Positions 1 through 64,000 of a DNA stretch of 64,000 nt are shown here, one piece after another. Source of the stretch: a virus; IMG/VR virus record IMGVR_UViG_3300029690_000340. The stretch is one strand, 5' to 3'. The number at the start of each line of letters is the position of its first letter. Within the stretch, counting starts at the first letter, position 1. The notes under the pieces are model-generated. The model was not told where the DNA came from. It searched no databases and was given only the letters and a program-made list of their open reading frames with translations. The position numbers and the translations under genes were made by a program.

Positions 1-1143
1 GAGAACGGTGAGGAAGAGGAAAGTGGGAAAAGGAGGTGGCTGCGCAGGAAGGCCAAATCCGATGTTGAGGATGAATCTGAGGACGGTAGGAGCAGGTTGG
101 ACGCCTTGAAGGAGTCCCTGAACCAGCCGCTATTTGAGAAAATTCCGCTGACCAGGAAGAAGCTGCTTGTCATCATCGGCGGGATGATGGTGTTGTCCAT
201 CATCGGCTCCATTGCGAGCAGTGTGCTTTTCGGCGGCAATGAGACACCGCCTAACCCTACGCCGATTGAAAATCAGGAACCCGTGGATGAACCGGACCCG
301 TCCTTGAACACGATACAGGTCATTCAGGTCAAGCAGGACCTGATTCCGGGAGATGTTATCACGGAAGATGTCATTCAGAGCGCCACCATCAGCGCAGAGA
401 GCTACAATCAAATTACTCTGGGCGGAACGAATATCTACCAGTATAACCGTGCTTCCAGCCTTATCGGCAAGTATGCTACCGCATATATCCCGACCGGCCA
501 GTATCTCGCATACAACAATGTAGCGAGTGCATACACGCCGCCGAAGAATCCGTGGGTGAATGAGCAACAGGGGAAGGTCTATGTGACTGCCCCTCTGGAC
601 GATGAAACCGCGACCAGCGTTCTCCTCAATTTTGGCGCGAAAGTTGATATGACGATTAAAAAGGAGACTGTCCGGCAGACGGAAGCCCCGGATGATTCTC
701 CGGACATTCCCGGAATGACGCATCAGACGACCATCTATCAAAGTGTTTCCATTGACACCTACGAAATGCAGAATGTCATTGTGTGCGATATCCTGAACGC
801 GGAGCAGGTCAGCATCTACGACGAATATACCAAGCTGATGGAGATTCCTGCTGGTGAACAGCTCAATTACCTCCGTGCGGCGCTTTTGGAAGATGAAACG
901 CTGGCAGATACCTTGACGCCCGCCTATATTCGTATCAAAATCGGCATCGACCAATCGGACGCAATCGGCGACTTGTCCGATAAGTCCATTTCCATCAAAT
1001 ATAAGCTCCACGACGATTCCGACATTGACACGACGACCGACGCAAAGCGCGAATACGCAGCGCAGGCAAGGGCGCTGGCGGAGACGATTCGGGATGCCAT
1101 CCACGCAAACGCTGAGACGGCTGCGGAAGGAGGCGGTGACTGA
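1..1143 (+). CDS. SAF/CpaB-like domain membrane protein, 5'-truncated by window edge
   Basis: Reading frame is open from nt 1 with no in-frame stop before the listed TTG at 97. One TM segment (LLVIIGGMMVLSIIGSIASSVLF) is followed by a SAF-like stretch (IQVIQVKQDLIPGDVITEDV...) resembling Flp-pilus CpaB/RcpC. Family assignment is by motif only. Confidence 0.35.
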   Translation, partial: ENGEEEESGKRRWLRRKAKSDVEDESEDGRSRLDALKESLNQPLFEKIPLTRKKLLVIIGGMMVLSIIGSIASSVLFGGNETPPNPTPIENQEPVDEPDPSLNTIQVIQVKQDLIPGDVITEDVIQSATISAESYNQITLGGTNIYQYNRASSLIGKYATAYIPTGQYLAYNNVASAYTPPKNPWVNEQQGKVYVTAPLDDETATSVLLNFGAKVDMTIKKETVRQTEAPDDSPDIPGMTHQTTIYQSVSIDTYEMQNVIVCDILNAEQVSIYDEYTKLMEIPAGEQLNYLRAALLEDETLADTLTPAYIRIKIGIDQSDAIGDLSDKSISIKYKLHDDSDIDTTTDAKREYAAQARALAETIRDAIHANAETAAEGGGD

Positions 1144-2249
1144 TGTTTCGAGGTCTGCGAAGGACAGCGCTGGCAATTCTTACTCTGGCGCTGATACTGA
1201 CTTTTCCCGTTACAGCGTCTGCCACTGACGCCGGCTTTTCCGATGTGCCAGAAACGGCACCGTATCATGATAGCGTTGTCTATCTCTCAGAACGGCAAAT
1301 CGTCACAGGGACTGGCGTCGGCCAGTTCTCCCCGGACGCCCCCATTACCGTTCGGCAATGGGCGGTCATGCTCTGCCGAGCCTATGGTGTCCAAATGAAA
1401 GGCAATGGATGGATGGAGCAGAGTCAGAGCGGCGTGGATGCTGCTTACGGCAACGGTTGGCTGAGTGAGACTGCTGTCGTCTCACCAGAAACACAACTCT
1501 GCCGGAGTGCGGTTCTGGAAAGTGCGTTCGATGCCGCACAGATACCGGTCTACGACAATGTTCTCTATGGAGGGAAGGCACTTAGCCGTGAGGAAAATGT
1601 CCTGCGTGTTGGACAAGAGCTGGGCTTATGTTCTGCGTCCTCGACCGTAGGTGAAAGAGTAACGAGGGGAGAGGCGGCTGTCTATCTATATGAGACATTG
1701 ACACATCAATTTGTGGTCGAAGCGCCTAAATCTCCGGTCGTGTGCGAAAATCGCTCTGACGCGAATCTCAACGATTATCTTATGGAACTGCGCTATCTTC
1801 CGGATACCGTCCTCAATGCGTTCAATGAGCACGGATGGAAGCTCGTTATCGACCATGCGTATACGGCGAAAATGGGCAAGCTGTATAATGTGTCCTGCAC
1901 CGGCGTCACCAGCTATCAGGAGCGAACCATTTATGTTTCGGAAGCGGGGGCAGTCCTGCATGAGTTCGGGCATTTTATAGAAGGGGAACTGCTCAGCTTT
2001 CCTGCCAGAAGTCAGGAACTCTTCAACGCAGAAGCAAAAGATGCACCCTTCCGCAGCTATGCCAAAACAAGCAGCAACGAATATTTTGCAGATTATTTCG
2101 CTTATCTGCTGACACATTCGGATGGCAGCAAGTCCATGCAGCTTCTGAAAAAAAGCACGCCCAAAACATACGAATATTTCCACTCACTCACGATAAACGG
2201 TGAACCGCTTTTGGGAGGTAGTCATGCCGAAGAAGTCAAAAATTATTGA
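1143..2249 (+). CDS. SLH-domain protein with C-terminal zinc-metallopeptidase-like domain (HEFGH motif)
   Basis: Signal peptide, then SLH-type repeat (FSDVPETAPYHDSVVYLSERQIVTGT). C-terminal AVLHEFGHFIEGE fits HExxH. ATG overlaps the upstream stop (ATGA); RBS GGAAGGAGG. Confidence 0.5.
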   Translation: MFRGLRRTALAILTLALILTFPVTASATDAGFSDVPETAPYHDSVVYLSERQIVTGTGVGQFSPDAPITVRQWAVMLCRAYGVQMKGNGWMEQSQSGVDAAYGNGWLSETAVVSPETQLCRSAVLESAFDAAQIPVYDNVLYGGKALSREENVLRVGQELGLCSASSTVGERVTRGEAAVYLYETLTHQFVVEAPKSPVVCENRSDANLNDYLMELRYLPDTVLNAFNEHGWKLVIDHAYTAKMGKLYNVSCTGVTSYQERTIYVSEAGAVLHEFGHFIEGELLSFPARSQELFNAEAKDAPFRSYAKTSSNEYFADYFAYLLTHSDGSKSMQLLKKSTPKTYEYFHSLTINGEPLLGGSHAEEVKNY

Positions 2250-2787
2250 ATTCCCGCATCTCCGTGCCCTGCTGGAGCAGGATGACGCCAATCGGGCCGA
2301 AAATGCCGCAGGGAAACAGGCTTCGGACTCGGCACCGGAACCGGAGGGGGAGAAGAAATCTATCTGGCAGGAGCTGCGGGACATCGAGCTGCCGACCGCC
2401 TTGCAGTCCAAGGAAGTCATGCTCTGTACGGTCGCGGTACTGATGACGCTGACAGTCATCGTGTTGTCCATCACGCTTCTATCCGTGCGGCTGCTCATGT
2501 TTCTTCTTTTCCCCGTCTATCTTCTATACTGTGCGGTTTCTCTGCGGTTGGATTTTAAGGACGGCACTATTAGGGAACTGCCGATGATTTGCTACAGCGT
2601 ACAGACAAACGCAATTTCCAACGGATTGAAAGGCTCCACGAAAGTGTGTTTCCGGACAGACGATGATGTTCCGTCTTATTTCACCTTTACACTTCCCCGC
2701 AAGGTGACGTTTTATCCGAATTGCTCATATCTCGTCTACATCAACGAAAAAACACCGCATCTGTTATATGCCTATTTGCAGATGTGA
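2224..2787 (+). CDS. hypothetical membrane protein
   Basis: ATG at 2224 preceded by GGGAGG. Hydrophobic helices (LMTLTVIVLSITLLSVRLLMFLLFPVYLLY). No recognisable family. Confidence 0.35.
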   Translation: MPKKSKIIEFPHLRALLEQDDANRAENAAGKQASDSAPEPEGEKKSIWQELRDIELPTALQSKEVMLCTVAVLMTLTVIVLSITLLSVRLLMFLLFPVYLLYCAVSLRLDFKDGTIRELPMICYSVQTNAISNGLKGSTKVCFRTDDDVPSYFTFTLPRKVTFYPNCSYLVYINEKTPHLLYAYLQM

Positions 2788-2867
2788 GTACATCTTCCAG
2801 CGGCATCTATCCATACCGGATGGGTGCTGCTGTTTTTTTGCCGAAACACTCAGGCACCTCGGAACTC

Positions 2868-3038
2868 AGGAACCTGTATTCCTGTTTATCACAATTCTGC
2901 AAATGGCAAAAAGGCCGGTATGCTGTGACCATACAAAAGAAGTATCGCAAACATAAAGAAAGTTCAGTCAGCATCCTTTACGGATACTGGCTTTTTATAT
3001 ATCCCAAATCACACAAAACAAAAAGGAGAAATGAAAAA
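2868..3038. repeat. repeated intergenic regulatory cassette, copy 1 of 6
   Basis: Shares the core CCGGTATGCTG(A/T)GACCATACAAAAGAAGTATC(A/G)CAAACA(C/T)AAAGAAAGTTCAGTCAGC + hairpin + GCTTTTTATATAT + AAAAAGGAGAAATGAAAAAATG with copies ending at 7440, 48841, 50885, 54072 and 58067. Confidence 0.6.
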
Positions 3039-3224
3039 ATGTTTACAAACGACTACTTTACGAAAGCAATGGGTTATGTCATCGACGGCGAATCCCGTGG
3101 CAGCAAGGAAAGTGCAATGAAGTACCTGACGGGTTCCGGTTTCATGGAGAGACAGGAAGCGGAGAGTTATCTCGCGCATCTGTTTCGCGTGTGGCGGAAT
3201 CTGTCTGCTGCAAACGCCCGTTAA
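3039..3224 (+). CDS. small hypothetical protein (61 aa)
   Basis: ATG 10 nt after the cassette RBS AAAAGGAG. In frame with listed ORF 2721..3224, whose upstream part runs through the repeat cassette and is unlikely to be coding. Confidence 0.3.
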   Translation: MFTNDYFTKAMGYVIDGESRGSKESAMKYLTGSGFMERQEAESYLAHLFRVWRNLSAANAR

Positions 3225-3246
3225 TGAGTGAAAGGAGAAAGAAACT

Positions 3247-4998
3247 ATGAATCACACTTTGAATACGCCGTCTGCCAGTTGGTCAGTTGCCAGATTCCCG
3301 AAAGAGGTTCAGAACTATGCTCCGACAGTAAAGGAGCCAGCTATGTTCTCGGCACTCCGAAACGGTGGCGGCAATGTCGCGTTGAACGCATACGCCGCAC
3401 AGGCGGTTGTGGCATGGATGAAGGGCGAACACGCTGATATGGCGCTGGTCGATGTCGGCGGCTCTACCTACGCAGCGGAGTTTCCGCAGGCGGATGGTAC
3501 GGTCCTGATTGCGACGGTGAACCGTCCGGACCCGAACGGCAAGACGGTCCGCCTTCGTGCGGCCATTGCGAAGCCGGTTGTGGGAACTGCGGACTATACC
3601 TTTACGTCGCTCCCCACGATTGACCGAAGCTGCGAGGTCAACCTCGCACCTATCTATCTGTGCCTGTTGCCTATTGCCGCTTCCATCTGGGGCGGTGTGG
3701 GTCAGGACCTCAACACTATCACGCAGCAGTATACCGCAAGAACGCCTTTTGACGAGGGTTGCTTCCGTCGCATCTGCGACACGTTGGTGGTGATGCTGAA
3801 TAACAACGAGGTCGATGTCAAGGTTCCCGGTGGGAACATTGATATCCTCACGGGAACCAGCGTCAAAAGCGGTTCTCTGTCCGGCACGGAGCTGTGCGGC
3901 AAGGCGTGCGTCCTGTGCGGCAGTATCCGCGTAACAGCAACAAAGGCGCACACATTCGCAAGCGCAAAGAAGCTGTTTTCCGCATTTGCGGCCAGCCATA
4001 CTTGGTCGGCAGCGGAGCGGGCACTCGTTCCTCAGTTCCCGGACGATTATCCCGTTGCACCGGAAGCAATCGACATTGCTAAGAAATTCGTTAATACCCG
4101 AAAGGATAAGCGTCCCATGAATAACTTCATGTGGCGCGGCATTACCTCCTATGGTAAGTCCACGGGCGTTGAACTGATGGCTGGGTTCCTGAATATCCCG
4201 CTGCTGCGTATGACGTGCAATTCCACGATGGAGACGCAGAACTTCCTCTCCGATATCATTCCCGATACGGATGGGGCACACACAGCGGAACTGCCTGACT
4301 TCGCGGAAATCGCGGCGGACCCCGCCAGTGCTTACTTCAAGCTCACAGGTGTGGAGGACGAAGACGCGACCTGCCAGATGGCCCTTGAGGCGTATGGCAA
4401 GGCGGCGGCGAGTAACGGCTCTGTGGCGCGCTACAAGTTCGTTGAGTCGAACTATGTCAAGGCGCTGGAACACGGCTACATCGTTGAGGTACAGGAGATT
4501 TCCCGTATCCGCGACGCTGGCGTGCTCGTCGGTCTGAACGAATACGACCGCGCAGGGGCGATGATTCCGCTGGTTGATGGGCGCTTCGTGCGCCGTCATC
4601 CGGATGCGATGGTTGTTTATACCGATAACGTCGGCTATGCTTCCTGTCGTCCGGTTGACCCGTCTGTAATCCGTCGCTGTGCTTTCGTCATTGACTCTTA
4701 TGAGCTGACGAAGGAGACGCTGTTGGCCCGTGTTCGGTATAACACCGGTTTCCCTGACAAGGATTTGCTGGAAAAGATGTATACGGTCTGGCTGGCAATT
4801 TCCAAGCACTGCAAGGAGAACGATATTACGGAAGGCTCTATCTCTGCGACGGAGCTTGAGATGTGGGCACAGTCGGTACAGGTCGATGGCATGAGTAATG
4901 TCCGTGAGAACTGCCGCTGTTGCGTCGTGTCGAAGGCAACTTCTGTCGTGGAGGAGCAGGAGGAGATTATGGGTTCCGTTGTGGACCTGTATCTCTGA
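3247..4998 (+). CDS. AAA+ ATPase, CbbQ/NorQ/MoxR (AAA_5) family
   Basis: Strong RBS AAAGGAGAAAG. P-loop-like SYGKSTGVELMAGFLNIPLLRMTC, then IVEVQEISRIRDAGVLVGLNEYDRAGAMIPLVDGRFVRRHPDAMVVYTDN, typical of CbbQ/NorQ-type ATPases. Confidence 0.7.
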   Translation: MNHTLNTPSASWSVARFPKEVQNYAPTVKEPAMFSALRNGGGNVALNAYAAQAVVAWMKGEHADMALVDVGGSTYAAEFPQADGTVLIATVNRPDPNGKTVRLRAAIAKPVVGTADYTFTSLPTIDRSCEVNLAPIYLCLLPIAASIWGGVGQDLNTITQQYTARTPFDEGCFRRICDTLVVMLNNNEVDVKVPGGNIDILTGTSVKSGSLSGTELCGKACVLCGSIRVTATKAHTFASAKKLFSAFAASHTWSAAERALVPQFPDDYPVAPEAIDIAKKFVNTRKDKRPMNNFMWRGITSYGKSTGVELMAGFLNIPLLRMTCNSTMETQNFLSDIIPDTDGAHTAELPDFAEIAADPASAYFKLTGVEDEDATCQMALEAYGKAAASNGSVARYKFVESNYVKALEHGYIVEVQEISRIRDAGVLVGLNEYDRAGAMIPLVDGRFVRRHPDAMVVYTDNVGYASCRPVDPSVIRRCAFVIDSYELTKETLLARVRYNTGFPDKDLLEKMYTVWLAISKHCKENDITEGSISATELEMWAQSVQVDGMSNVRENCRCCVVSKATSVVEEQEEIMGSVVDLYL

Positions 4999-5064
4999 TT
5001 TTCCACACAACACGCTGAGAATGGGGGCCGCATGGTCCCCATTCTCTGAAAAAGGAGAAAGAAT

Positions 5065-7206
5065 ATGAAATACGAACACCAGCTCAGGAAGCTGAGTTCT
5101 GAAGAGCGCAAGAACTTGAGTTCCGAAGAACTCTTCCACTCCGCTGAGTTTTCCAGCTATCTGCAAAAGATGGGGGAGACGCTGTTGCGGCATTGCGGCA
5201 TCACTAAGCGACTGTCCCTGACAATTCTGCCGACAGGCATTGCACCAGGTTGGACGGACGGAAAGAAGGAGTATCTCGTACCTGAAAATACCATCACGGA
5301 GGCGTACAATGACATCTATGCCAAGTTTACGGCTCTGCTGGGTATCCATTTCCACGAAATTGCACATATCATCTATTGCGATTTTGCGGAGGAGCAGAAG
5401 GCCATTGATAAAATCAAGGCCGGAGAGTTCTACGGAGAACTGCCGGTGCCGAAGACTCAGGCAGAGGTTGACGCATTGACTGAAATGAAGGACGCGCTTC
5501 AGAACAGTGCGTACCGGCCGCTGTTTCAGCAGATTTTCAACGATGTGACCAACACCATTGATGACCCGCACGATGAAGGCAAAATCATCGACGAGTTCGG
5601 CGGCATAGTGGAAAAGGGAATCGCAACATCGCGTGAGGCCCTGTTCCGCAGTTTCGATTATGCGGAAAATATCCTCGCAAATGATAAGGCAACCAAGCTG
5701 CAAAAGCTCTATGCCCTGATGCTTGAGTTTGCCCGATTCGAGGATGTCTTCGCAAGAGACCTTGAACAGTGCGTGCGTGACAACGACATCATGAAGATGG
5801 TCATTGACATGGCAAAGCCCTTGAGTCAGGCCAGATGGACAGATGACGTTGCATATCGTTTTACGCAAATCAACGCAATCTTTCTTATCATGTGGCCCAT
5901 CATCAAAGAGGCCCTGGATGAAGCGGAACAGCAACAGAATCAGACGGGAGCGGGAAATCCCCAGAGCAACAGCAACGGCGATTCCAGCGATGGGCAGACC
6001 GGCTCAAACGGAAATCCTGGAAGCGGGAATCCGAACAGCTCCGGCAACACTCAGTCGATGAATCATTCTGCCGCTGCTATTCAGGCTGTTGTAAACGGCC
6101 TTGTTCAGACCGCATCGAATACCGGTGCGAACGCCGCCCCGCAGAACCAGTCCACGTCCAAAGTTGCTTCCGCAAATCACAAGCAGGCCCAAAAGGGTCA
6201 GCAGGCGCAAGGCGGACAGAAAACTTCCTCCCAGACGAAGGCTTCGGCGAATACGAATGGGACGGACAAGCAAATCAAAGAGGCCTTGGAAGCTATCGCA
6301 CGGGGCATCAGCGACCAGAAGGCGGAGGAAAAGCTGGAGGCGGACATTACATCCGACCTGATGGCAGAAATCCCCCAGTTGGAGCTTGGCCCCACGCATC
6401 GAGGCCATATCAGGCCCCATCGCATCTTAGGCGTTACAGAGCAGGACAAAAAGCTGTATGAGCGGCAGATGGCTGACCTGAAGGGATATTCCCGCAGGCT
6501 TCAGAAACTCATTCGGGAAGCTCTGGCTGATATCCAGCAGGGTTCTATCCTTCATCACCGCATCATTGGCAACCGTCTTGAAATCAAGAATGCCTATCGT
6601 CCGGACCAGAAGTTCTATGCCAGCAAGAAGCTACCGCAGGACTATCCGTCTATGGCGGTCAGCGTTCTGGTTGATATGTCCGGCTCCATGCAGGGCGCAC
6701 GGATGAACTCCGCAATGCGGGCGGCCATGCTACTCTATGACTTTGCGACGGGACTGGGCATTCCAGTCATGGTTGCCGGCCACAATACCCAGACAAGGGG
6801 ATGTGCCGAATACTATGTGTTCTCCCGCTTTGATGCCATCGGGAAGCAGGATGCCTTCCGGCTTGCCAAACTGAGCACAGGGGGCTGTAACCGTGATGGC
6901 GCTGCCATCGCAGCCTCCGTTGGCCTTCTGGCAAAGAGACCGGAGGAGGTCAAGCTGATGTTTGTCATCAGCGACGGACAGCCTAATGACGGAAACTATT
7001 CTGGCAGTAGTGCCAGAGCAGATATCCAGAATATCGTGAAATCCGCACGACGGAACGGTATCGAGGTTTTTGCGGCAGCTATTGGCAACGACAAGGAGCA
7101 CATCCAGGCAATTTACGGTGACGGCTTTCTCGATATCACCGACCTGAGCAAATTTCCGAAGATGCTCACAGGGATGGTGAAGAAGAGGATTCTGCGCAAT
7201 ATTTGA
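5065..7206 (+). CDS. VWA-domain protein (CobT/NorD-like partner of the AAA+ ATPase) with Q/N/G/S-rich linker
   Basis: C-terminal VWA/MIDAS region (VLVDMSGSMQGARMNSAMRAAMLLYDFATGLGIPVMVAGHN ... FVISDGQPND). Central low-complexity segment 5935-6320. RBS AAAAGGAGAAAG. Confidence 0.7.
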   Translation: MKYEHQLRKLSSEERKNLSSEELFHSAEFSSYLQKMGETLLRHCGITKRLSLTILPTGIAPGWTDGKKEYLVPENTITEAYNDIYAKFTALLGIHFHEIAHIIYCDFAEEQKAIDKIKAGEFYGELPVPKTQAEVDALTEMKDALQNSAYRPLFQQIFNDVTNTIDDPHDEGKIIDEFGGIVEKGIATSREALFRSFDYAENILANDKATKLQKLYALMLEFARFEDVFARDLEQCVRDNDIMKMVIDMAKPLSQARWTDDVAYRFTQINAIFLIMWPIIKEALDEAEQQQNQTGAGNPQSNSNGDSSDGQTGSNGNPGSGNPNSSGNTQSMNHSAAAIQAVVNGLVQTASNTGANAAPQNQSTSKVASANHKQAQKGQQAQGGQKTSSQTKASANTNGTDKQIKEALEAIARGISDQKAEEKLEADITSDLMAEIPQLELGPTHRGHIRPHRILGVTEQDKKLYERQMADLKGYSRRLQKLIREALADIQQGSILHHRIIGNRLEIKNAYRPDQKFYASKKLPQDYPSMAVSVLVDMSGSMQGARMNSAMRAAMLLYDFATGLGIPVMVAGHNTQTRGCAEYYVFSRFDAIGKQDAFRLAKLSTGGCNRDGAAIAASVGLLAKRPEEVKLMFVISDGQPNDGNYSGSSARADIQNIVKSARRNGIEVFAAAIGNDKEHIQAIYGDGFLDITDLSKFPKMLTGMVKKRILRNI

Positions 7207-7210
7207 GATA

Positions 7211-7245
7211 ATCCGGGCCTTCTGGCCCGGATTTCTTTTTGCCCT
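7211..7245 (+). terminator. rho-independent terminator
   Basis: ATCCGGGCCTTCTGGCCCGGAT hairpin followed by TTCTTTTT. Confidence 0.6.
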
Positions 7246-7262
7246 TCTTTGGTTCTTGGGTA

Positions 7263-7440
7263 CTTCTATTCCTAAGAACCTATATTCCTGCACAGCGCAA
7301 TTCTGTAAGCGAGAAAAAAGTCGGTATGCTGAGACCATACAAAGGAAGTATCACAAACATAATGAAAGTTCAGTCTGCACCCAACGGGCGCAGGCTTTTA
7401 TATAAATCAAAAAAATAACAAGTAAGGAGAATCAGAAAAA
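7263..7440. repeat. repeated intergenic regulatory cassette, copy 2 of 6
   Basis: Same conserved core as 2868..3038. Hairpin arm sequence differs (CTGCACCCAACGGGCGCAG) but stays complementary. Preceded by inverted repeat GGTTCTTGGG...CCTAAGAACC. Confidence 0.6.
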
Positions 7441-8388
7441 ATGGTAACAAATGTGATTACCAAGTGTAACGGCAAGGATAAAGTCGTTGACTTTCGCGAC
7501 AAGCTGAGCCGGTCGCTGCCTGACGAGTATGCGATGATGCACCAGTCTGGCGGCAAGAAAAATGGAGGAAAGACCTTTCCCTCTGTCATCGAAATGGTCA
7601 TCTGTGATTTCACGAAGGGAACGGGCGATAAAAGTGTCACCTGTTCCGTGAATATTGACCCGACCATGTTCGACGAATGGCTCACCGTTTGCCGCTGCAA
7701 TGTCGGTACGATGGCTGTTCCGCTGATTGGACGTGTCGCGAAGGATGCGCAGAAACCCTGGGAGACTGTTTTGGCCCCCAATGCTGTCAATGGTCTGATG
7801 AAGTCGATTCATCGCACTGCCAGCGTTGCAAAGGCTTATGGCAGTCTTCTGAGCAAGAGCGTAAGCATTGTGGCCAAGGCCGTTAAGGGAGCAGAAAAGA
7901 AGGATATCCTCATGGCAGCCGGCACAGTTCTGAAAGAAGCCCGTACTGCTATCGCGGATGCGGACGTTGGGACTGCGCTCAAATTTCCGAACCGAATGGA
8001 CTACCAGTATGCCATGTCCAAGGTCAATACCTACAAGAAAGGCACGGACGGATTTGCGCCGGTGTCTATGCTGACAGTCACGCATGACAGCGTTCGTCAG
8101 GACGGAGACCTTGCAATGTATCCTTGGGTCCTGAAAATCACCAACGGCGAGGCCAAGGTGATTGAGCAGGCGACCGGGGCCACGACATTCGACGGAAAAT
8201 CCATGCGAAACAAGGTGGAGGTATTTATCCAGGTTTCTGACCGCGATATGTACCGCATGATGTATCGCGTAACACGCTTCATCGAAACGTGGGAGAATGC
8301 CATGTGCATCCCCGTCATCATCGAAGGAGAGAACAAAAAGGAGGCTGAACGTCAGGAGTATCTGGCGCGGCAGAAGGAAGGAGTTTAA
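7441..8388 (+). CDS. hypothetical protein
   Basis: RBS AAGTAAGGAGAA. No recognisable family. Lies immediately upstream of the ERF recombinase, possibly a recombination accessory protein. Confidence 0.4.
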   Translation: MVTNVITKCNGKDKVVDFRDKLSRSLPDEYAMMHQSGGKKNGGKTFPSVIEMVICDFTKGTGDKSVTCSVNIDPTMFDEWLTVCRCNVGTMAVPLIGRVAKDAQKPWETVLAPNAVNGLMKSIHRTASVAKAYGSLLSKSVSIVAKAVKGAEKKDILMAAGTVLKEARTAIADADVGTALKFPNRMDYQYAMSKVNTYKKGTDGFAPVSMLTVTHDSVRQDGDLAMYPWVLKITNGEAKVIEQATGATTFDGKSMRNKVEVFIQVSDRDMYRMMYRVTRFIETWENAMCIPVIIEGENKKEAERQEYLARQKEGV

Positions 8389-9183
8389 TTGAATATGAGC
8401 AATAAGAACATTTTTCAGCGTGTGGCGGCAATCACCGCAGAACTGGGCGCTATTGCCAAGGACCTGACCGTTGGTGAGGGGGATAAGGCGTACAGCGCAA
8501 CCTCCGAGGCTACGATTCTTGCGGCAGTCAAGCCGCTGGAAGAGAAGCACGGCGTCTTTTCTTACGCGGTCAGCCGTACCCTCGACCAGAAAATCGTCGA
8601 GAAGCCGTATATGTGGAACGGTGAGCAGCGTTTGGTCCGTTTGGTTATGGCGACGGTAACTGAGGTCTACCGTTTCGTCAACGTTGACGAGCCGACAGAC
8701 TGTCTGGAGACCGTCAGCTTCGGCACGGGTATGGATTCCGGAGATAAGGCTCCCGGTAAGGCTATGACCTACGCCGATAAGTACGCTTTGATGAAGACGT
8801 ACAAAATCAGCACCGGCATTGCCAATGACCCGGATTCCATTCCGTCTCCCGATGAAGGAGTTGCTTTCGTGGAGACGAATCCCCTGATTCCGTCCTCCAA
8901 GAATAACCCCATGATTCCGGCGACCAGTCCGGCGGCCAGCACCCCCGTCACCCAGCCCACACAGGCCCCGGCAAAGGCGGTTGCGAATACGCAGATGTCT
9001 CTTGACGCGGCGAGACAGGTCATCGTTCCGTTCGGCAACTACGCCAAGAAGACGCTTGGTGAGCTGATGACGATTGACCGCAGTCTGGTGGAGTTCTACG
9101 CAAGCGACCGCTTCTCCCGCAGGGATACTTACCCGCAGCTGCATGAGGCTGCACAGGTCATTACGCAGAGCAAAGCCGGTTGA
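8389..9183 (+). CDS. ERF-family single-strand annealing recombinase
   Basis: Motif GKAMTYADKYALMKTYKIST and overall layout typical of ERF superfamily proteins. TTG at 8389 or ATG at 8395 after GAAGGAG. Confidence 0.65.
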   Translation: MNMSNKNIFQRVAAITAELGAIAKDLTVGEGDKAYSATSEATILAAVKPLEEKHGVFSYAVSRTLDQKIVEKPYMWNGEQRLVRLVMATVTEVYRFVNVDEPTDCLETVSFGTGMDSGDKAPGKAMTYADKYALMKTYKISTGIANDPDSIPSPDEGVAFVETNPLIPSSKNNPMIPATSPAASTPVTQPTQAPAKAVANTQMSLDAARQVIVPFGNYAKKTLGELMTIDRSLVEFYASDRFSRRDTYPQLHEAAQVITQSKAG

Positions 9184-9253
9184 GCGTATCAAACACACAA
9201 CGGCGGGGGTTTCTACCCCCGCCGCGCAAAAATGAAGAAAGGAGCCTGCTCGG

Positions 9254-10738
9254 ATGGGCTACGATAAATTCAGCATTGACATCCGAGAGGTTGTCAAACT
9301 GCTTGGCTTAAAGGTGTCTCCGCAATCGGATTTTAATGGGACGTCTTTCAACGTTCGTTGTCCGTTTTGCAATGACACCAAATATCACATGAATATCAAT
9401 ACCGTGAAGAATGCGTATTCGTGTGTGAAGTGCTCCGGAGGTGAGAAGGGGCAAGGAGCGTTGGACCTGTATGCCCGCGTTGCACATGGCGTTCGCTGTG
9501 TTAAGGGACAGAACAGCAGGGAAATGTACCGAAAGCTCTGCGACGACCTGCACATCGAAGCCCCAGTTCGCAGCCGCGTACAGAAAGCACAACTCCCGGA
9601 GGTCGTGGAAATCCACCGCGCCAGCGACGAGGTGGTGGATAAGGCGTATCGGAAGCTCTTGGACATCAAGTTCTTTCAGCTTTCTGACCTGCACCGTGAG
9701 AATCTGCACAGGCGCGGCTTTTCCGATGAAGCGATTGAGCGAAACGGGTATCGAAGCATTTCGGCCGATTTTCCGTGGGTCAACCGTTACTGGAAAGCGA
9801 AGGAGCAGTATCAGAAGCTGATTCCGTCTATTCGCAAGGACAATATCCTCAAGCGCCGTACCCCAGAACGGCTTATCGCAGGTCTCATTGCGGCTTCCAT
9901 CCTTGCCAAATGCGGATGCGAGCTGCGAGGCGTACCCGGTTTTTTCCGGATAGACGGCGTGTGGTGCTTCAACCTTGAGCCGGGGATGCTGATTCCAACG
10001 CGAAATGCGGTAGGTCAAATCGTTGCCCTGCAAGTACGGCGGGATAAACCGTCCGACTGGAACGATTACTGCAAGCGTACCGGCCAGAACAAGGAGTTTC
10101 TTCGGTACATGACCATCTCCGCGAAAGGCCTGCCAGACGGCGTTACCACGGATATCAGTCAGGCGCATTTCCCACTTGGGAACGATAGCCTGGATGACCC
10201 GGAAACCGCTGTCTGCATTACGGAAGGCCCTCTCAAGGCGGATGCAGCAGTTGAATTGAAGGGCAATCGAAAGATGTTTTTCATTGCGCTGCACGGAACG
10301 TCCAATACCAAAACCTTGCCAGCAATTTTCGCATGGCTGAAAGGCAAAGGTGTTGAAACGGTATTCAATGTATTTGACATGGATAAGGTCACAAATGTCA
10401 ATGTCGCAAAGGCGGGAAAGCGTGTTCGAGCTATCGCCGCAGGATACGGCATCAAACTCGCAGAGAAATGCTGGGATGCGGAATATGCACAGCGGAAACT
10501 CAGCGAACTGAATGCCATCTGTTGTGAGCATGGCATTTTCGTTCCGACCACCTTCAACGTGTTCACAGACCTCGCAAATGTTTCTCAGGAGCTTGCAAAG
10601 CGAAATATCCGGCACAGCCGCGTCAAAAACGCAGATGGGCTGGAAGAGAAACACTACTGGTCTGATAAGACCAAGGGAATTGACGACTATCTGTTGTCTA
10701 TCAGGACCGCCACAGGCGGTGAAGGGGCCTCTGCTTAA
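9254..10738 (+). CDS. DNA primase-like protein (CHC2-type zinc finger + Toprim-like region)
   Basis: N-terminal CPFCNDTKYHMNINTVKNAYSCVKCSGGEKGQGALDLYA zinc-binding primase motif. Plasmid/ICE primase context. RBS GAAAGGAG. Confidence 0.5.
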   Translation: MGYDKFSIDIREVVKLLGLKVSPQSDFNGTSFNVRCPFCNDTKYHMNINTVKNAYSCVKCSGGEKGQGALDLYARVAHGVRCVKGQNSREMYRKLCDDLHIEAPVRSRVQKAQLPEVVEIHRASDEVVDKAYRKLLDIKFFQLSDLHRENLHRRGFSDEAIERNGYRSISADFPWVNRYWKAKEQYQKLIPSIRKDNILKRRTPERLIAGLIAASILAKCGCELRGVPGFFRIDGVWCFNLEPGMLIPTRNAVGQIVALQVRRDKPSDWNDYCKRTGQNKEFLRYMTISAKGLPDGVTTDISQAHFPLGNDSLDDPETAVCITEGPLKADAAVELKGNRKMFFIALHGTSNTKTLPAIFAWLKGKGVETVFNVFDMDKVTNVNVAKAGKRVRAIAAGYGIKLAEKCWDAEYAQRKLSELNAICCEHGIFVPTTFNVFTDLANVSQELAKRNIRHSRVKNADGLEEKHYWSDKTKGIDDYLLSIRTATGGEGASA

Positions 10739-10757
10739 CGCAGAGGCTCTTTTTTTG
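10727..10757 (+). terminator. rho-independent terminator
   Basis: GCCTCTGCTTAACGCAGAGGC hairpin (the stop codon sits in the loop) followed by TCTTTTTTT. Confidence 0.6.
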
Positions 10758-10959
10758 CGCTCACGACCTTCTTAAAGTGTTGCCCATGTGTGGTATAAGG
10801 AGGAGGCCTGAATTTTGACTTTTTGAGAAAGGGTGGGAAAGTTAGACTAAGAGGAGCGCCGCGTCAAGCACCTCTGGCCCGGAGCTGGATTCCCCATGTG
10901 GGTGAGGGATTTGACTTTGAGCGAAAAATATTCTGGGCGCGAGACAGGAGCGATTTTTC

Positions 10960-11374
10960 TATGATGAATAGCAATCTCGAACAAATTCAAGAGAGACAGC
11001 GCGTCCGCGCCCGCATCGTTTCTTTAGCAACGGTCGTGTGCCTGACGGCTGCTATGTTTACCGTCACCGCTTTTGCGGCGAATACTGAAACCGCGCAGGG
11101 CTTCCAGCAAATCACGTCGGCCGGCAAGACCATTCTGAAGGGCATCTGGGATATGCTGCAAGCGATTACCGCGCCTCTGGCTCTGGTCGGCATTGGCTTC
11201 AATGTTGTGAAGGCTCTGCTCGGTACGGAAAAGGGTATGGAAAAGTGCAAGGACAACATCATCAAGATTCTGTTTGTTGTTGGCGTCATCTTCCTTGCTC
11301 CGCTGTTCGTTACGACCGTTACCGGCGCGATTGGCAATATTGCTGACAACTCCACGAACCAAATCTTTGGTTGA
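10960..11374 (+). CDS. Maff2-family / VirB2(TrbC)-like small membrane protein of conjugative elements
   Basis: About 138 aa. Signal/TM segment, AAxTE motif region, C-terminal hydrophobic helix (ILFVVGVIFLAPLFVTTVTGAIG). Partial conserved promoter (TGTGTGGTATAAG) upstream at ~10787-10799. Confidence 0.5.
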
Positions 11375-11560
11375 TAGCTCAGGCTGTTGAGTAGGTCATC
11401 CACTGCGTTTGCTTTGTGGTTGTCAATATAGAGAGAGCTTGTCAGGAGTCCGGCCCACACCGGATTCCGCAAGCCCTCTTTTGTTTTCTATTTTCGGAAA
11501 GGAGGACGGGCAGTTCTTCCGCCGGCTTTGTAGGGCGGGGGTATCCTTGCCCTATTTTTT

Positions 11561-11971
11561 ATGGATGAACGAATTCATAGATTTTTGATTCCCATTTTAG
11601 TAGCTCTCTGCATCGTGTCGGTCAGCCTGACGCTTTCTGCGCCTGTGTTTGCGGCAGACCCGTGGTCCCCGGATGTAGAGTTTGGTACGAATGTATCTGG
11701 TTCGTCTATGCGGGAGTATCGGGACCGCATCAGCGCAACCTACAAATTTATTCTCAGCATGGCAGCCCCATTCGCACTTGTCACGATTACTGTCGGGGGC
11801 CTTATTGCTTTTTTTGGGTCTGAGAAAGATGCGGAAAGGGGCTTCTCCATGATAAAGATGTCCCTGATTGCGCTCATGGCGTTGTACTTATTGCCGCTGG
11901 TCATTTCAGCAGCATACAACTCGTTGAACGGGGTCAAATGGGACCCCGCACATCCAGATTTTACTTGGTGA
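11561..11971 (+). CDS. small secreted/membrane protein, possible pilin-like T4SS component
   Basis: Signal peptide (ILVALCIVSVSLTLSAPVFAADPW) and two C-terminal hydrophobic helices. Size and position fit a VirB2-like subunit. Weak RBS. Confidence 0.3.
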   Translation: MDERIHRFLIPILVALCIVSVSLTLSAPVFAADPWSPDVEFGTNVSGSSMREYRDRISATYKFILSMAAPFALVTITVGGLIAFFGSEKDAERGFSMIKMSLIALMALYLLPLVISAAYNSLNGVKWDPAHPDFTW

Positions 11972-12000
11972 CGGCAGCGGAAGTGGAGGTGAAATAGCTC

Positions 12001-14646
12001 ATGCTCGAAACTATATTTTCCTGGCTGCTCAGTGCGGTCGGAGAAGGATTGCAGTTGTTTGTCAATTTCTTTTTCGGCAATGGAAACGATGGGGGTCTCC
12101 TGAATTTTACCCTGGGAGACCTTTATCAGAATTTTCCATATTTCGGTACAGCCTATGCGGTTCTACAAGCCTGCGGGCTGGGATTGGTTCTTGCCATTGC
12201 GGCTGTCAATTTGTTCAAAGTATTCCTTGGCAGCCTGTCCAAAGCGCAGGATACTCCTACGCAAATCCTTGTTCGAGCCGCACTCGCCACGGTTCTCATT
12301 TATCTCGGCGGCTATCTTCTTTCCGCAGTTGTGGGAATCGCGAAAGTCCCATACGACATCTTTGTTGGGTCTGACGCTATCACCCATCATTTTGGCATAC
12401 CCGACAGTCTCTTAACAGACTTGTCAGTTGCCGTAGGTGTCGGAGCTGCTGGGCTGCTTGTCTCACTCGTTCTAATCATTGCGATTGCATGGAACCTTAT
12501 CAAGCTGTTGCTGGAGTGTGTTGAGCGATACCTGATGGTCGGCGTTCTTGTTTATACATCGCCTCTCATTTACCCGTTCCTGTCCTCTGCCGCGACGGCT
12601 ACTGTATTTCAACGATGGGTAGGAATGTTCTGCGGTGAATGCGCCCTGATGTCGCTCTCCGTACTCTTTACCAAACTGTCTATTTCCGCACTCAGTTCAA
12701 CGAGCGGAGGAAACTCCGTTATTGCAAAGCTGATTATGTGCCTGACCATGTGCAAAATCGCACAGCGGGTGGATTCCTATATGCAGCAACTCGGCATCGG
12801 TGTTCCGACGACCGGAGAAGGCATTCTTGGAAACGCTATGGCAGTCGGCTATGCACTCAAGCACGCATTTGGCGGTACAGCTCAGAAGGCATCCAAAGGA
12901 GACGCTCTTTCCGGCAACAACAGCACGTTCGGCAATCTCTTTCGTGGGAAGCGAGCGTACAATGACGCATTCGCTCAGGGGAATAGTCCGGCGGACAGCC
13001 GTGCCGCGAGAAAGGCGGCCAGGGATTACGCGAAAACTCCTGCTGGAGACTGGGGCATGAACCAGTTCACCCCCCGCAATGCAAACGCTGTGGCAACGGC
13101 AAAACGCTCTCAGGAAAGTGCCGCCGCATGGCAGGAGAAGGTCCAGCGGCAGAGCGGACCCGTCGGAGAGAACGGTGGAGGCCGTACAGGTCAACAGGAT
13201 TTCCAGGACAATGCCAAGAAGATGGGTATGTCTGCACAGCAGTTTGCCCGCATGAATTTGGAGACAAACGGTGCAGGTTGTGCCTTGATTGGACCCGACG
13301 GCGACAACAAAGCCAATTTCGAACTGTCTCCGGAAGCCAAAAATGCTGGCCTGATGACCTCGTTTCCGTTTGGGGATGACAAGGACGGAATGCTGGTTGG
13401 CCCGGACAGCGCTGTGGCCGCGCATATTCAGGATAACTTTGATAAGGCCGAATTGACTGATTTTGCTCCGGACACGGAGTTCCATGACGTCAATCCCGCC
13501 AGCCTATCTCCGGAAAATCTGGAAAATATGAAGGCGCAGCAGGAAGACTCGACCAATGCGTATCAGAGCACGCTTGCGAATACGCTCGCGCATGGCTCTC
13601 CTGTTGTCGCGCAGGAAGTCCTTTTCAACGACAGAAAGAATATTTCTGGCAACGATACGCTTGCGCAGGCAGCACTCTCCAATACTTTCGGAGAAAATCT
13701 CCGCGTAGGCGACCAGTCCGGCACGGCGGCGGCCAGTCGCCTCAGTAATATCCGTGCAGAGACACAGCCCCTATACACTGATGAAGCAGGGAATCAGTGG
13801 GGCGGCGGCCGAGTGGTCAGCGGTCTCTGCGCCGTTCCCGGCAGTTCCGGCCGCACCTATGAGGACGGAACGGAAGTCCCGAAGTTCAAGCGTCTGGAAA
13901 TCATGGACGAGACTGCCTATAAGCAGATGTCCTCTATCCAGCAGGCTCAGATGCAGCAGATTCCCTCGAAGAACGGGGAGATTTTCTATGCGAGAGCAAT
14001 GGATGTGGACCAGACTCAGGGCAGCGTCGAAGATTGGTCTCGCGCTGTTCAGGAGGGCGGCGGACTTCAGGATATCGAGAACCCCAGATTTGAGCAGGGC
14101 AGACCTGTCGCACAGAATATTGCCGCAAGTACGCGGTATGAGCCGCGTACGGACGATTCTCTGCCGAATGCCGGCAGAGGAACAGAAAGTTCCCGCACTC
14201 ACGAGACTCCTTCCGGCGGCGGAGAGACGCGCACTTATGAGCGTCGTTCCGAAGACGCAGGTGGTGCCGCAGGCGGTGAGCGTCGTACTTACGAGACTCC
14301 CTCCGGCGGTGGAGAAGCCCGCTCATACGAACCTCCCGCCAGAGATGCGGGTGGTGCTTCGGGCGGAAGTGACGGTGAACCTCGGACCGTCACACAAAAC
14401 ACCATCATCAATCAGCCTCCCAGCTATACGCCTGCACAGCGTATCGAAGTCATCAACAACCAGTCGTCCGGTACGCCGGCTTCCGGTACGCCGCAGACAC
14501 CTTCTTCTCCGGAATCTGCCCCGCGCAGCGAAGGCAGGCAGCGGGATGACGGCTCCCGCAATGGCGGAGGAGGCCCCAAGCCGGAGGAACAGGGCAAGGG
14601 CAAGAAGCCTCCTCGCGTAGGTCCCTTGCGCAACAAGCAAAAGTAA
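12001..14646 (+). CDS. VirB6/TrbL-like polytopic T4SS membrane protein with long low-complexity C-terminal tail
   Basis: N-terminal ~300 aa has multiple TM helices. C-terminal half is G/S/E/R/T/P-rich with an imperfect tandem repeat (TYETPSGGGE..R.YE...DAGGA.GG) around 14200-14340. Confidence 0.55.
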   Translation: MLETIFSWLLSAVGEGLQLFVNFFFGNGNDGGLLNFTLGDLYQNFPYFGTAYAVLQACGLGLVLAIAAVNLFKVFLGSLSKAQDTPTQILVRAALATVLIYLGGYLLSAVVGIAKVPYDIFVGSDAITHHFGIPDSLLTDLSVAVGVGAAGLLVSLVLIIAIAWNLIKLLLECVERYLMVGVLVYTSPLIYPFLSSAATATVFQRWVGMFCGECALMSLSVLFTKLSISALSSTSGGNSVIAKLIMCLTMCKIAQRVDSYMQQLGIGVPTTGEGILGNAMAVGYALKHAFGGTAQKASKGDALSGNNSTFGNLFRGKRAYNDAFAQGNSPADSRAARKAARDYAKTPAGDWGMNQFTPRNANAVATAKRSQESAAAWQEKVQRQSGPVGENGGGRTGQQDFQDNAKKMGMSAQQFARMNLETNGAGCALIGPDGDNKANFELSPEAKNAGLMTSFPFGDDKDGMLVGPDSAVAAHIQDNFDKAELTDFAPDTEFHDVNPASLSPENLENMKAQQEDSTNAYQSTLANTLAHGSPVVAQEVLFNDRKNISGNDTLAQAALSNTFGENLRVGDQSGTAAASRLSNIRAETQPLYTDEAGNQWGGGRVVSGLCAVPGSSGRTYEDGTEVPKFKRLEIMDETAYKQMSSIQQAQMQQIPSKNGEIFYARAMDVDQTQGSVEDWSRAVQEGGGLQDIENPRFEQGRPVAQNIAASTRYEPRTDDSLPNAGRGTESSRTHETPSGGGETRTYERRSEDAGGAAGGERRTYETPSGGGEARSYEPPARDAGGASGGSDGEPRTVTQNTIINQPPSYTPAQRIEVINNQSSGTPASGTPQTPSSPESAPRSEGRQRDDGSRNGGGGPKPEEQGKGKKPPRVGPLRNKQK

Positions 14647-14746
14647 CACCACAAATCCACCCGCCGTCCAGCATTTTCACCGGGCGGCGGGTGGCGGTAT
14701 AGGACACAATCATTAAGCTCATTACAACACGGAAAGGAGTGATTTT

Positions 14747-16072
14747 ATGGATGACAGAAACGAAAAAGTCTCCGATTCCGTAGAACGGGATATACAAGGA
14801 GCGGTAAAAATGGGTGCGGATGCCGCGAGAACCGCCAAAACATTAGGTAAAGCCGCTGCACACGCTGCGGCCGGCGATGTGGCAGGAGCGGCAGCAGAAG
14901 TAGTAAAGGACCCGGAAACGCTCAAAAAAATTCTCCTTATCTTGTTGATACCTGTCATATCTTTCGTGCTGATTACGACCATGTTCCTGTATGCGTTGCC
15001 TATCTCCATTTACGAGGGTGTATCGACTTATTTTGCGGATATTGAAGAGCAGTGGGAATCTGACGTCTACGGCTCTGACAAAAGCACCTTTGTGGCCGGA
15101 GTCGAGGCAACGCTAAAGGCAGGCGTAAGATTGTCTGGAGAAGGGCTGTCCCGTATCGGAGACGCTGTTTCCGGTTGGTTCCGCAGTATCTGGAATGGCT
15201 TACAATCTTGGTTCACAAAAGATGATGCCGTTGACGATGAATCAGACATTCTGACGGAAGACGGATATGAATTGTACGTCACAATGAACGAAGCAAACGA
15301 AAAAACAACTCTTGATGAAAAGGTTTCTGCTGCGCAGAAAAAGCTGGACAAACGGGCCGACCAAATTGAGACGGCGATACATAATGCAGAGCCAAGCATC
15401 AACACAAAGCTCGCTCAGATGTATGCCGGAAGCGGTGTTTGGGACGGGGCAACTGTCTGCGTAGTGAAATCGCCGACCACCAAGAGTGATGCCATTAAGC
15501 TGCTCTCCGCCTACACCGTGATGAAAGCCGGCTCTCTGGATAATCAGAAGTTGTCAGATTTCATGAAATGGCTTGGCTACTATAAGACCTTTGCCGGAAA
15601 CGGCGTTTCTTTCAATATTGGAGGCACAAGCGGTGTCAATGGCTACGCCAAGACCTGGTGCGGCACTTTTATGCCGCAGTATCTGGAAGAGCAGATGAAA
15701 CAGGATATTACGGAAAAGAGCATGGAGATTGCACAGGCGGGGACGTTGAGCAGCAATGAAGACTATGCAAGGGATATTCGTGAGGAATATGAGAACCACA
15801 TGGCTCCGGCAGCAGACCTGCTGTTTGTTGTAACGTCCCCTGATTTTTCTGACTCTTCCGCCATCAATTTAACATCGTATGTTGATGATGACGGTATCAC
15901 ACATTATTCTGCTTATTTTTCAGTAACTATCTCCATGCGTTCCATAGACGAATTGGCAACAGATATCATGGGCTTCTGGAGTGGAGATTTGAGTGGCATT
16001 GGAGTTTCACAGTCGGAAGACGATACTGCTCAGGAACCCGAAGATGAACTTGAAGAAGAACCCACAGCATAA
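14747..16072 (+). CDS. hypothetical membrane protein, probable T4SS component
   Basis: One TM segment (ILLILLIPVISFVLITTMFLYALPI). Sits between the VirB6-like and hydrolase genes. RBS GGAAAGGAG. Confidence 0.35.
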   Translation: MDDRNEKVSDSVERDIQGAVKMGADAARTAKTLGKAAAHAAAGDVAGAAAEVVKDPETLKKILLILLIPVISFVLITTMFLYALPISIYEGVSTYFADIEEQWESDVYGSDKSTFVAGVEATLKAGVRLSGEGLSRIGDAVSGWFRSIWNGLQSWFTKDDAVDDESDILTEDGYELYVTMNEANEKTTLDEKVSAAQKKLDKRADQIETAIHNAEPSINTKLAQMYAGSGVWDGATVCVVKSPTTKSDAIKLLSAYTVMKAGSLDNQKLSDFMKWLGYYKTFAGNGVSFNIGGTSGVNGYAKTWCGTFMPQYLEEQMKQDITEKSMEIAQAGTLSSNEDYARDIREEYENHMAPAADLLFVVTSPDFSDSSAINLTSYVDDDGITHYSAYFSVTISMRSIDELATDIMGFWSGDLSGIGVSQSEDDTAQEPEDELEEEPTA

Positions 16073-16093
16073 CGCGAGGAAAGGAGGCTCTGC

Positions 16094-17419
16094 ATGACTA
16101 CCCATATCTGGAAAAAGATGCTTTCCTCACTGCTGTGCGGTATTCTCTCGGTATCCTGCATGACAGCTACCGTATTTGCCATTGACGGCAAGAGCGTAAG
16201 CGGCGCATTTGGTGAGCACTGGGATGAAGTCCAGGAATCGTATGAAACCTCCTTCGGCTGGGACTATAATAAGCATCTTGAGAAGGACTGGACGGATGAC
16301 GACACCGGAAACGAATATGAGCGGCAAGCAGGGTATCAGGAAGAGTGGTATCGGAATAACATTCTGACCACAAAACAATACCTTGGTGTTTCGACTGGAG
16401 AAGGCGGAAATGGCAGCAATATCGTTGAAGTCGCGCTCAGTCAACTTGGCTTGGATGATTCCATTGAAATCCCGCCGAACTCGAATTTTGTCAAATACAA
16501 TGACTGGTACTATGGCAGCCACCGTTCCGGACAGTGGTGCGCGGCGTTCGTCTCTTGGTGCGCAAATGAATGTGACCTTTTGGAAAATACAATTCCAAAG
16601 GATGCCAGTTGTTCAAGTATGTTTAAGAAACTCACGGGCAGATACGGCTACGCATACTATCCTGTTCGAAGCACAACACCGTTCGGTGGTTCTTATACAC
16701 CTGTTCCGGGCGACCTTATGTTTTTTTCAGAGACTGGTAATCTAAGGTTGGCTAAGCCTTTTAATCACATCGGCATCATTGTTGAGGTGGATGAAACCGG
16801 ATGGTACACGGTCGAGGGCAACACAACTGGCGGCGGGCAAATCCCAGGCGGCGGCGTTGCAAAAAACCACTATACAGCATCGACCACATACAAAGCCGCG
16901 AAGAACGGCTATATCGTTCATGTAGAATATCCTGAAACAGCATTTTCGGAAATCCAGGGCGGCACCAACAAGGAGAAGGTGTTCTCCTTCCTGACAGAAG
17001 AACTTGGCCTGAACAATGCTGCCGCCTGCGGGGTTATGGCAAATATCCAAAATGAATCTGGTTTTAACCCGGCAAGACATGAGGATAAAAACGCATACGG
17101 AGATGGACTGGGAGAAGGTTATGGTTTATGCCAGTGGTCCTATAGCAGAAAGACATCACTACTGAGCTTTTTGCAGGAAAACGGTTTTGCTGAGGACTCT
17201 ATAGACGGACAACTCTGGTTTTTCAAGACCGAAATCGAATCTTCGGAGCGTACAGCGTGGAATGCCATCAAGGACCTGCCTAATACATCAGATGGCGCGT
17301 ATGAGGCCGGACGCCTGTGGTGCCTGAAATTTGAGCGTCCGCGTGATGGTGTCGGAGATTCTGTGGAGCGAGGCAATCTCGCGCAAAATACATACTGGCC
17401 CGCTTACGGCGGACGGTGA
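16094..17419 (+). CDS. cell-wall hydrolase: CHAP domain + lysozyme-like (VirB1-like) domain
   Basis: Signal peptide. CHAP catalytic Cys context SGQWCAAFVSWCANECD. C-terminal NAAACGVMANIQNESGFNP...GLCQWSY lysozyme-like/lytic transglycosylase region. Typical of Gram-positive conjugation loci. Confidence 0.7.
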   Translation: MTTHIWKKMLSSLLCGILSVSCMTATVFAIDGKSVSGAFGEHWDEVQESYETSFGWDYNKHLEKDWTDDDTGNEYERQAGYQEEWYRNNILTTKQYLGVSTGEGGNGSNIVEVALSQLGLDDSIEIPPNSNFVKYNDWYYGSHRSGQWCAAFVSWCANECDLLENTIPKDASCSSMFKKLTGRYGYAYYPVRSTTPFGGSYTPVPGDLMFFSETGNLRLAKPFNHIGIIVEVDETGWYTVEGNTTGGGQIPGGGVAKNHYTASTTYKAAKNGYIVHVEYPETAFSEIQGGTNKEKVFSFLTEELGLNNAAACGVMANIQNESGFNPARHEDKNAYGDGLGEGYGLCQWSYSRKTSLLSFLQENGFAEDSIDGQLWFFKTEIESSERTAWNAIKDLPNTSDGAYEAGRLWCLKFERPRDGVGDSVERGNLAQNTYWPAYGGR

Positions 17420-17433
17420 GGAGGTAAGTGACC

Positions 17434-19704
17434 ATGACTCAACAACAGCAGAATCTGATTCGCAGACTGAAAATCGCATTGTTGGTAGTCCTCATATTGT
17501 CTATTTACATGACGGGGATTGTTCTCAGCATTTCCGTAGTGAAGTCCACGCTCAACCCGTTCCGTTTGATTCGCCTCTTCGGTGAGTACGGCTTTCCGTG
17601 GAAAATGTTCCTTGGCTGTTTTCTTTTCATCGGTATTGCCATTTCCATCCTGATGGCATACTCCGTTTCCGAGGAAGCGGGTGTCGATAAGATGGGTCGC
17701 TTGTTTTCCATGGCGATTGGCCGCAAGACATACGGAGAAGCGCACTTTGAGGACCCGAAAGAATACGAGGATGTCGCTATCATCCAGCATGAGCCGCAGG
17801 CAGTTGGCACTATCCTCGGACAACTGGACGAGACAGGCCGCTACCCCATTGTATTCCGAGAGGATAAGATGAACCGTGCGAACCGGCACATTGCCGTCAT
17901 CGGCGCGTCAGGCTGCGGCAAGACCTATACCTTTACAAAGAACTACGCTTTCCAGGCGGTAAAGCGCCGGGAGTCCCTGATATTCACAGACCCGGACGGC
18001 GGCCTTTACGCAGATATGGCAAGGTACTTCATGGACAACGGATATGTCGTGCGACGCTTCGACCTGCACAATATCAGCAAAAGTGACGGCTGGAATTGCA
18101 TGGACTCGCTTTTGGCAGACCCAGAACGTATTGGCGAAAATGCAGAGATTTTTGCAAATGTTATCATTTCCAACGCCGGAGGGAGTGCCGGCATTTACGA
18201 GAGCGGACCGAAATCTCTTCTGAAGGCGCTCCTTCTGCGCGTTGCGCTTGGACATGACTACCCGCCTGAGAAGAAAAATATCAACTCTGTCCATCAGATG
18301 CTCAAGAACCCAGGGGGAGAGGCTTATCTGGATATGATGTTTGACCCGGACAGTCTTACGCCGGAGGAACAGCCCTGCGTCGGGCCGTACATGACCTTCA
18401 AGCAGTCCTCACCGAATCTTCGCGGCAACCTCATTGTGAACCTTGCGGCAGATATCGGGGTTATGGATGACGCAAAAGTGCGGACGCTGCTCTCCACCCC
18501 CTGCATTGATATGTCTCTTCCCGGAAAGCAGCCTTGCGCTTATTTCTGCATTTTCCCTGACAGCCATGACACCTACAAATTCATCGTGTCCCTGTTCTTC
18601 TCCATGCTGTTCATTACCCTTATCAACGACGCGGATAATAACGGCAAGGACCGTATGCTCGATGTCCCTGTTGATTTCCTGCTGGACGAGTTTCCGTCCA
18701 TCGGTACGATTCCGGATTTTGACCGAAAAATGGCGACGATTCGAAAGCGTGCCATGAATGTCTGCATGATATTTCAAGACATCACCCAGCTTCAGAACAA
18801 CTACCAGACAACCTGGGCAACCCTCCTGAGTAACTGCTCGACATTAGTGAGCCTTGGTATCAACGACGAATTTACCGCGAAAATGGTGTCCTCTCGTATC
18901 GGTGATACGACCGTAAACGTCCGGACCAACCAGCATAAGGCGATGGAAACGCTGCTGAAAAACAACGAGTTTCTTCACAACTGGTCATCTGGTGAAGGTA
19001 AGCGTGCGCTGGTGGGGCTGGATGAAGCATTTAAGATGGGGAAGAACGACAGCATCATTATCTTTCAGGGGCATAACCCTATACTTGCGAAAAAATACCC
19101 CCACACGCTCCATACGGACGCCAAGAAACTCAGCAATTTTGATTTCCGTGAAATCCCACCCATCACCGACAAAGAGGGGCGAGAGCTATTTTATCAGCGG
19201 CAGCAAAATATTCTGGACGCTTTCAATATCACGCATCCGCACATCAACGAGGTAGACCGTTCGTACACAGGGATGTGCAACTCGATACCAGTACAAAGCA
19301 TTTGGGAAGAGAGCAAGGATGCCGTTATTGCATACGTCAAGGAGATAAATAAGAAAGGCTCCGATGACGATGTGATAGAAGTCGAGGACTGCGGTGATGA
19401 ATACATCGAGGTAGACGAGACAGACGAGGAGCAGGCGGTCGAACCTTCAGTACCACCTGCGCAACAGGAGCCGGTACTGTCCGTTGACGCAAAGCCGAAC
19501 GCAGATATCGACTTGGAAAGCACCGAGGACGAAACAGAACCGCAGCAGGAAGTCACAAGCAAGCCGAAGGAAGCCCCCACGCCTGCCGAAGCGAAAGAGG
19601 TAGCGCAGGGTGGGAAGCGCCCAGCACTGCCGAAGCGCAGCTTCAGTTCTACGCCGACTACAGGGAAACCGAGAATGTCGGGGAAGCTGCCGGGGATGCG
19701 GTAA
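17434..19704 (+). CDS. type IV coupling protein (VirD4/TraG/TcpA-like ATPase)
   Basis: N-terminal TM helices. Walker A HIAVIGASGCGKTYTF. Walker B region VDFLLDEFPSIG. Acidic C-terminal tail. ATG at 17434 after GAGGAGG. Confidence 0.75.
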   Translation: MTQQQQNLIRRLKIALLVVLILSIYMTGIVLSISVVKSTLNPFRLIRLFGEYGFPWKMFLGCFLFIGIAISILMAYSVSEEAGVDKMGRLFSMAIGRKTYGEAHFEDPKEYEDVAIIQHEPQAVGTILGQLDETGRYPIVFREDKMNRANRHIAVIGASGCGKTYTFTKNYAFQAVKRRESLIFTDPDGGLYADMARYFMDNGYVVRRFDLHNISKSDGWNCMDSLLADPERIGENAEIFANVIISNAGGSAGIYESGPKSLLKALLLRVALGHDYPPEKKNINSVHQMLKNPGGEAYLDMMFDPDSLTPEEQPCVGPYMTFKQSSPNLRGNLIVNLAADIGVMDDAKVRTLLSTPCIDMSLPGKQPCAYFCIFPDSHDTYKFIVSLFFSMLFITLINDADNNGKDRMLDVPVDFLLDEFPSIGTIPDFDRKMATIRKRAMNVCMIFQDITQLQNNYQTTWATLLSNCSTLVSLGINDEFTAKMVSSRIGDTTVNVRTNQHKAMETLLKNNEFLHNWSSGEGKRALVGLDEAFKMGKNDSIIIFQGHNPILAKKYPHTLHTDAKKLSNFDFREIPPITDKEGRELFYQRQQNILDAFNITHPHINEVDRSYTGMCNSIPVQSIWEESKDAVIAYVKEINKKGSDDDVIEVEDCGDEYIEVDETDEEQAVEPSVPPAQQEPVLSVDAKPNADIDLESTEDETEPQQEVTSKPKEAPTPAEAKEVAQGGKRPALPKRSFSSTPTTGKPRMSGKLPGMR

Positions 19705-19721
19705 TATCAGCACAGGCCACA

Positions 19722-19754
19722 GGCACGCCAGCATTTCGTTGGCGTGCCTTTTTG
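19722..19754 (+). terminator. rho-independent terminator
   Basis: GGCACGCCAGCATTTCGTTGGCGTGCC hairpin + TTTTTGC. Confidence 0.6.
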
Positions 19755-19791
19755 CTTGCGCCGTTGTATGTAATGTCACTTCATTCGATAC

Positions 19792-19820
19792 TTTACAAAT
19801 AAGATAAAGTGTGGTATAAT
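19792..19820 (+). promoter_or_regulatory. conserved sigma-70-type promoter (TTTACA-N17-TGGTATAAT, extended -10)
   Basis: Member of the five-copy promoter family ...AAG(C/A)TAA(T/A)GTGTGGTATAAT. Drives the signal peptidase operon. Confidence 0.55.
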
Positions 19821-19846
19821 ATAAGCGTAAAGAAGAGGTGATTCCA

Positions 19847-20368
19847 ATGAAAGAACAAAATCTCACCAACCGCACTGTATGGAGCCGTGAAGTGCTCAAG
19901 GGTTCCCTGGAGGGGCTTATTATCGCTCTTCTTTTGTTCCGAATCCTGTTCAATGTTGTTGTGGTGTCCGGCCCTTCTATGGTGCCGACGCTTGCGGACA
20001 ATAGTGTGATTCTGACAAATCACATTAAGCCGAATCTGGAGTTTGAGAGCATTGTTGTTTGCAATTCGAGCGGTCTGGATGAAAATATCGTTAAGCGTAT
20101 TATTGGTTGCCCCGGTGATACCATCGACATTGATTTCGAACAGGGGGTGGTCTATCGCAACGGAATCGCGCTGAGTGAACCGTACACGAATACCCCGACC
20201 AACATCGAATATGACGATGGCATATCGTTTCCTCTCACCGTGGAGGAGGACTATTACTTTGTGCTGGGGGATAATCGAAACAACAGCCTTGACAGCCGCA
20301 GCTCCATTGTCGGATTGATTCCGAGAACGGACATCGAGTCGTCCTATGTACTCACTATCATCGGGTAA
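19847..20368 (+). CDS. signal peptidase I (S26 family)
   Basis: SGPSMVPTL (catalytic Ser box), NIVKRIIGCPGD, LGDNRNNSLDSRS boxes. RBS AGAGGTG. Confidence 0.75.
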   Translation: MKEQNLTNRTVWSREVLKGSLEGLIIALLLFRILFNVVVVSGPSMVPTLADNSVILTNHIKPNLEFESIVVCNSSGLDENIVKRIIGCPGDTIDIDFEQGVVYRNGIALSEPYTNTPTNIEYDDGISFPLTVEEDYYFVLGDNRNNSLDSRSSIVGLIPRTDIESSYVLTIIG

Positions 20369-20390
20369 TCATTGAAAAACAAGAAGAAGG

Positions 20391-20423
20391 CCTATGAGCG
20401 GGATTCCGTTCATAGGTCTTTTA
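20391..20423 (+). terminator. rho-independent terminator
   Basis: CCTATGAGCGGGATTCCGTTCATAGG hairpin + TCTTTTACTTTT. Confidence 0.55.
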
Positions 20424-20525
20424 CTTTTGAAAATCCGCGAAAAAATTGACTTTTGAATGAAAGGTTGTAATAATAAAAGCGTAGGGCATTAAGATGCCCA
20501 AAATAACGCAAAGGAGGCAATAGCA

Positions 20526-21779
20526 ATGGTCAAAAAAGATGGAGCAGCTGCTTCAATCGAGGAAAACGCTGAAGTGCAGGCTCCCGCTGAGGAACAGAGC
20601 AACGTCCAATCCTCCACCGCAGAGAGCGTTGAAACGCAGGCCCCCAATGAGGAGGACGCAGAGATGCAGGCACTCTTTGAAGGGCTTGATGGAAACGAAC
20701 CTGAGCAGTCCGGCGCGGAGGAAACCGCTCCCAAAGGGAAGCCTACCCGTGCTGATGTACTGAGGGAGGCAAGACGGCGGAGAGCGGAAAGAAGTGAGTC
20801 TGTCCGTGCTTATCAGGAGTTTCTTATCGGGCTTTCTTCGTTGACGGTCGCAGCCAAAAACCACAGCATCGTAAACGGTCTCGTCTCTCATATTGAGCAG
20901 CGAAACGATGTGGATTCGGAAGTTCCCTGTGTCATGATTATCGCGCTCGTAGAGGGCCGCTACAAGGTTTCCATTCCCTTTGACGAGTTCTATCAGAAGA
21001 ATCCCATTGATATGGCGACGGTAAATATGGAAACTAAGGCCGGTCGTGAAGAGTACGTCAACCGCTGCGCTACGATGGCGGCAAAGTTGTATTCCCTGAA
21101 TGTGCCGATGGTGATTACGACTATCCAGGTCGATGAAAGCACCGATGCTGAAGCCGGAGTTCCGGCTTATGTCATTGTCGCGTCCCGTAAGGCTGCGCTC
21201 GACATTATTGAGGAGGCAAATTACGGAGACCGACCTAACGGTGATGGCCCGCGCATTCAGGAAGGCGATTTTGTTCGTGCTCAGATTACCTCTGTGGCAC
21301 GCGACAGCATTGCCGTTGTGGTTGGCGGAGTCGATACGCGGGTGTCGCTCCACGCCCTGACTTTCGAGTACCTTGTTGACGCGAGAACCAAATACAAGGT
21401 GGGGCAGGAAATTATGGTTCAGGTAGAGCAAATCATCAAAGAGAAAGATGGCCACCACATCGTCGAGGTGAACTGTAAGCAGCCTGAGTTGGAGCGTGCG
21501 AAGCAAATGCGCAGTGCTCTTCCAATCGGCTCCATCGTGTTTGGCATCGTATCTTCCGTGGCAGCGAGTAAGAAGCAGCCTGGGAATATCAATGTGTTGG
21601 CGTATATCAAGATGTACGATTTACCCGTACTCGTGAACAATATGCCTGCGAAATTCCTTGGGAGCGAGCCTCCGCGTGGTTCGACCGTCCGGCTGAAGGT
21701 TCTTAATTATTTGGACAACGGGATGATTCTGTGCCGGTGCATCGGCACCCAAGGCCCCATGAATTTCCCCAACGCCTGA
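20526..21779 (+). CDS. hypothetical protein with acidic N-terminus
   Basis: RBS AAGGAGG. N-terminal ~80 aa is E/A/Q-rich. Remainder has no recognisable family. Confidence 0.4.
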   Translation: MVKKDGAAASIEENAEVQAPAEEQSNVQSSTAESVETQAPNEEDAEMQALFEGLDGNEPEQSGAEETAPKGKPTRADVLREARRRRAERSESVRAYQEFLIGLSSLTVAAKNHSIVNGLVSHIEQRNDVDSEVPCVMIIALVEGRYKVSIPFDEFYQKNPIDMATVNMETKAGREEYVNRCATMAAKLYSLNVPMVITTIQVDESTDAEAGVPAYVIVASRKAALDIIEEANYGDRPNGDGPRIQEGDFVRAQITSVARDSIAVVVGGVDTRVSLHALTFEYLVDARTKYKVGQEIMVQVEQIIKEKDGHHIVEVNCKQPELERAKQMRSALPIGSIVFGIVSSVAASKKQPGNINVLAYIKMYDLPVLVNNMPAKFLGSEPPRGSTVRLKVLNYLDNGMILCRCIGTQGPMNFPNA

Positions 21780-21792
21780 TGACCGTTTCGGT

Positions 21793-21830
21793 GCGGCTCC
21801 CCTCCACTCGGAGTCGGAGCCGCGCTTTTC
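21793..21830 (+). terminator. rho-independent terminator
   Basis: GCGGCTCCCCTCCACTCGGAGTCGGAGCCGC hairpin + TTTTCTTT. Confidence 0.55.
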
Positions 21831-21866
21831 TTTGAAACGTTTTTTTGAAAGGAGGCTTGCATTCTC

Positions 21867-22739
21867 GTGAGCGATAAGCGTAACGAGGACTTGAAACAGT
21901 TCATTATTCCAGAAAATTTTATGGGAGAATCCAGACTATTTCAAGGGCAGTTAAAGACACGCAATGTAGTGGAAGGAGGATTGATTTCGGGGGTATTGGC
22001 AATTTTCTTTTGGAATGTCATTTCAGTTCCTATCACCACAAAAATATCCCTGGTCATATTTTTTTCCGCACCACTTGGTCTGCTTGGCCTGTTTGGCGTG
22101 AACGGCGACCCGCTGTCCACCTTTATCAAGATTTTCTTTTCATGGCGAAGAAAACGGGGGCTGATGTTGTTCAACAACGAAGCACGAGCGTTGAAGGAAG
22201 CCCCCATTAAGCTCATGATGTCGGAAGATGGCATGGGCGACAAACTCAGGGATTTTCTGGATGCCAGAAAGGAAAAGAAGGCCGCTGAACGGGCGAGTCA
22301 GGAGATGGTCGAAGGCAAAACGTTCGAGTTTGCACCTGACAGTTCACTTGAGGGCAACTACATTGATGAAGATGACGATGGCGATGAAACGCCGAGCGGC
22401 AGCGCCGGCAATCTCCATAAAACAAAGCGCAACCAATCCTTCGTTGAAGTGGAAGTCCTGGAAGAGGATGACGATACCTCGTTGGAACTGGACGGATTTA
22501 CGGAGGATATCGACAGCAGCACCGTTGAGGAATCTGGCCTGCCGTTGCCGGATTTGGGCGGGGCCGACGATGTGGAATTGAGTAACGATGACACTAACGA
22601 GATGCCTGACGCCGAGGAACCTGACGATAATCCCCCTGCGTGTGAAACGCAGCTGGAGTCTGCGGCAGAGGATAATTCTGACGCCGAAGGCGACGCGGAT
22701 GGGGAAGATGAAGAACTTGACGAGGAGGATTTGTTTTAA
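21867..22739 (+). CDS. PrgI-family (VirB3-like) T4SS membrane protein with highly acidic C-terminal tail
   Basis: GTG start after GAAAGGAGG. Two TM helices (LISGVLAIFFWNVISVPI / LVIFFSAPLGLLGLFGV) as in PrgI-family proteins. Its stop overlaps the VirB4 start, as is typical. Confidence 0.5.
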   Translation: MSDKRNEDLKQFIIPENFMGESRLFQGQLKTRNVVEGGLISGVLAIFFWNVISVPITTKISLVIFFSAPLGLLGLFGVNGDPLSTFIKIFFSWRRKRGLMLFNNEARALKEAPIKLMMSEDGMGDKLRDFLDARKEKKAAERASQEMVEGKTFEFAPDSSLEGNYIDEDDDGDETPSGSAGNLHKTKRNQSFVEVEVLEEDDDTSLELDGFTEDIDSSTVEESGLPLPDLGGADDVELSNDDTNEMPDAEEPDDNPPACETQLESAAEDNSDAEGDADGEDEELDEEDLF

Positions 22740-25231
22740 TGTCCAGAAAACTGAAACAGGTGATAAGCTGCCAATCTTTCTCGCCCATAAGCGATGTTCG
22801 TGACGGCATCATCGTCACGAAAGACGGGAAATTTGTGAAGTTGATGGAGTTCTCTCCCATTAACTACGGCTTACGGTCGAACGAGGATAAGAACATGATT
22901 ACGGCACAATATGCGGCCGCAATCCGCTCGTTTCCAAGCGTTGTCCAAATCAAAGTTCTGTCCAATCGCGCAAATGTCGAACACTATATTTCCGGCATGG
23001 TGGAAAGTGTGCGCCATGAAAAGAATGAAGGAACCCGTGAACTGATGCGGGAGCAAATCGACATGATGTCAGAATTTGGCACATCGCAAGGCGTATCCCG
23101 TCGCTTCTTTCTCGCATTCCAGTACGAGGAAGAAGAGGGATTCGCACATCGTTCACCATCATGGAATGAAATCAGAAGCACCATTACGAGACAGGAGGAC
23201 GCCATCAGAAGCAACCTTCGGGCCTGCGGCAACATTATGATTTCAAGGCCTCACGATGACGTCTATGTGCTTTCCACGCTTTACGATATCATGTCCAGAG
23301 CACAGAGCGCGAACCACCCGTTTGACGAGAGAATGGCGGATGTTGTTGCCCGATATACGGCGGCAAACATCGACTTCACGCGAGATAGTGCGGCGCATCT
23401 TCCTGTCAATGATGTGCTTGCTCCGTACTGCATTGATACGGAGTCAAGTCCCCGATATATCATCGTGGATGGCATCTACTATATGTGCTGCTATCTTCCG
23501 AGCAATGCCTATCCTGTGCGCGTTCTTGGCGGCTGGATGCAGCTGCTGGCAGGACTGGGGGAGGGGATTGATGTGGATGTTTGGCTTCAGAAGATTTCAC
23601 CGGAGAAGATTCAAACTGCACTGCATCATGGCCTGCGGTTCAATGCAATGCGCTTCCGCAACACAGAAACCACCAGTAGCGACTACGATGATGTGAAGGC
23701 TGCGGTGGACGCAGGATACTATCTGAAAAGCTCTCTCGCGGCCGGCGACGAATTTGCCTATATGTCTACAATGCTCACTATTACAGGTGAAAGCGAGCGA
23801 GAAATTGACTACAAATTCAAGGAAATCCGGCGCATTTTCATTGAGAGAGAATTGACTCTTAAACCTTGTACTTTCCAGCAAGCAGAAGCGTTTCGCTCCA
23901 CCATTCCCGTATGTGAGTATGACAAAAACCTATTCCGTAAGAGCCGCAGAAATATTCTGTGTTCCGATTTTGCGTCCACCTATATGTTCACATCTTCCGA
24001 GCTGTGCGATAAGGACGGCGTGATGCTGGGCGTGGATGATGTGTTCAAATCACCGGTTCTGGTCAACTTCTTCGACCGCCAGCAATATATCAATGCCAAC
24101 ATCAATATTGTCGGCTCCTCTGGCTCCGGTAAGACCTTCACCACGCAGGTTCTGGCATTGAGAATGCGGGAGAAGGGGGTTCAAACCTTCATTATCGCGC
24201 CGCTGAAAGGCAAGGAGTTCCTGCCGCTTTGTGAGAAGGTTGGGGGCAGTTTCATTGAAATCAAACCCGGTTCCGGACAGAATATCAATATCATGGAGAT
24301 ACGCAAGAAGGAAGAGGGCAACGTCTACGATGACGATGGTGCGTTGGTCACTTCCGGCTCGATTTTGGCACAGAAAATCCAGCAGCTTCTCATTTTCTTT
24401 AAGCTGATTATCCCGGACATGACGCCAGAAGAGGTGCAGTATGTGGATGACGCGCTGCTGAAAACTTACGGCAATTTCGGAATTACCCATAAGAACAAGA
24501 GCCTGTTGGACCCCAACGACAAGAAGAAATACCGCAAAATGCCTATCCTTTCGGACGTATATTCCGAGCTGGAAAAGATGGGCGCACCAGCAAATCGTTT
24601 GTGCCGTTTGCTGACGCGATACACCACAGGTTCTGCATCTTCGTTCAACGCGCAAACCAATGTGAACCTTAACAACAAGTTCGTAGTGCTGGATGTTTCC
24701 GATGCGCAGAAAGACTTCCTTCCTGTGGCTATGTTCCTTGCATTGGATTATGTTTGGGATAAATGCAAGGAAAATCGGAACGTCAACAAGTGTGTTTTCA
24801 TTGACGAGACTTGGCGCTTGGTCTGCTCCGATGCACCTATCGAAGCCGCCAATTTCGTGGTCGAAATCTTCCGTACTATCCGAGGCTTCGGCGGAAGCGC
24901 CGTCGCTGCCACGCAGAATATCGCAGACTTCTTCTCTGCGGGAATTGGCACCGCCATCATCGGAAACGCCAAAATCAAAATGATTTTGCGCAGCGAAAAA
25001 GAGGAAGCAAACGCGATTGCGGATGCGATTGGTCTGACCGACGAGGAACTCAAGCGTGTAAAAACCATGGACCGTGGAACCTGTCTCCTGACCGCAAATG
25101 AGAACCACATTTTCATCAATGTTAAGGCGACGGATACTGAAGAATACCTGATAACGACTGACCCCAAAGCAAGAGCCGCTGCGAAGCGCCGAATTGAGCA
25201 GAAGCGTACTTGCGCTGCCTTCAGGCGCTGA
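22739..25231 (+). CDS. VirB4-family conjugation ATPase
   Basis: 830 aa. Walker A NINIVGSSGSGKTFTTQ. Walker B VFIDETWRL. Conserved C-terminal ATPase region. Translationally coupled to the PrgI-like gene (TAATG). Confidence 0.8.
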   Translation: MSRKLKQVISCQSFSPISDVRDGIIVTKDGKFVKLMEFSPINYGLRSNEDKNMITAQYAAAIRSFPSVVQIKVLSNRANVEHYISGMVESVRHEKNEGTRELMREQIDMMSEFGTSQGVSRRFFLAFQYEEEEGFAHRSPSWNEIRSTITRQEDAIRSNLRACGNIMISRPHDDVYVLSTLYDIMSRAQSANHPFDERMADVVARYTAANIDFTRDSAAHLPVNDVLAPYCIDTESSPRYIIVDGIYYMCCYLPSNAYPVRVLGGWMQLLAGLGEGIDVDVWLQKISPEKIQTALHHGLRFNAMRFRNTETTSSDYDDVKAAVDAGYYLKSSLAAGDEFAYMSTMLTITGESEREIDYKFKEIRRIFIERELTLKPCTFQQAEAFRSTIPVCEYDKNLFRKSRRNILCSDFASTYMFTSSELCDKDGVMLGVDDVFKSPVLVNFFDRQQYINANINIVGSSGSGKTFTTQVLALRMREKGVQTFIIAPLKGKEFLPLCEKVGGSFIEIKPGSGQNINIMEIRKKEEGNVYDDDGALVTSGSILAQKIQQLLIFFKLIIPDMTPEEVQYVDDALLKTYGNFGITHKNKSLLDPNDKKKYRKMPILSDVYSELEKMGAPANRLCRLLTRYTTGSASSFNAQTNVNLNNKFVVLDVSDAQKDFLPVAMFLALDYVWDKCKENRNVNKCVFIDETWRLVCSDAPIEAANFVVEIFRTIRGFGGSAVAATQNIADFFSAGIGTAIIGNAKIKMILRSEKEEANAIADAIGLTDEELKRVKTMDRGTCLLTANENHIFINVKATDTEEYLITTDPKARAAAKRRIEQKRTCAAFRR

Positions 25232-25270
25232 TTTCAGGGGAAAAAACTATTTACAAGAGAGGTGCTGACT

Positions 25271-25882
25271 ATGTTATATGAAGCTCCTGTTGACAATTTG
25301 AAATGTCTCATGAGGTCATGTACTGTGCTGAGTCGAAGCGGGTTGTATCGCTTTTTCTCTTCGCAGCTTACGCAAGCGCAGGTTGATTTTCTTATCAATG
25401 CGCTGGCAAGCCAACGAGTCCTTGACATCGACGAACAGGACTACGAACTGATTTGGTTTCACCGGATGGGCCTGAAAACTTCGAGGCTGAGACCGGAATA
25501 TGTGAAGGCGAAAATCCGTGCGTTTTGGGTGATTGCCCGTGTCGGATGCGACGCTATTCTGGATGTAACCTCGCTGGACCATCCGATGCAGTTCTCCTTC
25601 ATCGCGAGCACGTTGGACGAGAACGGTGAGGAGCGGTATATTCCGTATGATATTGCCGTCTGCAACACCGTTGACATCGCAAAGACTGTTGTTTACAAGC
25701 GAAGCAAATGCGAACGGAGCGCCATTGAGGAGGAGGCTACGCACATCGCACTGGTGAATAATAAGGAAACCGGCGAGGCAATTATGAAAGAATGCCTGGA
25801 CGAAAATAGCCGCCTTTACCGTGGATTTGACTGTTTCTGTACGCTGGATAATAACAATATTCCGAGGTATGTCTCATGGTGA
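25271..25882 (+). CDS. hypothetical protein
   Basis: ATG after AGAGAGGTG. No recognisable family. Confidence 0.35.
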   Translation: MLYEAPVDNLKCLMRSCTVLSRSGLYRFFSSQLTQAQVDFLINALASQRVLDIDEQDYELIWFHRMGLKTSRLRPEYVKAKIRAFWVIARVGCDAILDVTSLDHPMQFSFIASTLDENGEERYIPYDIAVCNTVDIAKTVVYKRSKCERSAIEEEATHIALVNNKETGEAIMKECLDENSRLYRGFDCFCTLDNNNIPRYVSW

Positions 25883-26694
25883 ATTCAACTTTGCCGGATG
25901 AAGAATTCGTGTTGACGCTCATGCAAATCGACGAGGCAAAGTCCGTGGCAGAGGAAGTTGCAGAGGAAGCAAATGCGCTGAATAACCTTGCAGGAAGTGT
26001 GTTGAAACTGTCTGAAAAAGTGGAGCACGACCATGGCTTTCTTGAACGCGAAGCAAATCAAATTGACGCGCAGAAAATTGTGAAGTCCTTCTACGTTTCA
26101 GGACTCGTCCACACGCACTCGCTGTATCAGGCAATCATCGCGCCGAATACCGCAGGCGGACTTCTTTCGCAAGCAGCTGTTCAGAGGGAAAACTATCTTG
26201 CATTTGGCGCTGAAATCGAGGGAATCCGCACTTTCCTCTCGGAGGGAAAGCTGCTAATAAAGTTGCCGATGTTGCCTGTCATTTGGAGCCGAAGTTACGC
26301 ACTTACACATATCGAAAAGGCCTCTGCTTTGAAGCGGTTCTTCTCCTTTTTTACGCAGTCTTTGCACGAGAGCCTGATGCTTCTTGACAACGAAATTCCC
26401 CCGTTCCCAAGTCAAAGCATCAACTATATTTTTGTGTTTCCTTGCTCGGAAAATATCGTTGTTGACTGCGATAATTTCGACACAAAAGCAATCACAGACA
26501 CCATTTGCCTGCATACTTTTTGCGATGACTCCGCAGAAAAAACCAGCTTTCACATGACGGGTTTTCGCTCCAATGATGTCCCACGAGGAACCTACATTTG
26601 CGTCTGTCCGGACAAATTTTCGGCCGCAAATCCGCACGAAATCATTCAAATTTTCCATCAGAATTTTGCTGATTTACCGGCAAAAAATGGCTGA
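25876..26694 (+). CDS. hypothetical protein
   Basis: Overlaps previous gene by 7 nt. No recognisable family. Confidence 0.35.
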   Translation: MVNSTLPDEEFVLTLMQIDEAKSVAEEVAEEANALNNLAGSVLKLSEKVEHDHGFLEREANQIDAQKIVKSFYVSGLVHTHSLYQAIIAPNTAGGLLSQAAVQRENYLAFGAEIEGIRTFLSEGKLLIKLPMLPVIWSRSYALTHIEKASALKRFFSFFTQSLHESLMLLDNEIPPFPSQSINYIFVFPCSENIVVDCDNFDTKAITDTICLHTFCDDSAEKTSFHMTGFRSNDVPRGTYICVCPDKFSAANPHEIIQIFHQNFADLPAKNG

Positions 26695-26985
26695 AAAAGT
26701 ATACAAAAAAATCGACATTCGCAAAAACGGTTTATTTGTATACAAAAAAGCTGTAAAAACCGTGATTTTGCAAAGGCTCCGAAGCACGGTCAGCGGAATT
26801 TTCCGTCATGCTCAGGAGTCAGCGGAGAAAGCAATCATTTTTTGGACTTTTAAGCCATCTGCTGCCATCTTGGTAACTGTCAGAGAAATCAGGCGCTTAT
26901 TTCCGCATAGGCAGAGGTCGATAACAGCCGCTGAGCGGCTCGGTAAAAGAGCCTGTAAAAGAATGAAAGAGAGGAGGTCTCAAAG

Positions 26986-28374
26986 ATGGAGCGATTGACC
27001 TGCTATGAAAGCATCCTATACCAACTGCTTGTGTTCAATTATGCGACCAAGAAATCCCTTCTCTTGCTCAACTTTTCAAAAGATGCCATCTATCGTGCTG
27101 TTGAACGCGGGGTGGAAGAACGAACCATCAGTGATGGGCGAATGACATACAACATCAAAGGCGTATCTCGCAAACATCAACTGACGTATCTCACTATAAC
27201 ACCAATCGGCATTGAATACCTCAAGCAGAAATGCTCACATAAAATCCAATGGCTTTCCAATCTCAGCGTCGAGGACTCCGAAAGAGTGCAAATCAAAGGC
27301 ACGCGCTTTTCAACGAATTACGCGGAACGGTTCCTTCGGTCAACAGTATCAATGCAGATGGCGGTGGAAGCTGGCATCAGCGGAAAGATGATGTTTATAG
27401 TCAGGAGCGAGGAGGAAATGGAGAAGAGTGTTTTAGCCTCCAAACAGAAGATGAACACCGACGAGCAATCCGACCGCTGGTGGCTCGACGACATTGAGAG
27501 CATTCTTGGGGAAGATGGTGCGGACAACGACGAGGACGATTACGAGGAGGAGGAATGCGAAGCCGAGTACGAAGTTGTGACCTGCGCAGCAGATGACGGA
27601 ACGCCATTGATGAAGATGATAATGGAAGCAACTAACGGAAATATAACGATTCGGAACAGAGGGGAAAAGAAAGATGGCCCCATATTCTATTCGTCCGATG
27701 AAGTTAAACGGGTCGAGCTGTCAACGCTGTCCGAGGAGCGGAAGAAGCAGGCAGCACGCGGGCTTATGATGTGCAGGCTCAGCGGTCTTTTAATCGGCTG
27801 TTTTCATAGCTACATTGTCTATCTCGCAAACGCGAACGGCATGGATTGGCACGAGCACATTGTATCCAAGGAAATCACACTGAAAAACGGCTTTTCCAGA
27901 AACGCGAACAGAGCCGGAACCATCTCTCAGCAAAACAACGGAATACTCATTGTAAAGAACGCAAAAGACCTGGCCGACATTTACAGCGATAAGTTGAAAA
28001 GGCGAAAGCGGAAAGAGTATCTCGGAAAGGGCTTAGACCACCTTTATGTGCTGACGCTGGATAGAAAGGGCGTTGCACAGATGCGGACGCTGGCAGAGAC
28101 TGACGTCGATGCGGAGGAAATGGACATTATAGAGGCGGCGGTCGAGAGCGGCATCTATACGAAGAACACCGATGTGAGTGCGAAGCTATTTCCGCTCAAG
28201 ACCAAAGACGGCTTGTTGATATCCGTGGGAACCATTATGGATATCCGGCGAGTCGATACATTGAAAGCAGTCTCGGAAAAGACGCAGGTAGAGTATGGAA
28301 TTCTGTGCGAAGAATGGCAGATACCGTACTATGAAGCAATGGAGCAGGATGTCAAATACATGACAGTCTCTTAA
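26986..28374 (+). CDS. hypothetical protein (possible N-terminal winged-helix, internal acidic stretch)
   Basis: Strong RBS AGAGAGGAGG. Preceded by a 290-bp intergenic region with direct repeats GTATACAAAAAA (x2) and palindrome CCGCTGAGCGG. Confidence 0.4.
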   Translation: MERLTCYESILYQLLVFNYATKKSLLLLNFSKDAIYRAVERGVEERTISDGRMTYNIKGVSRKHQLTYLTITPIGIEYLKQKCSHKIQWLSNLSVEDSERVQIKGTRFSTNYAERFLRSTVSMQMAVEAGISGKMMFIVRSEEEMEKSVLASKQKMNTDEQSDRWWLDDIESILGEDGADNDEDDYEEEECEAEYEVVTCAADDGTPLMKMIMEATNGNITIRNRGEKKDGPIFYSSDEVKRVELSTLSEERKKQAARGLMMCRLSGLLIGCFHSYIVYLANANGMDWHEHIVSKEITLKNGFSRNANRAGTISQQNNGILIVKNAKDLADIYSDKLKRRKRKEYLGKGLDHLYVLTLDRKGVAQMRTLAETDVDAEEMDIIEAAVESGIYTKNTDVSAKLFPLKTKDGLLISVGTIMDIRRVDTLKAVSEKTQVEYGILCEEWQIPYYEAMEQDVKYMTVS

Positions 28375-28394
28375 CTGCATGAGGAGGATACAGC

Positions 28395-28880
28395 ATGGAA
28401 CAGAAATATTTAGTACGAATCAAAAGCGATGTCAGGGAAGCCGAGTTCGATGTGACCGGCGAGAACGGAGTGTGTACGAGCGTAAGACTGAAATCACTCC
28501 GCTACCTGAAGGCAAACCCGAACAGTGGACATGGGGAAGTAATGGATGCACACATCTATGAGAACGATGACAGCCCTATGAACTCCAATATGCTCTATAA
28601 GTGGATTGTTCTGTGGGGCAGTATCCCGGAGGTCATCAAAGAAGTCGAAACGAACCTGCCCGTTGTTATGCTGGAAACGAATGTGGTGTGGGACGGTTTT
28701 GAGGAAGACGAAGGAAAATCTGAAATCTGCTATACCTATCCGTTCTCCCACGCATGGGGTGGCAAATACGCAAAGTACGCAATTTCCAAGGTACTGTTCA
28801 GCGGCCAAGGTGAAATGGTCGCAAAAATGTTCAATAAAAATCTGGAAGATGTCCGTGTCCTCGTTCCCGAATTCTGCTGA
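28395..28880 (+). CDS. hypothetical protein
   Basis: RBS TGAGGAGGA. No recognisable family. Confidence 0.4.
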   Translation: MEQKYLVRIKSDVREAEFDVTGENGVCTSVRLKSLRYLKANPNSGHGEVMDAHIYENDDSPMNSNMLYKWIVLWGSIPEVIKEVETNLPVVMLETNVVWDGFEEDEGKSEICYTYPFSHAWGGKYAKYAISKVLFSGQGEMVAKMFNKNLEDVRVLVPEFC

Positions 28881-28973
28881 GCGAATGCGAAGCTGCGAAG
28901 CCAAAAAGTCAGCTTGTCAGAAACCGAGATATACGGTAGAATGAAGACATAGCTTTTTGGGGGGTGATTGCTT

Positions 28974-30707
28974 ATGTTGGATTCCATCAAAGATTGGTTT
29001 GTTGACCGGCTTCATAAGTACATGGATGCCGCACGGGAAATTGTGGAGAACAACGAGGGGATAAGGTCTGCGGAAACATACTACAGTACAGTCAAGGCAA
29101 CACTGAAAAAGGAAACCGCACTGCTCACTAAGACCTTCTGCATCGGCATGGGCGGAATTCTGGCGACCCAGCTGTGCGGATGGCTCGCCGAACTGCTCGG
29201 TCACGGTATCCTCAAAGTGATTAGCGCTGTGCTCGTACTCCTCTGTATCTGCATTGTGGCCTTCATTCTGCCGGCGGTTATCGGCTTGTTGTTAATGCTC
29301 CGAACCTTCTTCTTTGCAAACCGCAGCATGGCGGACGAGTGGCAGAAAGTCGTATCGGACGAACAGTATGCGGATTATGTGGAGCAGAGCAAATTCTTGA
29401 CCATGACTCGCGACAAAAATCAGAGGACAAAATGCCTTATCTATCTGGCCGCCTACGTTGCGGCCTTCGTCCTGGTCGTCTCGTTGTGGAAGGCTCTCGG
29501 CGTCGTCTCCTATGTGTTCTGCTACCTTGGCATTGTCCTGCTGATTCCGTACAGCGCCTATTATGTCTCCGTCCTGCTGAAAGCCCTGTTTGCGACCGGC
29601 AAGATGTACGAGTTCAAACCTGGCGTAAGCGGGAAGACCGCGCAGCATATCCGTGAGGAGCGGCAACGCAGGCAGGAAGAGGCCAGACGCCGGGAAGCGG
29701 AGGCGAAGCAGGCCGAGGAAGCAGCGATTGCTGCGGAGCAAAGCGGCATCATCGCCCATGCGCGACAGTACATCGACACGCTGGAGCGGACGCATCCGGA
29801 GTATTGCTGTGTCAGAGCACAGAAGAGAGCGGAAGTAAAAAGCTGGATAACGGAGAAGTGCAGGCTCAATATCCCAGATGCCTTCTGCGACGCTTACTCC
29901 GACCTCACGCTCGGTGAGTGTGTGCTTCTCGAAAAATCGAAAAACATCTTGCACTTGCGCAGCGAAATAGAAGCCAAACATTTTCAACTCAATAGTCAGC
30001 TTAATCTGATACTGGAAGGCGTGACTGGTCTCGCGGAAAGCGTGTGCTCGAACTACCGCAATCAAATCGCCAGCGCGGCGGCGGAAGCCGCTCGTGTGGA
30101 GCAGGAGCAGGAGGAGAGGGAGCGCAAAGCACGAGAACTGGGCGAAGCCGGTGAGAAGGAAGTGAATTACAAACTCAAGTGGTGGCTTGCAGAGCACAGC
30201 GCATACCGCAGCATCGCGGCAGACTGCGTGAGCAAGTACAGCGGAGGATGTATCCGTATTGCCGCGTGGGACTATATGAAAGAGCCGCAGGAAATCGACC
30301 ACCTTCTCGTAGGACCTGCCGGCGTCATTCATATTGAGACCAAAAACTACGTTGGAACCATCCGCGTCGATGACACGAACTATTGGGACCGGGATATGCG
30401 AAATGCAGGGCATTTCACCACAACGGAAAGCCCAGCTTTCCAAGTTAAGCGTCACGCTGCCTTACTGTCGAAAATCGTTGGTGAGGATGTTCCGGTATGC
30501 GGCATCATCTGCCTTGCCAACCCAAATGTAAAATTGCAGGATGCGGACAACAGCGAAATCCCGGTCGTAAAACTCGGCGAGCTGCCGGAACTGCTGGACG
30601 CACTGGATAAATCCACCGCCAGCCCTCTGACTGCACAGAAGGTAACAGAAGTGATTGGAAAAATCGAAAAGGCCAAAGTGAGAGGGGTCCCTCAAAATGA
30701 CAAATAA
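28974..30707 (+). CDS. membrane-anchored NERD (nuclease-related domain) protein with coiled-coil linker
   Basis: N-terminal TM helices. Long charged coiled coil (EERQRRQEEARRREAEAKQAEE...). C-terminal NERD-like block EIDHLLVGPAGVIHIETKNYVGTI. Confidence 0.6.
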   Translation: MLDSIKDWFVDRLHKYMDAAREIVENNEGIRSAETYYSTVKATLKKETALLTKTFCIGMGGILATQLCGWLAELLGHGILKVISAVLVLLCICIVAFILPAVIGLLLMLRTFFFANRSMADEWQKVVSDEQYADYVEQSKFLTMTRDKNQRTKCLIYLAAYVAAFVLVVSLWKALGVVSYVFCYLGIVLLIPYSAYYVSVLLKALFATGKMYEFKPGVSGKTAQHIREERQRRQEEARRREAEAKQAEEAAIAAEQSGIIAHARQYIDTLERTHPEYCCVRAQKRAEVKSWITEKCRLNIPDAFCDAYSDLTLGECVLLEKSKNILHLRSEIEAKHFQLNSQLNLILEGVTGLAESVCSNYRNQIASAAAEAARVEQEQEERERKARELGEAGEKEVNYKLKWWLAEHSAYRSIAADCVSKYSGGCIRIAAWDYMKEPQEIDHLLVGPAGVIHIETKNYVGTIRVDDTNYWDRDMRNAGHFTTTESPAFQVKRHAALLSKIVGEDVPVCGIICLANPNVKLQDADNSEIPVVKLGELPELLDALDKSTASPLTAQKVTEVIGKIEKAKVRGVPQNDK

Positions 30708-31101
30708 AATCCCTGAACCAACCTGTACCAAACGGGCGTCCATTCACCCAGGTATGCCAGTAGATATCGTACTCAAAGCAGACCAGCCGACAGGTAAACT
30801 CACACGCGGCGTCGTGAAGCGGATTCTCACCAACAGTCCAACACATCCACGCGGTATTAAGGTCATGCTGGAGGATGGGCAAGTCGGACGGGTCCAGCGC
30901 TTTGCCGGTCCGCAGGAATGCCGCAAGTGTAAAAACCGCATCGTTCTCCACGCTTTCTCAGACGGCTTTTGTCAGGTCTGCGGCAGGCATATCACCTGCG
31001 CTGATACTCCGGCTGATGTCCTCTGTGGATACTGCGCTACCATGTCGAACCGTTGTGTGCATTGCGGAGCAGCCTTAGAGCCGGAAGACTCTATTGAGTG
31101 A
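30697..31101 (+). CDS. YwbE-family (DUF2196) protein fused to C-terminal Cys-rich zinc-ribbon-like tail
   Basis: GVVKRILTNSPTHPRGIKVMLEDGQVGRVQRF matches the YwbE family core. Tail has CxxC x3 (CRKCKN...CQVCG...CGYC...CVHCG). Overlaps the NERD gene end by 11 nt. Confidence 0.6.
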   Translation: MTNKIPEPTCTKRASIHPGMPVDIVLKADQPTGKLTRGVVKRILTNSPTHPRGIKVMLEDGQVGRVQRFAGPQECRKCKNRIVLHAFSDGFCQVCGRHITCADTPADVLCGYCATMSNRCVHCGAALEPEDSIE

Positions 31102-31193
31102 GACGTGCAAAAGGCCGCACATGATTGAAGTTATATGGTTTGGGCAGACAGGTGGGACGTGTTCAGCGTCTCACCTGTCTGCCTCTACGCTAA

Positions 31194-31222
31194 ATTGACT
31201 CGTGAGGTGTTATGTGGTATAA
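31194..31222 (+). promoter_or_regulatory. conserved promoter (TTGACT-N17-TGGTATAAT)
   Basis: Same family as 19792, 33496, 38073, 47394. Drives flotillin. Confidence 0.55.
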
Positions 31223-31256
31223 TATATTTACAAAATAAAACTGGAGGTAATAAATA

Positions 31257-32750
31257 ATGGAAAATCTCGTGAAGCTGCTGCCTGTAATTGCAGTAGTGGC
31301 CCTTGTGGTGATTATCTTTCTTCTTGGCTATGTAAAGGCTCCGCCCGATGTGGCCTACATCATTTCCGGTATACGAAAAAGGCCCCGCGTTCTGATTGGG
31401 CGAGCGGGTATCCGAATTCCGTTTCTGGAGCGTGTAGATAAGCTCATTGTCCGGCAAATCTCCATCGACATCAAGTCGGAAGGCTATATCCCGACCAACG
31501 ACTTCATCGGCGTCGATGTGGACGCGGTTGCCAAGGTCAGAGTCAAGACGGACCCGGAAGGCATCCAGCTCGCCATGAAGAACTTTCTGAATATGCGAGA
31601 AGCGGATTTCAGCTGCGCCATCGCGGATTCTCTCCAGGGCAATATGCGCGAAATCATCGGCACCATCTCTCTCAAGGAAATCTGCAATGACCGAAAGAAA
31701 TTCGGTGACGAGGTACAGTCAAAAGCACAAACAGATATGAGTGCGCTCGGTATCGAAATCATCTCCTGCAATATTCAGCGTGTCACGGACGAAAACAGCT
31801 TAATCAACTCCCTCGGTCAGGACAATATGAGCAAAATCCAGAAGGATGCTGCCATCGCCAAAGCTGAGGCGGAGCGTGACGTGGCTATCGCTCAGGCGCA
31901 GGCGGCCAAGGCGTCTAACGATGCCAAAGTCGAGTCCGAAATGCAAATCGCTCAGAAGCTGAATGACCTCTCCATCCGCAAAGCTGAACTCAAGGTTCAG
32001 GAGGATACGAAGAAGGCCGAAGCCGATGCCGCGTATACCATCCAGCAGCAGGAACAGCAGCGCTCCATTGAGACGGCTACCGTCAATGCGCAAATCGCCA
32101 AGGCGGAACGCGAAGCGGAGCTGAAAAACAAAGAGGTCGAAGTTAAGAAGCAGTCTCTGGATGCGGAGGTCCGCGCACAGGCGGATGCCGACCTCTACCG
32201 ACGTCAGAAGGACGCGGAGGCGCAGCTTTTCGAGCGCCAACGTGAGGCGGATGCAAAGAGAGCGGAAGCCGACGCCGTAAAGTACGCCCGCGAGCAGGAA
32301 GCTGCTGGTATTGCCGCCGTCGGTGAGGCGGAAGCCAATGTCATTCGTGCCAAGGCCGTTGCTGAAGCAGAAGGTATCGACAAGAAGGCAGAAGCTATGA
32401 AGAAATACGGCGACGCGGCCATCGTTGAGATGATTATGAACGCTTTGCCGGAAATCGCCAAGAATGTCGCTGAACCTCTCAGCAAGGTGGATAAAATCAC
32501 GATGTACGGCGAAGGCAACAGCGCGAAGCTGCTGGGTGACATCATCAACGGCACCACACAGGTCACAGAGGGCCTTTCTTCCGGAATGGGGTTGGATATT
32601 AAGTCTCTTATTGCCGGAGCCATCGGCGGCAAGCTCACGGCCCAGCAGACCTCTCCTGTCATCGTCATGGACAAGCCGGACAATACGGCAGCTCCCACAC
32701 AGCCGCAGGAACCGCCTGCCAAGAATGACGCGGACGGCAAGGCTGAATAA
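31257..32750 (+). CDS. flotillin-family (SPFH/Band-7, YuaG/FloT-like) protein
   Basis: N-terminal TM helix. SPFH domain (GIRKRPRVLIGRAGIRIPFLERVDKLIVRQISIDIKSE...). Long Ala/Glu/Lys coiled-coil flotillin repeats. Confidence 0.8.
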   Translation: MENLVKLLPVIAVVALVVIIFLLGYVKAPPDVAYIISGIRKRPRVLIGRAGIRIPFLERVDKLIVRQISIDIKSEGYIPTNDFIGVDVDAVAKVRVKTDPEGIQLAMKNFLNMREADFSCAIADSLQGNMREIIGTISLKEICNDRKKFGDEVQSKAQTDMSALGIEIISCNIQRVTDENSLINSLGQDNMSKIQKDAAIAKAEAERDVAIAQAQAAKASNDAKVESEMQIAQKLNDLSIRKAELKVQEDTKKAEADAAYTIQQQEQQRSIETATVNAQIAKAEREAELKNKEVEVKKQSLDAEVRAQADADLYRRQKDAEAQLFERQREADAKRAEADAVKYAREQEAAGIAAVGEAEANVIRAKAVAEAEGIDKKAEAMKKYGDAAIVEMIMNALPEIAKNVAEPLSKVDKITMYGEGNSAKLLGDIINGTTQVTEGLSSGMGLDIKSLIAGAIGGKLTAQQTSPVIVMDKPDNTAAPTQPQEPPAKNDADGKAE

Positions 32751-32789
32751 TACATAGCTGACTGCGGCAGACCCTTCCAAACAGAACAC

Positions 32790-32822
32790 ATCACTCCCTC
32801 GACAACGGGGGAGTGATTTTTT
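32790..32822 (+). terminator. rho-independent terminator
   Basis: ATCACTCCCTCGACAACGGGGGAGTGAT hairpin + TTTTTT. Confidence 0.6.
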
Positions 32823-32923
32823 ACACATTTTGGATATTGCGCTTGACAAGCCAGAATGCCGGTGCTATATTGAAAAATACTTAGATTGCGCACTACGAAT
32901 TATTAAGGGTGGTTGAAATAAGT

Positions 32924-33463
32924 ATGATTGAACACGAGCAGAACCGCATCCGAAAGCAGCGTCAGGATTTTAAGCTGTCCCAGCGTGAATTTGCACTTAC
33001 CACCGGAATTCCTCTGGGAACAGTCCGAAACTGGGAGCAGGAGAAATGCAGCCCGCCGGAGTATCTCTATGGGATGCTGTACGAATTACTGAGGAGGAAC
33101 TCTATGTTGAATGTAAAAACGCTGAAGGTCGTAGCTTTGCTTAACGAACTTGCGGAGAAAGAAAAGAACGGTATTAGGGAATTCAAAAACGCCGACGAAG
33201 ACAACAGAGAGACTTTCCTTTTCTACGATGCCGCGTGCTGTACGCGGCGGAAGGATGGAGCGTTGCTCTACAAGGTGCCGCGCGATATGTGCATCATCGA
33301 CGAGAAAGCGAATAAGCATCACGATATCATCTCCTACTATGGAGACGACGACTACGATGTGGTGGTCGTAGATAATGGCGAAGGAGAGCTTTTTTTGGAG
33401 GTGCATTTCGCCGCCGAGGAAGAGTTCGTTGAATTCAGCAATGGGGAGTGGTACTTCGCGTGA
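32924..33463 (+). CDS. HTH (XRE-family) transcriptional regulator with C-terminal domain of unknown function
   Basis: N-terminal LSQREFALTTGIPLGTVRNWEQEK helix-turn-helix. ATG at 32924 after AAGGGTGG. Confidence 0.55.
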   Translation: MIEHEQNRIRKQRQDFKLSQREFALTTGIPLGTVRNWEQEKCSPPEYLYGMLYELLRRNSMLNVKTLKVVALLNELAEKEKNGIREFKNADEDNRETFLFYDAACCTRRKDGALLYKVPRDMCIIDEKANKHHDIISYYGDDDYDVVVVDNGEGELFLEVHFAAEEEFVEFSNGEWYFA

Positions 33464-33495
33464 ATCACGCGAAGGCCGTTTCCATACGCATTAAA

Positions 33496-33524
33496 TTGAC
33501 TTTTAAGCTAATGTGTGGTATAAT
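33496..33524 (+). promoter_or_regulatory. conserved promoter (TTGACT-N17-TGGTATAAT)
   Basis: TTGACTTTTAAGCTAATGTGTGGTATAAT. Confidence 0.55.
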
Positions 33525-33559
33525 ATAAGCATAAAGTAAACGGAGGATGTGATTTTCCA

Positions 33560-34240
33560 GTGATATGGAGCGATGTAATCCCACAGGATGTACAGGCGCT
33601 TGGAGCTGAGCTTGCCAAGCGGGCTGCCTGTGAGCGCGAAGCGGGTCGCACAATATACCCGCCGCAGGAGCAGATATTCCGTGCGTTGGAGCTTACCACG
33701 CCGGAGAAGGTGAAGGTATGCCTTGTCGGGCAAGACCCATATCACGAGGCGGGGCAGGCGAACGGGCTGTGCTTTTCAGTAAACCGTGGTGTGCTTTTCC
33801 CACCGTCGCTCAAAAACGTCTTCAAGGAACTGGTCAGTGACATTGGTTGTCCGTATCCGAAAAGTGGAGACCTGACTCACTGGGCGGAACAAGGCGTGCT
33901 CATGCTCAATACCGTACTTACAGTACAGGATGGGACCGCAAACAGCCATAGAAACTGGGGGTGGCAGAATTTCACGCAGGCGGTATTCGCGGCGTGTGCG
34001 AAGCTGCCGCAGCCGATTGTGTTCATCACATGGGGCGGACAGGCAAGAGCCTTTCTTGCCGGAATTCCAATTTCACAACTGCCTGATAAGGGTGTGGTAT
34101 TTTCAAGTCATCCAAGTCCCCTTGGGGCGCGAAAAGGAAACGATGTAGTAAAAGCATTCATCGGCAGCAGACCTTTTTCTCAAACTAACAGATTGTTGGA
34201 ACAGATGGGAAGCACACCAATTCACTGGGAGCTTCCATAG
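33560..34240 (+). CDS. ung: uracil-DNA glycosylase, family 1
   Basis: Catalytic water-activating loop GQDPYH (LVGQDPYHEAGQANGLCFSV). C-terminal HPSPLGA motif. Confidence 0.85.
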   Translation: MIWSDVIPQDVQALGAELAKRAACEREAGRTIYPPQEQIFRALELTTPEKVKVCLVGQDPYHEAGQANGLCFSVNRGVLFPPSLKNVFKELVSDIGCPYPKSGDLTHWAEQGVLMLNTVLTVQDGTANSHRNWGWQNFTQAVFAACAKLPQPIVFITWGGQARAFLAGIPISQLPDKGVVFSSHPSPLGARKGNDVVKAFIGSRPFSQTNRLLEQMGSTPIHWELP

Positions 34241-34260
34241 CCGGACAGGAGGATATCATT

Positions 34261-34791
34261 TTGAACTTTCCGATTATCATGTCCCTTTGGCTTATGCGGC
34301 AGAGGCTTGATGACGATACAGATACGGACATGACAAACGCCAGCGCACTCGAATCAGCTGCATTTGCGCTTTGCTGTATTGTCGCGGCCGCGATTTTGTG
34401 CGTTGCATCGGCCTGCGCGTGGGATTTACTTTCAGACTTTTACTTTTTTCTGAATGATTCTATGGCACTTCTTGCGGCGTATATTATCTTTCTCTTTGTT
34501 TCCGTTATTGGAAGCATTGTCTTCGGCGTTTGCGCGGTTTGTGAACTCGTGCATCTCTACCGAGTGCAAACCCCTGAGAGGAAGGTAATTGTGCAGAGGG
34601 CTTTATTTCTGCTTTCGGCTACAGCTGCACTCGTTTGCATTACAGCTTCTAACAGCAAAGAATCAAACAAAACGGAACCAGACACTCTCACGTTTCAGGC
34701 AGGAGCGCCAATTATTATTTCGAGTGAGGGAGCCTATTCCGTCATTGAGTGCTCAGACGGAGAAATCATCATAAGAAAAGTGGCTGATTAA
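34261..34791 (+). CDS. hypothetical membrane protein
   Basis: TTG start after ACAGGAGGA. Three to four TM helices. Confidence 0.35.
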   Translation: MNFPIIMSLWLMRQRLDDDTDTDMTNASALESAAFALCCIVAAAILCVASACAWDLLSDFYFFLNDSMALLAAYIIFLFVSVIGSIVFGVCAVCELVHLYRVQTPERKVIVQRALFLLSATAALVCITASNSKESNKTEPDTLTFQAGAPIIISSEGAYSVIECSDGEIIIRKVAD

Positions 34792-34817
34792 CTTTCCGCG
34801 AAGAGGAGGACGATACT

Positions 34818-35261
34818 ATGCAGGACAAACTCTGGCTCTCTACCATTAGTGTCGGGCGCGAACTCGTGCTCATGCCGTATGGCAATTTTGCAAGGACCGC
34901 TGGCGGCAGAACGCCAATCACAAGAACCGTTACAAAAGTCGGCAAGAAGTATTTCTACATCGGCAACGACGCCTTCAGCCGCAAGACTGGTGAATACATC
35001 GACCGGAATGAATGCAATGGCGGCTATGTGCTCTATCCGGATATTGCAGCCTATGAGGAAGCGGTTCGCACCGCAGACGAGCGCTCTGCCATCAGGAAAA
35101 TCGTCGATGCGGATTTTTACGGATATGACCCGTTCAGTTGCTGGCGAACATACACTGTCTCGGATGCGGCTGTCCATGAGATATACCGCATTCTGGTTGA
35201 GTGCGGTGCTATCAAAACCAGTACGGAGGAGGAAAAGCCTGATGGCAAAAGCGCAGAATAG
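34818..35261 (+). CDS. hypothetical protein
   Basis: Strong RBS AGAGGAGGA. Confidence 0.35.
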   Translation: MQDKLWLSTISVGRELVLMPYGNFARTAGGRTPITRTVTKVGKKYFYIGNDAFSRKTGEYIDRNECNGGYVLYPDIAAYEEAVRTADERSAIRKIVDADFYGYDPFSCWRTYTVSDAAVHEIYRILVECGAIKTSTEEEKPDGKSAE

Positions 35262-35454
35262 TCTTCCTCCGGAGGAGACACGATACCCTGGTGTGTCCAT
35301 CACCGCACGGGACGGAGCACACTACGCCATCACACAGAGGCGTGACGATGGCCATACACCAACCTTCACGCTCTGGAGCGTTAGCGAGGACGGCGGCTAC
35401 GCCAAACTCAAAAGCAGCACAGACTACGACGCCTTGGGTAGTCTGATTTTCTGA
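35242..35454 (+). CDS. small hypothetical protein (70 aa)
   Basis: ATG after GAGGAGGAAAAG inside the end of the previous gene. In frame with listed ORF 34849..35454. Confidence 0.3.
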   Translation: MAKAQNSLPPEETRYPGVSITARDGAHYAITQRRDDGHTPTFTLWSVSEDGGYAKLKSSTDYDALGSLIF

Positions 35455-35474
35455 AGCACAGGGAGGGACCGACA

Positions 35475-37706
35475 ATGCAGGAACCTATTTACAACAACGG
35501 CACCGTAAAGGTGGCGAAGGAGGGCGTGAGCGCCTATTTGGCGTGGTATCGCACCCTCTCCATGGCTGACGCAAAAGAGATTTCCGACGTCTGTTCAAGA
35601 CTGACGAAAGAGGCGGCAAAGAACGCGGGCGTTGACCTCTACGATATTGGCCGCAACACCTTCAGCTTTTTCGGCCATCAGACGGAAGAGAATTGGGAGA
35701 AGCAGAGAGCATCGGTTTCCGAAAAAATGCTTCAGTTCTTCCACTTCGCGGAGGAGTTTGAACAGCCTATCCGCGCAGCTCTCTGGTCGAAGGAAGCAGC
35801 GTTTTTATACATCGGCAATCCGCAGAAGGGCATCATTGTCATGGAGCCTGAGAAGTACATGACCTATACGCCGGACAGAGACTACTCCGACCTGACGCCT
35901 GCACAGGCGATGGCGGAGCTTGGCTCGGCGGCCGTCTGCGATATGAGCATCATTCCGGTGGGTGCGGGAACCGCGCTGTCTCAGAAAACGGTCAAGGAAC
36001 AGCTTAGCACTCACCAGACCGAAATCGAGAAGCTGAAAAGTGAGATGAAGGATGTCGAAGGCGCAAAGACCGGCGAACTTGCAGAACTGACAGCGCAAAT
36101 TGAGGCCCTCAAGCAGGAGCTTTGGCAGAAGAAAGATAAGCTCATGGCGGAACTGAACCGCAAAATGGAGGAGATGGAAGAGAAAAAGGAACAGCTGGAG
36201 GGACAAATCTACCTGCTGGACTCCCAAATCTATGCCATCCGCTGTTATGCCGGAGAAGTCGTCAATTTCACCCGCATCCGCTCCGGCAAGAACGCGCCGG
36301 ACACGGAGCCTATCGTCGTGCATCAGAAACTTCGCTTCCTCGACGAGGATTTAGGGAGGCTCGCGTCCCTGTATGAAATTCAGTGGAATGAGCTGGATAT
36401 GTTTGAGAGCTTCCTCAAGCACTCTCCATACGCGCTGGACACCTTCGCACCGAACGAACGCTGCATCATGCTCGTGCGCCTCAGCCGCACCGGAAAATCC
36501 ATCGGACGCGCAATGGACAATGAGGGCAGACCGTACCACAATATGCTCGACCGCTACGACTACTACCACGGCAAGACCGTTGGCATTATCATCCGAAACG
36601 GTGAAAATCTCTACCTTGGCTGGACGGATGAAAACCGCGTCCATATCAGTGACGACCTGATTCTCACCAGAGCGCAGGTCGTTACAGAGACCGTGCCGGA
36701 GGAGCCGAAGGAATTCATCTTTGAGTCAGAGCGTAAACGGTATGTGAAAGAGCAGAGAGAACAGCGCAAGCGAATTCTGGACGGCCTTGTATCCCGCACC
36801 TTCGTCTACAACATCCTGCAAGGCGTCGTGGACCACTCCGCGCTGCTCCCGCTGCCGAAGGGCGTTACGCTTGCCAAACAGTCGGAGTATGTCATCTTCT
36901 CCGTTGCGGATAAGTGGATTTCAGACAATAAGTACGGCTCCTTTACGGATATCATCGCACGCTGCAATCAGAAGGTTCAGCAGGGCGACGTACTGCTCAC
37001 GACCCAGCATCTTGTCCCTGAAACGGACAGACCCGCTTTCTATCCACGGGCATGGGAGAATGTGCGTGGACGCGGCGAGCGCAATCGCACGCATGACTGC
37101 TCTGTGGATGATTGTACGCTATATAAAGCGAATCTGGTCGAATATGACCCGCCGATTGAGATGGTGGAATTCCAGCGCCGTTCCTGCCAGGGCTGGATGG
37201 ATGGTCCCTTCAAGGCGAAAGCGAAGTATTTCGACGAAAAAGAAGGGGACGTCATTCTCCGGCACTATCAGACAGAGCCTGAGCGCCATGTGTTTGTGTC
37301 CGCTGAAAAGAGCGGCGAATGGAATTGGAACCGTACAAGCGCCGCAAATGCCCGTGCGAACTTCGAGCTATACGATGGCGAGTATATCAACCTGACTTAC
37401 CTCAATTCGGTCTGGCTGGAATATGTGGTCACAAACAAGTCTCTCGGCGACTGGCGCATCGGCGGCATTGCCGTGGACTATGCCTACGCCATCCGCTATC
37501 TCAAGACAGCATTGGATTTCATCCGAAAAAGGGAAGCGAAGGAAAAAATGCTTCTGGACGCCGTGGACACCAGTATCTGCCAGGACGCGGAATGGCCGGT
37601 AAAGCTGTCCGAGTGGAAGTTACGCGCCGGTGTCCGAACCATTACGGAATACCAGGCCAAACGCTTCGCGGCGGCGCTTGGAAAGGAGGCGCAGGCCCAT
37701 GGTTAA
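35475..37706 (+). CDS. large hypothetical protein with central coiled coil
   Basis: 743 aa. RBS GGGAGGGA. Coiled-coil segment EIEKLKSEMKDVEGAKTGELAELTAQIEALKQELWQKKDKLMAELNRKMEEMEEKKEQLEGQ. Confidence 0.4.
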   Translation: MQEPIYNNGTVKVAKEGVSAYLAWYRTLSMADAKEISDVCSRLTKEAAKNAGVDLYDIGRNTFSFFGHQTEENWEKQRASVSEKMLQFFHFAEEFEQPIRAALWSKEAAFLYIGNPQKGIIVMEPEKYMTYTPDRDYSDLTPAQAMAELGSAAVCDMSIIPVGAGTALSQKTVKEQLSTHQTEIEKLKSEMKDVEGAKTGELAELTAQIEALKQELWQKKDKLMAELNRKMEEMEEKKEQLEGQIYLLDSQIYAIRCYAGEVVNFTRIRSGKNAPDTEPIVVHQKLRFLDEDLGRLASLYEIQWNELDMFESFLKHSPYALDTFAPNERCIMLVRLSRTGKSIGRAMDNEGRPYHNMLDRYDYYHGKTVGIIIRNGENLYLGWTDENRVHISDDLILTRAQVVTETVPEEPKEFIFESERKRYVKEQREQRKRILDGLVSRTFVYNILQGVVDHSALLPLPKGVTLAKQSEYVIFSVADKWISDNKYGSFTDIIARCNQKVQQGDVLLTTQHLVPETDRPAFYPRAWENVRGRGERNRTHDCSVDDCTLYKANLVEYDPPIEMVEFQRRSCQGWMDGPFKAKAKYFDEKEGDVILRHYQTEPERHVFVSAEKSGEWNWNRTSAANARANFELYDGEYINLTYLNSVWLEYVVTNKSLGDWRIGGIAVDYAYAIRYLKTALDFIRKREAKEKMLLDAVDTSICQDAEWPVKLSEWKLRAGVRTITEYQAKRFAAALGKEAQAHG

Positions 37707-37896
37707 TTCTCCTTGTCTCGACTGCCCAGACCGCACTCCCGGATGCCATAAGCCGGAGGCTTGTTCTGCATGGGCGGAGTTTCAGAAGGCGCTGACGGCG
37801 GAAAAGAATATGATTGACGAGGCTCAGAAACCGCTTAAAGCATTCGACGAATACCAAATTGCACGACGCAAGCGGCATCATCATTCGCAGCGGTAA
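37699..37896 (+). CDS. small Cys-rich (zinc-ribbon-like) protein, 65 aa
   Basis: ATG 9 nt after GAAAGGAGG. CLDCP...C...C motif. Overlaps the stop of the previous gene. Confidence 0.3.
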   Translation: MVNSPCLDCPDRTPGCHKPEACSAWAEFQKALTAEKNMIDEAQKPLKAFDEYQIARRKRHHHSQR

Positions 37897-38072
37897 CTAT
37901 TTGCACACAAAATTCTATGTGATATACTGTGTTTGAAAACCCAAAGCTACCAGCCTGTCACAGACGACAATATGTACGCAGAGCCTGTCAGCGGCTATAT
38001 TGAGAAGCAGTAGACGTCAGCCAGCAAGCCAAGCGCTCCTTGTCTTGGGGCGCTTAGCTTTTCTGAAACGAA

Positions 38073-38101
38073 TTGACAATCAAGCTAATGTGTGGTATAA
38101 T
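38073..38101 (+). promoter_or_regulatory. conserved promoter (TTGACA-N17-TGGTATAAT)
   Basis: TTGACAATCAAGCTAATGTGTGGTATAAT. Shows that the listed ORF start at 38000 is upstream of the real transcription start. Confidence 0.55.
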
Positions 38102-38131
38102 GTAAATATAAAAGTTCGGGGGTGCGCTGCA

Positions 38132-40000
38132 TTGGATTACCACACTTTTTGCCAAAAATTCAATATTTGCGGACTCAACGAACAGCAGGAAGCCGCTGTC
38201 CGGCGCGTGAATGGAGCAACGCTGCTCCTTGCTGTGCCGGGAAGCGGAAAAACTACGGTCATCGTAGCGAGAACCGGCTATCTCATGTATGTCGCAGGCG
38301 TAAAGCCGGAGAATATCCTGACCATCACTTATACCCGCGCTGCGGCAAAGGAAATGAAGGAGCGTTTCATAAAGAAGTTTGCCCCGGAACGGATACCGGC
38401 ATTCTCCACTATCAACAGCTTCTGCCTGTCCGTCATCAATACCTGTGCGAAAGAGAAGTACATTCATGTACCAAAGCTGGTGCCGAACAACGAGAGCATC
38501 GTCCGTGCTATTGCGGCTAAGATGCTTCCGGAGTATCCCAGTGATTCACAGGTGCGGTCTCTCGCGCAGAAGGTGTGCAAAGTAAAAAACAAGCTCATGA
38601 CCTTTCAGGAAATTGAGGCCATCGAAGAAAACAGCCTTGATTTTTCTGCTTTTTACCAGGCGTACAAGCTCTACATGAGCGAGCATGATTTGATGGATTT
38701 TGATGACCAGCTTCTCATGGCAAATGATTTGCTGGATGAATACCCGGACATCTTACAGCGGGCGCATGAGAAGTTCCGCTATGTGAGTGTGGACGAGGCG
38801 CAGGACACCTCGTATGTCCAGCACCTTATCGTCCAGAAGCTGGTTGGGCGGAATGGCAATATCTTCATGGTCGGAGACGAAGACCAGAGCATCTACGGCT
38901 TCCGAGGCGCGTATCCTGCCGCACTGCTGGACTTCCAGAGCAACTATAACGAACCCTGTATCCTGCGTATGGAGACCAATTACCGCAGCGACAGGAACAT
39001 CGTCTCAGCGGCCAATCAGTTCATCAAACTGAATACGAGACGACTCGACAAGAATATGCGTGCCCAGTCCCAAAAGGACGGAGCCATCGTCGTGACCTGC
39101 ATCGACCGCATGGAACAGCAGGCGGAGCTTCTGCTGGAGCGCATCCGGAATCAGAAGCCGGATGAATCCCTGGCAATTCTGTATCGGAATAACGACTCTG
39201 CCATCCCTCTTATCAATCTGCTCCAGATGAACGGCATTCAGGTTCAAACCAGAGATGCGACGGGGACCTTCATGACGAACTACGTCATTCGGGACCTGCT
39301 CGACTTTATGCTTCTGGCCCTGAACCCTGCTGACACCACCGCTTTTGGGCATCTGTACTACAAAATGGGCCTTTACATGAAGGGCGTCACCGCCAAGCGC
39401 ATTATCGAGGCGGTTGAAGAAGGGGAGTGCCGGAACGTATTCAGCGCCGCGATGAAATTTGCAGGCGGCAAGGGATACGCATGGAAAATAGAATGCCTGC
39501 CGAGGGACTTTTCCGACCTTGCGAAGAAGAAGCCTGCTGAGGCTATCGACTACATTCTGTTCATGCTCGACTATTGGAGCAACTGGCTGACGAAGAAAAT
39601 TGACGCCGGTGCTTCCGAGCAGTTTATCAGTCTGCGTATCAGCATTTTGAAAATGGTAGCGGAGAAGTATTCGACCATTCCGGACTTCCTCGCCGCACTC
39701 AAAAACATCACGGAATATAAGGGCTGCGAGGATTCCAATGTGACCGTTACCACCATCCATTCCAGTAAAGGTCTGGAGTTCGATAAGGTCATCTTAATCG
39801 ACATGGTATCTGGCATCATTCCCGGTGACAGCGATGACCGCGACGCGGAGGATGACGAAGAGGATGCGCGAGCGTTCTACGTCGGAGCGACGCGGGCACG
39901 GCATGAGCTGGAAATCATCACCTGCCGGAAGATGTACCAAGAAAAGCTGGAAGTATCTGAATTTGTGCCGCGCCTGCTGGCGGCGGGGAAAGGAGACTGA
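38132..40000 (+). CDS. UvrD/PcrA/Rep-family superfamily-1 DNA helicase
   Basis: Likely TTG start at 38132 downstream of the promoter. Walker A AVPGSGKTTVIVARTGYLM. Motif II FRYVSVDEAQDTSYVQ. Motif VI-like VGATRARHELEI near the C-terminus. Confidence 0.75.
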   Translation: MDYHTFCQKFNICGLNEQQEAAVRRVNGATLLLAVPGSGKTTVIVARTGYLMYVAGVKPENILTITYTRAAAKEMKERFIKKFAPERIPAFSTINSFCLSVINTCAKEKYIHVPKLVPNNESIVRAIAAKMLPEYPSDSQVRSLAQKVCKVKNKLMTFQEIEAIEENSLDFSAFYQAYKLYMSEHDLMDFDDQLLMANDLLDEYPDILQRAHEKFRYVSVDEAQDTSYVQHLIVQKLVGRNGNIFMVGDEDQSIYGFRGAYPAALLDFQSNYNEPCILRMETNYRSDRNIVSAANQFIKLNTRRLDKNMRAQSQKDGAIVVTCIDRMEQQAELLLERIRNQKPDESLAILYRNNDSAIPLINLLQMNGIQVQTRDATGTFMTNYVIRDLLDFMLLALNPADTTAFGHLYYKMGLYMKGVTAKRIIEAVEEGECRNVFSAAMKFAGGKGYAWKIECLPRDFSDLAKKKPAEAIDYILFMLDYWSNWLTKKIDAGASEQFISLRISILKMVAEKYSTIPDFLAALKNITEYKGCEDSNVTVTTIHSSKGLEFDKVILIDMVSGIIPGDSDDRDAEDDEEDARAFYVGATRARHELEIITCRKMYQEKLEVSEFVPRLLAAGKGD

Positions 40001-40002
40001 AA

Positions 40003-40374
40003 ATGCCGGATGCAAAGAGCAGCACGGTCGTAGTGCAGCGCGGCGTCTACACGGTGGCCAGAAAAACTGTGGACACGGAGGGCAACACCATCCGGGAAAC
40101 ACCGCCGCAATGGCGGGAAGACATCACCGGCGGCTCTGTTATCGTCTGTCCCATCAATTCGGAGACAGACGAACCGCTGTGCGACGCGGAATTGTTTTCC
40201 GCCCTATCACAGGATGTGCTTCTCGACAGTCTCGGAAAGGCGCTGGGCTTCCACTGGCCGAACTTCGCCGCCATCTTTGAGAAGATGCGGGAAAGCGAGG
40301 TGGATTTCTGCCAGTTCTGCGGCGAGGACCTGCAAAAGTGTATGCTTTGCCCCTTCAATTCCTACAACAATTAG
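40003..40374 (+). CDS. hypothetical protein
   Basis: ATG 2 nt after the helicase stop. C-terminal CQFCGEDLQKCMLCP cysteine cluster. Confidence 0.35.
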   Translation: MPDAKSSTVVVQRGVYTVARKTVDTEGNTIRETPPQWREDITGGSVIVCPINSETDEPLCDAELFSALSQDVLLDSLGKALGFHWPNFAAIFEKMRESEVDFCQFCGEDLQKCMLCPFNSYNN

Positions 40375-40382
40375 TCTGCACT

Positions 40383-40714
40383 CCCGCCGAATGGCGGGCG
40401 GGTGAGCCGGAAACTCCGACCCAGCCTCCTGTCATTTGGTGTGGCTTATGACCCGCAAGGGAAGTAAGCCTCGTCAATAAGCCTCAGCCGCAAGGCTACG
40501 ATATGCCGGAATCCATAGGCACCGGCGGATGCTCCACAAGTCCGCCGCTCTGCGGGTGCGTATTAAACATCTCTGAGGGGAAGGAGAAGTGTGCGCACCA
40601 TTAAACCCGGTATATCCTTGGCGATGTGGACCACAGTAACGCCGCGTGAGCGGTAAGTGCTGATTTACCAAATCTTTGGTTTTCTCAAGTAGGGGAATTC
40701 TCGTCTTTTTAATC
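40383..40714 (+). ncRNA. tracrRNA/omegaRNA-like structured element, orphan copy (about 90% identical to 41745..42076)
   Basis: No ORF. GC-rich hairpins (CCCGCCGAATGGCGGG, CGGCGGATGCTCCACAAGTCCGCCG). Anti-repeat CCTCCTGTCATTTGGTGTGGC at 40425-40445 is complementary to downstream repeats. Ends with CCAAATCTTTGG hairpin + TTTTCT. Confidence 0.4.
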
Positions 40715-40797
40715 GTTGATGTGCCACAGCAAATGACAGGGAGTATCATCTGGCCCGCAGGATTGACGTCCCACACCAAATGACAGGAATCGGTAAA
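40715..40797 (+). repeat. two degenerate 36-nt array-type repeats separated by an 11-nt spacer
   Basis: GTTGATGTGCCACAGCAAATGACAGGGAGTATCATC / ATTGACGTCCCACACCAAATGACAGGAATCGGTAAA. Share the (G/A)TTGA(C/T)GT...CAAATGACAGG core with the array at 42097. Confidence 0.4.
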
Positions 40798-40817
40798 TTT
40801 TTCAGGAGGAATGAACA

Positions 40818-41420
40818 ATGACTTTTTTCAGTTTTGCTCTGGAATTAGGGCGGCTCATGGTGCCGCAGCTCGCGGTACTCATTGTGCTATGTGCATTGTG
40901 CGATTTCGCCGTGGGCAAGCTCAATGCGCCGAGACCGCCGGTGCTTGCGGTTCTGTGGCTATTCCTACTCATTGAAACACTTAACGTCGGCAGCCGCGTG
41001 ACGCTGTTCTTCCAGAACTGGGAGTTCCAGATTCCCAAAGTCTCTCTTGGCATCCAGCTTGTGCTGCTGGCAGTCCTGGTGGGCTTGCCGGCTGCGAAGT
41101 ATTTCGCGGGGAAGAAGTTCGCCAACTGCGGTGCTGTGAGTAAGGCGCTCGCTTTATTCTTTCATACCGTTCTTTCCCTCGCAGCGGCGATTGTACTGCT
41201 GGCAAGCCTGTATTCTATAGTTATGGCACGAGCGGATTTCCCTGCGGATACTGCCAATGCAGTCTGCTTCGTTGTGGTTGTATTTGCGCTGTACCAGCCC
41301 TTACTTATGCACTTTGGTGGGAACAGGCTGGACGACATCCTGTCGCTCATTCGGCAGGCCAATCGCAACGCGGTGTCTGTCCATCAGAATGATACGAACC
41401 ATGTCGGCGCAGGTAAGTAA
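40818..41420 (+). CDS. hypothetical polytopic membrane protein
   Basis: RBS AGGAGGAATG. Five to six TM helices. Confidence 0.4.
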   Translation: MTFFSFALELGRLMVPQLAVLIVLCALCDFAVGKLNAPRPPVLAVLWLFLLIETLNVGSRVTLFFQNWEFQIPKVSLGIQLVLLAVLVGLPAAKYFAGKKFANCGAVSKALALFFHTVLSLAAAIVLLASLYSIVMARADFPADTANAVCFVVVVFALYQPLLMHFGGNRLDDILSLIRQANRNAVSVHQNDTNHVGAGK

Positions 41421-41739
41421 ACACGCGAGGAAGCGTACAAAACAGCGTGCTGGCCTCGGCAAAAGAGCAGCCGTGCGCAATGCACAGAAAGCCTTTGACC
41501 TTGGCGTGAAGCACTCGGAGACCAATGGACGCTTAAACAAGTATCTCACCGCCATCTACTTCACTAACAAAACCATCAACAACCTGCGCATCTATCACCG
41601 GCACGTCTACCTGTTTGCCGGAGATGTCCTTGTCACCGTGCTCAACCTGCCGAACAATTTGTGGCCGCAGGCTGATGCCTGCGAGAAGCGCAAGCGGGCA
41701 AGTTTGGAACGCCCTGTCTGTCAGGATAGTATTTCTTAG
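41401..41739 (+). CDS. possible small basic protein (112 aa), weakly supported
   Basis: In-frame ATG within listed ORF 41257..41739. K/R-rich N-terminus (KHARKRTKQRAGLGKRAAVR). No RBS. Confidence 0.2.
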   Translation: MSAQVSKHARKRTKQRAGLGKRAAVRNAQKAFDLGVKHSETNGRLNKYLTAIYFTNKTINNLRIYHRHVYLFAGDVLVTVLNLPNNLWPQADACEKRKRASLERPVCQDSIS

Positions 41740-41744
41740 TTTTT

Positions 41745-42076
41745 CCCGCCGAATGGCGGGTGGGTGCGCCGGAAGCTCCGGCTCAGCCTCCTGTCATTTG
41801 GTGTGGCTTATGACCCGCAAGGAGAGTAAGCCTCGTCAATAAGCCTCAGCCGCAAGGCTACGATATGCCGGAATACATAGGCACCGGCGGATACTCCACA
41901 AGTCCGCCGCTCTGCGGGTGCGTATTAAACATCTCTGAGGGGAAGGAGAAGTGTGCGTACCATCAAACCCGGTATATCCTTGGCGATGTGGACCACAGTA
42001 ACGCCGCGTGAGCGGTAAGTGCTGATTTACCAATTTTTTGGTTTGCCTAAGTAGGAGAATCTTCGTATTTTTAAGC
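41745..42076 (+). ncRNA. tracrRNA/omegaRNA-like structured element upstream of the array and iscB
   Basis: Anti-repeat CCTCCTGTCATTTGGTGTGGC at 41787-41807 has 12-18 contiguous nt complementary to the ...CCACCAAATGACAGG... portion of each array repeat. Many hairpins. About 90% identical to 40383..40714, with several paired substitutions. Confidence 0.45.
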
Positions 42077-42096
42077 GTTGAAATGCCAACTACCTG

Positions 42097-42330
42097 GTTG
42101 ACGTACCCCGCCAAATGACAGGTAGCTATACCCAAAGCGACCAGCCGATGCGCCCATTGTAGTTGACGTATCCCACCAAATGACAGGTAGCTATACCAGT
42201 TGAGCATGGCAATGATGGGGATTTGCGAGTTGATGTCCCTAACCAAATGACAGGTAACTATACCCAAATGGCTTGGTTCTCACAAGTTCTTGTGGTTGAC
42301 GTCCCCCACCAAATGACAAGAAGCTGCACC
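42097..42330 (+). CRISPR. CRISPR-like mini-array: four 36-nt repeats, three spacers (29, 31, 30 nt)
   Basis: R1 42097-42132 GTTGACGTACCCCGCCAAATGACAGGTAGCTATACC. R2 42162-42197. R3 42229-42264. R4 42295-42330 (degenerate terminal repeat). Spacers CAAAGCGACCAGCCGATGCGCCCATTGTA / AGTTGAGCATGGCAATGATGGGGATTTGCGA / CAAATGGCTTGGTTCTCACAAGTTCTTGTG. Repeats are 83-94% identical, not perfect. Confidence 0.55.
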
Positions 42331-42352
42331 CCGTAGTGAAAGGAAAAATAAG

Positions 42353-43747
42353 ATGCCAGTATGTGTTTTAAGTGCAAACGGTGAACGGCTGATGCCGACC
42401 GAAAATTACGGCAAAGTGCGCCATCTGCTGAAGGATGGCCGCGCTGTAATTGCGAAGCGGAACCCGTTCACCATCCAGCTGACCTACGAGACCAGTACCT
42501 ATACCCAGCCCATCGAATTGTGCGTCGGCACCGGATATGAGCATATCGGCGTCAGCATTAAGGCAAAGGCAAAAGAGGTCGTATCGCAGCAATATGATTT
42601 GCTCACGAACGAGCGCTCCCGCCATGACGACTGCCGAGCGTACCGCCGGACGCGCAGAAACCGCCTGCGGTATCGGGCTGCACGGTTCAATAACCGTGTA
42701 TCCAGCAAAATGCCCGGTTGGATTGCTCCGTCCCTGGATAACAAGGTGGAGCGGCACCTGGATATTATCTCCCGCTATCTATCTGTCATGCCTGTCAAGG
42801 ATGTCTTTATCAAGGCCGCAACATACGATACACAGCTCCTTGCGGCGCTGGAGGCAGGGGAGCCTGTCCCGCAGGGTAAGGACTATCAGCATGGGCCACA
42901 GTACGGATACGATACACTGCGGGAAGCGGTCTTTGAACGGGACCACTATACCTGTGTGTATTGCAAGAGAGGTCTGAAAGACGGCGCTATCCTTCATGTC
43001 CATCACGCCTACTACTGGAAGGGTCTGCATGGGAACAGCATGAGGGAGCTTGCGACCTGCTGCGAGAAGTGCAACACACCTGCCAATCACAAGGAGGGCG
43101 GGAAGCTGTGGGGCTTCGATAAGCCTCTGCGGAAATATACCGGCGAAGCGTTTATGAATAGCGTGCGCTGGATTCTCTACCAGCGTGCGATGGCTCGCTT
43201 CCAGGGTGCTGCGGAAGTACACATGACCTATGGCGTCATCTCCAAGCGCGTCCGCACCAACCTCGGCCTCCCGTATTCCTGCGCTACGGATGCCTACTGC
43301 ATGGGCGAGCTGCGTCCGGAAGCCAGATGCGAAACAGAGGTCTTCCAGAAATACAGGCGAAACAACAGAGTCCTATCCAAATTCTATGACGCCAAATATT
43401 ACGACACACGGGAAAAGGGAGTTATCCGTTCTGGCAACGAGTTGTCCTCCGGCAGGACGAACCGCAATCATAACCTTGACGGCGAAAATCTGCGCCGGTT
43501 CCGTGGCTGTAAGAAGTCAAAGGGCCGAACCTCGACCAGAAAGCAGAGATATGCCATGCAGCCGGGAGATATCGTGGTCTACGGCAATCGCAAATACGTT
43601 TCCAAGGGCTGCTCCAGCTACGGCAAGGCATTAAGCCTACTCACGGATGGAAAGCCGCTTATGGTCAGCATGAAGAAAATCCAGCTTGTTCGTCATAAGG
43701 GCGGCTGGGTGCGGCTTCCCCATGCAGCAGCCGAGGCAAAAAAATAA
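42353..43747 (+). CDS. iscB: IscB-family RNA-guided nuclease homologue (PLMP domain, split RuvC, arginine-rich bridge helix, HNH, C-terminal TI domain); RuvC catalytic residues apparently substituted
   Basis: N-terminus MPVCVLSANGERLMPTENYGKVRHLLKDGRAVIAKRNPFTIQLTYE matches the PLMP domain. RRTRRNRLRYRAARFNNR bridge helix. HNH CVYCKRG...HVHHAYYWKGLHGNSMRELATCCEKCNTPANHK. Expected RuvC-I D is G59 (LCVGTG vs LGIDPG). RuvC-II E is K154 (VFIKAATYD). RuvC-III motif reads ATDAYC where H.DAY is expected, so the His is Thr and the Asp is retained. Confidence 0.75.
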   Translation: MPVCVLSANGERLMPTENYGKVRHLLKDGRAVIAKRNPFTIQLTYETSTYTQPIELCVGTGYEHIGVSIKAKAKEVVSQQYDLLTNERSRHDDCRAYRRTRRNRLRYRAARFNNRVSSKMPGWIAPSLDNKVERHLDIISRYLSVMPVKDVFIKAATYDTQLLAALEAGEPVPQGKDYQHGPQYGYDTLREAVFERDHYTCVYCKRGLKDGAILHVHHAYYWKGLHGNSMRELATCCEKCNTPANHKEGGKLWGFDKPLRKYTGEAFMNSVRWILYQRAMARFQGAAEVHMTYGVISKRVRTNLGLPYSCATDAYCMGELRPEARCETEVFQKYRRNNRVLSKFYDAKYYDTREKGVIRSGNELSSGRTNRNHNLDGENLRRFRGCKKSKGRTSTRKQRYAMQPGDIVVYGNRKYVSKGCSSYGKALSLLTDGKPLMVSMKKIQLVRHKGGWVRLPHAAAEAKK

Positions 43748-44133
43748 CCACCTGCGGATAAACCGTGGGCGGCGGAAATTGACAAAGCGGGGCCTTTTTG
43801 GTAAGATTACAATGCTCCAAAAGGAGCCAGAAAGGCGTTACCATATACGGTAGGCGGTCGGCACTTCCCTGTGGAGGGAGGTGATGCCAATGGTTACTTA
43901 CGAATCGCTTTTTGCGTATTCTCTTGTTATCATCGGCCTCGTGGGTCTGATAGTTCAGATTTGCAAACGAAAATGACCGCCCCTCGCCAAAGGAAGACGG
44001 TCATTTCGTTTGACTCTATTCTCTTAGGCTGACCGCTTATCGGTATTGCCTTTCTGCTTTTTATTATACACCAGCAAGCCGCTTTGTCAAGCAAGACAAG
44101 GCGGCTTTTTGCCGCCGGAAAGGAGTTTTTCCC

Positions 44134-44631
44134 ATGAAAAGCATCATGCTCAGCATCCGACCGGAGTGGCTCCAGAAAATCCTGTCGGGTCAGAAGACCG
44201 TGGAGCTGCGCCTGTCCAGACCGAACCTTACGCCGCCCTTCATGGTATTTCTCTACTGCTCCTGCAAGGGTACAAAGAAGCCCGGTGAAATTCTTGAAAT
44301 CCATAGCGGCGGCAAAATCTACAAGGCAAACGGTCTTGTGGTAGGGGAGTTTACCTGTACCGAAATTGACCGTGTGGTGCGCGTGGGCTATATGGGCAGC
44401 AACGCGCCGCTTCAATACTGTGTCAACGCACAACCTGGAAACTACACCCCAGCGGGGAAACTGTATGAGGACGCCTGCCTCACCGTGAAGCAAGCAGAGG
44501 ACTACCTCTGTGGCCGCGTGGGATACGGATGGCACATCTCTGATGTGCAGACCTATGACCGGCCCAAGAGCCTCGACTGCTTCGCACTTGCGAGAGCACC
44601 GCAGAGTTGGCAGTACGTCCACGATTTTTAA
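44134..44631 (+). CDS. ASCH-domain protein
   Basis: MLSIRPEWLQKILSGQKTVELR N-terminus is typical of ASCH (PUA-like) fold proteins. RBS GGAAAGGAG. Confidence 0.65.
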   Translation: MKSIMLSIRPEWLQKILSGQKTVELRLSRPNLTPPFMVFLYCSCKGTKKPGEILEIHSGGKIYKANGLVVGEFTCTEIDRVVRVGYMGSNAPLQYCVNAQPGNYTPAGKLYEDACLTVKQAEDYLCGRVGYGWHISDVQTYDRPKSLDCFALARAPQSWQYVHDF

Positions 44632-44646
44632 GGAGGGATTCAAAAA

Positions 44647-44862
44647 ATGGCAAATTACAGAGTTTGTTTTCGGCTGCCCACATTTGTGGTACAGCTGAGC
44701 TTTGAGGCGGCAGAGAGGGATATCTCATACGAGGAAATTGCTGCATCCATCAACAAAGAGAAGGTCGCGGAACTTCTGTGTCTTGACGCACTGGGCTACA
44801 GTGCGGAAGACATAGAAATCATCACCCCGGAAGAGTATGACGAGGAGGTTGGAGCGGAATGA
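44647..44862 (+). CDS. small hypothetical protein (71 aa)
   Basis: RBS AAGGAGGGA. Translationally coupled to the next gene. Confidence 0.3.
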   Translation: MANYRVCFRLPTFVVQLSFEAAERDISYEEIAASINKEKVAELLCLDALGYSAEDIEIITPEEYDEEVGAE

Positions 44863-46352
44863 ACACTGAGGAGCGTTTCCTGCTTCGCTCGTCAGTAGAA
44901 TGGCGAAAGAATTTGATGCAGGATTGCTTGTGTATGCCGTGTGCTGAGTTCTCTGACTCTTTCGACGCAGCTGTAGACGCTGCCATCGCCACATTCCCTG
45001 AGTTGGAGCGGGAAGCTATCTTAAAACGCTACCGCGACGGTCTTACACCAACACAATGCGCAAACGCACTGGAAATTGACATCGGCAAGTTCTACTCTTG
45101 CTTCGACCTCGCCATAAGGAGGCTGCGTCACCCCAAATATGCGGGGGGTATCCTGAAAGAAATGCGCCGGTTTGCAGGCAGCCCTCTCGCCTCTGCTTTG
45201 AAGGAGGCCATTGAGAATGGCAACTGGAAAAAAATCGAGGAGTTGTGCGATTCTGTTCCGTTTCAGTGCCTCAATTTCTCGACTCGCACCAAGAACTGCC
45301 TTATGTTCAGTGGTGCCCAAAGTATCGGCGATGTTGTTCGACTGATAGAGAGCGGCAAACTGAAGAATCTGCGCCAATGCGGGCAGGGGACCCTTCAGAA
45401 TATTATCGACGTACTGGAAAAGGCTCTGCCGTTCCATTTCATCCTTGGAAAGCCAGCTCAATTCTGTCCGGAAACGAGTGATGCCTTCACCCGGAAGGAA
45501 CACACTCGCCAGCTCTCTGCCATGCTGGAGCGATACATCGACCCGCGCAACGACCCACGCATCTACTGGGCGAGAGAGGTCACATTCGACTACTCTACGA
45601 ACCACAAAATCCGCGTGGACTATATGCGCTTTCAGCCGCTCAACAATTCGACCTCCGGCATTGAGAAGGGGGACTTCTACGCCTACGAGGTCAAGTCCTC
45701 TGTGGAGGATTTCAAATCTCCTAACGGGCACAACTTCATCGCGGACTACAACTACTACGTTATGCCCGCAGACGTCTTCGAAGCGGTGAAGGATACTGTG
45801 CCATACGGCGTCGGTGTGCTTTGCCCGGACGGCGGGCATCTGCGATGCGTGAGGAAAGCCGTGAGGAAGGACCGAACCAGACCGGTCAGCGAGATGCTGC
45901 TCATGCTGTGGCGCAGCTCACGAAGAGAGAGATTGTTGGAAGGAGAAACAAAAATGACAAAGAAACAAACGACAGACAAGATTAACAAGCCTGAGTTCGC
46001 CCCGGAGGAGTGGCGGAAGGCGGCCATTATGTACGATACATCCTTTGCCTGGTGTAAAAATCAAATTTCAGCCTGGGGTAAGAATCAAATTTCATTTACA
46101 CCGGGCTTTAACGAGATGTTCGATGAAGCGCTGGACACACTTCCTGAGCGAAACCGCGATATCGTCCAAAAGTATTTTCGTGACAGAATGACGTTTTCGC
46201 AAATCGCCGACCTGCACGGCACCAGCAGAAGCATAGTTCGCCATCTGTGTATCTGGACGGTATGGAGGGTCATGAATTTGATTCTGCTGCGAGAAGGAAG
46301 CAACCAAAATGCTGCGCCACAAACAGGCGGAGGAACTGAAGGTGGGTATTGA
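44859..46352 (+). CDS. multidomain protein: sigma-70 region-4-like HTH / RpoA-CTD-like HhH / PD-(D/E)xK (VRR-NUC-like) / second sigma-70 region-4-like HTH
   Basis: ELEREAILKRYRDGLTPTQCANALEIDIGKF (sigma region 4-like). STRTKNCLMFSGAQSIGDVVRLIESGKLKNLRQCGQGTLQNI (alpha-CTD-like). VDYMRF...DFYAYEVKSS (nuclease-like D...EVK). C-terminal ERNRDIVQKYFRDRMTFSQIADLHGTSRSIVRH. Confidence 0.45.
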   Translation: MNTEERFLLRSSVEWRKNLMQDCLCMPCAEFSDSFDAAVDAAIATFPELEREAILKRYRDGLTPTQCANALEIDIGKFYSCFDLAIRRLRHPKYAGGILKEMRRFAGSPLASALKEAIENGNWKKIEELCDSVPFQCLNFSTRTKNCLMFSGAQSIGDVVRLIESGKLKNLRQCGQGTLQNIIDVLEKALPFHFILGKPAQFCPETSDAFTRKEHTRQLSAMLERYIDPRNDPRIYWAREVTFDYSTNHKIRVDYMRFQPLNNSTSGIEKGDFYAYEVKSSVEDFKSPNGHNFIADYNYYVMPADVFEAVKDTVPYGVGVLCPDGGHLRCVRKAVRKDRTRPVSEMLLMLWRSSRRERLLEGETKMTKKQTTDKINKPEFAPEEWRKAAIMYDTSFAWCKNQISAWGKNQISFTPGFNEMFDEALDTLPERNRDIVQKYFRDRMTFSQIADLHGTSRSIVRHLCIWTVWRVMNLILLREGSNQNAAPQTGGGTEGGY

Positions 46353-46836
46353 CATCAATAGCCTGCCGCTTTCCGCACAGATTCAGGTGCGTGCAAAGCT
46401 CGACGAGCAGAAGCGCGAACAGAAACAGCAGCGAGCAAAAAAACAGCCGGAAGCACAGAAAAGGCAAAAACAGCCGAAAGAAGCGGACTCTGCTGAGCCA
46501 TCCAAATATCGCAACATAAAGGTCATTCGTGTGGTGGATGGAGAAACCGTGAAATTCCCCAGCAAGCGGGAGGCACGGCGCTTCGATGAACTGTATTTGC
46601 AGTACAAGGGCGGTGCAATCCAGGACCTGCGGCTCCAGCAGGACTTCACGCTGGTCGAGGGCTATACACGGCCAAATGGCAAGCGGGTTCGCCCAATGGT
46701 CTATAAGGCAGATTTCGTATACCTTCGCAACGGTAAACGCATCGTGGAAGACGCGAAGGGAAAACGAACCGAAAAGTATCTCATGAAACGCAAACTCATG
46801 TTGGAAAAGTACGGAATCGAAATTTCGGAGGTGTAA
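46309..46836 (+). CDS. DUF1064-family phage protein with K/Q/E-rich N-terminal extension
   Basis: C-terminal block KFPSKREARRFDELYLQYKGGAIQDLRLQQDFTLVEG...YKADFVYLRNGKRIVEDAKGKRTEKYLMKRKLMLEKYG matches DUF1064 conservation. Confidence 0.55.
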   Translation: MLRHKQAEELKVGIDINSLPLSAQIQVRAKLDEQKREQKQQRAKKQPEAQKRQKQPKEADSAEPSKYRNIKVIRVVDGETVKFPSKREARRFDELYLQYKGGAIQDLRLQQDFTLVEGYTRPNGKRVRPMVYKADFVYLRNGKRIVEDAKGKRTEKYLMKRKLMLEKYGIEISEV

Positions 46837-46841
46837 TATCA

Positions 46842-47345
46842 ATGTTTGAAAACGGTAAGTTCCCAACGATTGAAGAGCTTTTGGAACGGGGAGAACACCT
46901 CATTCAGAAGGCAGTTGACGGAAAAAGATTAAGCGGCGAGGAAACGCATTTTCTCGAATTGCAAAATATATGGCTTGCGCAAAGGAGGGATGAACAGGAA
47001 AAAAACTGCGCGCGTCCTCTTGTGGAGCAGCTCAAGAAAACAACCCCCTTTGTGCAGGATGTATTCCGCAGCACCGAATATTCCGAGTTCGCCCTCTGGT
47101 GCATTGAGATTCCCACTACCGCCAGCCGGCACAACGATGACGGCTCAAACGACATCTGCGGTTGTTGGATTACGGCAGACAACAGCACGACCTACGAGGA
47201 GATGTGTCGCCGTCTGGAAGGAGTGAAGACGAAAGCCGATATTCTGGCTCTCTCCACCACGCCAAGTACCGTTGAGGCAATCAGTTCGGCCACACCGCGC
47301 TGGAGGGCGGAGGTGGAGCAACTCCGCGCACAACAGCAAAAATAG
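46842..47345 (+). CDS. hypothetical protein
   Basis: RBS GGAGGTG. No recognisable family. Confidence 0.35.
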   Translation: MFENGKFPTIEELLERGEHLIQKAVDGKRLSGEETHFLELQNIWLAQRRDEQEKNCARPLVEQLKKTTPFVQDVFRSTEYSEFALWCIEIPTTASRHNDDGSNDICGCWITADNSTTYEEMCRRLEGVKTKADILALSTTPSTVEAISSATPRWRAEVEQLRAQQQK

Positions 47346-47362
47346 TCTCTCCCATCCTGGAA

Positions 47363-47392
47363 GGCCGTCAGCACATCGCTGGCGGCCTTTTG
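47363..47392 (+). terminator. rho-independent terminator
   Basis: GGCCGTCAGCACATCGCTGGCGGCC + TTTTG. Confidence 0.5.
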
Positions 47393-47393
47393 A

Positions 47394-47422
47394 TTGACAA
47401 ATAAGCTATTGTGTGGTATAAT
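47394..47422 (+). promoter_or_regulatory. conserved promoter (TTGACA-N17-TGGTATAAT)
   Basis: TTGACAAATAAGCTATTGTGTGGTATAAT. Overlaps the listed ORF start at 47394, which is therefore not the real start. Confidence 0.55.
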
Positions 47423-47444
47423 TGCTGCATTCAGTGAAGGGGGG

Positions 47445-48566
47445 GTGGTTGACATCACGAATACCAGTAATTTAGCCGCTGACCGTGCGCTTGCCTATGA
47501 AGCCATTGAAAGGCAGCCTGAAACAGAAGAAATCGCAGCTTCGAATGAACAGGAGGCCGAAGCGAAGCAACCGGGAAATATCGGCGACCATGTGGCGATG
47601 TATCTCAGCCAAATTGGCAGCATCCCCATTATGCCGCAGGTGGAAGCGAATCGCTGCATTGAAAAAGTGCAGAAGGGGAATGCCGCTGCCGAACAGCTCG
47701 AAACGCTGCGGGTGATTGCCGAGGAGAGCGGGAATGCAGTTGACCCCGAAATCAAGAAAGACCTGATGAAGGCCATAGAAGCAGGAAGATGGGCGAAAGA
47801 TAAGGTTGTTGAGGGCAATCTTCGGCTTGTTGTGTCCATCGCAAAGAAATATATAAACTCAGCCGATTCTATGGTGTTCATGGACCTCATTCAGGAGGGC
47901 AACATTGGCCTCATGCGTTCCATCGACTCTTTTGACATTTCGAGGAATGTGAAGTTTTCCACCTACGCAACCTTCTGGATAAGGCAAAACATCACAAGAG
48001 CGCTTGCCACGACGGACCCAGCCATTCGCAAGCCCATCTATGTTGCGGAGGGCAGGCGGAGCGTCAATAATGCAAAAGAACAAATGCAACAAAAAGGCTT
48101 ACCTTGTGATGACCCTTTAGAAATCGCAAAATACATGGAGGGGGATGCGTGGGATTCCCTTTCAAAAAGGGAGCAGCAGAAAAAACTGCGCATCATCCAA
48201 CACTCGCTCCAGTACCGGAAGCCGGACTCGTTGGATGCGCCCGTCAATTCGGACGCCGCAAGCGATTCCAACACACCGCTTTCGGAATTCATCCCAAGCC
48301 ATAACGAGTGGGATAACCCGGAAATTTCAACGTCAGGGAAGGCACTATGGGAAACGATGGACAAAATCCTGCACGATATGCCCGCACGAGACGCCTGTGT
48401 GCTTCGCTTACGATTCGGATTGGAGGATGGTTGTGCTTATACCCTCAAAGAAATCGGGGACGAAATGGACTTAACGCGAGAGCGTGTCCGTCAGGTTACA
48501 GATAAAACACTCGATAAGCTACGCAACGGAAAGGCAGGGAAGATGCTTCAGGACTTTCTTGAATAA
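47445..48566 (+). CDS. sigma-70-family RNA polymerase sigma factor (RpoD/SigA-like group)
   Basis: Region 1.2 DHVAMYLSQIG. Region 2 GNLRLVVSIAKKYINSADSMVFMDLIQEGNIGLMRSIDSFDISRNVKFSTYATFWIRQNITRAL. Region 4 YTLKEIGDEMDLTRERVRQV. Start uncertain (GTG 47445 or nearby). Confidence 0.75.
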   Translation: MVDITNTSNLAADRALAYEAIERQPETEEIAASNEQEAEAKQPGNIGDHVAMYLSQIGSIPIMPQVEANRCIEKVQKGNAAAEQLETLRVIAEESGNAVDPEIKKDLMKAIEAGRWAKDKVVEGNLRLVVSIAKKYINSADSMVFMDLIQEGNIGLMRSIDSFDISRNVKFSTYATFWIRQNITRALATTDPAIRKPIYVAEGRRSVNNAKEQMQQKGLPCDDPLEIAKYMEGDAWDSLSKREQQKKLRIIQHSLQYRKPDSLDAPVNSDAASDSNTPLSEFIPSHNEWDNPEISTSGKALWETMDKILHDMPARDACVLRLRFGLEDGCAYTLKEIGDEMDLTRERVRQVTDKTLDKLRNGKAGKMLQDFLE

Positions 48567-48568
48567 GA

Positions 48569-48597
48569 AACGCCGCCCAGATGGGCGGCGTTTTTTT
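48569..48597 (+). terminator. rho-independent terminator
   Basis: ACGCCGCCCAGATGGGCGGCGT + TTTTTTT. Confidence 0.7.
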
Positions 48598-48674
48598 GCT
48601 ATTCTCCGTTTCTTAAATCCAATCGAGCAGTTCCGCCAGCGTGAAGCGGACATTGCGCGTGACGATATGTATTC

Positions 48675-48841
48675 TTCGGTTCTCAGGTTCCCAACATTAA
48701 AATAGGCGTGTTTCCATATTTGCCGGTATGCTCAGAGCATACAAAGGAAGTATCTCAAACACAAAGAAAGTTCAGTCAGCGTCCGTTGCGGATGCTGGCT
48801 TTTATATATAAAAAATTCATAAACAAAAAGGAGAAATGAAC
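48675..48841. repeat. repeated intergenic regulatory cassette, copy 3 of 6
   Basis: Core identical to the other copies. Hairpin CAGCGTCCGTTGCGGATGCTG (48777-48797) + GCTTTTATATAT. Confidence 0.6.
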
Positions 48842-49207
48842 ATGAAAGCAATGATGTTTAAGAGGGGTTTCGGTGACGAAACAAAGTGGAAAGAGGTCTG
48901 CGCGGAGCTTGGGCTGCCGGAAGATACGGAGCAGGTTGAGTTGTCCGTATCCGCAACAAAGGTCCGTACCAGCCAAAACCGCAGTTGGGAAGCGACCGAC
49001 GAGGAGATGTCCCGAATTTGGGAACGCCTCGGCTCGTATTTCTTGCGCTGCGAGAGCATCTCCAGAACGAACATTCGCGTTTTCTGTGGCGGCGGAGATT
49101 CCTTTTCCGTTGTTCGCGGCACAACGCAGCCTGGATTCGTCGAGGTGGATGGACGGCTGATGGACTATGAAGCCTTTGAAGCATGGCTGTACCAGATGGC
49201 AGCTTGA
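48842..49207 (+). CDS. hypothetical protein
   Basis: ATG 9 nt after the cassette RBS AAAAGGAG. Confidence 0.4.
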   Translation: MKAMMFKRGFGDETKWKEVCAELGLPEDTEQVELSVSATKVRTSQNRSWEATDEEMSRIWERLGSYFLRCESISRTNIRVFCGGGDSFSVVRGTTQPGFVEVDGRLMDYEAFEAWLYQMAA

Positions 49208-49220
49208 GAAAGGAGAAAAC

Positions 49221-49634
49221 ATGAACGCACAGGAAAAAATCGACCAGCTTATGCAAGCCGAGATGGAGCATATCCGTTCCGTCGGCGGCATTTTGAATCT
49301 GCCGGAGGCCGACAGTGTTCTGAACGACCTGAACCGAGAAAAGCTGAAGGCTCTGAAGGAACTGCACGGACATCTCTACCTCGGACGCATCAACATCCAC
49401 GATACAGCCAAGCGGATTCGTATTGTGGAAGGAACCGAAGATGTGTACGAGGAAATGCTGGACCAGCCCCTATACAACTTCTGCTGTGATTTTGCCGTGC
49501 CCGTCAAGGATAAAACCTTGTCGGATTTGATTCGTGCTTGGAACGCAAGATTCGCGATTCCCGGTATGAAGGACGCGCAGAAAATCACAGAGCGTGTGGA
49601 GCAGGTTGGCGGCATAAATTTGATGTGGACTTAA
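49221..49634 (+). CDS. hypothetical protein
   Basis: RBS GAAAGGAGAAAAC + ATG. In frame with listed ORF 49167..49634. Confidence 0.4.
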   Translation: MNAQEKIDQLMQAEMEHIRSVGGILNLPEADSVLNDLNREKLKALKELHGHLYLGRINIHDTAKRIRIVEGTEDVYEEMLDQPLYNFCCDFAVPVKDKTLSDLIRAWNARFAIPGMKDAQKITERVEQVGGINLMWT

Positions 49635-49651
49635 AAAAGGAGAAATGAAAC

Positions 49652-50647
49652 ATGAATAATAGAATCATGCCGAAGTGGAGCGAAGTAAAGGATGTCAATG
49701 GCATCAACCTTCACCTGTTCGACGCCGTACAGGTCATCACCTCCGGCAACAAGCGCCATAACCAGACGGGCAGAATCATGGCCCTTCTGAAGACCAAGCC
49801 TTACCTCCAGATGGTAGAGGTGCTGTTTCAGGACGAGAAGCGGTCAAATTTCCTTACGTCATCTCTTCGTCTCGTTGAAAGCTCAGAGGAAGAGAAGGGA
49901 AAGTCACTGGCAAAAATCGACTCCCTGAAGCTCATGGGAGCAGAAATCACCGACTCTGATTTCTGCGTTGACCGTTATAATAACGATGCTTTCCTATTTG
50001 ACGATGAAACGCAGACGTGGAACGTCATGCTGGAAGGCATTTCCGATGTGGACCGACTATTCGGAACCTTTTTTGAAACGGAGCAGAACGATTCCTACTG
50101 TAACATCTATGCGGATGTAGACGAATACTGCACCAAGCTCGCAAAGCCATACCTCACGGTATCTCTGTGGCTCGGTGATGTCTGTGTAGAGGCAGTGCGC
50201 CCCTTATCAAAGGACGAGCAGGAAGCAGTGCTTCGCATCATCCGTCCTACCTACGAGAAGATGGACTACAAGAAGCTCCTGAAGGAGTGGGATGCGGAAG
50301 AGCAGAAATATGTGAACAGCATCATGCTGGAAGACGGCGATGGCTGCTACGAGTACAAATTCGCTGCCGATACCATTGAGGCCGCTAAGGCTGGCTTCAA
50401 TGAGGTCATCTGGATGGCGATTGAGCTGAAGCAGTACCGTTCCGGTCAGGATTTCAGCGTCAACTCCTTTATCGAGGACGGTGACGGCAAGTATGTCGAG
50501 TCCGACAGGGAAGGCCACATCGTCATCAATCGCGTCGTCACAACGCAGGAACCCAGCAAGTATATCAACTGGGAGATGGCTGGCACGCTGCCATTCATCT
50601 ATACGGTGGACCGCGAGAAGAGCGAGTGGAAGCTCCACGCGACTTAA
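49652..50647 (+). CDS. hypothetical protein
   Basis: RBS AAAAGGAGAAATG. Confidence 0.4.
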   Translation: MNNRIMPKWSEVKDVNGINLHLFDAVQVITSGNKRHNQTGRIMALLKTKPYLQMVEVLFQDEKRSNFLTSSLRLVESSEEEKGKSLAKIDSLKLMGAEITDSDFCVDRYNNDAFLFDDETQTWNVMLEGISDVDRLFGTFFETEQNDSYCNIYADVDEYCTKLAKPYLTVSLWLGDVCVEAVRPLSKDEQEAVLRIIRPTYEKMDYKKLLKEWDAEEQKYVNSIMLEDGDGCYEYKFAADTIEAAKAGFNEVIWMAIELKQYRSGQDFSVNSFIEDGDGKYVESDREGHIVINRVVTTQEPSKYINWEMAGTLPFIYTVDREKSEWKLHAT

Positions 50648-50653
50648 CAACTG

Positions 50654-50690
50654 AAGCGCCGGTGGATGAAAATATCCGCCGGCGCTTTTT
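50654..50690 (+). terminator. rho-independent terminator
   Basis: AAGCGCCGGTGGATGAAAATATCCGCCGGCGCTT + TTTCC. Confidence 0.65.
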
Positions 50691-50699
50691 CCATGTTTT

Positions 50700-50885
50700 G
50701 CCACAATCGAGTTCTCATATTCTTAGGTTCTCCATCAGGAAATAGGTGATTTTTTCTCTTCTGCCGGTATGCTGAAATCATACAAAAGAAGTATCTCAAA
50801 CACAAAGAAAGTTCAGTCAGCGTCCGTTGCGGATGCTGGCTTTTATATATAAAAATTTCATAAACAAAAAGGAGAAACGAAAAAA
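50700..50885. repeat. repeated intergenic regulatory cassette, copy 4 of 6
   Basis: Same core and hairpin as copy 3. Upstream GTTCTCATATTCTTAGGTTCTCC motif. Confidence 0.6.
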
Positions 50886-51584
50886 ATGAAGAACAAGGCA
50901 TATCTCTTACCAGCGTGCAAGACTGCTGACGGCGTTCCCATCGGCATTGGCTCCGAGGTGTACGCAATCACCTTTAAGCAGAAAGTCAACAAATACGGTC
51001 GGCTGTATCGTCCGTCCACGAGAGAGTTGGCGGTCGTAAAAGTAACGGTGTCTACTGTGACCTTCTCCGAATTTGTGGAACCCGGTTGGTTTGGCTGGAC
51101 GGGCGTTGCCTATTCGGGAATGACCGAAGTCGAATGCTCTGATGGTAAAACGAAGACGTTTTCCTACTTGCCCGGTATCGAGGTCAGCCAGTACACCATC
51201 TTCGCATCCGAGGACGCCGCAAAGGCCGCCTTGGAGAAGGCGGAGGCGGGCGGCGGTCTCTATACGAGAGCCGGATTCCCGTTGATGCCTTCTTGGCAGA
51301 TTGGCGAGGTACGGGCAGCTCTGGAGAAAGCTGAGCAGAGCACTGAGGAAGAGCCTTCCATCGTTCGCAACATCCCTTATGTCTCCGTTTGGGACGGCGG
51401 AAATTGCATTGCGGCGACAAAGGCAGACGTCTGTCTGGACACAAAGCAGGTATTCAACATTCAGACCATTGACGTTGGAGATTCTGTCAATGTTCTGAAC
51501 CATGAGTACATCGTGCTGCACGGAACAGAGTATACCGTTTTCCCGAAGGGCGAAGCGAAAGACGGCGCATACTGGCGTGACTGA
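50886..51584 (+). CDS. hypothetical protein
   Basis: RBS AAAAAGGAGAAACG. Confidence 0.4.
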   Translation: MKNKAYLLPACKTADGVPIGIGSEVYAITFKQKVNKYGRLYRPSTRELAVVKVTVSTVTFSEFVEPGWFGWTGVAYSGMTEVECSDGKTKTFSYLPGIEVSQYTIFASEDAAKAALEKAEAGGGLYTRAGFPLMPSWQIGEVRAALEKAEQSTEEEPSIVRNIPYVSVWDGGNCIAATKADVCLDTKQVFNIQTIDVGDSVNVLNHEYIVLHGTEYTVFPKGEAKDGAYWRD

Positions 51585-51608
51585 CAAAAAAGAAGGAGAA
51601 TGAGAATT

Positions 51609-52274
51609 ATGACTAATATTAGTGAGAAAACCACCGGTTCCTGCAAAGACCGCGAGTATATCGTGACAGAGGTCTGCCCGCATTGCGAAGCAGAGGTCGA
51701 GATGCGATGGAATGTGGCCGCAGACGGCTACAAGGCGTTCTGCCCTCATTGCGGCAATCGGCTGATGCTCTGCGACGCCTGCCAGCATCCGGAGGGCAAG
51801 TGCGTGGAGAACTGCGATTACAACTCCGAGACCGATACCTGCCGTCATAATCAGCCTGCACAGGAGCTGAAGGTCGGCGATGTTTGTGCCTATGGCTTTG
51901 GGACGGAGAACGCTTCCCGTGCCACGGTCAAAATCGTCAAAATGCTTCCGGATTCCAACGGTGCCGCTGTGATGTTCTTGAGCGTTGAGAAGGACGATAC
52001 CGGAAACGGTATGTTCAACTACCTGCTCAAAACCGGAAATACCATGAACGCCAGCTTGAAATACCTGACGAAGATTGAGTGCAGTTCCGACCAGGAGCGG
52101 GATAACTACGCCGAACTGGAGAAGCTGTGTACGGAATGCGACGCGGAGTTCTGCGTCTTCAATCCGCATGGCATCTGCAAGCTGCCCTTCGTCACCGGAA
52201 AGGCTCCGAGACTGGGCGATGACGGCTGCCAGGACTACGCTATGAAGGATTTCATGATGAAGGAGGATTGCTGA
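51609..52274 (+). CDS. Cys-rich hypothetical protein
   Basis: RBS GAAGGAGAATG. Multiple CxxC pairs (CPHCEAEV, CPHCGNRL, CDACQHPEGKC, CTECDAEFC). Confidence 0.4.
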   Translation: MTNISEKTTGSCKDREYIVTEVCPHCEAEVEMRWNVAADGYKAFCPHCGNRLMLCDACQHPEGKCVENCDYNSETDTCRHNQPAQELKVGDVCAYGFGTENASRATVKIVKMLPDSNGAAVMFLSVEKDDTGNGMFNYLLKTGNTMNASLKYLTKIECSSDQERDNYAELEKLCTECDAEFCVFNPHGICKLPFVTGKAPRLGDDGCQDYAMKDFMMKEDC

Positions 52275-52275
52275 T

Positions 52276-52680
52276 ATGCAGAAGACTTGTCTCAACTGCA
52301 CTCATGTGGGCGTGTGCTCCAAGCGGATGCAGTTCATCGTGAACAACTATCTCGTCAAAAGACACTACGACGAGATTGAGAATGTCAGCAAAACGCTCGA
52401 TATCTCCGTGAACTGCGACAGCTATGCAGAAAAGGATTTCTTTTCGTTCATCTGTGCGCGGGTTCGCGACTATTCCGATGGCGAAGTCTGGAGCGATGGG
52501 GACCAGATTCTGTGCAAGACAGAATCTGCCGCGAACGCGCTGTGCGACCTCCTGTGGCAGCTTTACAACGAACGAGGGGAGGCCTTTGACCTCCACACCG
52601 GCTACTACGACCACAAGGAGGACGAAAGAAATCACGAAGAAGACAGATACACCGGCTGGTGGTATGTGTCCGCCGACTGA
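52276..52680 (+). CDS. hypothetical protein
   Basis: Start 2 nt after the previous stop. Confidence 0.35.
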   Translation: MQKTCLNCTHVGVCSKRMQFIVNNYLVKRHYDEIENVSKTLDISVNCDSYAEKDFFSFICARVRDYSDGEVWSDGDQILCKTESAANALCDLLWQLYNERGEAFDLHTGYYDHKEDERNHEEDRYTGWWYVSAD

Positions 52681-52691
52681 AAGGAGAAGTA

Positions 52692-52895
52692 ATGAAAATC
52701 CGCAATATCCTTTGGGATACCGATGGCGGCAGGGAGGCTCTTGCCTCCCTGCCGAAGGAAGTCGAGCTGCCGAGTAGATTCGACCAGTCCCATTTTGCAA
52801 GTAGGGAAGAATGGCTCGACACGATTTCCAACTGGCTGTCCGACGAGTTTGGATTCTGTCATTTGGGGTTCGATGTCGGTGATGACGACATCTGA
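52692..52895 (+). CDS. small hypothetical protein (68 aa)
   Basis: RBS GAAAGGAGAAG + ATG. Confidence 0.3.
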   Translation: MKIRNILWDTDGGREALASLPKEVELPSRFDQSHFASREEWLDTISNWLSDEFGFCHLGFDVGDDDI

Positions 52896-52933
52896 GAATC
52901 TACGATTTTTTAACAATAAGGAGAAATGAAAAA

Positions 52934-53851
52934 ATGGGAAAAGGTAATGTTTGTGTGAGCGGTCCGTATGAGGGCCTGTTCTATATCGACAACGACTATA
53001 CCACAGTGCTTCGCCGCGAGGATGACTGTGAGGATACCATCCTCCGGAAAGACCTCAGCGCCAAGGATTTGTCCGGCAGCGACTGGCTCTTCGATGACGA
53101 AGGCAGTGCGAACGAGCTGGAGGATGTGCTGGAGTGCTTTGTGGAGAACTTCACGCACAGGTATCCCAGCTTTGCGCGTGTCAAGCAGGACAAGTGGCTT
53201 GGCCGCAATGTGCGCGTCATCCTCGAAAGCAGCCTGTTTTACATCGGCATTGAGGACAGCGACTGGGCCTATGCCGTGGAACTGCTTCAGAAGGATAACC
53301 CCTGTTCGGAGGGTTTCCAGAGGAAGCACTACAAGGCGTACCTTGACGGCATGAAAGCAGCCCTGCTGGAGCGCCTGCCAAGCATCGGCACCTACACGGG
53401 GCCGTGGACGCATGGCACCATCCGCAGGGAGCCTGTCAAGGACAACGACCTCCTCGCCGAGGCCGGCGACCGCATCGACAACGCAGTGTTCGACTTCATC
53501 TGCGCGGTTGTCACAGGCCACAGCGTAAACGGGGAAGCGCCGAAAGAGGCTCTTCTTGCAGCTGTGAATGAGCTTTCCGTGGAACACGTCAACGCGCTTC
53601 CGGAGGGCCTCCTGTCTGACGCTACGGACGAGGCGAAGGAAGCCGCCGGCGAACACTCCTTACAGGAGGATGCCGACGACGGGCTTCCGCTTCGCTGGGA
53701 TATGGCCGCCATTGGTCCTGTGGCCGACTATCTGGAAACCGCGCTTTCCGCACGGTTCCGCATCAATACCTGCCACCCCTGGCAGGATGATACCGAGTGC
53801 ATCTGCTACGCGACAGACGAGCGCTGCCCGTACTGCACCCACAAAATTTGA
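52934..53851 (+). CDS. hypothetical protein
   Basis: RBS AAGGAGAAATG. Confidence 0.4.
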   Translation: MGKGNVCVSGPYEGLFYIDNDYTTVLRREDDCEDTILRKDLSAKDLSGSDWLFDDEGSANELEDVLECFVENFTHRYPSFARVKQDKWLGRNVRVILESSLFYIGIEDSDWAYAVELLQKDNPCSEGFQRKHYKAYLDGMKAALLERLPSIGTYTGPWTHGTIRREPVKDNDLLAEAGDRIDNAVFDFICAVVTGHSVNGEAPKEALLAAVNELSVEHVNALPEGLLSDATDEAKEAAGEHSLQEDADDGLPLRWDMAAIGPVADYLETALSARFRINTCHPWQDDTECICYATDERCPYCTHKI

Positions 53852-53856
53852 TAAAA

Positions 53857-53888
53857 AAGCGCCGCCCGTAATGGACGGCGCTTTTTCT
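53857..53888 (+). terminator. rho-independent terminator
   Basis: AAAGCGCCGCCCGTAATGGACGGCGCTTT + TTCTTT. Confidence 0.7.
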
Positions 53889-53894
53889 TTGCAG

Positions 53895-54072
53895 TTCTCC
53901 GGTTCTTCAGTTCTCAGGTTCCTGGAAGGTGAATGCGGCAATTTCCACTTCCGCCGGTATGCTGAGACCATACCAAAGAAGTATCACAAACAAAAAAGAA
54001 AGTTCAGTCAGCGCCCGCGTGGGTGCTGGCTTTTATATATCACATAACCATCACAAAAAAGGAGAAATGAAA
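53895..54072. repeat. repeated intergenic regulatory cassette, copy 5 of 6
   Basis: Core conserved. Hairpin arms changed in a compensatory way (CAGCGCCCGCGTGGGTGCTG). Confidence 0.6.
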
Positions 54073-54819
54073 ATGGAGATTTATGTAAATTACCTCGCCA
54101 TTGAGGTCACTCGTCGCTGCAACATGAAATGCGAACACTGCCTGCGCGGAGATGCGCAAAATCTTGACATCTCAACCGCAGTTCTGTCGGGCATCGCTAA
54201 GCATATCCACCCTGCTTCCGTCATTTTCACGGGCGGCGAGCCGTCTTTGAATGTTCCGGCCATCAAGCGGTACTTTGAGCTTGCGGAGCGTTATGACACG
54301 ATGCCGGCTGCTTTCTATGTCGCCACCAACGGAGCGACGTCGAAGGAGCAGATGCGCGACCTCGCGCTGACGCTGCTGGAATCGTATGCTAAGATGGAAG
54401 AGCAGGATATGTGCGAGGTCGATGTCTCTGTGGATATGTTCCACGAGGCGTTCCGCGACAATGACAACGCGAAAATTCTGAGCGGCTTGTCCTTCTTCGG
54501 CCAGGGTAAACAGCATTCGGTCAAGGATGACGATTTGAATTGGCTGTTAAATACCGGACGTGCCAACAAGAACGGCATCGGCGTAAGAGCACCGGAGGTG
54601 CTCAGGACCGACATGGACGAGCTGGTAACGGATTACTCCACAGAGTACAACAGCATTGCCTTCGATACGCTCTACATTGCCGCAAACGGTAATGTGGTAG
54701 ACGGCTGTGACAGCAGTTACGAGGATATCGACGACGAGGAGAACGTGATTTGCAAGGTCAACCAGCTTCAGAAGAAAGTGAAAGACTATGTGAAGAACGC
54801 CGATTCTCAAATCTCATAA
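54073..54819 (+). CDS. radical SAM domain protein (QueE/activase-like small radical SAM)
   Basis: CxxxCxxC cluster motif TRRCNMKCEHC near the N-terminus. Glycine-rich SAM motif VIFTGGEPSLN. 248 aa. Confidence 0.55.
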   Translation: MEIYVNYLAIEVTRRCNMKCEHCLRGDAQNLDISTAVLSGIAKHIHPASVIFTGGEPSLNVPAIKRYFELAERYDTMPAAFYVATNGATSKEQMRDLALTLLESYAKMEEQDMCEVDVSVDMFHEAFRDNDNAKILSGLSFFGQGKQHSVKDDDLNWLLNTGRANKNGIGVRAPEVLRTDMDELVTDYSTEYNSIAFDTLYIAANGNVVDGCDSSYEDIDDEENVICKVNQLQKKVKDYVKNADSQIS

Positions 54820-54831
54820 GGAGGGCTGAAG

Positions 54832-56262
54832 ATGTTTGGTTTAGACAATCTGTTTGCTCAGACATCCGCACAGAAATTCTACATTAGCAGAGACCGAATC
54901 GCGGAAATCCTGCGCGTCAGTCCTGATGCACTGGATGCCTTCGAGAAGGCTTATTCCAAAGCTGCGTTGCAGACTGAGCCAGAAAGCATTTTCGAGGTCA
55001 ATTCCAGGCAGGCAGCGGCGAAAAACGAGCGGCTCGGCGACGACAGCCCGGAAGAGCTGAAAGCTCTTACGGAACGCATCGTGAAGGAGCTTATCTGGCA
55101 GACGCTGACCTACACTTATGATGGGAAAACAGGCAAAATTGAAAAATCGCTTTCCAACGCACCGGAGAAAAATGCTCCTGTCACCAATCAGGACCTGCTG
55201 CGAATTCCCGCTTCGCTGCGACCGCAGCTGAGTGGGGAACTGATGAAGCGAGACCTTGACATCACCGCCTCAGCTGTGTTCCTGTTCTACTACGACAAGA
55301 TGCAGAACGGGAAGACGCCGAAGGACCGTCGGGATGCGTATAACCGCTTTCGGCAGGGACTGGACATCCTTGACCTTGATGCGCTGGCCTACCGCATCAT
55401 CGGGCAGAATCGCAACTCCACCGGACATTGGTTCCCGGAGCTTGTGAGTGCCTACCGGGATTCTGGATTCTTCCGGATTCCGGCAACGACGATAGCCAAG
55501 GTCCCCCTGACGCTCTTACAGCTGACTCGTCTGGACTATCACAGCCTAACACCTTCGACCATCCAAATCGTCGATAACTGGGCGCACGCTGTATTTCGCC
55601 TGAATGACGAGCGGGATTACTTCGTGAAAACCGGCACCTATTCATCGAAGTTCGACTTCCGGAATTGTCTGGTACACGGAGAAAAAGAGGTTCGAGAGCT
55701 TGGCGAGTATTTGCTCTACATCCACCATCAGGCGTTACAGATGGCCGGTCCCCTTAGTTTTCCCTGCATTTATGGGGTCTCAACGACAAATGAGTGGGTC
55801 GTGCGGGAATTCATTCCAGATAAAGAGGGAAATCCCTGTATCTATCATGGTTTGCCGCTTCATACGGAATATCGCGTATTTGTTGACTGTGACAGCGATG
55901 CTGTCATCGGTGTCTCTCCCTATTGGGAGCCGAAGACTATGCTCAATCGCTTTGGTTCATGCTCGGACGCAAACAGTCCGCATCAGATGCACGATTATGT
56001 GATTTTCAAAAGTCACGAAGCGACCTTGATGCGGCGCTACCATGAGAATGTCGATTCCGTGGTGGAACACATTCGGGAATTCCTGCCGGCGCTTGACCTG
56101 CAAGGCCAGTGGAGCATCGACGTGATGCAGAATGGTGACGATTTCTGGATTATCGACATGGCTGTGGCGGAAAATTCAGCGTTCTATGATTGCGTGCCGG
56201 AGAGTCTCCGCAGGCCATCTGCTGAAAACTGGATACCCGATATTCTGAAGCCCAACAACTGA
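54832..56262 (+). CDS. hypothetical protein, possible ATP-grasp-like fold
   Basis: RBS AAGGAGGG. C-terminal region (YRVFVDCDSDAVIGVSPYW ... FWIIDMAVAENSAFYD) resembles ATP-grasp C-domain patterns. Assignment tentative. Confidence 0.3.
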   Translation: MFGLDNLFAQTSAQKFYISRDRIAEILRVSPDALDAFEKAYSKAALQTEPESIFEVNSRQAAAKNERLGDDSPEELKALTERIVKELIWQTLTYTYDGKTGKIEKSLSNAPEKNAPVTNQDLLRIPASLRPQLSGELMKRDLDITASAVFLFYYDKMQNGKTPKDRRDAYNRFRQGLDILDLDALAYRIIGQNRNSTGHWFPELVSAYRDSGFFRIPATTIAKVPLTLLQLTRLDYHSLTPSTIQIVDNWAHAVFRLNDERDYFVKTGTYSSKFDFRNCLVHGEKEVRELGEYLLYIHHQALQMAGPLSFPCIYGVSTTNEWVVREFIPDKEGNPCIYHGLPLHTEYRVFVDCDSDAVIGVSPYWEPKTMLNRFGSCSDANSPHQMHDYVIFKSHEATLMRRYHENVDSVVEHIREFLPALDLQGQWSIDVMQNGDDFWIIDMAVAENSAFYDCVPESLRRPSAENWIPDILKPNN

Positions 56263-56290
56263 TTTTCTTGACTCGAAAGGAGACAGAAGC

Positions 56291-56836
56291 ATGAAATTGC
56301 TGAAAGACTACGAATCCTCCTCTCTCACCCTTAAACGGGTTCGGGAGGTCATCGACAGGGCACTGGACGAGCTGGAGTATGACTCCAGGTTCGACGTCAA
56401 TGTGGCTGCCGAGAACGCCTATTATTACTTGGCACACACCGCCTGTTGGGACGAGGACTTGGCCGCATTCCAGGCCCAGCTGGACAACGGCTGCGGTCCT
56501 GACGACGGTGCCGGGGAGCTGACCGCTTATGAGCGCGTCGAAATCCTGGCCGCACAGGTCGAACGACTCCTGAACGACAAGGAGACCTATGCGTACAGCA
56601 AGACCATCGACGAAGATGCCCTGCTGGACATTGTTGCCAAGACCCATCCAAGGCTGCTGGCTAAGCGGCCAGCCGATATGTCCGTTGAGGATTTCAAACA
56701 CCTCTGGACTATGGTAGTTTCTGCCTACATCGTGGGCGGACGCGACTATGCCGAGGACGAGTTCATCAACTATACGGATGCCATCGGCGCGACGCCAGAG
56801 GCCGTCGCTGCGGTTATCCGGGCGGGCAATGAATAA
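56291..56836 (+). CDS. hypothetical protein
   Basis: RBS GAAAGGAGACAG. Confidence 0.4.
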   Translation: MKLLKDYESSSLTLKRVREVIDRALDELEYDSRFDVNVAAENAYYYLAHTACWDEDLAAFQAQLDNGCGPDDGAGELTAYERVEILAAQVERLLNDKETYAYSKTIDEDALLDIVAKTHPRLLAKRPADMSVEDFKHLWTMVVSAYIVGGRDYAEDEFINYTDAIGATPEAVAAVIRAGNE

Positions 56837-56866
56837 GAAAAATACGGAACAAAGGAGAAATGAAAA

Positions 56867-57628
56867 ATGATTAAAAGTTTGAACAAAGCATATCAGACCG
56901 ATTCCATGTATTACTGGTGTAACGCCGAGGGCGAGGTAAACTATCCCGGTTCTGGGTTTTCGACAGGTGACTCTGAGCGGCTTCCCGCTGCGGTGAAGGA
57001 ACTGTACGAACACTATCAGTTCAGCCCCGGCTGCGACGCAAATCTCTATACGGTCACTTACAGCGGCGAGGATGGGATGCTCCTCACGACGATGTTCAAC
57101 AGTAACTGGATGGATGTCCCTGCTGTCAAGGACGCCAAACAGAAGGCGAGGAAAGCGCTCCGCAGCATTGCAACGGAACTGACCAGACAGTGCAAGCCGT
57201 GGGGGACCGTTCTGTTCGGCGAGGATACCGACCCGGAGGGTGACGAAATTGCCCTGTTTGTCCCTGCGCAGGAGTGTGCGAGTCACTTTGAGGAAGCGGT
57301 AAAGCTCTTCGATGCCAGCGCCTTCTTTGAGCGAGTCAGGGACAAGGTTGCGGAATGCCGCTATCTTGTGTTCCTTAATAGCTCGTATGTGCGCGACGCG
57401 CAGGGCTACTTCCCCCAGCAGCTGTCCGAGGATGCTGACCCGATGGATGAATCCCAGGAGGGCAACTGGGCGGACTGCGGTGGTCCCATGCTCATCATGG
57501 ACGTATACGCAGCCTCCAAGGCCGAGGTCGCCCAGAAGATTGCCGAGGCATATCCCAATGTGGATATGGCAGTCTTCAAGATTCTCCGCTGCGACGGGGA
57601 AATGACAGAGGTGACGGCCCTTGTATAA
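56867..57628 (+). CDS. hypothetical protein
   Basis: RBS AAAGGAGAAATG. Confidence 0.4.
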   Translation: MIKSLNKAYQTDSMYYWCNAEGEVNYPGSGFSTGDSERLPAAVKELYEHYQFSPGCDANLYTVTYSGEDGMLLTTMFNSNWMDVPAVKDAKQKARKALRSIATELTRQCKPWGTVLFGEDTDPEGDEIALFVPAQECASHFEEAVKLFDASAFFERVRDKVAECRYLVFLNSSYVRDAQGYFPQQLSEDADPMDESQEGNWADCGGPMLIMDVYAASKAEVAQKIAEAYPNVDMAVFKILRCDGEMTEVTALV

Positions 57629-57833
57629 AATCAAGAACCTGACGTCTCTGCTGCATACCGTGGAAGCCGGCAGATACGGCAGCCTACCCGTCTATACACT
57701 GCACGGGGAGAAGGTCTGGAACAGAATCGGCGACCGCGTGGAACTGCACCTTGGCAACGGAAATAATGTTCTCTGCTCTGAGAAAGTGTTCCGGAAGGTC
57801 GAACCCTTTCTGGAGGCCATTCCCAAGTCTTAA
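57621..57833 (+). CDS. small hypothetical protein (70 aa), TTG start
   Basis: TTG 7 nt after AGAGGTGA. Overlaps the previous stop. Confidence 0.25.
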   Translation: MYKIKNLTSLLHTVEAGRYGSLPVYTLHGEKVWNRIGDRVELHLGNGNNVLCSEKVFRKVEPFLEAIPKS

Positions 57834-57837
57834 ACCT

Positions 57838-57869
57838 GAGCGCCGCCCCTTTGTGGGCGGCGCTTTTTC
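57838..57869 (+). terminator. rho-independent terminator
   Basis: GAGCGCCGCCCCTTTGTGGGCGGCGCT + TTTTC. Confidence 0.7.
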
Positions 57870-57874
57870 TTTTT

Positions 57875-58067
57875 GCCTTTTCACACTCCAAATTCGAGGT
57901 TCCTCGGTTCTTAGGTTCCAATTTGCAAAATGCGGAGTTTTCCGTGCCTGCCGGTATGCTGAGACCATACAAAAGAAGTATCACAAACACAAAGAAAATT
58001 CAGTCAGCGTCCATACGGATGCTGGCTTTTATATATCAAAAAAATTTCAAAAAAGGAGAATTAAAAA
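57875..58067. repeat. repeated intergenic regulatory cassette, copy 6 of 6
   Basis: Core conserved. Hairpin CAGCGTCCATACGGATGCTG. Upstream GGTTCCTCGGTTCTTAGGTTCC motif. Confidence 0.6.
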
Positions 58068-58613
58068 ATGGAAAAAATGATTCAAATTGCAGAAAGCTAC
58101 GGATGGGCAGTCGATATGGACAGCGATAGCATCGAATTTAACCAGTGCAGTCCGGCGGGGGAAGATTTCTCCTTCACGGTTCTGACGAAAGACGCATCTG
58201 ACGCCGAGAGTCTTGCAGCCGAAGTCCGTTCTTACGCGGACAGCTTCGATACCGAGGAACACGTCAAGATGTTGGTCGATGCGCAGGGCAGCGTGAGTGG
58301 TGTGCCAGACATCAAGACGTTGGTGGAAGACGCTGACGCCATCCAAGAGATGCTCAACGACCTTGCTGACGCTCTTGAAAATGGCGACGCCAACACAGAT
58401 GACGAGGAGACTGAAGCCTGCGGCCTCGAAGGCACTTACGAGTGGCTTCTGAACAACTTCGACATCGACGGCACGGCGGGTCGCATTATCCACAATGTTT
58501 TGGAGTATGCCGACCGCATGACTGGCGACGAGCAGTATGAGTTCTTGACGGAGATGCTGGATGGAACGATTGGTCTGTCTGACCGCGAAATCAGGAATCT
58601 CTGCTGGAACTGA
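58068..58613 (+). CDS. acidic hypothetical protein
   Basis: RBS AAAAGGAGAATT. D/E-rich. Confidence 0.4.
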   Translation: MEKMIQIAESYGWAVDMDSDSIEFNQCSPAGEDFSFTVLTKDASDAESLAAEVRSYADSFDTEEHVKMLVDAQGSVSGVPDIKTLVEDADAIQEMLNDLADALENGDANTDDEETEACGLEGTYEWLLNNFDIDGTAGRIIHNVLEYADRMTGDEQYEFLTEMLDGTIGLSDREIRNLCWN

Positions 58614-58628
58614 GTGGGGGATAACCCT

Positions 58629-58859
58629 ATGAAGAAACTGACTGTTTTCGACTTTTGCAGCCAAATCGGTGCCGCCAGCGATGAAATCCCTGTCGTAGTT
58701 CGCGTCGGCTTGCAGGAGATTGGGCATTTTCGCAGCCTATACCAGATTCCGGCAGTCGCTATGCCGGGTATCCTGGAAGCAAAAGTGACATTCGTGACTG
58801 TCAAATGTACGCAAATTATCATCCAAGTGAAGACGAAGGATTACAACACAACCATTTGA
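58629..58859 (+). CDS. small hypothetical protein (76 aa)
   Basis: ATG after GAGTGGGGGATAACCCT. Confidence 0.3.
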   Translation: MKKLTVFDFCSQIGAASDEIPVVVRVGLQEIGHFRSLYQIPAVAMPGILEAKVTFVTVKCTQIIIQVKTKDYNTTI

Positions 58860-58881
58860 AAACCGAAAGGAGAAGATTTCT

Positions 58882-59073
58882 ATGTTTTATGTTTTGGATT
58901 TCCATTCTCACCGGTTCACTACCTGTGAGACCGTAGAGGAAGTGAACGAGAAGCTCAAGCAGCTTCAGGATTCCGGTGTTGCCGAGGACGAAATCTCCGT
59001 CATCAATCGACTGGTCGATGACTGTGAAATGAGTATCAACGCTTACCGGGATTTTGCACGCAGCTACTGCTGA
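58882..59073 (+). CDS. small hypothetical protein (63 aa)
   Basis: RBS AAAGGAGAAG. Confidence 0.3.
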   Translation: MFYVLDFHSHRFTTCETVEEVNEKLKQLQDSGVAEDEISVINRLVDDCEMSINAYRDFARSYC

Positions 59074-59095
59074 ACGCGGAAAGGAGAAGTAAAAA

Positions 59096-60010
59096 ATGAA
59101 TCAGGAAATGGTAAAAGCTGAAAAGCGATTCGCAAACCACAAGGCACGCCTCGACATTCTGGACGAAAACGTGCGCGTTCTGAACTGGAGACAGCCAGGG
59201 ACGCAGGCGTACGCGATTCGTGCGGTGATGGACGGCTATCATGTGTATATCACCGGAGACCTTGGCTCTGCGGTCATTTGCCTGACGGAGACTGCCACTT
59301 TGAAGGCTCTTTCCGGCTACTGGAAGAAACCCGGCTATTTCATGGAGAAGTTTGTCTGCACAACGGACGACTACTTCTTTGATTACGAAACGGCCAAGGG
59401 TGAGCTTCGTGAGCGCAAGACCATGTTGCTGGAAGCGTATAGGGACAATCATCCCGATATGCTCGCAAACGGAGAAACAGAGTATCAGGACGACCTCGAC
59501 GAGAGAGAAACGGACCTGCTGGGCAGCTTCAACTCTAAGAAGGGCTTCGCAGCAAATCCCGATGCCTTCTCCGCATGGCTGGAGATGGACGAGGACGGCG
59601 TGGAGACCGTCCCGTATATGGGACGAACCATCGCACACCGCATTTGGCTGTGGCTGGCCGCGTTCAAGATGGCCTATGAGGCGCTTCAAGACACCTCCAC
59701 CGAGCGTTACACGCAGGAGTACCTGGACGCCATTGAGCGGAATACTCCACCCCGCAACGGCGCACCCATCGGCCGAGACTCCTTCGAGTGGGCCGGATGC
59801 GCAGAAGAGTTGAGTGTCTGCAACGTAGCACATCTGCTGGCTGCCGCCAAGCGGACGCCGGGATATTTTCAGGTTCGTTCCGCGCTCTGCGGTATGCCTG
59901 TCATCAGAGAACGTTATGCGGACACAATGGCACTGCTCAACAAGGTAAAGGGTACAGACGCCTACGATATCCTTGCCCAGCTGATGCAGCAGGCGGAAAG
60001 GGAGGCGTAA
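59096..60010 (+). CDS. hypothetical protein
   Basis: RBS GAAAGGAGAAG. Confidence 0.4.
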   Translation: MNQEMVKAEKRFANHKARLDILDENVRVLNWRQPGTQAYAIRAVMDGYHVYITGDLGSAVICLTETATLKALSGYWKKPGYFMEKFVCTTDDYFFDYETAKGELRERKTMLLEAYRDNHPDMLANGETEYQDDLDERETDLLGSFNSKKGFAANPDAFSAWLEMDEDGVETVPYMGRTIAHRIWLWLAAFKMAYEALQDTSTERYTQEYLDAIERNTPPRNGAPIGRDSFEWAGCAEELSVCNVAHLLAAAKRTPGYFQVRSALCGMPVIRERYADTMALLNKVKGTDAYDILAQLMQQAEREA

Positions 60011-60011
60011 A

Positions 60012-60794
60012 ATGAGCATGACAATCTTCGATGCGTGGCACATCGGAAAGCCGCAGAGTATCTACGACCTCACGATTATGGCGCGTTGCGTACAGGGTAT
60101 TCAGGAAGAAACACGAGCGGCGGATATCGCCGAAGATGTAGTTTCTTCTGCCTTGCTGCCGTGGCTCAGAAGCGCTCTTGAGTTCTTCGGAGATGACGCG
60201 GCGGATGAATTCGCCATTCTCGTCGGCGGCGCGGTCTACCCCGTCTTACTGCGGAATTCGTGGCGAGCCACATGGTTATTCCCGTCTGAGGAGCGCAAAG
60301 GCTTGGAGGAGTTCCTGACCAAACATCTGGAAGGGAAAGATGTCCCCAATCGTAAAGAAAGCATGGAAAATTTGCAGGCTGTCTGCGAGGCGGTCTACGA
60401 ATTCTCCGCGCAGTCCAATCCAAGCCTCTGCTTCCTGAGCGATTCTGCCGGGAAAGACGTCTATGTAAGGGGTTTTGGCTTAACAAAAAAAGCCACCCAG
60501 TACCTTGATTCGCTCTATGAGCGTTTCGAGTATACGAACGCCTGCGAAATGGACGAACGCGATTTCCCCGCGTTGAAGAAGCAGCTCGCCGCGTCTTCGG
60601 ATAAGGCGGCGCTGCTCAGCAAGGCACAGGAGGAACGCGGTGCGCTCTGGGATGACGCTCTGAATGGCTGTACGCGGTTCAAGGATGCTGCCCTTACTTT
60701 CGACCTGGATGACACGGGAAATAAAGCAAAAAAGGTCGCGGAGCTTCGCAAGGCAGCCAAAATCATTTTTGAAGAAGGGAAAGGAGAGAAATGA
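60012..60794 (+). CDS. hypothetical protein
   Basis: RBS GGAGGGAGG. Start 1 nt after the previous stop. Confidence 0.4.
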   Translation: MSMTIFDAWHIGKPQSIYDLTIMARCVQGIQEETRAADIAEDVVSSALLPWLRSALEFFGDDAADEFAILVGGAVYPVLLRNSWRATWLFPSEERKGLEEFLTKHLEGKDVPNRKESMENLQAVCEAVYEFSAQSNPSLCFLSDSAGKDVYVRGFGLTKKATQYLDSLYERFEYTNACEMDERDFPALKKQLAASSDKAALLSKAQEERGALWDDALNGCTRFKDAALTFDLDDTGNKAKKVAELRKAAKIIFEEGKGEK

Positions 60795-61207
60795 CAATGA
60801 GAACATTGGTGCGTTTTGAATATGACATTGAGAACGTGAAGCTGTTCGATATCGTGGATGGCGGCGCTGTGCATGGTGCGTTCAATGGCAACCTAACCAT
60901 TTACTTCGACATGAGCGAGGATGGGAAGCTGCTGGATGAATCCAAGCAGGCGCTCCGTCTGGAGGCGCGGCGCATCTGCCGTGCGCTCAAGAACCGGGGG
61001 ATGAATGCTACCGTGTCCATCCTGAACGCCGATACGAAGGCCGTATATGGCCGCGTGTTTGCTGAGCACCCTGAAATCTTCACGCTTCTCCTGTGGAACC
61101 ACGGGAGAGGGAATGACCTGTCGAAGGAACAGCACGCGCTTACGCCGTCCGGCGTATACAAGGCGCTGGAGCGTATCCTCACGGACATTCGTTCCAACGC
61201 GGCGTGA
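60791..61207 (+). CDS. hypothetical protein
   Basis: RBS GAAAGGAGAG. Overlaps the previous stop (ATGA). Confidence 0.4.
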   Translation: MTMRTLVRFEYDIENVKLFDIVDGGAVHGAFNGNLTIYFDMSEDGKLLDESKQALRLEARRICRALKNRGMNATVSILNADTKAVYGRVFAEHPEIFTLLLWNHGRGNDLSKEQHALTPSGVYKALERILTDIRSNAA

Positions 61208-61223
61208 GAGGGGAGGCGGAGAC

Positions 61224-61769
61224 ATGGGATGCTTTTCCTGGCTTTTTGCCGATACTGACAACACACAGAACCTGCGTACTGACCGGGCAGGCTATATTGC
61301 CTGCCCGGACGGGACCTTTATCCACGAGCCATGCTATGAAGGCTACGGCGAGTTCAACGGGCAGGATGTGTACGAACTGGTCGTTCGGTGGAACCGCGCA
61401 TTCATCGCGGAGAATCCGGACTTCCTGCTTCCGCATATCCACCGCTTCTACAACGGGAGCGTAAAGCAGTACCGTCTGAAGGATTTCAGATGGTATCCGG
61501 TCATTGCAGACCTGTCCATCCCGTTTGAGCAGCTGCGTGACGCGCTCGACAAGCATCTGAGGGAACCCGTCAGCTTATACCGGCCCTATAGTGCCGAGCT
61601 TCGCGGCGTCGGCATCGACATTGCCTGCTACAACGAGGACAATGCAGCTCTTCCGTATCCCATCAAGATTACCCGGAAGATGCGGGGCGTCCACTATGAA
61701 GACCTTCCAGCAAGCAAAAATGACCCGGAACAGGGAGCGGGAATCTACCATGCCGTGAGATGGCAATAA
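61224..61769 (+). CDS. hypothetical protein
   Basis: RBS GAGGGGAGG + ATG. In frame with listed ORF 61047..61769. Confidence 0.4.
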   Translation: MGCFSWLFADTDNTQNLRTDRAGYIACPDGTFIHEPCYEGYGEFNGQDVYELVVRWNRAFIAENPDFLLPHIHRFYNGSVKQYRLKDFRWYPVIADLSIPFEQLRDALDKHLREPVSLYRPYSAELRGVGIDIACYNEDNAALPYPIKITRKMRGVHYEDLPASKNDPEQGAGIYHAVRWQ

Positions 61770-61844
61770 TTTTATCGGAAAGGAGAATGCCGTTTCTCCC
61801 CCACGCGCCGAAAGGCGTGGGGGGAGGAGCGGCCAATACTTTTT

Positions 61845-63599
61845 ATGAACGTGAAAAGAAAATTTACCGCATTTGCTGCGGCTTTTTTGCTGCTGCTTTT
61901 CGCGACGCCAAGCTCCGCAGCATTAGAATTTGAGACCGATACGGAGGTGCGAGACGCAACGTATAACACTGAGCCGACTCAGAGTCTTGAAGCCGGCGTG
62001 CCGGACGGTATCCCGGAAGAAATGCTTGAGACAGAAGGTGAGACCACACGGGCGCAGTTCCTGACCATGCTGGTGAACCTCGCAAACCCGGAGCTTGATA
62101 CGGTTCAGAGCACATCGTTCCCCGATGTTCCGGAGAACGCATACTACGCGCTTCAGGTGAGCTGGGCAAAGGCAAACGGAATCATAAATGGCACGGCGGC
62201 CGGCGTACTGGAGCCGGACACACCGCTGACACGGAATGAGGCCGCTGTGATGGCTGCCCGTCTGGCAAAGGCGATGGGCTGTGACGCCGCTCCGCTTTCA
62301 TCCCGCACGCTGCTTGCGTGCGCTGACGCCGCGCAGGTCCCGCTTTACGCGAGAAGAGCTGTGAAATGGTGCATGGAGAACGGCATCCTGACCGCTTCAG
62401 AAAAAGGATTCGAGCCGAAAGGCACGATGAATCATAAAGAAGCTGTCGATATGATTCTCGCACTCGGCTGCTGGCTCCAGAATAACGGACCTGTTGTCCG
62501 GACAATCCCGGCGTCAGCCGTGGTGCAGGCCACAGAACAGCACGCAGCGTTGCAAAACAGAATCAATGCGATTGCAAAAAAGTACGGTGCGGTCGGTCTG
62601 TCGATTGCGTACATTAAGGACGGCCATGTATCAGATACCTTTGCGTATGGAGAGGCGGTTCGCGGAGTATCAGCCATGACAGCAGATACGAAAGTTCGGG
62701 CTGCGTCCATCTCAAAAGTGCTTGTTGGTATGGCAGCGAGCCTTTCCGCAGAAGAAGGAACGATGACTCTCGATACAGAGCTGGACACCTACCTCGGTTT
62801 TCCCATCCACAAAGCACAGGAAGGAGACCACATTACAGTCCGTTCCGTTCTCACACATACATCTTCTCTCAGGGCACCGGAGGATGTATCAAGAAGCTAT
62901 GAGGGGATGAAGACGCGACTCATGTCTTCGTCTGCGACACGCGAGGTCTGTTCCGGCAACTTGGAAAACTGGCTGTATAACAACTACGCCTTCTCTGCAC
63001 TGGGGCTTGCGGTCGAGCGAGCAAACAGCTGCACGATGGACGAGCTGCTTGGACATTACCTCTACCGTCCACTGTCCATCGACGCGGCATTCCGAACAGG
63101 GAGTGTATCCGATACGAAAAAACTGGCGGTGCTCTACCGTGCCGATGGCAGCACGGGCCTGTCCTACCAGGAAATGCTCAAGGCTATTGATGACGAACTG
63201 CCCGGTACGGACGGCAGTGGATTCGCAGGCGGACTCACCATCAGCGCCTACGACCTTGGAAAAATTGTGGCGTTGCTTGCCGGTGATGGCAAATACGAGG
63301 GCGCACAGTACCTTTCTCCGTCCATCGTCTCCACATTGGAGTCACACGGCGATAAGGCTGTGTCCGGCGGATTCTACCAGTGCCAGCCTCTGCGTCTGCG
63401 AGCCAATACCTATGGGCAGAGCAGATTGTTCTATCACACCGGCAGCGCATACGGTGCGTACAACCTCATGTGCTACAATCCTGACACGGGCTGCGGCGTG
63501 GTCGTACTTACCTCCGGAGCCAGCGGAAAGAAAGATACCGCCGGCATCTACGCTGTGTGCGGAGAAATCAGTAACCTGCTTTTTGCCGCAAACCCCTGA
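61845..63599 (+). CDS. SLH-domain protein fused to a serine beta-lactamase/transpeptidase-family (PBP-like) domain
   Basis: Signal peptide. SLH-type repeats (FPDVPENAYYALQVSWAKANGIINGT...). SxxK active-site motif AASISKV within a beta-lactamase-fold region. Confidence 0.55.
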   Translation: MNVKRKFTAFAAAFLLLLFATPSSAALEFETDTEVRDATYNTEPTQSLEAGVPDGIPEEMLETEGETTRAQFLTMLVNLANPELDTVQSTSFPDVPENAYYALQVSWAKANGIINGTAAGVLEPDTPLTRNEAAVMAARLAKAMGCDAAPLSSRTLLACADAAQVPLYARRAVKWCMENGILTASEKGFEPKGTMNHKEAVDMILALGCWLQNNGPVVRTIPASAVVQATEQHAALQNRINAIAKKYGAVGLSIAYIKDGHVSDTFAYGEAVRGVSAMTADTKVRAASISKVLVGMAASLSAEEGTMTLDTELDTYLGFPIHKAQEGDHITVRSVLTHTSSLRAPEDVSRSYEGMKTRLMSSSATREVCSGNLENWLYNNYAFSALGLAVERANSCTMDELLGHYLYRPLSIDAAFRTGSVSDTKKLAVLYRADGSTGLSYQEMLKAIDDELPGTDGSGFAGGLTISAYDLGKIVALLAGDGKYEGAQYLSPSIVSTLESHGDKAVSGGFYQCQPLRLRANTYGQSRLFYHTGSAYGAYNLMCYNPDTGCGVVVLTSGASGKKDTAGIYAVCGEISNLLFAANP

Positions 63600-63643
63600 A
63601 TTATCTTTCCGGAACAGAAATAAAACACAAAAGGAGAAGCAAA

Positions 63644-63943
63644 ATGGGACTCTTAAACTACACGGTTATGGAACAGCCTTACACCGCCGCAGAAATTCTG
63701 AAAAATCTCGATGATGACGGCCAAATTTCCGGTGTCGTTGGCATCTCGCTGGATGACATCATTGAAAATGACATGGAAGGATTCGATGATATTCTTACCG
63801 AGCGTCTCGTCGGGCTGAATTGCTGCCTATCGGAAATCAGCTACGATGTCGTTGGTGTAGAGCCTGACGAAAACTTTCTGCATATCCGCGTATCCGGATA
63901 TGTGGATGATGTGGATTATCTTGAGAGCCAATGCGATAAATAG
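63644..63943 (+). CDS. acidic hypothetical protein (99 aa)
   Basis: RBS AAAAGGAGAAG. Confidence 0.35.
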   Translation: MGLLNYTVMEQPYTAAEILKNLDDDGQISGVVGISLDDIIENDMEGFDDILTERLVGLNCCLSEISYDVVGVEPDENFLHIRVSGYVDDVDYLESQCDK

Positions 63944-64000
63944 TTTTTGCCACCCTTCGGGGCTAAAACTGAATCCGCATTCAGCGAACCGCAAACCGCG

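What the first reader, a model, noticed from the sequence alone, without database searches (positions are those of the whole stretch)
40383..40817. Second, orphan copy of the tracr/omegaRNA-like element with two degenerate repeats, placed upstream of a membrane-protein gene instead of a nuclease
Region 40383-40714 is about 90% identical to 41745-42076 and includes the identical anti-repeat at 40425-40445. It is followed by two 36-nt repeat-like units separated by only 11 nt (40715-40797), then directly by the RBS and ATG of a polytopic membrane protein (40818). Several differences between the two copies look compensatory, which argues for selection on RNA structure: GCCGGAAACTCCGAC vs GCCGGAAGCTCCGGC and GCGCACCATTAAACCC vs GCGTACCATCAAACCC. 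Three readings are possible: a relic of an iscB deletion or replacement, a trans-acting guide or scaffold RNA gene, or a co-opted 5' leader regulating the membrane protein.
Basis: seen in the sequence. Interest (0 to 1): 0.7.

Follow-up and report, generated by a model that had tools for sequence, protein, structure and literature searches.

The report
Orphan second copy of IscB guide-RNA module
A mobile element of a human-gut bacterium carries two near-identical copies of the scaffold RNA that guides a small Cas9-like enzyme (IscB): one sits in front of the enzyme gene with a CRISPR-like array, and the other, intact but with a collapsed array, sits in front of an unrelated membrane-protein gene, most likely a duplication that still supplies scaffold RNA.

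Summary
Window 40382-40714 is a 94-96% copy of 41744-42076, and both copies score above the Rfam threshold for HEARO, the IscB omegaRNA. Both are tracr-type: the 36-nt repeats supply the missing 5' strands in trans. Copy 2 is followed by a strain-variable array and iscB. Copy 1 is followed by a degenerate first repeat, 11 nt and a terminal repeat, then a membrane-protein gene.

At least 15 assemblies keep this arrangement, including an Oscillospiraceae isolate. Two long contigs lack copy 1, and four lose it in larger deletions. Copy 1 is not decaying. Variants at paired HEARO-core sites keep pairing and are shared with copy 2, which points to gene conversion.

The 11-nt stretch holds two of the three variable sites in the 136 nt after the core (40682-40817), and no target was found. 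This argues against a hard-wired guide.

Best reading: a duplicated, still competent guide-RNA module, probably a second trans-acting scaffold source. A neutral by-product is the main rival.

This IscB clade alone has lost three RuvC catalytic residues while HNH is intact and the protein is under purifying selection. Its nearest relatives are canonical IscBs without arrays.

The parts
40383..40398 (+). 5' pseudo-repeat hairpin of copy 1 (CCCGCC-GAAT-GGCGGG). It resembles the repeat core CCCGCCAAATGACAGG with three A-to-G changes. The duplicated unit starts here, 8 nt after the stop codon of ORF 40003-40374.
   Evidence: Read from the sequence. The homologous L004 segment was listed as a 61% member of the repeat family. 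Folds as a hairpin.
40382..40714 (+). Copy 1 of the tracr-type omegaRNA (the orphan). The HEARO core is at 40417-40636, followed by 3' hairpins and a tail.
   Evidence: Rfam HEARO 100.8 bits against a gathering score of 83. 94-96% identical to copy 2. Fold z-score -4.5.
40423..40445 (+). Anti-repeat of copy 1. It pairs with the middle of the 36-nt repeats, with 18/18 complementarity to 40771-40788 in R2'.
   Evidence: Inverted repeats I5-I12. Cofold ddG of -18 to -30 kcal/mol, against -4.6 +/- 2.5 for shuffled repeats.
40472..40478 (+). CGUCAAU, the 3' strand of HEARO helix P1. Its partner, (G/A)UUGACG, is the first 7 nt of every repeat, so P1 forms in trans.
   Evidence: The cmscan alignment shows the 5' P1 strand missing. 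Cofold structures show the 7-bp helix for all repeats.
40715..40750 (+). R1', a degenerate leader-proximal repeat. It is homologous to the first repeat that directly abuts copy 2 in other strains (L002, L033, L040).
40751..40761 (+). The 11-nt remnant between the repeats (TGGCCCGCAGG). It is polymorphic at 40756 and 40757.
   Evidence: No second copy in the window.
40762..40797 (+). R2', a terminal-type repeat. It is the best partner of the tracr region of all repeats (ddG -29.5).
40818..41420 (+). 200-aa polytopic membrane protein (RBS at 40804-40809). It has no family match, and homologues occur only in this element clade.
41401..41739 (+). 112-aa basic protein (PHROG 16724, function unknown). 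Its stop codon lies 5 nt before copy 2.
41744..42076 (+). Copy 2 of the tracr-type omegaRNA, with its anti-repeat at 41785-41807.
   Evidence: Rfam HEARO 91.8 bits..
42077..42088 (+). Truncated remnant of the first repeat after copy 2 (GTTGAAATGCCA).
   Evidence: Alignment A1 and comparison with L002/L033.
42097..42330 (+). CRISPR-like array of four 36-nt repeats and three spacers of 29-31 nt. Spacer content differs between strains.
42353..43747 (+). iscB, 464 aa. The HNH motif is intact. RuvC catalytic residues are replaced (D59G, E154K, H310C).
   Evidence: Pfam RRXRR. NCBIfam IscB equivalog 244 bits. PDB IscB matches. Alignments.

Best explanation
Window 40382-40797 is a complete second copy of the guide-RNA module of the neighbouring array-associated IscB.

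The module has five parts: a 5' pseudo-repeat hairpin; a tracr-type omegaRNA, which is a HEARO core lacking the 5' strands of helix P1 and the adjoining hairpin; the degenerate leader-proximal repeat; an 11-nt spacer remnant; and a terminal repeat. These missing strands are supplied in trans by each repeat.

The copy arose by duplication or recombination inside a repeat-rich, rearrangement-prone locus (inferred). As a result, the module that normally precedes iscB now also precedes a two-gene cassette: a membrane protein and a PHROG-16724 protein.

The copy is not decaying (shown). It is kept like copy 2 through sequence exchange between the copies and constraint on RNA structure (inferred).

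The most likely role is that it is transcribed with the cassette and processed into a second supply of scaffold (tracr/omega) RNA, which the single IscB loads in trans (inferred). The 11-nt stretch is a linker left by array collapse, not a selected guide (inferred).

The IscB it would serve has a dead RuvC site and an intact HNH site. The system therefore probably nicks or merely binds its targets.
For: Both copies exceed the HEARO gathering score.

Repeat-tracr pairing, consisting of a 7-bp P1 helix plus a long duplex, is predicted for every repeat. It is strongest for R2': ddG -29.5, against -27.5 for array repeats and -4.6 +/- 2.5 for shuffled sequence.

The layout is conserved in 15 assemblies, including isolate L056.

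Among 33 full copies, all 8 variable paired positions of the HEARO core keep pairing. One is a true C-G to T-A compensatory pair. The variants occur in both copies.

Nucleotide diversity is 0.0115 for the copy-1 core and 0.0066 for the tail plus mini-array. This is no higher than copy 2 (0.0196) and 3-8 times lower than the adjacent membrane gene (0.039) and small gene (0.085).

Only 3 sites vary in 40682-40817, and 2 of them lie in the 11-mer. My binomial estimate for that clustering is p about 0.02.

A 9-nt pseudo-spacer in the functional array of L002 shows that such collapses happen in this system.

R1' is the homologue of the first repeat abutting copy 2 in L002, L033 and L040.

IscB is under purifying selection, with pN/pS of 0.16.
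Against: There are no expression data, and no convincing promoter or terminator around either copy.

The unit starts 5-8 nt after the upstream stop codons, so transcription must come from upstream.

Copy 1 is absent in L033 and L040. It is lost, together with 10-18 kb, in L012-L015. It is therefore dispensable in some lineages.

Low diversity could reflect linkage to the very conserved uvrD-geneA block, or gene conversion from a selected copy 2. Power to detect copy-1-specific decay is low, since only four copy-1-only singletons were seen.

Copy 1 carries a C-A mismatch in its 5' hairpin in 12 of 14 genomes.

Its own two repeats would consume as much tracr RNA as the copy supplies.
Confidence: 0.45

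Rival explanations
1. Neutral by-product. The orphan is simply the left arm of a 330-bp direct repeat created when the membrane/small-gene cassette was duplicated into or captured by the omegaRNA-array locus. It has no function of its own and looks intact only because gene conversion from the selected copy 2 keeps overwriting it.
For: Variants are shared between copies across genomes, and tail haplotypes are shuffled between copy 1 and copy 2. Copy 1 is polymorphic for presence or absence: it is absent in L033 and L040, and deleted in L012-L015. Contigs with the topology expected from recombination between the two copies exist: L034 and L045 lack the cassette, and L047 has the reciprocal junction. 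The collapsed spacer resembles the 9-nt collapse in L002.
Against: The arrangement is the majority state in at least 15 assemblies, even though a 330-bp direct repeat should promote loss. No disruptive change was seen in 14 copies. The mini-array repeats are invariant while the linker varies. R2' is the best tracr partner of all repeats.
Confidence: 0.3
2. Cis-acting leader. The omegaRNA plus mini-array acts as the 5' leader of the membrane-protein operon. IscB binding, or RNase III cleavage at the repeat/anti-repeat duplex, then couples cassette expression to the IscB system, in the same way that the same module precedes iscB itself.
For: The last repeat lies 20 nt before the membrane-gene ATG and 22 nt before the iscB ATG. 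In the minimum-free-energy fold, the anti-repeat pairs with R2' in cis just upstream of the RBS. No terminator lies between the module and the ORF.
Against: L033 and L040 keep the cassette with its RBS but lack the omegaRNA, so the leader is not required. There is no experimental precedent for such control by an omegaRNA that I could find. The cassette itself is truncated in L012-L015.
Confidence: 0.12
3. Hard-wired guide. The transcript is a natural single-transcript guide, with tracr and crRNA in cis, whose 16 nt before R2' (UCAUCUGGCCCGCAGG) direct the RuvC-dead IscB to one fixed target. This would resemble Francisella scaRNA, the long tracrRNA form of S. pyogenes, or TldR guide RNAs.
For: R2' is perfectly complementary to the anti-repeat (18/18) and to the P1 strand (7/7). 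IscB has lost its RuvC catalytic residues, as expected for a binder or nickase. The mini-array is fixed while the real array turns over.
Against: The 11-mer has two SNPs at positions -6 and -5 from the repeat, which would be the seed region, in 3 of 15 genomes. There is no second match in the window with up to 3 mismatches in 19 nt. The only 1-mismatch 11-mer hit, at 42865, is at chance level. The 15 non-self 16-mer hits in IMG/VR are in my own estimate about what chance would give, and 7 of them fall in one podovirus portal-gene motif from unrelated contigs. L050 has a variant without R1' and the 11-mer, although that contig has low coverage.
Confidence: 0.08

Closest known systems
CRISPR-associated IscB systems (Altae-Tran et al. 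2021, as described in PMC12660989 for DelIscB and in PMC10734277)
   Same: An IscB ORF is preceded by a non-coding RNA that contains repeats, spacers and an anti-repeat, so guide and scaffold are split like crRNA and tracrRNA. No adaptation genes were seen next to it. The association arose on small independent branches of the IscB tree.
   Different: Here the nearest sampled relatives (55-59% identity) are canonical single-omegaRNA IscBs without arrays. The nuclease has lost three RuvC catalytic residues. The whole RNA module is present twice, once without a nuclease gene. I could not obtain the DelIscB sequence to test relatedness.
HEARO / omegaRNA copies not next to an IscB ORF (Rfam RF02033; stand-alone omegaRNAs, from my own knowledge of Weinberg 2010 and Altae-Tran 2021)
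   Same: A structured IscB scaffold RNA that scores as HEARO but has no adjacent iscB, and is presumed to act in trans or to be a transposon remnant.
   Different: This orphan is the split, tracr-type form with its own collapsed repeat array. It lies 1.36 kb from its twin and is fused to the RBS of a cargo gene, rather than being a dispersed insertion-sequence end.
Type II tracrRNA, including the long tracrRNA form and Francisella scaRNA (from my own knowledge: Workman 2021; Ratner 2019)
   Same: Anti-repeat/repeat pairing. A degenerate repeat unit sits next to a short guide-like stretch of 11 nt. Regulation rather than cleavage is a possible role.
   Different: No partially matching target was found, and the 11-mer is polymorphic in the presumed seed. 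The protein is IscB, not Cas9.
Phage-encoded RuvC-dead, HNH-active Cas9 with its own tracrRNA, the 'biomimicry anti-CRISPR' of PMC10910872; the same paper reports an IscB with inactive RuvC and active HNH in a Cas12-linked locus
   Same: A mobile-element-encoded effector of the Cas9/IscB lineage with dead RuvC and intact HNH, accompanied by tracr-like RNA.
   Different: That Cas9 has no array, and its tracrRNA matches host repeats. Here there is a strain-variable array. A scan of 185,579 species genomes for the repeat found only the element itself.
TldR, the nuclease-dead TnpB-derived RNA-guided repressors (PMC10705468)
   Same: An OMEGA-family protein with an inactivated RuvC, carried on a mobile element, with a dedicated guide RNA.
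   Different: TldR belongs to a different protein family (TnpB), uses a single fixed guide with a known promoter target, and has no HNH domain and no array.

Membership tests
HEARO / IscB omegaRNA (Rfam RF02033) | Covariance-model score at or above the curated gathering score (83 bits) | tested here: met
   Copy 1 scores 100.8 bits and copy 2 scores 91.8 bits.
HEARO / IscB omegaRNA (Rfam RF02033) | Helix P1 and the first hairpin formed in cis, with the guide at the 5' end of the same RNA | tested here: not met
   The 5' P1 strand is missing in the cmscan alignment. It is supplied by the first 7 nt of each repeat. Canonical relatives L010, L057-L059 and the second element in L001 have it in cis.
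HEARO / IscB omegaRNA (Rfam RF02033) | Located immediately upstream of an iscB ORF | tested here: not met
   This is met for copy 2 (iscB at 42353). It is not met for the finding itself, because copy 1 is followed by a membrane-protein ORF.
IscB RNA-guided nuclease | Sequence membership (NCBIfam NF040563 equivalog; Pfam RRXRR; similarity to solved IscB structures) | tested here: met
   244 bits against a cut-off of 175. RRXRR E-value 7e-41. PDB IscB chains match at E-value 1e-29 to 1e-30.
IscB RNA-guided nuclease | Intact RuvC catalytic residues (D, E, H, D) | tested here: not met
   D59G, E154K and H310C, with D313 kept. The same holds in all 21 intact clade members. Between 112 and 114 of 118 homologues keep D, E and H.
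IscB RNA-guided nuclease | Intact HNH motif | tested here: met
   HVHH...CEKCN...NH is conserved. H217, H218 and N245 are invariant or nearly so in 118 homologues.
CRISPR array | Three or more near-identical direct repeats separated by unique spacers of similar length | tested here: met
   This is met for 42097-42330, with four 36-nt repeats and spacers of 29-31 nt. It is not met by the orphan's two repeats with 11 nt between them.
CRISPR array | Spacer content varies between related genomes | tested here: met
   About 12 distinct spacers, with arrays of 1 to 8 spacers across strains. The orphan mini-array is fixed.
CRISPR array | Adaptation genes (cas1/cas2) in the locus, and identifiable protospacers | tested here: inconclusive
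   No Cas domain appeared among about 30 ORFs scanned with Pfam, but the window was not scanned exhaustively. Three spacers had no protospacer in IMG/VR, and none matched in the window.
tracrRNA-like RNA | Anti-repeat complementary to the array repeats, encoded next to the array | tested here: met
   Inverted repeats I2-I12. Cofold ddG of -18 to -30 kcal/mol against -4.6 for shuffled sequence.
tracrRNA-like RNA | Processing of the repeat/anti-repeat duplex (RNase III) and loading into the effector | not testable with these tools
   This needs RNA-seq or RNA co-purification.
Natural short-guide regulators (scaRNA, long tracrRNA) | A conserved guide with a partially matching target next to a PAM/TAM at a promoter | tested here: not met
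   The guide is not conserved: SNPs at 40756 and 40757. No target was found in the window. Only 64 kb of an element of at least 330 kb, and no host genome, could be searched.
Decoy tracrRNA / 'biomimicry' anti-CRISPR | A host genome carries arrays whose repeats match the element's anti-repeat | tested here: not met
   An exact-pattern scan of GTDB species genomes hit only the element itself in one Oscillospiraceae isolate. Diverged host repeats would be missed.
IS200/IS605 transposon end | TnpA, left-end and right-end hairpins, and target-site preference | not tested
   I only noted that other IS200/605-type insertions (TnpB in L014, a second iscB in L001) occur in this element population.

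The most novel reading that the evidence does not exclude
The orphan module is a natural one-transcript guide, with tracr-type omegaRNA and crRNA in cis. It would program a RuvC-dead, HNH-only IscB with a fixed guide, or couple expression of the downstream membrane-protein operon to IscB. That would make it an RNA-guided regulatory circuit born from a very recent, lineage-specific conversion of a transposon IscB into a CRISPR-like system on a gut conjugative element.
Probability: 0.12. Interest if true: 0.8.

Novelty: new variant of a known kind. Interest (0 to 1): 0.55.

Why it matters
Array-associated IscBs are regarded as snapshots of how Cas9 with tracrRNA and crRNA arose from transposon omegaRNA systems.

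This locus offers an unusually young and well-sampled example. Its closest sampled relatives are still canonical, and dozens of strain variants show array turnover, array collapse, module duplication and deletion. The nuclease has become HNH-only while staying under purifying selection.

The orphan copy shows that the split guide-RNA module can be duplicated and uncoupled from its nuclease gene. That is the step needed for trans-acting tracr genes and for regulatory offshoots such as scaRNA-like RNAs.

A cultured Oscillospiraceae isolate carries the locus, so the open questions can be tested directly.

Tried and rejected
1. Chance or assembly artefact: rejected. The 300-nt repeat is 96% identical and recurs in long contigs and in an isolate.

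2. A third copy in the window: none found. Rfam at E<=1 over the whole window gives only the two HEARO hits. The 12-mer anti-repeat match at 26275 lies inside a coding gene and lacks any HEARO context.

3. A self or regulatory target of the 11/16/19-nt stretch: nothing in the window beyond a chance-level 1-mismatch hit at 42865.

4. Targets in IMG/VR: there were 15 non-self 16-mer hits, about what I estimate from chance. Seven lie in a conserved podovirus portal motif (NNMGISSGPQV) on unrelated contigs. I judged these uninformative.

5. Protospacers for three real spacers: none in IMG/VR. I therefore could not derive a TAM.

6. Host arrays with the same repeat (decoy hypothesis): none found.

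7. L007 from the anti-repeat scan was a chance hit in a tail gene.

8. Phage and plasmid databases hold no close relative.

9. Promoter and terminator scans were at background level.

10. Direction of evolution, insertion versus deletion of copy 1, could not be settled from the L033/L040 junctions.

11. L034, L045, L047 and L050 may be genuine recombinants between the copies, or assembly paths through the repeat. These are low-coverage contigs, so I did not rely on them.

12. The Altae-Tran 2021 paper could not be retrieved.

Full report
**Observation**

The region is as described. The repeat finder reports 40382-40681 and 41744-42043 as a 300-nt direct repeat at 96% identity, 1362 nt apart. 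blastn gives 94% over 331 nt. Both copies match Rfam HEARO (RF02033), the RNA now called the IscB omegaRNA. They score 100.8 and 91.8 bits against a gathering score of 83, and nothing else in the 64-kb window matches HEARO even at E<=1.

Copy 2 is followed by four 36-nt repeats with spacers of 29-31 nt, then a 464-aa ORF at 42353-43747. That ORF is an IscB by three measures: Pfam RRXRR, NCBIfam IscB equivalog at 244 bits against a cut-off of 175, and solved IscB structures at E-value 1e-29 to 1e-30.

Copy 1 is followed by two repeat-family members at 40715-40750 and 40762-40797, separated by the 11 nt TGGCCCGCAGG. An AGGAGG and the ATG of a 200-aa protein with about five hydrophobic segments come next.

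**Anatomy**

In the cmscan alignment both copies lack the 5' strand of helix P1, and the first hairpin is replaced by the anti-repeat.

The missing strands are in the repeats. The first 7 nt of every repeat, (G/A)UUGACG, pair with CGUCAAU at 40472-40478. The middle of the repeat pairs with the anti-repeat at 40423-40445. Cofolding each repeat with the tracr region reproduces this three-way junction. The ddG is -27.4 to -27.8 kcal/mol for three of the four array repeats, -18.4 for R3, -19.9 for R1', -29.5 for R2', and -4.6 +/- 2.5 for shuffled repeats.

The RNA is therefore a tracr-type omegaRNA, and the repeats are crRNA handles with the guide on their 5' side. This is the known architecture of CRISPR-associated IscB (PMC12660989; PMC10734277).

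Each copy starts with CCCGCC-GAAU-GGCGGG, 5-8 nt after the stop codon of the preceding ORF. This hairpin is the repeat core with three A-to-G changes.

R1' is the homologue of the degenerate first repeat that abuts copy 2 in other strains (L002, L033, L040), and R2' has a terminal-repeat type tail. The orphan is thus a whole module whose array has collapsed to first repeat, 11 nt and last repeat. A 9-nt pseudo-spacer in the otherwise normal array of L002 shows that such collapses occur here.

**Context**

The element is common in human-gut metagenomes, on contigs of 245-332 kb. It also occurs on a 570-kb contig of the isolate Oscillospiraceae bacterium CM18GR_63.

IMG/VR lists related contigs as viral. 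However, the window encodes a type IV coupling protein, a VirB4-like ATPase and a CHAP/lysozyme hydrolase, besides a UvrD helicase and sigma factors. I therefore call it a large mobile element, conjugative-plasmid-like or ICE-like, rather than a phage.

**Population variation**

The orphan layout is found in 15 assemblies. The arrays next to iscB differ between strains, with about 12 distinct spacers and 1-8 spacers per array. The orphan mini-array is fixed.

Copy 1 is not universal:
- L033 (a 154-kb contig) and L040 (58 kb) lack it and keep the cassette. The junction reads CCCGCCGAATAA|ATGACAGGAATCAG. In L040 this junction holds 81 nt of the 5' end of a different, canonical omegaRNA.
- L012/L013 delete window 31618-41230, and L014/L015 delete 22890-41163. 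Both deletions remove copy 1 but keep copy 2 and iscB.
- L034 and L045 (geneA-omegaRNA-array-iscB without the cassette) and L047 (small gene-omegaRNA-mini-array-membrane gene) have the topologies expected from recombination between the two copies. They are low-coverage contigs and could equally be assembly paths through the repeat.

**Is copy 1 decaying?**

I aligned 33 full copies, 14 of copy 1 and 19 of copy 2, and mapped them on the HEARO structure. All eight variable paired positions of the core keep pairing:
- C to U opposite G at 40526 and 40546.
- U to C opposite G at 40561 and 40596.
- G to A opposite U at 40591.
- One genuine compensatory C-G to U-A change at 40488/40495.

The remaining variants are in loops. 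These variants occur in both copies, and the 3' tail haplotypes are shuffled between copy 1 and copy 2 in different genomes. Together this indicates gene conversion.

Position 40596 is a G-C/G-U polymorphism, and 40602 is unpaired. The A at 40419 gives a C-A mismatch in the copy-1 5' hairpin, although an alternative GGGU/ACCC pairing would tolerate it.

Nucleotide diversity by segment:

| Segment | Diversity (pi) |
|---|---|
| Copy-1 core | 0.0115 |
| Copy-1 tail plus mini-array | 0.0066 |
| Copy 2 | 0.0196 |
| Membrane gene | 0.039 |
| Small gene | 0.085 |
| Upstream geneA / uvrD block | 0.012 / 0.0025 |

Copy 1 shows no sign of decay. Linkage to the conserved upstream block and gene conversion both cloud the inference of selection.

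**Is the 11-mer a guide?**

In 15 assemblies only three sites vary in the 136 nt after the core. Two of them, 40756 and 40757, lie in the 11-mer, at -6 and -5 from the repeat, where a seed would be. The third is 40773 in R2'. Two of three variable sites falling in 11 of 136 nt has a probability of about 0.02 under uniformity (my calculation).

No other match exists in the window for the 19-mer with up to 3 mismatches. The single 1-mismatch 11-mer hit, at 42865 inside iscB, is at chance level: 1.3 are expected.

The 16-mer has 15 non-self hits in IMG/VR, close to what I estimate from chance. Seven fall in one portal-protein motif of unrelated podovirus contigs. I conclude that the 11 nt are a linker.

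**The nuclease**

Alignment with solved IscBs and with homologues shows D59G (RuvC-I), E154K (RuvC-II) and H310C (RuvC-III). D313 and the HNH motif are intact. All 21 intact clade members share this pattern. Among the 118 best homologues of at least 400 aa, 113, 112 and 114 keep D, E and H respectively, and the exceptions are essentially this clade.

Pairwise pN/pS within the clade is 0.16. The protein is therefore maintained, probably as an HNH-only nickase or a binder.

The nearest sampled relatives are 55-59% identical: L010, L057, L058 and L059. Each has one canonical full-length HEARO and no repeats. The split RNA, the array, RuvC loss and the duplication are therefore all specific to this lineage.

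An IscB with inactive RuvC and active HNH, and a phage RuvC-dead Cas9 with its own tracrRNA, have been reported in other contexts (PMC10910872). A scan of GTDB species genomes for the repeat found only the element itself. There is thus no evidence for a host array that the tracr copies could decoy.

**Verdict**

The orphan is a duplicated, structurally competent copy of a tracr-type omegaRNA module with a collapsed array. It sits in a locus that rearranges through its many repeats.

- Confidence 0.45: it is co-transcribed with the downstream cassette and yields a second trans-acting scaffold RNA for the single IscB.
- Confidence 0.3: it is a neutral by-product kept intact by gene conversion.
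- Confidence 0.12: it is a cis-regulatory leader.
- Confidence 0.08: it is a hard-wired guide.

None of these can be settled without transcript and RNP data. The cultured isolate makes those experiments possible.

As a kind, it is a new variant of CRISPR-associated IscB, with an RNA module that is duplicated and uncoupled from the nuclease, and a nuclease with dead RuvC.

Noticed in passing
window 42353-43747 (aa 59, 154, 310): The IscB of this clade has lost three RuvC catalytic residues (D to G, E to K, H to C) but keeps the HNH motif and evolves under purifying selection (pN/pS 0.16). Between 112 and 114 of 118 homologues keep the catalytic residues.
   Followed up: yes
L001 6592-6626 and 6685-6719, with iscB start at about 6968: One strain has a second, canonical IscB element inserted after the sigma-factor gene, at about window 48562. 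The first 35 nt of its omegaRNA are duplicated 93 nt upstream, giving a two-repeat proto-array in front of a cis omegaRNA (HEARO 124 bits).
   Followed up: partly
L040 382-462; L033 about 775: Two long contigs lack the orphan omegaRNA. At exactly the same junction, L040 carries 81 nt of the 5' end of the canonical omegaRNA type seen in L001. I could not work out how this fragment got there.
   Followed up: partly
L012/L013 (window 31618-41230 deleted); L014/L015 (window 22890-41163 deleted): There are two independent large deletions, each seen in two samples. Both end inside the membrane-protein gene, 67 nt apart, and both leave copy 2, the array and iscB intact.
   Followed up: partly
window 17428-19704, 22739-25231, 16094-17419: A type IV coupling protein, a VirB4-like ATPase and a CHAP/lysozyme hydrolase are present. 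The element looks conjugative, although IMG/VR lists related contigs as viral. It sits on a 570-kb contig of isolate Oscillospiraceae bacterium CM18GR_63 (L056).
   Followed up: partly
L011 8001-8828; L040; L005: Some genomes carry a broken iscB: a 167-bp deletion in the 332-kb contig L011, a frameshift in L040, and one stop codon in L005. The omegaRNA copies remain intact in these genomes.
   Followed up: no
L014 780-1901 (inserted at window 19769/19770): A TnpB (IS605 OrfB) gene is inserted in one strain, so IS200/605-type elements are active in this element population.
   Followed up: no
L018, L019, L022, L026, L027, L030, L031: The 16-mer TCATCTGGCCCGCAGG occurs exactly in a conserved portal-protein motif (NNMGISSGPQV) of several unrelated podovirus contigs. 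The overall hit count is close to what I estimate from chance.
   Followed up: partly
window 26275-26286: An exact 12-nt match to the anti-repeat core (CCTGTCATTTGG) lies inside a coding gene, with no HEARO context.
   Followed up: partly
window 57797-57878: A sub-threshold Rfam match to suhB/mmgR sRNA scores 37.2 bits against a gathering score of 41 (E-value 5e-4).
   Followed up: no
window 40818-41739: The membrane gene (pi 0.039) and the small gene (pi 0.085) are several times more diverse between strains than the flanking RNA modules and iscB. The membrane protein has homologues only in this element clade.
   Followed up: partly

What the first reader, a model, noticed from the sequence alone, without database searches (positions are those of the whole stretch)
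41745..43747. IscB (Cas9 ancestor) sits directly behind its own CRISPR-like array and a tracrRNA-like element carrying a matching anti-repeat
The 464-aa ORF has the full IscB layout: PLMP N-terminus, arginine-rich bridge helix RRTRRNRLRY, HNH, and a C-terminal TI-like domain. IscB normally works with a single omegaRNA and no array. Here the ATG is 22 nt after the last of four 36-nt direct repeats that alternate with three 29-31-nt unique spacers. About 290 nt upstream of the array, a ~330-nt hairpin-rich non-coding element carries CCTCCTGTCATTTGGTGTGGC. Its reverse complement pairs with 12-18 contiguous nt of every repeat (...CACCAAATGACAGG...). Both elements are on the same strand, so the two RNAs could form a crRNA:tracrRNA-like duplex. 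The order tracr-like RNA, leader, array, effector mirrors a minimal type II locus, but without cas1/cas2 and with an IscB-sized effector. That is a rarely seen IscB-to-Cas9 intermediate, carried on a conjugative element.
Basis: partly seen in the sequence, partly recalled or inferred. Interest (0 to 1): 0.93.

Follow-up and report, generated by a model that had tools for sequence, protein, structure and literature searches.

The report
CRISPR-linked IscB with split guide RNA
A mobile element of human-gut bacteria carries a small Cas9-like protein (IscB) whose single guide RNA appears to be split into a real, changing CRISPR array plus a separate scaffold RNA, as in Cas9 systems, but one of the protein's two DNA-cutting sites is destroyed, so it probably nicks or blocks DNA rather than cutting it.

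Summary
Four 36-nt repeats with 29-31-nt spacers (42097-42330) end 22 nt before a 464-aa IscB gene. An upstream non-coding element carries a matching anti-repeat.

- **The upstream RNA is a known family.** It is a HEARO/omegaRNA (Rfam) that lacks its own 5' strands. Each repeat supplies them, so crRNA plus tracr-like RNA rebuild the omegaRNA 5' domain.
- **There is a second module.** A second scaffold plus a collapsed array lies at 40382-40797.
- **The array behaves like a CRISPR array.** Across about 30 near-identical elements it holds 1-10 repeats and at least 22 distinct spacers of about 30 nt. Old spacers are shared at the trailer end and unique ones sit at the leader end. No cas1/cas2 was found, and no target was found.
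- **The RuvC site is dismantled.** The residues are G59, K154 and C310, against D, E and H in 39 of 39 aligned relatives. HNH is intact, and pN/pS is 0.11-0.22.
- **The lineage is a recent offshoot.** The nearest relatives (59% identity or less) are ordinary IscBs with a complete adjacent omegaRNA. This is not a Cas9 ancestor.

CRISPR-associated IscBs with an anti-repeat are already published (Altae-Tran 2021; DelIscB 2025). I rate this a new variant of a known kind.

The parts
40382..40681 (+). Module 1 scaffold: tracr-like, 5'-truncated HEARO/omegaRNA copy 1. The anti-repeat TCCTGTCATTTGGTGTGG lies at 40427-40444.
   Evidence: Rfam HEARO RF02033 matches 40417-40636 at 100.8 bits (gathering score 83). 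The five outer P1 pairs are non-canonical. It forms a 300-nt direct duplication with 41744-42043 at 96% identity.
40715..40797 (+). Module 1 array, collapsed in this window. It consists of a fixed first repeat (40715-40750), an 11-nt gap and a terminal repeat (40762-40797), with no full-length spacer.
   Evidence: Repeat family D2. In L002 and L015 the same array holds 2 spacers of 30 nt, and in L009 it holds 3.
40818..41739 (+). Two ORFs of unknown function between the modules: 200 aa (hydrophobic) at 40818-41420 and 88 aa at 41473-41739.
   Evidence: Called as genes in all related contigs. Neither has a Pfam match. Whether they belong to the system is unknown.
41744..42043 (+). Module 2 scaffold: tracr-like, 5'-truncated HEARO/omegaRNA copy 2. 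The anti-repeat lies at 41789-41806. The P1 3' strand CGTCAAT lies at 41834-41840.
   Evidence: Rfam HEARO matches 41835-41998 at 91.8 bits. nhmmer matches 41779-41998. It folds with z = -3.4. Co-folding with the repeats rebuilds P1 plus the first hairpin.
42044..42096 (+). Leader between scaffold 2 and the first repeat. Relative to L021 and L009, this window has lost the fixed first repeat here.
   Evidence: Alignment A2. No convincing sigma-70 promoter was found.
42097..42330 (+). Module 2 CRISPR-like array: four 36-nt repeats and three spacers (42133-42161, 42198-42228, 42265-42294).
   Evidence: Spacer content varies among elements that are at least 97% identical.
42353..43747 (+). IscB gene (464 aa). 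RuvC is inactivated: G59, K154 and C310, with D313 kept. HNH is intact: H217/H218, N245/H246 and the zinc cysteines.
   Evidence: Pfam RRXRR. PDB IscB sequence matches. Catalytic columns in alignment A1 and across 120 homologs. pN/pS is 0.11-0.22. AlphaFold model with Foldseek search.

Best explanation
This is a CRISPR-associated IscB system in which the ancestral single omegaRNA has been split into two RNAs. I mark each step as shown or inferred.

1. **Scaffold RNAs.** The scaffold is encoded twice, at 40382-40681 and 41744-42043. Each copy lacks the guide, the 5' strand of stem P1 and the 5' strand of the first hairpin. (Shown.)
2. **Array.** Those missing pieces are supplied by each 36-nt repeat of the downstream array. 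Repeat nt 1-7 (GUUGACG) pair with CGUCAAU of the scaffold and close P1. Repeat nt about 10-26 pair with the anti-repeat. (Shown computationally.)
3. **Guide.** The spacer immediately 5' of a repeat then sits where the omegaRNA guide normally sits. (Inferred from the geometry.)
4. **Transcription and processing.** Scaffold and array are transcribed on the + strand, pair in trans and are trimmed, probably by host RNase III as in type II systems. They then load into IscB. (Inferred.)
5. **Outcome at the target.** RuvC residues D, E and H are replaced while HNH is intact and the gene is under purifying selection. The complex should therefore nick the target strand or simply bind and block it, and should not make double-strand breaks. 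(The residues are shown; the activity is inferred.)
6. **Spacer turnover.** The arrays gain spacers at the leader end and lose them internally. No integrase is encoded nearby, so acquisition presumably uses a host Cas1-Cas2 in trans. (Inferred.)
7. **Role.** The likely role is competition with, or exclusion of, other mobile DNA on behalf of the conjugative element that carries it. This resembles plasmid-borne type IV and type V-M systems. (Inferred; no target was found.)
For: **Identity of the parts**
- Both scaffold copies exceed the Rfam HEARO gathering score, but their P1 5' strand is missing or unpaired.
- Canonical relatives L025 and L126 have P1 and the first hairpin contiguous.
- The protein is an IscB by Pfam, PDB sequence search and fold search.

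**The split**
- Co-folding gives -40 to -48 kcal/mol against -28.6 +/- 2.4 for shuffled repeats. The predicted pairing reproduces the HEARO 5' domain.
- In 132 of the 133 distant relatives with an upstream match, the HEARO 3' end lies 49-75 nt before the ATG. In this clade the gap is 139-709 nt and tracks array length.

**A working array**
- There are 22 distinct spacer families. The modal length is 30 nt (19 of 28). Arrays hold 1-10 repeats.
- One trailer-end spacer is shared by five different arrays, while leader-end spacers are unique.

**The effector**
- D59, E154 and H310 are conserved in 39 of 39 aligned relatives. Here they are G, K and C.
- Of 120 homologs, 111 keep D-E-H-D.
- pN/pS is 0.11-0.22, and every variant keeps G/K/C and the HNH histidines.

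**Context**
- VirD4- and VirB4-like genes lie in the window.
- The exact protein occurs in 1585 blocks of metagenome assemblies. A 98%-identical copy lies in an Oscillospiraceae genome.
- A repeat/anti-repeat guide RNA is already documented for DelIscB (PMC12660989).
Against: - There are no expression or processing data. No convincing promoter or terminator was found for either RNA.
- No protospacer was found for any spacer, so the targets, the TAM and the biological role are all inferred. I searched the window and 171 loci, the plasmid and phage collections and IMG/VR with exact 20-mers of six spacers.
- No Cas1/Cas2 is known that would service the array.
- The repeats in this particular window are somewhat degenerate, and array 1 is empty here.
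- In array 1 the shared spacer sits at the leader end, opposite to the polarity seen in array 2.
- HNH activity is inferred from conserved residues only, and H241 is replaced by N.
Confidence: 0.8

Rival explanations
1. It is a pure RNA-guided DNA binder that acts as a transcriptional repressor or regulator and does not nick. This would resemble Cas12m, Cas12c or the TnpB-derived TldR repressors, silencing genes of rival elements, of the host or of the element itself.
For: - RuvC is dismantled.
- H241 in the HNH region is replaced by N.
- Domestication of nuclease-dead relatives is documented on the TnpB side (PMC13565253; 10.1101/2023.11.30.569447).
- The gene sits among sigma-factor and regulatory genes.
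Against: - The HNH catalytic His-His, the Asn-His pair and all four zinc cysteines are kept in every variant, and the gene is under purifying selection.
- A pure binder would not need these residues.
- No spacer matches the window or the element.
Confidence: 0.2
2. It is a decaying relic. After RuvC loss the IscB, the arrays and the scaffolds are non-functional leftovers carried passively by a successful mobile element.
For: - The RuvC catalytic residues are lost.
- The repeats in the window are only 83-94% alike, and array 1 has collapsed.
- No target was found for any spacer.
Against: - pN/pS is 0.11-0.22 across nine variant coding sequences, and all ORFs are intact.
- The two scaffold copies are 96% identical, and their few changes preserve wobble pairing.
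- Arrays differ by whole units of 30 nt plus 36 nt, with a polarised pattern.
- The exact protein occurs in 1585 assembly blocks.
Confidence: 0.07
3. It is a fully nuclease-competent minimal type II-like immune effector that makes double-strand breaks. This is what the first reader implied with 'full IscB layout'.
For: The domain order and fold match active IscBs. The array and tracr-like layout resemble type II systems.
Against: - G59, K154 and C310 replace the RuvC D, E and H. Those residues are invariant in 39 of 39 aligned relatives and align with the catalytic residues of OgeuIscB.
- There is no REC lobe and no cas1/cas2.
Confidence: 0.04
4. The repeats are DNA-level sites, such as iterons, regulator binding sites or leftover transposon ends of an ordinary IS200/IS605 IscB element, and are not RNA guide modules.
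For: The repeats lie directly upstream of a gene on a mobile element. Canonical IscBs do reside in IS elements.
Against: - The spacers are unrelated to one another, uniform in length at about 30 nt, and differ between near-identical elements.
- Every repeat is complementary to the scaffold RNA at exactly the positions that the scaffold lacks.
- No TnpA is recorded among the called genes within 6 kb.
Confidence: 0.02

Closest known systems
CRISPR-associated IscB systems (Altae-Tran et al., Science 2021; DelIscB, Zhang et al., Nat Commun 2025, PMC12660989)
   Same: - An IscB-sized effector sits next to a CRISPR array without adaptation genes.
- The guide RNA contains a repeat and an anti-repeat on an omegaRNA-like scaffold.
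- The association with CRISPR arose independently of Cas9 (PMC10734277).
   Different: - In DelIscB the array lies 5' of the anti-repeat and scaffold within one ncRNA just upstream of the ORF, and the effector cleaves plasmids (PMC12660989).
- Here the scaffold lies upstream of the array, so pairing must be in trans or long-range.
- Here the scaffold-array module is duplicated.
- Here the RuvC site is inactivated.
- Here the system sits on a gut conjugative element.
- I could not compare sequences with the published loci, so identity with one of them is not excluded.
Canonical IscB-omegaRNA (OMEGA) systems, e.g. OgeuIscB; HEARO RNA RF02033
   Same: The protein family and fold are the same. The scaffold RNA is the same Rfam family. 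The guide position 5' of stem P1 is the same.
   Different: - A canonical omegaRNA is one RNA with one guide, ending 49-75 nt before the ATG. It sits in an IS200/IS605 element and works with an active RuvC.
- Here the RNA is split, there are several guides, no transposase is recorded nearby, and RuvC is dead.
Type II CRISPR-Cas9 (crRNA:tracrRNA dual guide)
   Same: - The array has 36-nt repeats and about 30-nt spacers.
- A tracr-like RNA carries an anti-repeat.
- The guide lies 5' of the repeat.
- The effector is homologous, with an HNH inserted in RuvC.
   Different: There is no REC lobe (464 aa) and no cas1/cas2/csn2. RuvC is inactive. The effector is nested among ordinary IscBs and does not fall within or next to Cas9.
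TranC transposon-CRISPR intermediates on the TnpB-to-Cas12 side (Jin et al., Cell 2025, as cited in PMC13565253)
   Same: The evolutionary step is the same: a functional split of a transposon guide RNA into a tracrRNA and a crRNA, with a transposon-sized effector.
   Different: It is a different protein and RNA family (TnpB with its omegaRNA/reRNA). As described in that paper, TranC effectors are active nucleases.
Plasmid-borne CRISPR systems without adaptation genes and with reduced nuclease function (type IV-A, type V-M Cas12m). This comparison rests on my own knowledge and PMC13565253.
   Same: They are carried by conjugative elements, lack cas1/cas2, lack or have lost the DNA-cutting function, and have variable arrays. 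Their presumed role is competition between mobile elements.
   Different: Their effectors are unrelated. For the system here no plasmid targets were found, so the functional analogy is inferred.

Membership tests
IscB (OMEGA effector family) | N-terminal PLMP domain, arginine-rich bridge helix, split RuvC fold with inserted HNH, and a C-terminal TAM-interacting domain | tested here: met
   - Pfam RRXRR covers residues 3-181 at E = 7e-41.
- OgeuIscB and other solved IscBs match at E = 1e-29 to 1e-30.
- The model has pLDDT 78, and Foldseek's top hits are IscB structures at E = 1e-24.
- The motif reads RLMP. RRTRRNRLRY lies at residues 98-107.
IscB (OMEGA effector family) | Intact RuvC catalytic residues (D, E, H, D) | tested here: not met
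   The window protein has G59, K154, C310 and D313. All 39 aligned relatives have D, E, H and D. Of 120 homologs, 111 keep them.
IscB (OMEGA effector family) | Intact HNH catalytic residues | tested here: met
   H217/H218, N245/H246 and C201/C204/C237/C240 are conserved. H241 is replaced by N. H218 aligns with the OgeuIscB catalytic His.
IscB (OMEGA effector family) | Resides in an IS200/IS605 element with TnpA and transposon ends | tested here: not met
   No transposase family appears among the called genes within 6 kb on either side or among about 40 window ORFs scanned. I did not search for transposon ends.
HEARO / omegaRNA (Rfam RF02033) | Score above the family's gathering threshold | tested here: met
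   The two copies score 100.8 and 91.8 bits against a threshold of 83.
HEARO / omegaRNA (Rfam RF02033) | Complete 5' domain in cis: guide, stem P1 and first hairpin on one RNA | tested here: not met
   The P1 pairs are non-canonical in copy 1 and skipped in copy 2. The missing strands are found in the array repeats. Relatives have them in cis.
CRISPR array | Regularly spaced direct repeats with unique spacers of uniform length | tested here: met
   The window has four 36-nt repeats and spacers of 29, 31 and 30 nt. Across loci the modal spacer length is 30 nt.
CRISPR array | Spacer content varies between closely related genomes, with polarity | tested here: met
   There are 22 spacer families among about 30 loci whose IscB is at least 97% identical. 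In array 2, trailer-end spacers are shared and leader-end spacers are unique. Array 1 does not show the same polarity.
CRISPR array | Adjacent adaptation genes (cas1, cas2) | tested here: not met
   No Cas1 or Cas2 family was found in the neighbouring called genes or in about 40 window ORFs scanned with Pfam. Small ORFs were not scanned exhaustively, and the host genome was not searched.
CRISPR array | Spacers match foreign DNA (protospacers) | tested here: inconclusive
   No match was found in any collection I could search.
Type II CRISPR-Cas | Cas9 effector with a REC lobe, plus cas1-cas2 | tested here: not met
   The protein is 464 aa. Its best matches are IscBs, and Cas9 matches are weak (E = 1e-7 or worse by sequence). 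No adaptation genes were found.
Type II CRISPR-Cas | Separate tracrRNA whose anti-repeat pairs with the repeat | tested here: met
   This is computational only. There are 14-18 contiguous pairs plus the 7-bp P1 stem, at -40 to -48 kcal/mol against -28.6 for shuffled repeats. Expression was not tested.
CRISPR-associated IscB (published kind) | An IscB next to an array, with a repeat/anti-repeat guide RNA and no adaptation module | tested here: met
   The kind is described in PMC12660989 and PMC10734277.
CRISPR-associated IscB (published kind) | Array 5' of the anti-repeat and scaffold in one ncRNA (the DelIscB layout), with a nuclease-active effector | tested here: not met
   Here the order is scaffold, leader, array, ORF, and RuvC is inactivated.

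The most novel reading that the evidence does not exclude
A very common conjugative element of human-gut Oscillospiraceae carries a recently domesticated, RuvC-dead IscB that runs as a true adaptive, multi-guide system.

- Its omegaRNA was split at the first hairpin into an array-borne crRNA and an upstream trans-acting scaffold.
- Spacers are acquired with a borrowed host integrase.
- The HNH-only effector nicks or silences rival mobile DNA.

This would be a living, independent replay of the step that created crRNA:tracrRNA. Relatives may preserve an earlier stage: L176 has tandem complete omegaRNAs beside another RuvC-dead IscB.
Probability: 0.4. Interest if true: 0.8.

Novelty: new variant of a known kind. 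Interest (0 to 1): 0.62.

Why it matters
How the single omegaRNA of IscB became the crRNA:tracrRNA pair of Cas9 has been inferred mainly from distant comparisons. Here three things make the step directly testable:
- The split point can be read base by base against close relatives, 59% identical, that still have the unsplit RNA.
- The array is demonstrably turning over.
- The element is abundant in public gut datasets, so expression, processing and spacer gain can be checked.

It also shows that association with CRISPR can go together with loss of one nuclease site. That gives a natural compact HNH-only, dual-RNA-guided nickase or binder, which is of practical interest for base-editor-type tools. 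It further suggests that conjugative elements recruit IscB for competition between elements.

Tried and rejected
**Searches for targets (all negative)**
- The three window spacers against the window, with up to 6 mismatches, found only themselves.
- blastn-short of the spacers parsed at that point (17, of at least 25 nt) against the window and 171 fetched loci found only the arrays.
- All 22 spacers concatenated, against the plasmid and phage collections, found no match at E <= 1.
- Exact 20-mers of six spacers in IMG/VR found only the arrays themselves.

**Searches for the element**
- Megablast of 10 kb of the locus against the phage and plasmid collections found nothing.
- PHROGs scans gave no phage structural genes, so I did not call the element a phage, although IMG/VR lists some of these contigs.

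**Leads that went nowhere**
- The promoter and terminator scan gave nothing convincing for either RNA.
- Tandem Repeats Finder does not report the array, because the spacers are unique.
- Apparent 'arrays' in a second IscB group (L072 and others) proved to be a single 65-nt duplication of the gene end that abuts the omegaRNA start. I rejected them as CRISPR-like.

**A test I discarded**
- A per-position conservation test of the repeats against the predicted pairing is partly circular. Positions 1-5 and 15-26 were used to find the repeats, so I do not use it as evidence.

**Material I could not get**
- Altae-Tran 2021 is not held and the DelIscB supplements are not held. I therefore could not compare sequences with published CRISPR-associated IscBs.
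Full report
**1. The observation**

- Four 36-nt direct repeats lie at 42097-42132, 42162-42197, 42229-42264 and 42295-42330.
- They are separated by unique spacers of 29, 31 and 30 nt.
- The 464-aa ORF 42353-43747 starts 22 nt after the last repeat.
- TCCTGTCATTTGGTGTGG at 41789-41806 is complementary to the middle of every repeat (inverted pairs I5-I12).

This is far beyond chance. The core 12-mer, with up to one mismatch, occurs 11 times in the window against 0.41 expected from shuffles.

**2. The non-coding element is a truncated omegaRNA, and there are two**

Rfam identifies the element as HEARO RNA (RF02033), the family now called the IscB omegaRNA (PMC9755519).
- One match lies at 41835-41998 (91.8 bits) and a second at 40417-40636 (100.8 bits). 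The gathering score is 83.
- The two copies belong to a 300-nt direct duplication, 40382-40681 and 41744-42043, 96% identical.
- Each copy is followed by repeats. After copy 1 there is a fixed first repeat (40715-40750), an 11-nt gap and a terminal repeat (40762-40797).

The Rfam alignments show what is unusual. In copy 1 the five outer pairs of stem P1 are non-canonical. In copy 2 the 5' domain is skipped altogether.

**3. The repeats supply the missing strands**

In ordinary relatives the omegaRNA begins with the P1 5' strand (GUCAAY...). A short C-rich hairpin follows, then a second hairpin, then the P1 3' strand.

In the window, those 5' strands are found in the array repeats:
- Repeat nt 1-7 (GUUGACG) pair with CGUCAAU at 41834-41840.
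- Repeat nt about 10-26 pair with the anti-repeat.

RNAcofold of each repeat with the scaffold 5' region predicts exactly this. P1 encloses a long repeat:anti-repeat helix and the second hairpin. The energy is -40 to -48 kcal/mol, against -28.6 +/- 2.4 for shuffled repeats.

The spacer 5' of each repeat therefore sits where the omegaRNA guide sits. The omegaRNA has in effect been cut open in the loop of its first hairpin. Structurally this is the position of the repeat:anti-repeat duplex of Cas9 guides (my own knowledge of the Cas9 and IscB structures).

**4. The layout is specific to this clade**

I fetched 160 loci encoding relatives from metagenomes and IMG/VR. I located HEARO in them with an nhmmer profile and the IscB start with tblastn.
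- In 132 of the 133 relatives at roughly 46-54% identity that have an upstream match, the HEARO 3' end lies 49-75 nt before the ATG. This is the canonical adjacent arrangement.
- In the window's clade (at least 97% identity) the gap is 139-709 nt and scales with array length.
- The nearest outgroup, P0006 (57% identity), also has a complete adjacent omegaRNA.

**5. The array behaves like a CRISPR array**

The exact protein is on record in 1585 assembly blocks, and the named records are human-gut metagenomes. A 98%-identical copy lies in a 570-kb contig of Oscillospiraceae bacterium CM18GR_63.

I compared about 30 loci whose IscB is at least 97% identical.
- The arrays hold 1-10 repeats.
- After merging near-identical variants there are 22 distinct full-length spacers.
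- The modal spacer length is 30 nt (19 of 28).

Array 2 shows the classic pattern:

| Locus | Spacer order (leader to trailer) |
|---|---|
| window | s02-s03-s04 |
| L012 | s02-s03-s16 |
| L021 | s25-s26-s27-s28-s29-s03'-s04-(9 nt)-s16 |
| L093 | as L021, without s27 |
| L009 | s13-s14-(9 nt)-s16 |
| L011 | s18-s19-s16 |
| L023 | four private spacers |

Old spacers are shared at the trailer end, unique ones sit at the leader end, and there are internal deletions. Array 1 is empty in the window but holds 2-3 spacers in L002, L015 and L009. There the shared spacer is leader-proximal, so its polarity is unclear.

This variation rules out iterons or protein-binding repeats. The 36-nt repeat with a 30-nt spacer is the format of type II arrays (my own knowledge).

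No Cas1 or Cas2 appears among the neighbouring called genes or among about 40 window ORFs scanned with Pfam. The integrase, if any, must act in trans. This is inferred.

**6. The effector is an IscB with a dismantled RuvC site**

Membership in the family is solid.
- Pfam RRXRR matches at 7e-41.
- Solved IscBs match at E = 1e-29 to 1e-30.
- An AlphaFold model (pLDDT 78) has IscB structures as its best PDB matches, then IsrB, then small Cas9s.

The catalytic residues tell a different story. In an alignment with 39 relatives (49-59% identity), D59, E154, H310 and D313 are invariant. The window protein has G59, K154, C310 and D313. Neighbouring conserved positions are changed as well: G156A, F158Y, K308Y and N312T. 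The pairwise alignment to OgeuIscB places G59 and K154 opposite its catalytic Asp and Glu.

HNH is kept. H217/H218, N245/H246 and all four zinc cysteines are conserved, with only H241 replaced by N.

Among the 120 best homologs, 111 have the full set. Only this clade has G-K-C.

The gene is not decaying. Nine variant coding sequences are all intact, all keep these residues, and give pN/pS of 0.11-0.22 against the window copy.

The simplest reading is an HNH-only enzyme that nicks the target strand, or a binder. A RuvC-dead, HNH-active IscB has been noted once before in another context, next to an inactive Cas12 (PMC10910872).

**7. Context**

The window encodes:
- a VirD4-type coupling protein (17428-19704)
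- a VirB4/TraG-like ATPase (22739-25231)
- a CHAP/lysozyme protein (16094-17419)
- an ERF recombinase and a NERD protein, with a weak PrgI match

PHROGs scans of ten ORFs found no phage structural genes. 'Conjugative element' is therefore reasonable, but I did not determine its boundaries.

A UvrD-type helicase (38132-40000) and a 123-aa protein lie immediately upstream of scaffold 1 on the same strand. Whether they cooperate with a nickase is speculation.

**8. Targets**

No protospacer was found in any collection I could search. The repeat itself occurs in only the six IMG/VR contigs that carry this locus. The TAM, the targets and the biological role are therefore inferred. The analogy is with plasmid-borne CRISPR systems that lack adaptation genes and DNA-cutting function.

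**9. Comparison with what is known**

CRISPR-associated IscBs are established. Several small IscB branches became CRISPR-linked independently of Cas9 (PMC10734277, citing Altae-Tran 2021; PMC11610941).

For DelIscB the guide RNA contains spacers, repeats and an anti-repeat and lies upstream of the ORF. Its authors call it a possible IscB-to-Cas9 intermediate and note that processing into two RNAs is unproven (PMC12660989).

On the TnpB side, 'functional RNA splitting' defines the TranC intermediates (Jin et al. 2025, via PMC13565253).

Four things differ here:
- The order is scaffold, then array, then gene, which forces trans or long-range pairing.
- The scaffold-array module is duplicated.
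- RuvC is lost while the gene stays under purifying selection.
- Spacer turnover is documented on an abundant gut conjugative element.

I could not read Altae-Tran 2021 or its locus list, so this family may already be among its loci.

**10. Verdict**

This is a real CRISPR-associated IscB with a dual-RNA design. It is a side branch and not a Cas9 ancestor, the kind is already known, and the effector is not a full nuclease.

I rate it a new variant of a known kind, with interest 0.62. Expression, processing, activity and targets remain untested.

Noticed in passing
L176:1-960 (2.6-kb gut metagenome contig encoding P0059, 56% identical to the window IscB): This is another partly RuvC-dead IscB (D replaced by S, E replaced by G). 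Upstream it has at least three complete HEARO/omegaRNA copies in tandem: 1-144 (cut by the contig end), 303-570 and 642-908, at 118-121 bits. Each is preceded by short 13-15-nt copies of the omegaRNA 5' start, separated by 16-19 nt. It may be a different multi-guide layout, or an earlier stage of array formation.
   Followed up: partly
window 43779-43976: Just downstream of IscB there is a promoter-like site (TTGACA, 17 nt, TAAGAT) and a 28-aa hydrophobic ORF at 43890-43976 (MVTYESLFAYSLVIIGLVGLIVQICKRK). The ORF has a weak, sub-threshold match to Pfam Hol_Tox (E = 0.0045). It could be a small type I toxin.
   Followed up: partly
window 38132-40374: A UvrD/PcrA-type helicase (622 aa) and a 123-aa protein lie directly upstream of scaffold 1 on the same strand. 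A helicase next to a predicted nickase is suggestive, but it could simply serve replication or transfer of the element.
   Followed up: no
window 26275-26286: There is one further exact copy of the 12-nt anti-repeat core (CCTGTCATTTGG on the + strand) inside ORF 25876-26694. The flanks show no further similarity, so it is probably chance.
   Followed up: partly
L072:3487-3616 (also L075, L076, L079, L086, L161, L163, L166, L167, L169): In a canonical IscB group (51% identity), a 65-nt stretch of the end of the upstream gene is duplicated right at the omegaRNA 5' boundary. It looks like an insertion-site duplication that preserves the interrupted gene end. It is not a CRISPR-like array.
   Followed up: partly
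L084, L098, L129 (loci of canonical relatives): Dense tRNA gene arrays and HDV-like ribozymes (Rfam HDV-F-prausnitzii) lie within a few kb of canonical IscB-omegaRNA units. L098 and L129 come from IMG/VR viral contigs; L084 comes from a metagenome contig.
   Followed up: no
Spacer s19 and its variants s22, s23 and s35 in L011, L013, L014 and L095: The same spacer occurs with a 7- or 8-C tract and with 0-2 extra 3' bases, giving lengths of 30-33 nt. The cause could be slippage, sequencing error or imprecise junctions.
   Followed up: no
window 44859-48566: Downstream of IscB there is a cluster of regulatory genes: a protein with an RNA polymerase alpha-CTD-like domain and sigma-70 region 4, a DUF1064 protein, and a full sigma-70-type factor at 47394-48566.
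   Followed up: no

Follow-up and report, generated by a model that had tools for sequence, protein, structure and literature searches.

The window analysed here, a 64,000-nucleotide stretch of an IMG/VR record, carries an iscB gene and, upstream of it on the same strand, two modules that each combine a tracr-like RNA with a short CRISPR array. The features on which the analysis rests are as follows.

40382..40681, + strand: tracr-like split ωRNA, copy 1 (RF02033 match of 100.8 bits at 40417-40636; direct repeat D1; anti-repeat 40427-40444)
40715..40797, + strand: mini-array 1, two repeats with an 11-nt filler between them (repeat analysis)
40818..41739, + strand: two conserved open reading frames between the RNA modules, encoding a membrane-like protein of 200 aa and a smaller basic one of 88 aa (41473-41739)
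41744..42043, + strand: tracr-like split ωRNA, copy 2 (RF02033 match of 91.8 bits at 41835-41998; inverted repeats I3, I7, I8 and I11; anti-repeat 41789-41806)
42097..42330, + strand: mini-array 2, four 36-nt repeats and three spacers (42133-42161, 42198-42228 and 42265-42294)
42133..42161, + strand: spacer matching 28/29 positions of a site in a rival integrative element (FtsK-like gene)
42353..43747, + strand: iscB gene, 464 aa, in which the RuvC site is predicted to be inactive and HNH is retained (Pfam, PDB, AF2/Foldseek, dN/dS)
42527..42529, + strand: codon of G59, which takes the place of the catalytic Asp of RuvC-I (OgeuIscB D61); D in 113 of 120 homologues
42812..42814, + strand: codon of K154, which takes the place of the catalytic Glu of RuvC-II (OgeuIscB E193); E in 112 of 120 homologues
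42935..43102, + strand: HNH domain with C201/C204, H217-H218, C237/C240, N241, N245 and H246 (alignments)
43280..43291, + strand: RuvC-III motif C310-A-T-D313, in which His (OgeuIscB H340) is replaced by Cys and Asp (D343) is kept; H in 114 of 120 homologues

The product of the open reading frame at 42353-43747 is an IscB. It matched Pfam RRXRR at 7e-41, its best PDB sequence matches were IscB chains (OgeuIscB entries at ~1e-28), and an AF2 model (pLDDT 82) matched IscB structures at E 5e-26 in Foldseek, where the top matches were all IscB and Cas9 structures were only weakly matched (TM 0.25-0.35). The protein has the PLMP/RRXRR N-terminus, its PLMP motif kept as LMPT, and the RuvC fold with an HNH insertion that characterize IscB; it is not a large effector with a REC lobe, as type II Cas9 is, being 464 aa long and structurally nearest to IscB. 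Conserved positions were kept in the parts of the protein that, in IscB structures, hold the guide RNA and recognize the TAM, namely PLMP, the bridge helix and the WED/TAM-interaction region.

We assigned residue equivalences to OgeuIscB by sequence and profile alignments, not by structural superposition. Three alignments were concordant: phmmer against OgeuIscB, MAFFT with 120 homologues, and an hhalign profile alignment against OgeuIscB (99.3% probability). In each, LCVGTG aligned with LGIDPG of OgeuIscB, placing G59 at D61, and VFIKAATYD aligned with VVLELNRFS, placing K154 at E193; the original prediction had named both substitutions and located their codons correctly. It had also recognized the loss of the RuvC-III His, but assigned its equivalent to Thr (T312), whereas alignment of PYSCATDAYC with PKDHYLDAYC, on the motif H-x-x-D, puts it at C310, with D343 retained as D313. 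Three of the four residues of the D-E-H-D tetrad, catalytic in OgeuIscB (PMC9640706), are therefore replaced, leaving D313, and the complete tetrad of IscB is absent. Both lost acidic residues are those beside the Mg2+ density in the OgeuIscB structure. Since the canonical D, E and H occupy these positions in 99%, 98% and 100%, respectively, of 113 relatives outside the clade of this protein, their triple loss is not chance variation. Across 138 family-conserved columns the protein deviates at 11, of which nine lie in RuvC-I, RuvC-II and RuvC-III and none in the PLMP or WED/TAM-interaction regions. We conclude from the alignments that the RuvC site is dead; at the RuvC-I and RuvC-II positions the profile alignment bears out the residue equivalence on which that claim had been made, with no acidic residue at either.

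Could RuvC nevertheless work through unconventional residues and double-strand cutting be retained? We give this almost no credence. D313 is kept, and E55 and D159 lie near the motifs, but these two are not compensatory because they are equally conserved in relatives with the full catalytic set. Compensating carboxylates near the site had been named as something that could overturn the prediction, and none that is new was found at any conserved column of the family alignment. Single alanine substitutions at these catalytic positions are, moreover, the standard means of inactivating RuvC; D61A reportedly appears in IscB base-editor papers. E193A was used to block IscB cleavage (PMC9640706). A destroyed RuvC active site implies that the non-target strand is not cut, and thus that no double-strand break is made. 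On its predicted active site this IscB is unable to act as a double-strand cutter, as was originally proposed from the loss of RuvC residues, which includes both acidic ones.

The RNAs upstream of iscB depart from the usual ωRNA in their organization. Both HEARO matches exceed the gathering score of Rfam RF02033 (83) and, lying upstream of iscB on its strand, are placed as cognate ωRNAs of an IscB; the two copies share 96% identity. The 36-nt repeats, 29-31-nt spacers and 18-nt perfect anti-repeat amount to the array plus tracrRNA of type II CRISPR, with array 2 ending 22 nt before the iscB ATG. Repeat and tracr cofold at -47.6 kcal/mol, and their pairing rebuilds the ωRNA junction that an intact relative (P0006) has in cis, without an array. 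We conclude that a break within the first hairpin has divided an ancestral ωRNA into a tracr-like scaffold, present in two copies, and short CRISPR arrays. The 36-nt repeats provide the 5′ strands that the scaffold lacks, and the crRNA therefore consists of a 30-nt spacer followed by the repeat. The arrays are live: spacer content varies among strains, with at least 13 distinct spacers, and mini-array 1 of strain L003 has two additional spacers of 30 nt, one with a match in the rival FtsK-like gene. We found no promoter for the tracr RNA, and no Pfam match for either of the two inter-module open reading frames, both of which occur in all strains examined. Among the genes called within ±10 kb (L002-L007) there were no Cas1 or Cas2 Pfam families, that is, none of the adaptation genes of a type II locus.

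The carrier is a conjugative element, not a phage. Genes in the window encode VirD4 (1.7e-49), a VirB4-like protein (1.9e-24) and a CHAP-lysozyme by Pfam. A phage origin had been considered on weak PHROGs terminase and tail matches, which by Pfam were the VirB4-like ATPase, VirD4 and a beta-lactamase/SLH protein. The 24 kb around the locus gave no megablast match in INPHARED plus PLSDB.

We next consider whether iscB is maintained. The exact 464-aa protein was indexed in 1585 blocks of the assembly collection, and the contigs read were from human-gut metagenomes. Of 18 copies inspected, all carry G59, K154 and N241; 17 extend as far as the C310 codon, and each of these has Cys there. With dN/dS between alleles of 0.11-0.14 (~0.12), iscB is under purifying selection and is not decaying. 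Gene order around it was identical in the six of six places shown, and no transposase was called nearby, which suggests that iscB has been immobilized. These observations make it highly improbable that the gene is a decaying, non-functional remnant of an insertion sequence. Such a remnant would fit the sporadic RuvC-mutated IscB singletons found elsewhere (P0059, P0183, P0187 and P0289) and the L025 copy, which has a nonsense codon at position 11. However, L025 is the sole exception to an intact frame among the 15 copies that span the gene, and a remnant is hard to reconcile with the low dN/dS, very high prevalence and fixed gene order, with retention of every conserved PLMP and WED/TAM-interaction position and of 33 of 34 in HNH, or with dynamic arrays that have real protospacers. 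We also considered whether P0059 represents another dead lineage of independent origin, but it is a singleton whose contig is 2.6 kb long, and it provides no strong evidence of one.

Targets were identified for 2 of ~13 spacers, and both lie in the same foreign gene. The spacer at 42133-42161 found its match in eight metagenome contigs. The L003 spacer matched at 27-29 of 30 positions, 1 nt away from that site. Both protospacers lie on one strand, flanked 3′ by ACAA and GCAA, and the repeat starts with GTTG; from these two sites we propose 3′ NCAA as a candidate TAM. The matched sites carry 1-3 mismatches, including, for the L003 spacer, one that is 4 nt from the TAM. The target is an FtsK_SpoIIIE gene, hit at codons ~379-398, which adjoins Rep_OBD and integrase genes beside the chromosomal ychF and lies upstream of the rep gene of the rival element; its gene family carries Oscillospiraceae names. 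A conjugative carrier whose spacers address an integrase-Rep-FtsK element is the arrangement of plasmid-borne nuclease-deficient CRISPR systems, and gives direct support to the role in competition between mobile elements that had been suggested for this IscB.

Other searches with the spacers returned no targets. Spacers 42198-42228 and 42265-42294 had none in IMG/VR, INPHARED or PLSDB, and the latter none in GTDB genomes; two GTDB genome scans with spacers found nothing, exact IMG/VR scans with six spacers matched only arrays of the same element, and 11 spacers, concatenated, had no significant BLAST match among phages and plasmids. Within the window no spacer matched (≤7 mismatches over the full spacer, or ≤4 in the 3′ 20 nt), and self-targeting or regulation was rejected on this ground.

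The same arrays bear on a decoy function, in which a crippled effector and its tracr RNA would act as an anti-CRISPR by sequestering crRNAs that belong to an IscB or type II system of the host. This has been proposed for a phage-encoded RuvC-inactive Cas9 (PMC10910872), and the two tracr copies on the element would suit it. The phage case has no arrays, however, whereas here the locus has variable arrays of its own with spacers that match a rival element. Every occurrence of the repeat in IMG/VR adjoins the same, predicted RuvC-dead iscB, and that survey found no active host system with this repeat. We regard a decoy as very unlikely.

What the protein does at its target depends on the HNH domain, which the original prediction had called intact. 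This holds for H217, H218, N245, H246 and the four zinc cysteines, but not for the domain as a whole: H241N is the sole change among the 34 family-conserved HNH positions, and Pfam scores the HNH match at 15.8 bits, short of the threshold of 21.4. H218 (codon 43004-43006) is the catalytic His, equivalent to OgeuIscB H247, and together with H217 and the Cys pairs C201/C204 and C237/C240 makes up the catalytic and zinc-binding set of an IscB. N241 (codon 43073-43075) stands in place of the His that follows the second CxxC. In HNH domains this position is probably a metal ligand, and 98% of relatives have His at it. Four IscB representatives that are canonical in other respects share the Asn, and Cas9 naturally has Asn at the equivalent position. 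By this comparison N241 appears compatible with HNH function.

If H241N instead disables HNH, the protein would be a fully cleavage-dead binder that, in the manner of CRISPRi, Cas12m or type IV systems, occupies the coding strand in the rival ftsK-rep operon and blocks RNA polymerase or replication. The substitution falls at a strongly conserved position and recurs in P0059, which alone among the other close relatives has RuvC mutations too. At either protospacer the crRNA would pair with the non-template strand, which is the orientation in which dCas9 acts as a roadblock. Interference by binding is how the Cas12m and type IV systems of plasmids, which are nuclease-deficient, operate (PMC11656645). 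Against it, HNH has kept all but one of its conserved positions (H218, H217, N245, H246 and the zinc cysteines among them) over the same period in which the RuvC motifs accumulated nine changes, and the four IscBs with Asn at 241 have all their other catalytic residues intact. We consider complete loss of cleavage possible but doubtful; nicking of the target strand by HNH seems the most likely activity of this IscB.

We therefore favour, with moderate confidence, a domesticated CRISPR-associated IscB on a conjugative element that serves as an RNA-guided weapon against rivals without making double-strand breaks, most likely by nicking combined with a roadblock. Guides would bring IscB to the FtsK/SpoIIIE-type gene of the rival integrative element, where an R-loop would form on the coding strand and HNH would most likely nick that strand. 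The nick, together with the bound complex as a roadblock, would interfere with the rival element's transcription, replication or transfer, and the host chromosome carrying that element would be left unbroken. Loss of RuvC would be adaptive because double-strand cutting from a plasmid, aimed at a target integrated in the chromosome, would kill the cell that hosts the plasmid, which suggests a rationale for giving up double-strand cutting. More tentatively, we raise the possibility of a CRISPR system of the IscB/Cas9 lineage built on a natural nickase that has HNH only and acts on the target strand, the first of its kind, with spacers acquired in trans and programmable nicking, in place of breakage or binding alone, directed at rivals that replicate or transfer as single strands, the host chromosome remaining unharmed.

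On the favoured reading, the nuclease-deficient CRISPR used in plasmid warfare by type IV and Cas12m systems would extend to the IscB/Cas9 branch. The locus offers a concrete and highly prevalent gut example that is directly testable, having a target gene and a candidate TAM, and in it an ωRNA is caught in a split crRNA/tracrRNA state with two arrays. Should HNH be active, a natural target-strand nickase of 464 aa would be of practical interest for compact base and prime editors. The idea is not wholly new, as RuvC-inactive IscB and Cas9 are already in the literature (PMC10910872); it is the two split ωRNAs and variable mini-arrays that make the present case interpretable.

Several known systems share parts of this organization. 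CRISPR-associated IscBs including DelIscB, as presented in PMC10691335 and PMC12660989 from Altae-Tran 2021, are likewise compact (~450 aa), acquired their CRISPR link independently of Cas9, and have a non-coding RNA upstream of the open reading frame in which repeats, spacers and anti-repeat are joined to an ωRNA-like scaffold. DelIscB, however, is an active double-strand nuclease, whereas the protein described here lacks three of four RuvC catalytic residues, and its locus differs in having two tracr-plus-array modules, a conjugative carrier and identified targets in a rival mobile element. Closest in predicted catalytic state, RuvC dead and HNH retained, is the OMEGA-IscB of loci that combine it with Cas12 and an HTH protein, a proposed nickase (PMC10910872); both cases are known from sequence alone. 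There the partners of IscB are an inactivated Cas12 and the HTH protein, whereas the IscB described here has CRISPR arrays of its own, and no Cas12 or HTH partner was called within ±10 kb. Type IV-A and type V-M (Cas12m) systems (PMC11656645; bioRxiv 10.1101/2023.06.23.546257) resemble it in plasmid or conjugative carriage, in having no adaptation genes nearby, in spacers against the transfer or replication genes of other mobile elements, and in its predicted interference without target destruction. Their effectors belong to an unrelated lineage, whereas this one sits on the IscB/Cas9 branch with HNH retained, so that nicking may be possible. TldR (PMC10705468) is, similarly, a domesticated OMEGA effector with a dead RuvC, kept under selection and with adjacent guide RNAs; it is, however, derived from TnpB, has no HNH and targets its host's own promoters, whereas the targets identified here are sites inside a gene of a foreign element, with no match for any spacer in the window. 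IsrB (PMC10734277) is a natural OMEGA nickase of the same lineage, RNA-guided and cutting a single strand. Its nick falls on the non-target strand and is made by RuvC, HNH being absent; the IscB described here would be its mirror image, with HNH only and acting on the target strand.

Pfam, PDB sequence matches and a predicted structure identify the product of the following ORF as IscB.

42353..43747, + strand, iscB ORF (464 aa)

Residues 3-181 match RRXRR (Pfam, 7e-41). By sequence, IscB chains score best in the PDB, where 7utn and 7xht, both OgeuIscB, reach ~1e-28. An AlphaFold2 model (49 sequences in, mean pLDDT 82.4, pTM 0.74) retrieved only IscB as top structural matches (8csz E 5e-26; 9liq TM 0.59), with IsrB and Cas9d/Cas9 ranked far below. 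The closest intact relatives are just 57-59% identical; this IscB is thus a distinct lineage, shallow yet highly successful. The assembly collection has 1585 indexed blocks with this exact protein, and the contigs that we read, up to hundreds of kb long, are human-gut metagenome.

The catalytic residues of OgeuIscB are D61, E193, H340 and D343 in RuvC and H247 in HNH (Kato et al., PMC9640706). We determined residue equivalence by three independent alignments: phmmer against PDB chains, MAFFT of the 120 closest database homologues with OgeuIscB, and an hhalign profile alignment of our IscB with OgeuIscB (99.3% probability). The three were concordant on all four RuvC positions.

codon 42527-42529, + strand, D61 replaced by G59
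codon 42812-42814, + strand, E193 replaced by K154
codon 43280-43282, + strand, H340 replaced by C310
+ strand, D343 kept as D313

The original prediction had placed the RuvC-I Asp at Gly59 and the RuvC-II Glu at Lys154; its codons were exact, and both equivalences hold in phmmer, MAFFT and the hhalign profile. It was also right that the RuvC-III His is lost, but C310 stands in its place; the assignment to Thr312 was wrong because the motif is H-x-x-D. In 113 relatives outside the clade of this IscB, the positions of G59, K154 and C310 hold D (99%), E (98%) and H (100%). Nearby carboxylates had been raised as possible compensation, but no acidic residue was gained at conserved columns of the family alignment, and E55 and D159, near the motifs, are equally conserved in relatives with the full catalytic set and are therefore not compensatory. 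E193A has served to block cleavage (PMC9640706), and D61A occurs in IscB base-editor papers. Given this precedent, the replacement of D, E and H and the lack of a compensating acid, we conclude from the sequence that the triple change must abolish RuvC activity.

We compared the protein with its family at the 138 columns whose conservation is 90% or more, and found deviations at 11. Nine lie in the three RuvC motifs (D59G, E154K, G156A, F158Y, I275L, T297S, K308Y, H310C and N312T), one in the bridge helix (K88R, conservative) and one in HNH (H241N; 33/34 conserved positions kept), and the PLMP and WED/TAM-interaction regions have none among these columns. This clustering indicates that relaxation is limited to the RuvC active site. 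The window allele differs from those of the related contigs L001, L009 and L010 by 19-20 synonymous and 7-9 non-synonymous changes (dN/dS 0.11-0.14); selection acts on the protein outside the RuvC site. G59, K154 and N241 are present in 18/18 inspected copies and C310 in 17/17 copies reaching that codon, and gene order is identical at 6/6 places shown. One copy of this dead iscB (L025:281-313) has a nonsense codon 11 (GAA to TAA), which may be a sequencing error or an instance of occasional loss.

The HNH domain, originally described as intact, keeps H217, H218 (equivalent to OgeuIscB H247) and N245/H246 in the alignments, together with the zinc pairs C201/C204 and C237/C240. Its sole change, H241N, affects the His after the second CxxC (98% conserved in the family), a position that we take to be a metal ligand from HNH nucleases generally and whose equivalent in Cas9 is Asn. 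In a set of 104 full-length sequences, each representing a 50%-identity cluster, four IscBs have Asn at 241 with the remaining catalytic residues all intact; H241N is thus tolerated in presumably active enzymes. The homologue P0059, the only other RuvC-mutated close relative, also has Asn here. With the catalytic and zinc residues in favour and H241N against, an intact HNH is probable, short of certain. P0059 itself (L012:303-2312), a singleton IscB, has Ser for the Asp and Gly for the Glu of RuvC in addition to H241N, and two tandem HEARO ωRNAs lie upstream of it (L012 303-570, 642-908).

Two + strand matches to HEARO, the Rfam ωRNA family of IscB, exceed the gathering score. Both lie within a 300-nt duplication (40382-40681 and 41744-42043, 96% identity), and downstream of each copy come 36-nt direct repeats that read GTTGACGT-CCCCCACCAAATGACAGG-TAGCTATACC.

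40417-40636, + strand, HEARO match 1 (Rfam)
40715 and 40762, + strand, two repeats of array 1, behind copy 1
41835-41998, + strand, HEARO match 2 (Rfam)
42097, 42162, 42229 and 42295, + strand, four repeats of array 2, behind copy 2

Array 2 has spacers of 29-31 nt and ends 22 nt upstream of the iscB start codon. The other unit (40382-40797) consists of a second tracr-like ωRNA and a mini-array whose two repeats are separated by an 11-nt filler, and is located in the 5' leader of an ORF for a membrane-like protein of 200 aa (40818-41420). Each scaffold has a perfect 18-nt anti-repeat of the CCTGTCATTTGGTGTGG type at its 5' end (40427-40444, 41789-41806). In the co-fold (-47.6 kcal/mol), repeat GTTGACG pairs with scaffold CGTCAAT and repeat CCACCAAATGACAGG with the anti-repeat. 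The three-way junction, formed in cis by the single ωRNA of the intact relative P0006, is thereby restored in trans; no CRISPR array is present at P0006. We conclude that a break in the first hairpin divides the ωRNA into two parts, a crRNA (spacer then repeat) and a tracr-like scaffold. A hairpin ahead of each tracr copy, CCCGCCGAATGGCGGG (40384-40399, 41746-41761), matches a repeat variant of L010 at 15/16 positions and seems to be a remnant of the 5' strand that the ancestral ωRNA had in cis. The arrays are variable and dynamic: array 1 of the related contig L003 has two further, real spacers relative to the window, array 2 spacers differ in L001, L009, L010, L014 and L025-L027, L010 has ~10 repeats, and related contigs hold at least 13 distinct spacers. 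Cas1/Cas2 families were absent from the called genes within ±10 kb.

No spacer matched the window's own sequence, no spacer tried had a target in IMG/VR, INPHARED or PLSDB, and the two scanned against GTDB had none there. One metagenome scan yielded 8 contigs with a protospacer of spacer 42133-42161 (28/29, the single mismatch TAM-distal), along with 4 additional array copies. The L003 array-1 spacer matches the same contigs at 27-29/30, 1 nt away and on the same strand; for a 10-kb contig, the probability of a second such match by chance is in the order of 1e-9. We conclude that these two spacers match a rival mobile element. Both protospacers are followed 3' by N-C-A-A (ACAATTCG and GCAAAGCA), whereas the repeat 3' of the array spacer starts GTTG, which suggests a candidate TAM and self/target discrimination. 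The protospacers lie at codons ~379-398 of an FtsK/SpoIIIE-family gene, directly upstream of a Rep_OBD-helicase gene, near a tyrosine integrase and beside chromosomal ychF, and crRNA pairing is predicted on the coding (non-template) strand. The target-bearing element is small and integrative, and either mobilisable or conjugative; homologues of the target protein bear Oscillospiraceae names, for example Dysosmobacter and Flavonifractor. The adjacent protospacers (L013:3372-3431 and L016-L024, contigs with the rival gene) span GASAGCFAIISIAEAS of the FtsK-like ATPase, which we judge to be a putative conserved ATPase motif; if so, a single spacer could serve against many variants. Variants of the target are distinguished by 1-3 positions and may represent escape.

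All genes of the window are on the + strand, among them a conjugation module.

14747-25231, + strand, conjugation module (CHAP + lysozyme hydrolase, VirD4/TraG, VirB4-like)
16094-17419, + strand, CHAP-lysozyme hydrolase (Pfam)
17428-19704, + strand, VirD4/TraG coupling protein (Pfam 1.7e-49)
22739-25231, + strand, VirB4-like ATPase (TraG P-loop; Pfam 1.9e-24)

Further genes encode UvrD, UDG, flotillin, NERD and sigma-like proteins. Weak PHROGs matches had first suggested a phage, which the Pfam matches to VirD4/TraG, VirB4-like and CHAP-lysozyme ruled out; the gene complement identifies the window as a conjugative element. Related pieces are catalogued as viral in IMG/VR, and INPHARED and PLSDB hold no near relatives. 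The same backbone is ground for hopping active OMEGA elements: one strain has an ordinary OgeuIscB-like IscB with the D/E/H/D set intact inserted in its ProQ_C-like gene (L004:1004-2485), and another a TnpB at its edge (L006:1-299). A single 497-aa ORF at 44859-46352 has a domain resembling the RNA polymerase alpha-CTD as well as sigma-70 region 4; gene calling splits its counterpart in contigs L001-L007 in two (349-374 aa and 132 aa), and a full sigma factor lies downstream at 47394-48566. Sigma factors that partner dead Cas12f have been reported; against this background the closeness of a sigma-like ORF to a dead RNA-guided protein deserves note, as a matter of proximity alone.

We propose that the complex would form an R-loop in the ftsK-rep operon of the rival, where HNH most likely nicks the target strand. 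Nick or none, the bound complex would act as a roadblock, impairing the rival while sparing the chromosome that carries it a double-strand break; that a plasmid must keep its host alive would explain why RuvC loss was favoured. The leading alternative is that the protein only binds its target, as Cas12m and type IV systems do (PMC11656645). We give nicking somewhat higher weight because HNH kept 33/34 conserved positions while the RuvC motifs gained nine changes, and because some IscBs that are canonical in other respects have Asn241. A decoy or anti-CRISPR role, the proposal made for a RuvC-inactive phage Cas9 (PMC10910872), is unlikely for a locus that has its own targeting arrays and whose repeat, in IMG/VR, was seen solely beside dead iscB.

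CRISPR-associated IscBs of several evolutionary origins are known (PMC10691335, PMC10734277), and one of them, DelIscB, is an active nuclease (PMC12660989). Loci with Cas12, IscB and HTH encode an IscB with RuvC inactivated and HNH active, termed a putative nickase (PMC10910872). We found no description in the literature of a RuvC-dead IscB that has associated CRISPR arrays, is carried by a conjugative element and has identified targets. Dead TnpB (TldR) and Cas12m are established nuclease-dead systems. The dead iscB system is of interest because it is abundant, can be tested, and may be a compact nickase of the target strand that arose naturally.
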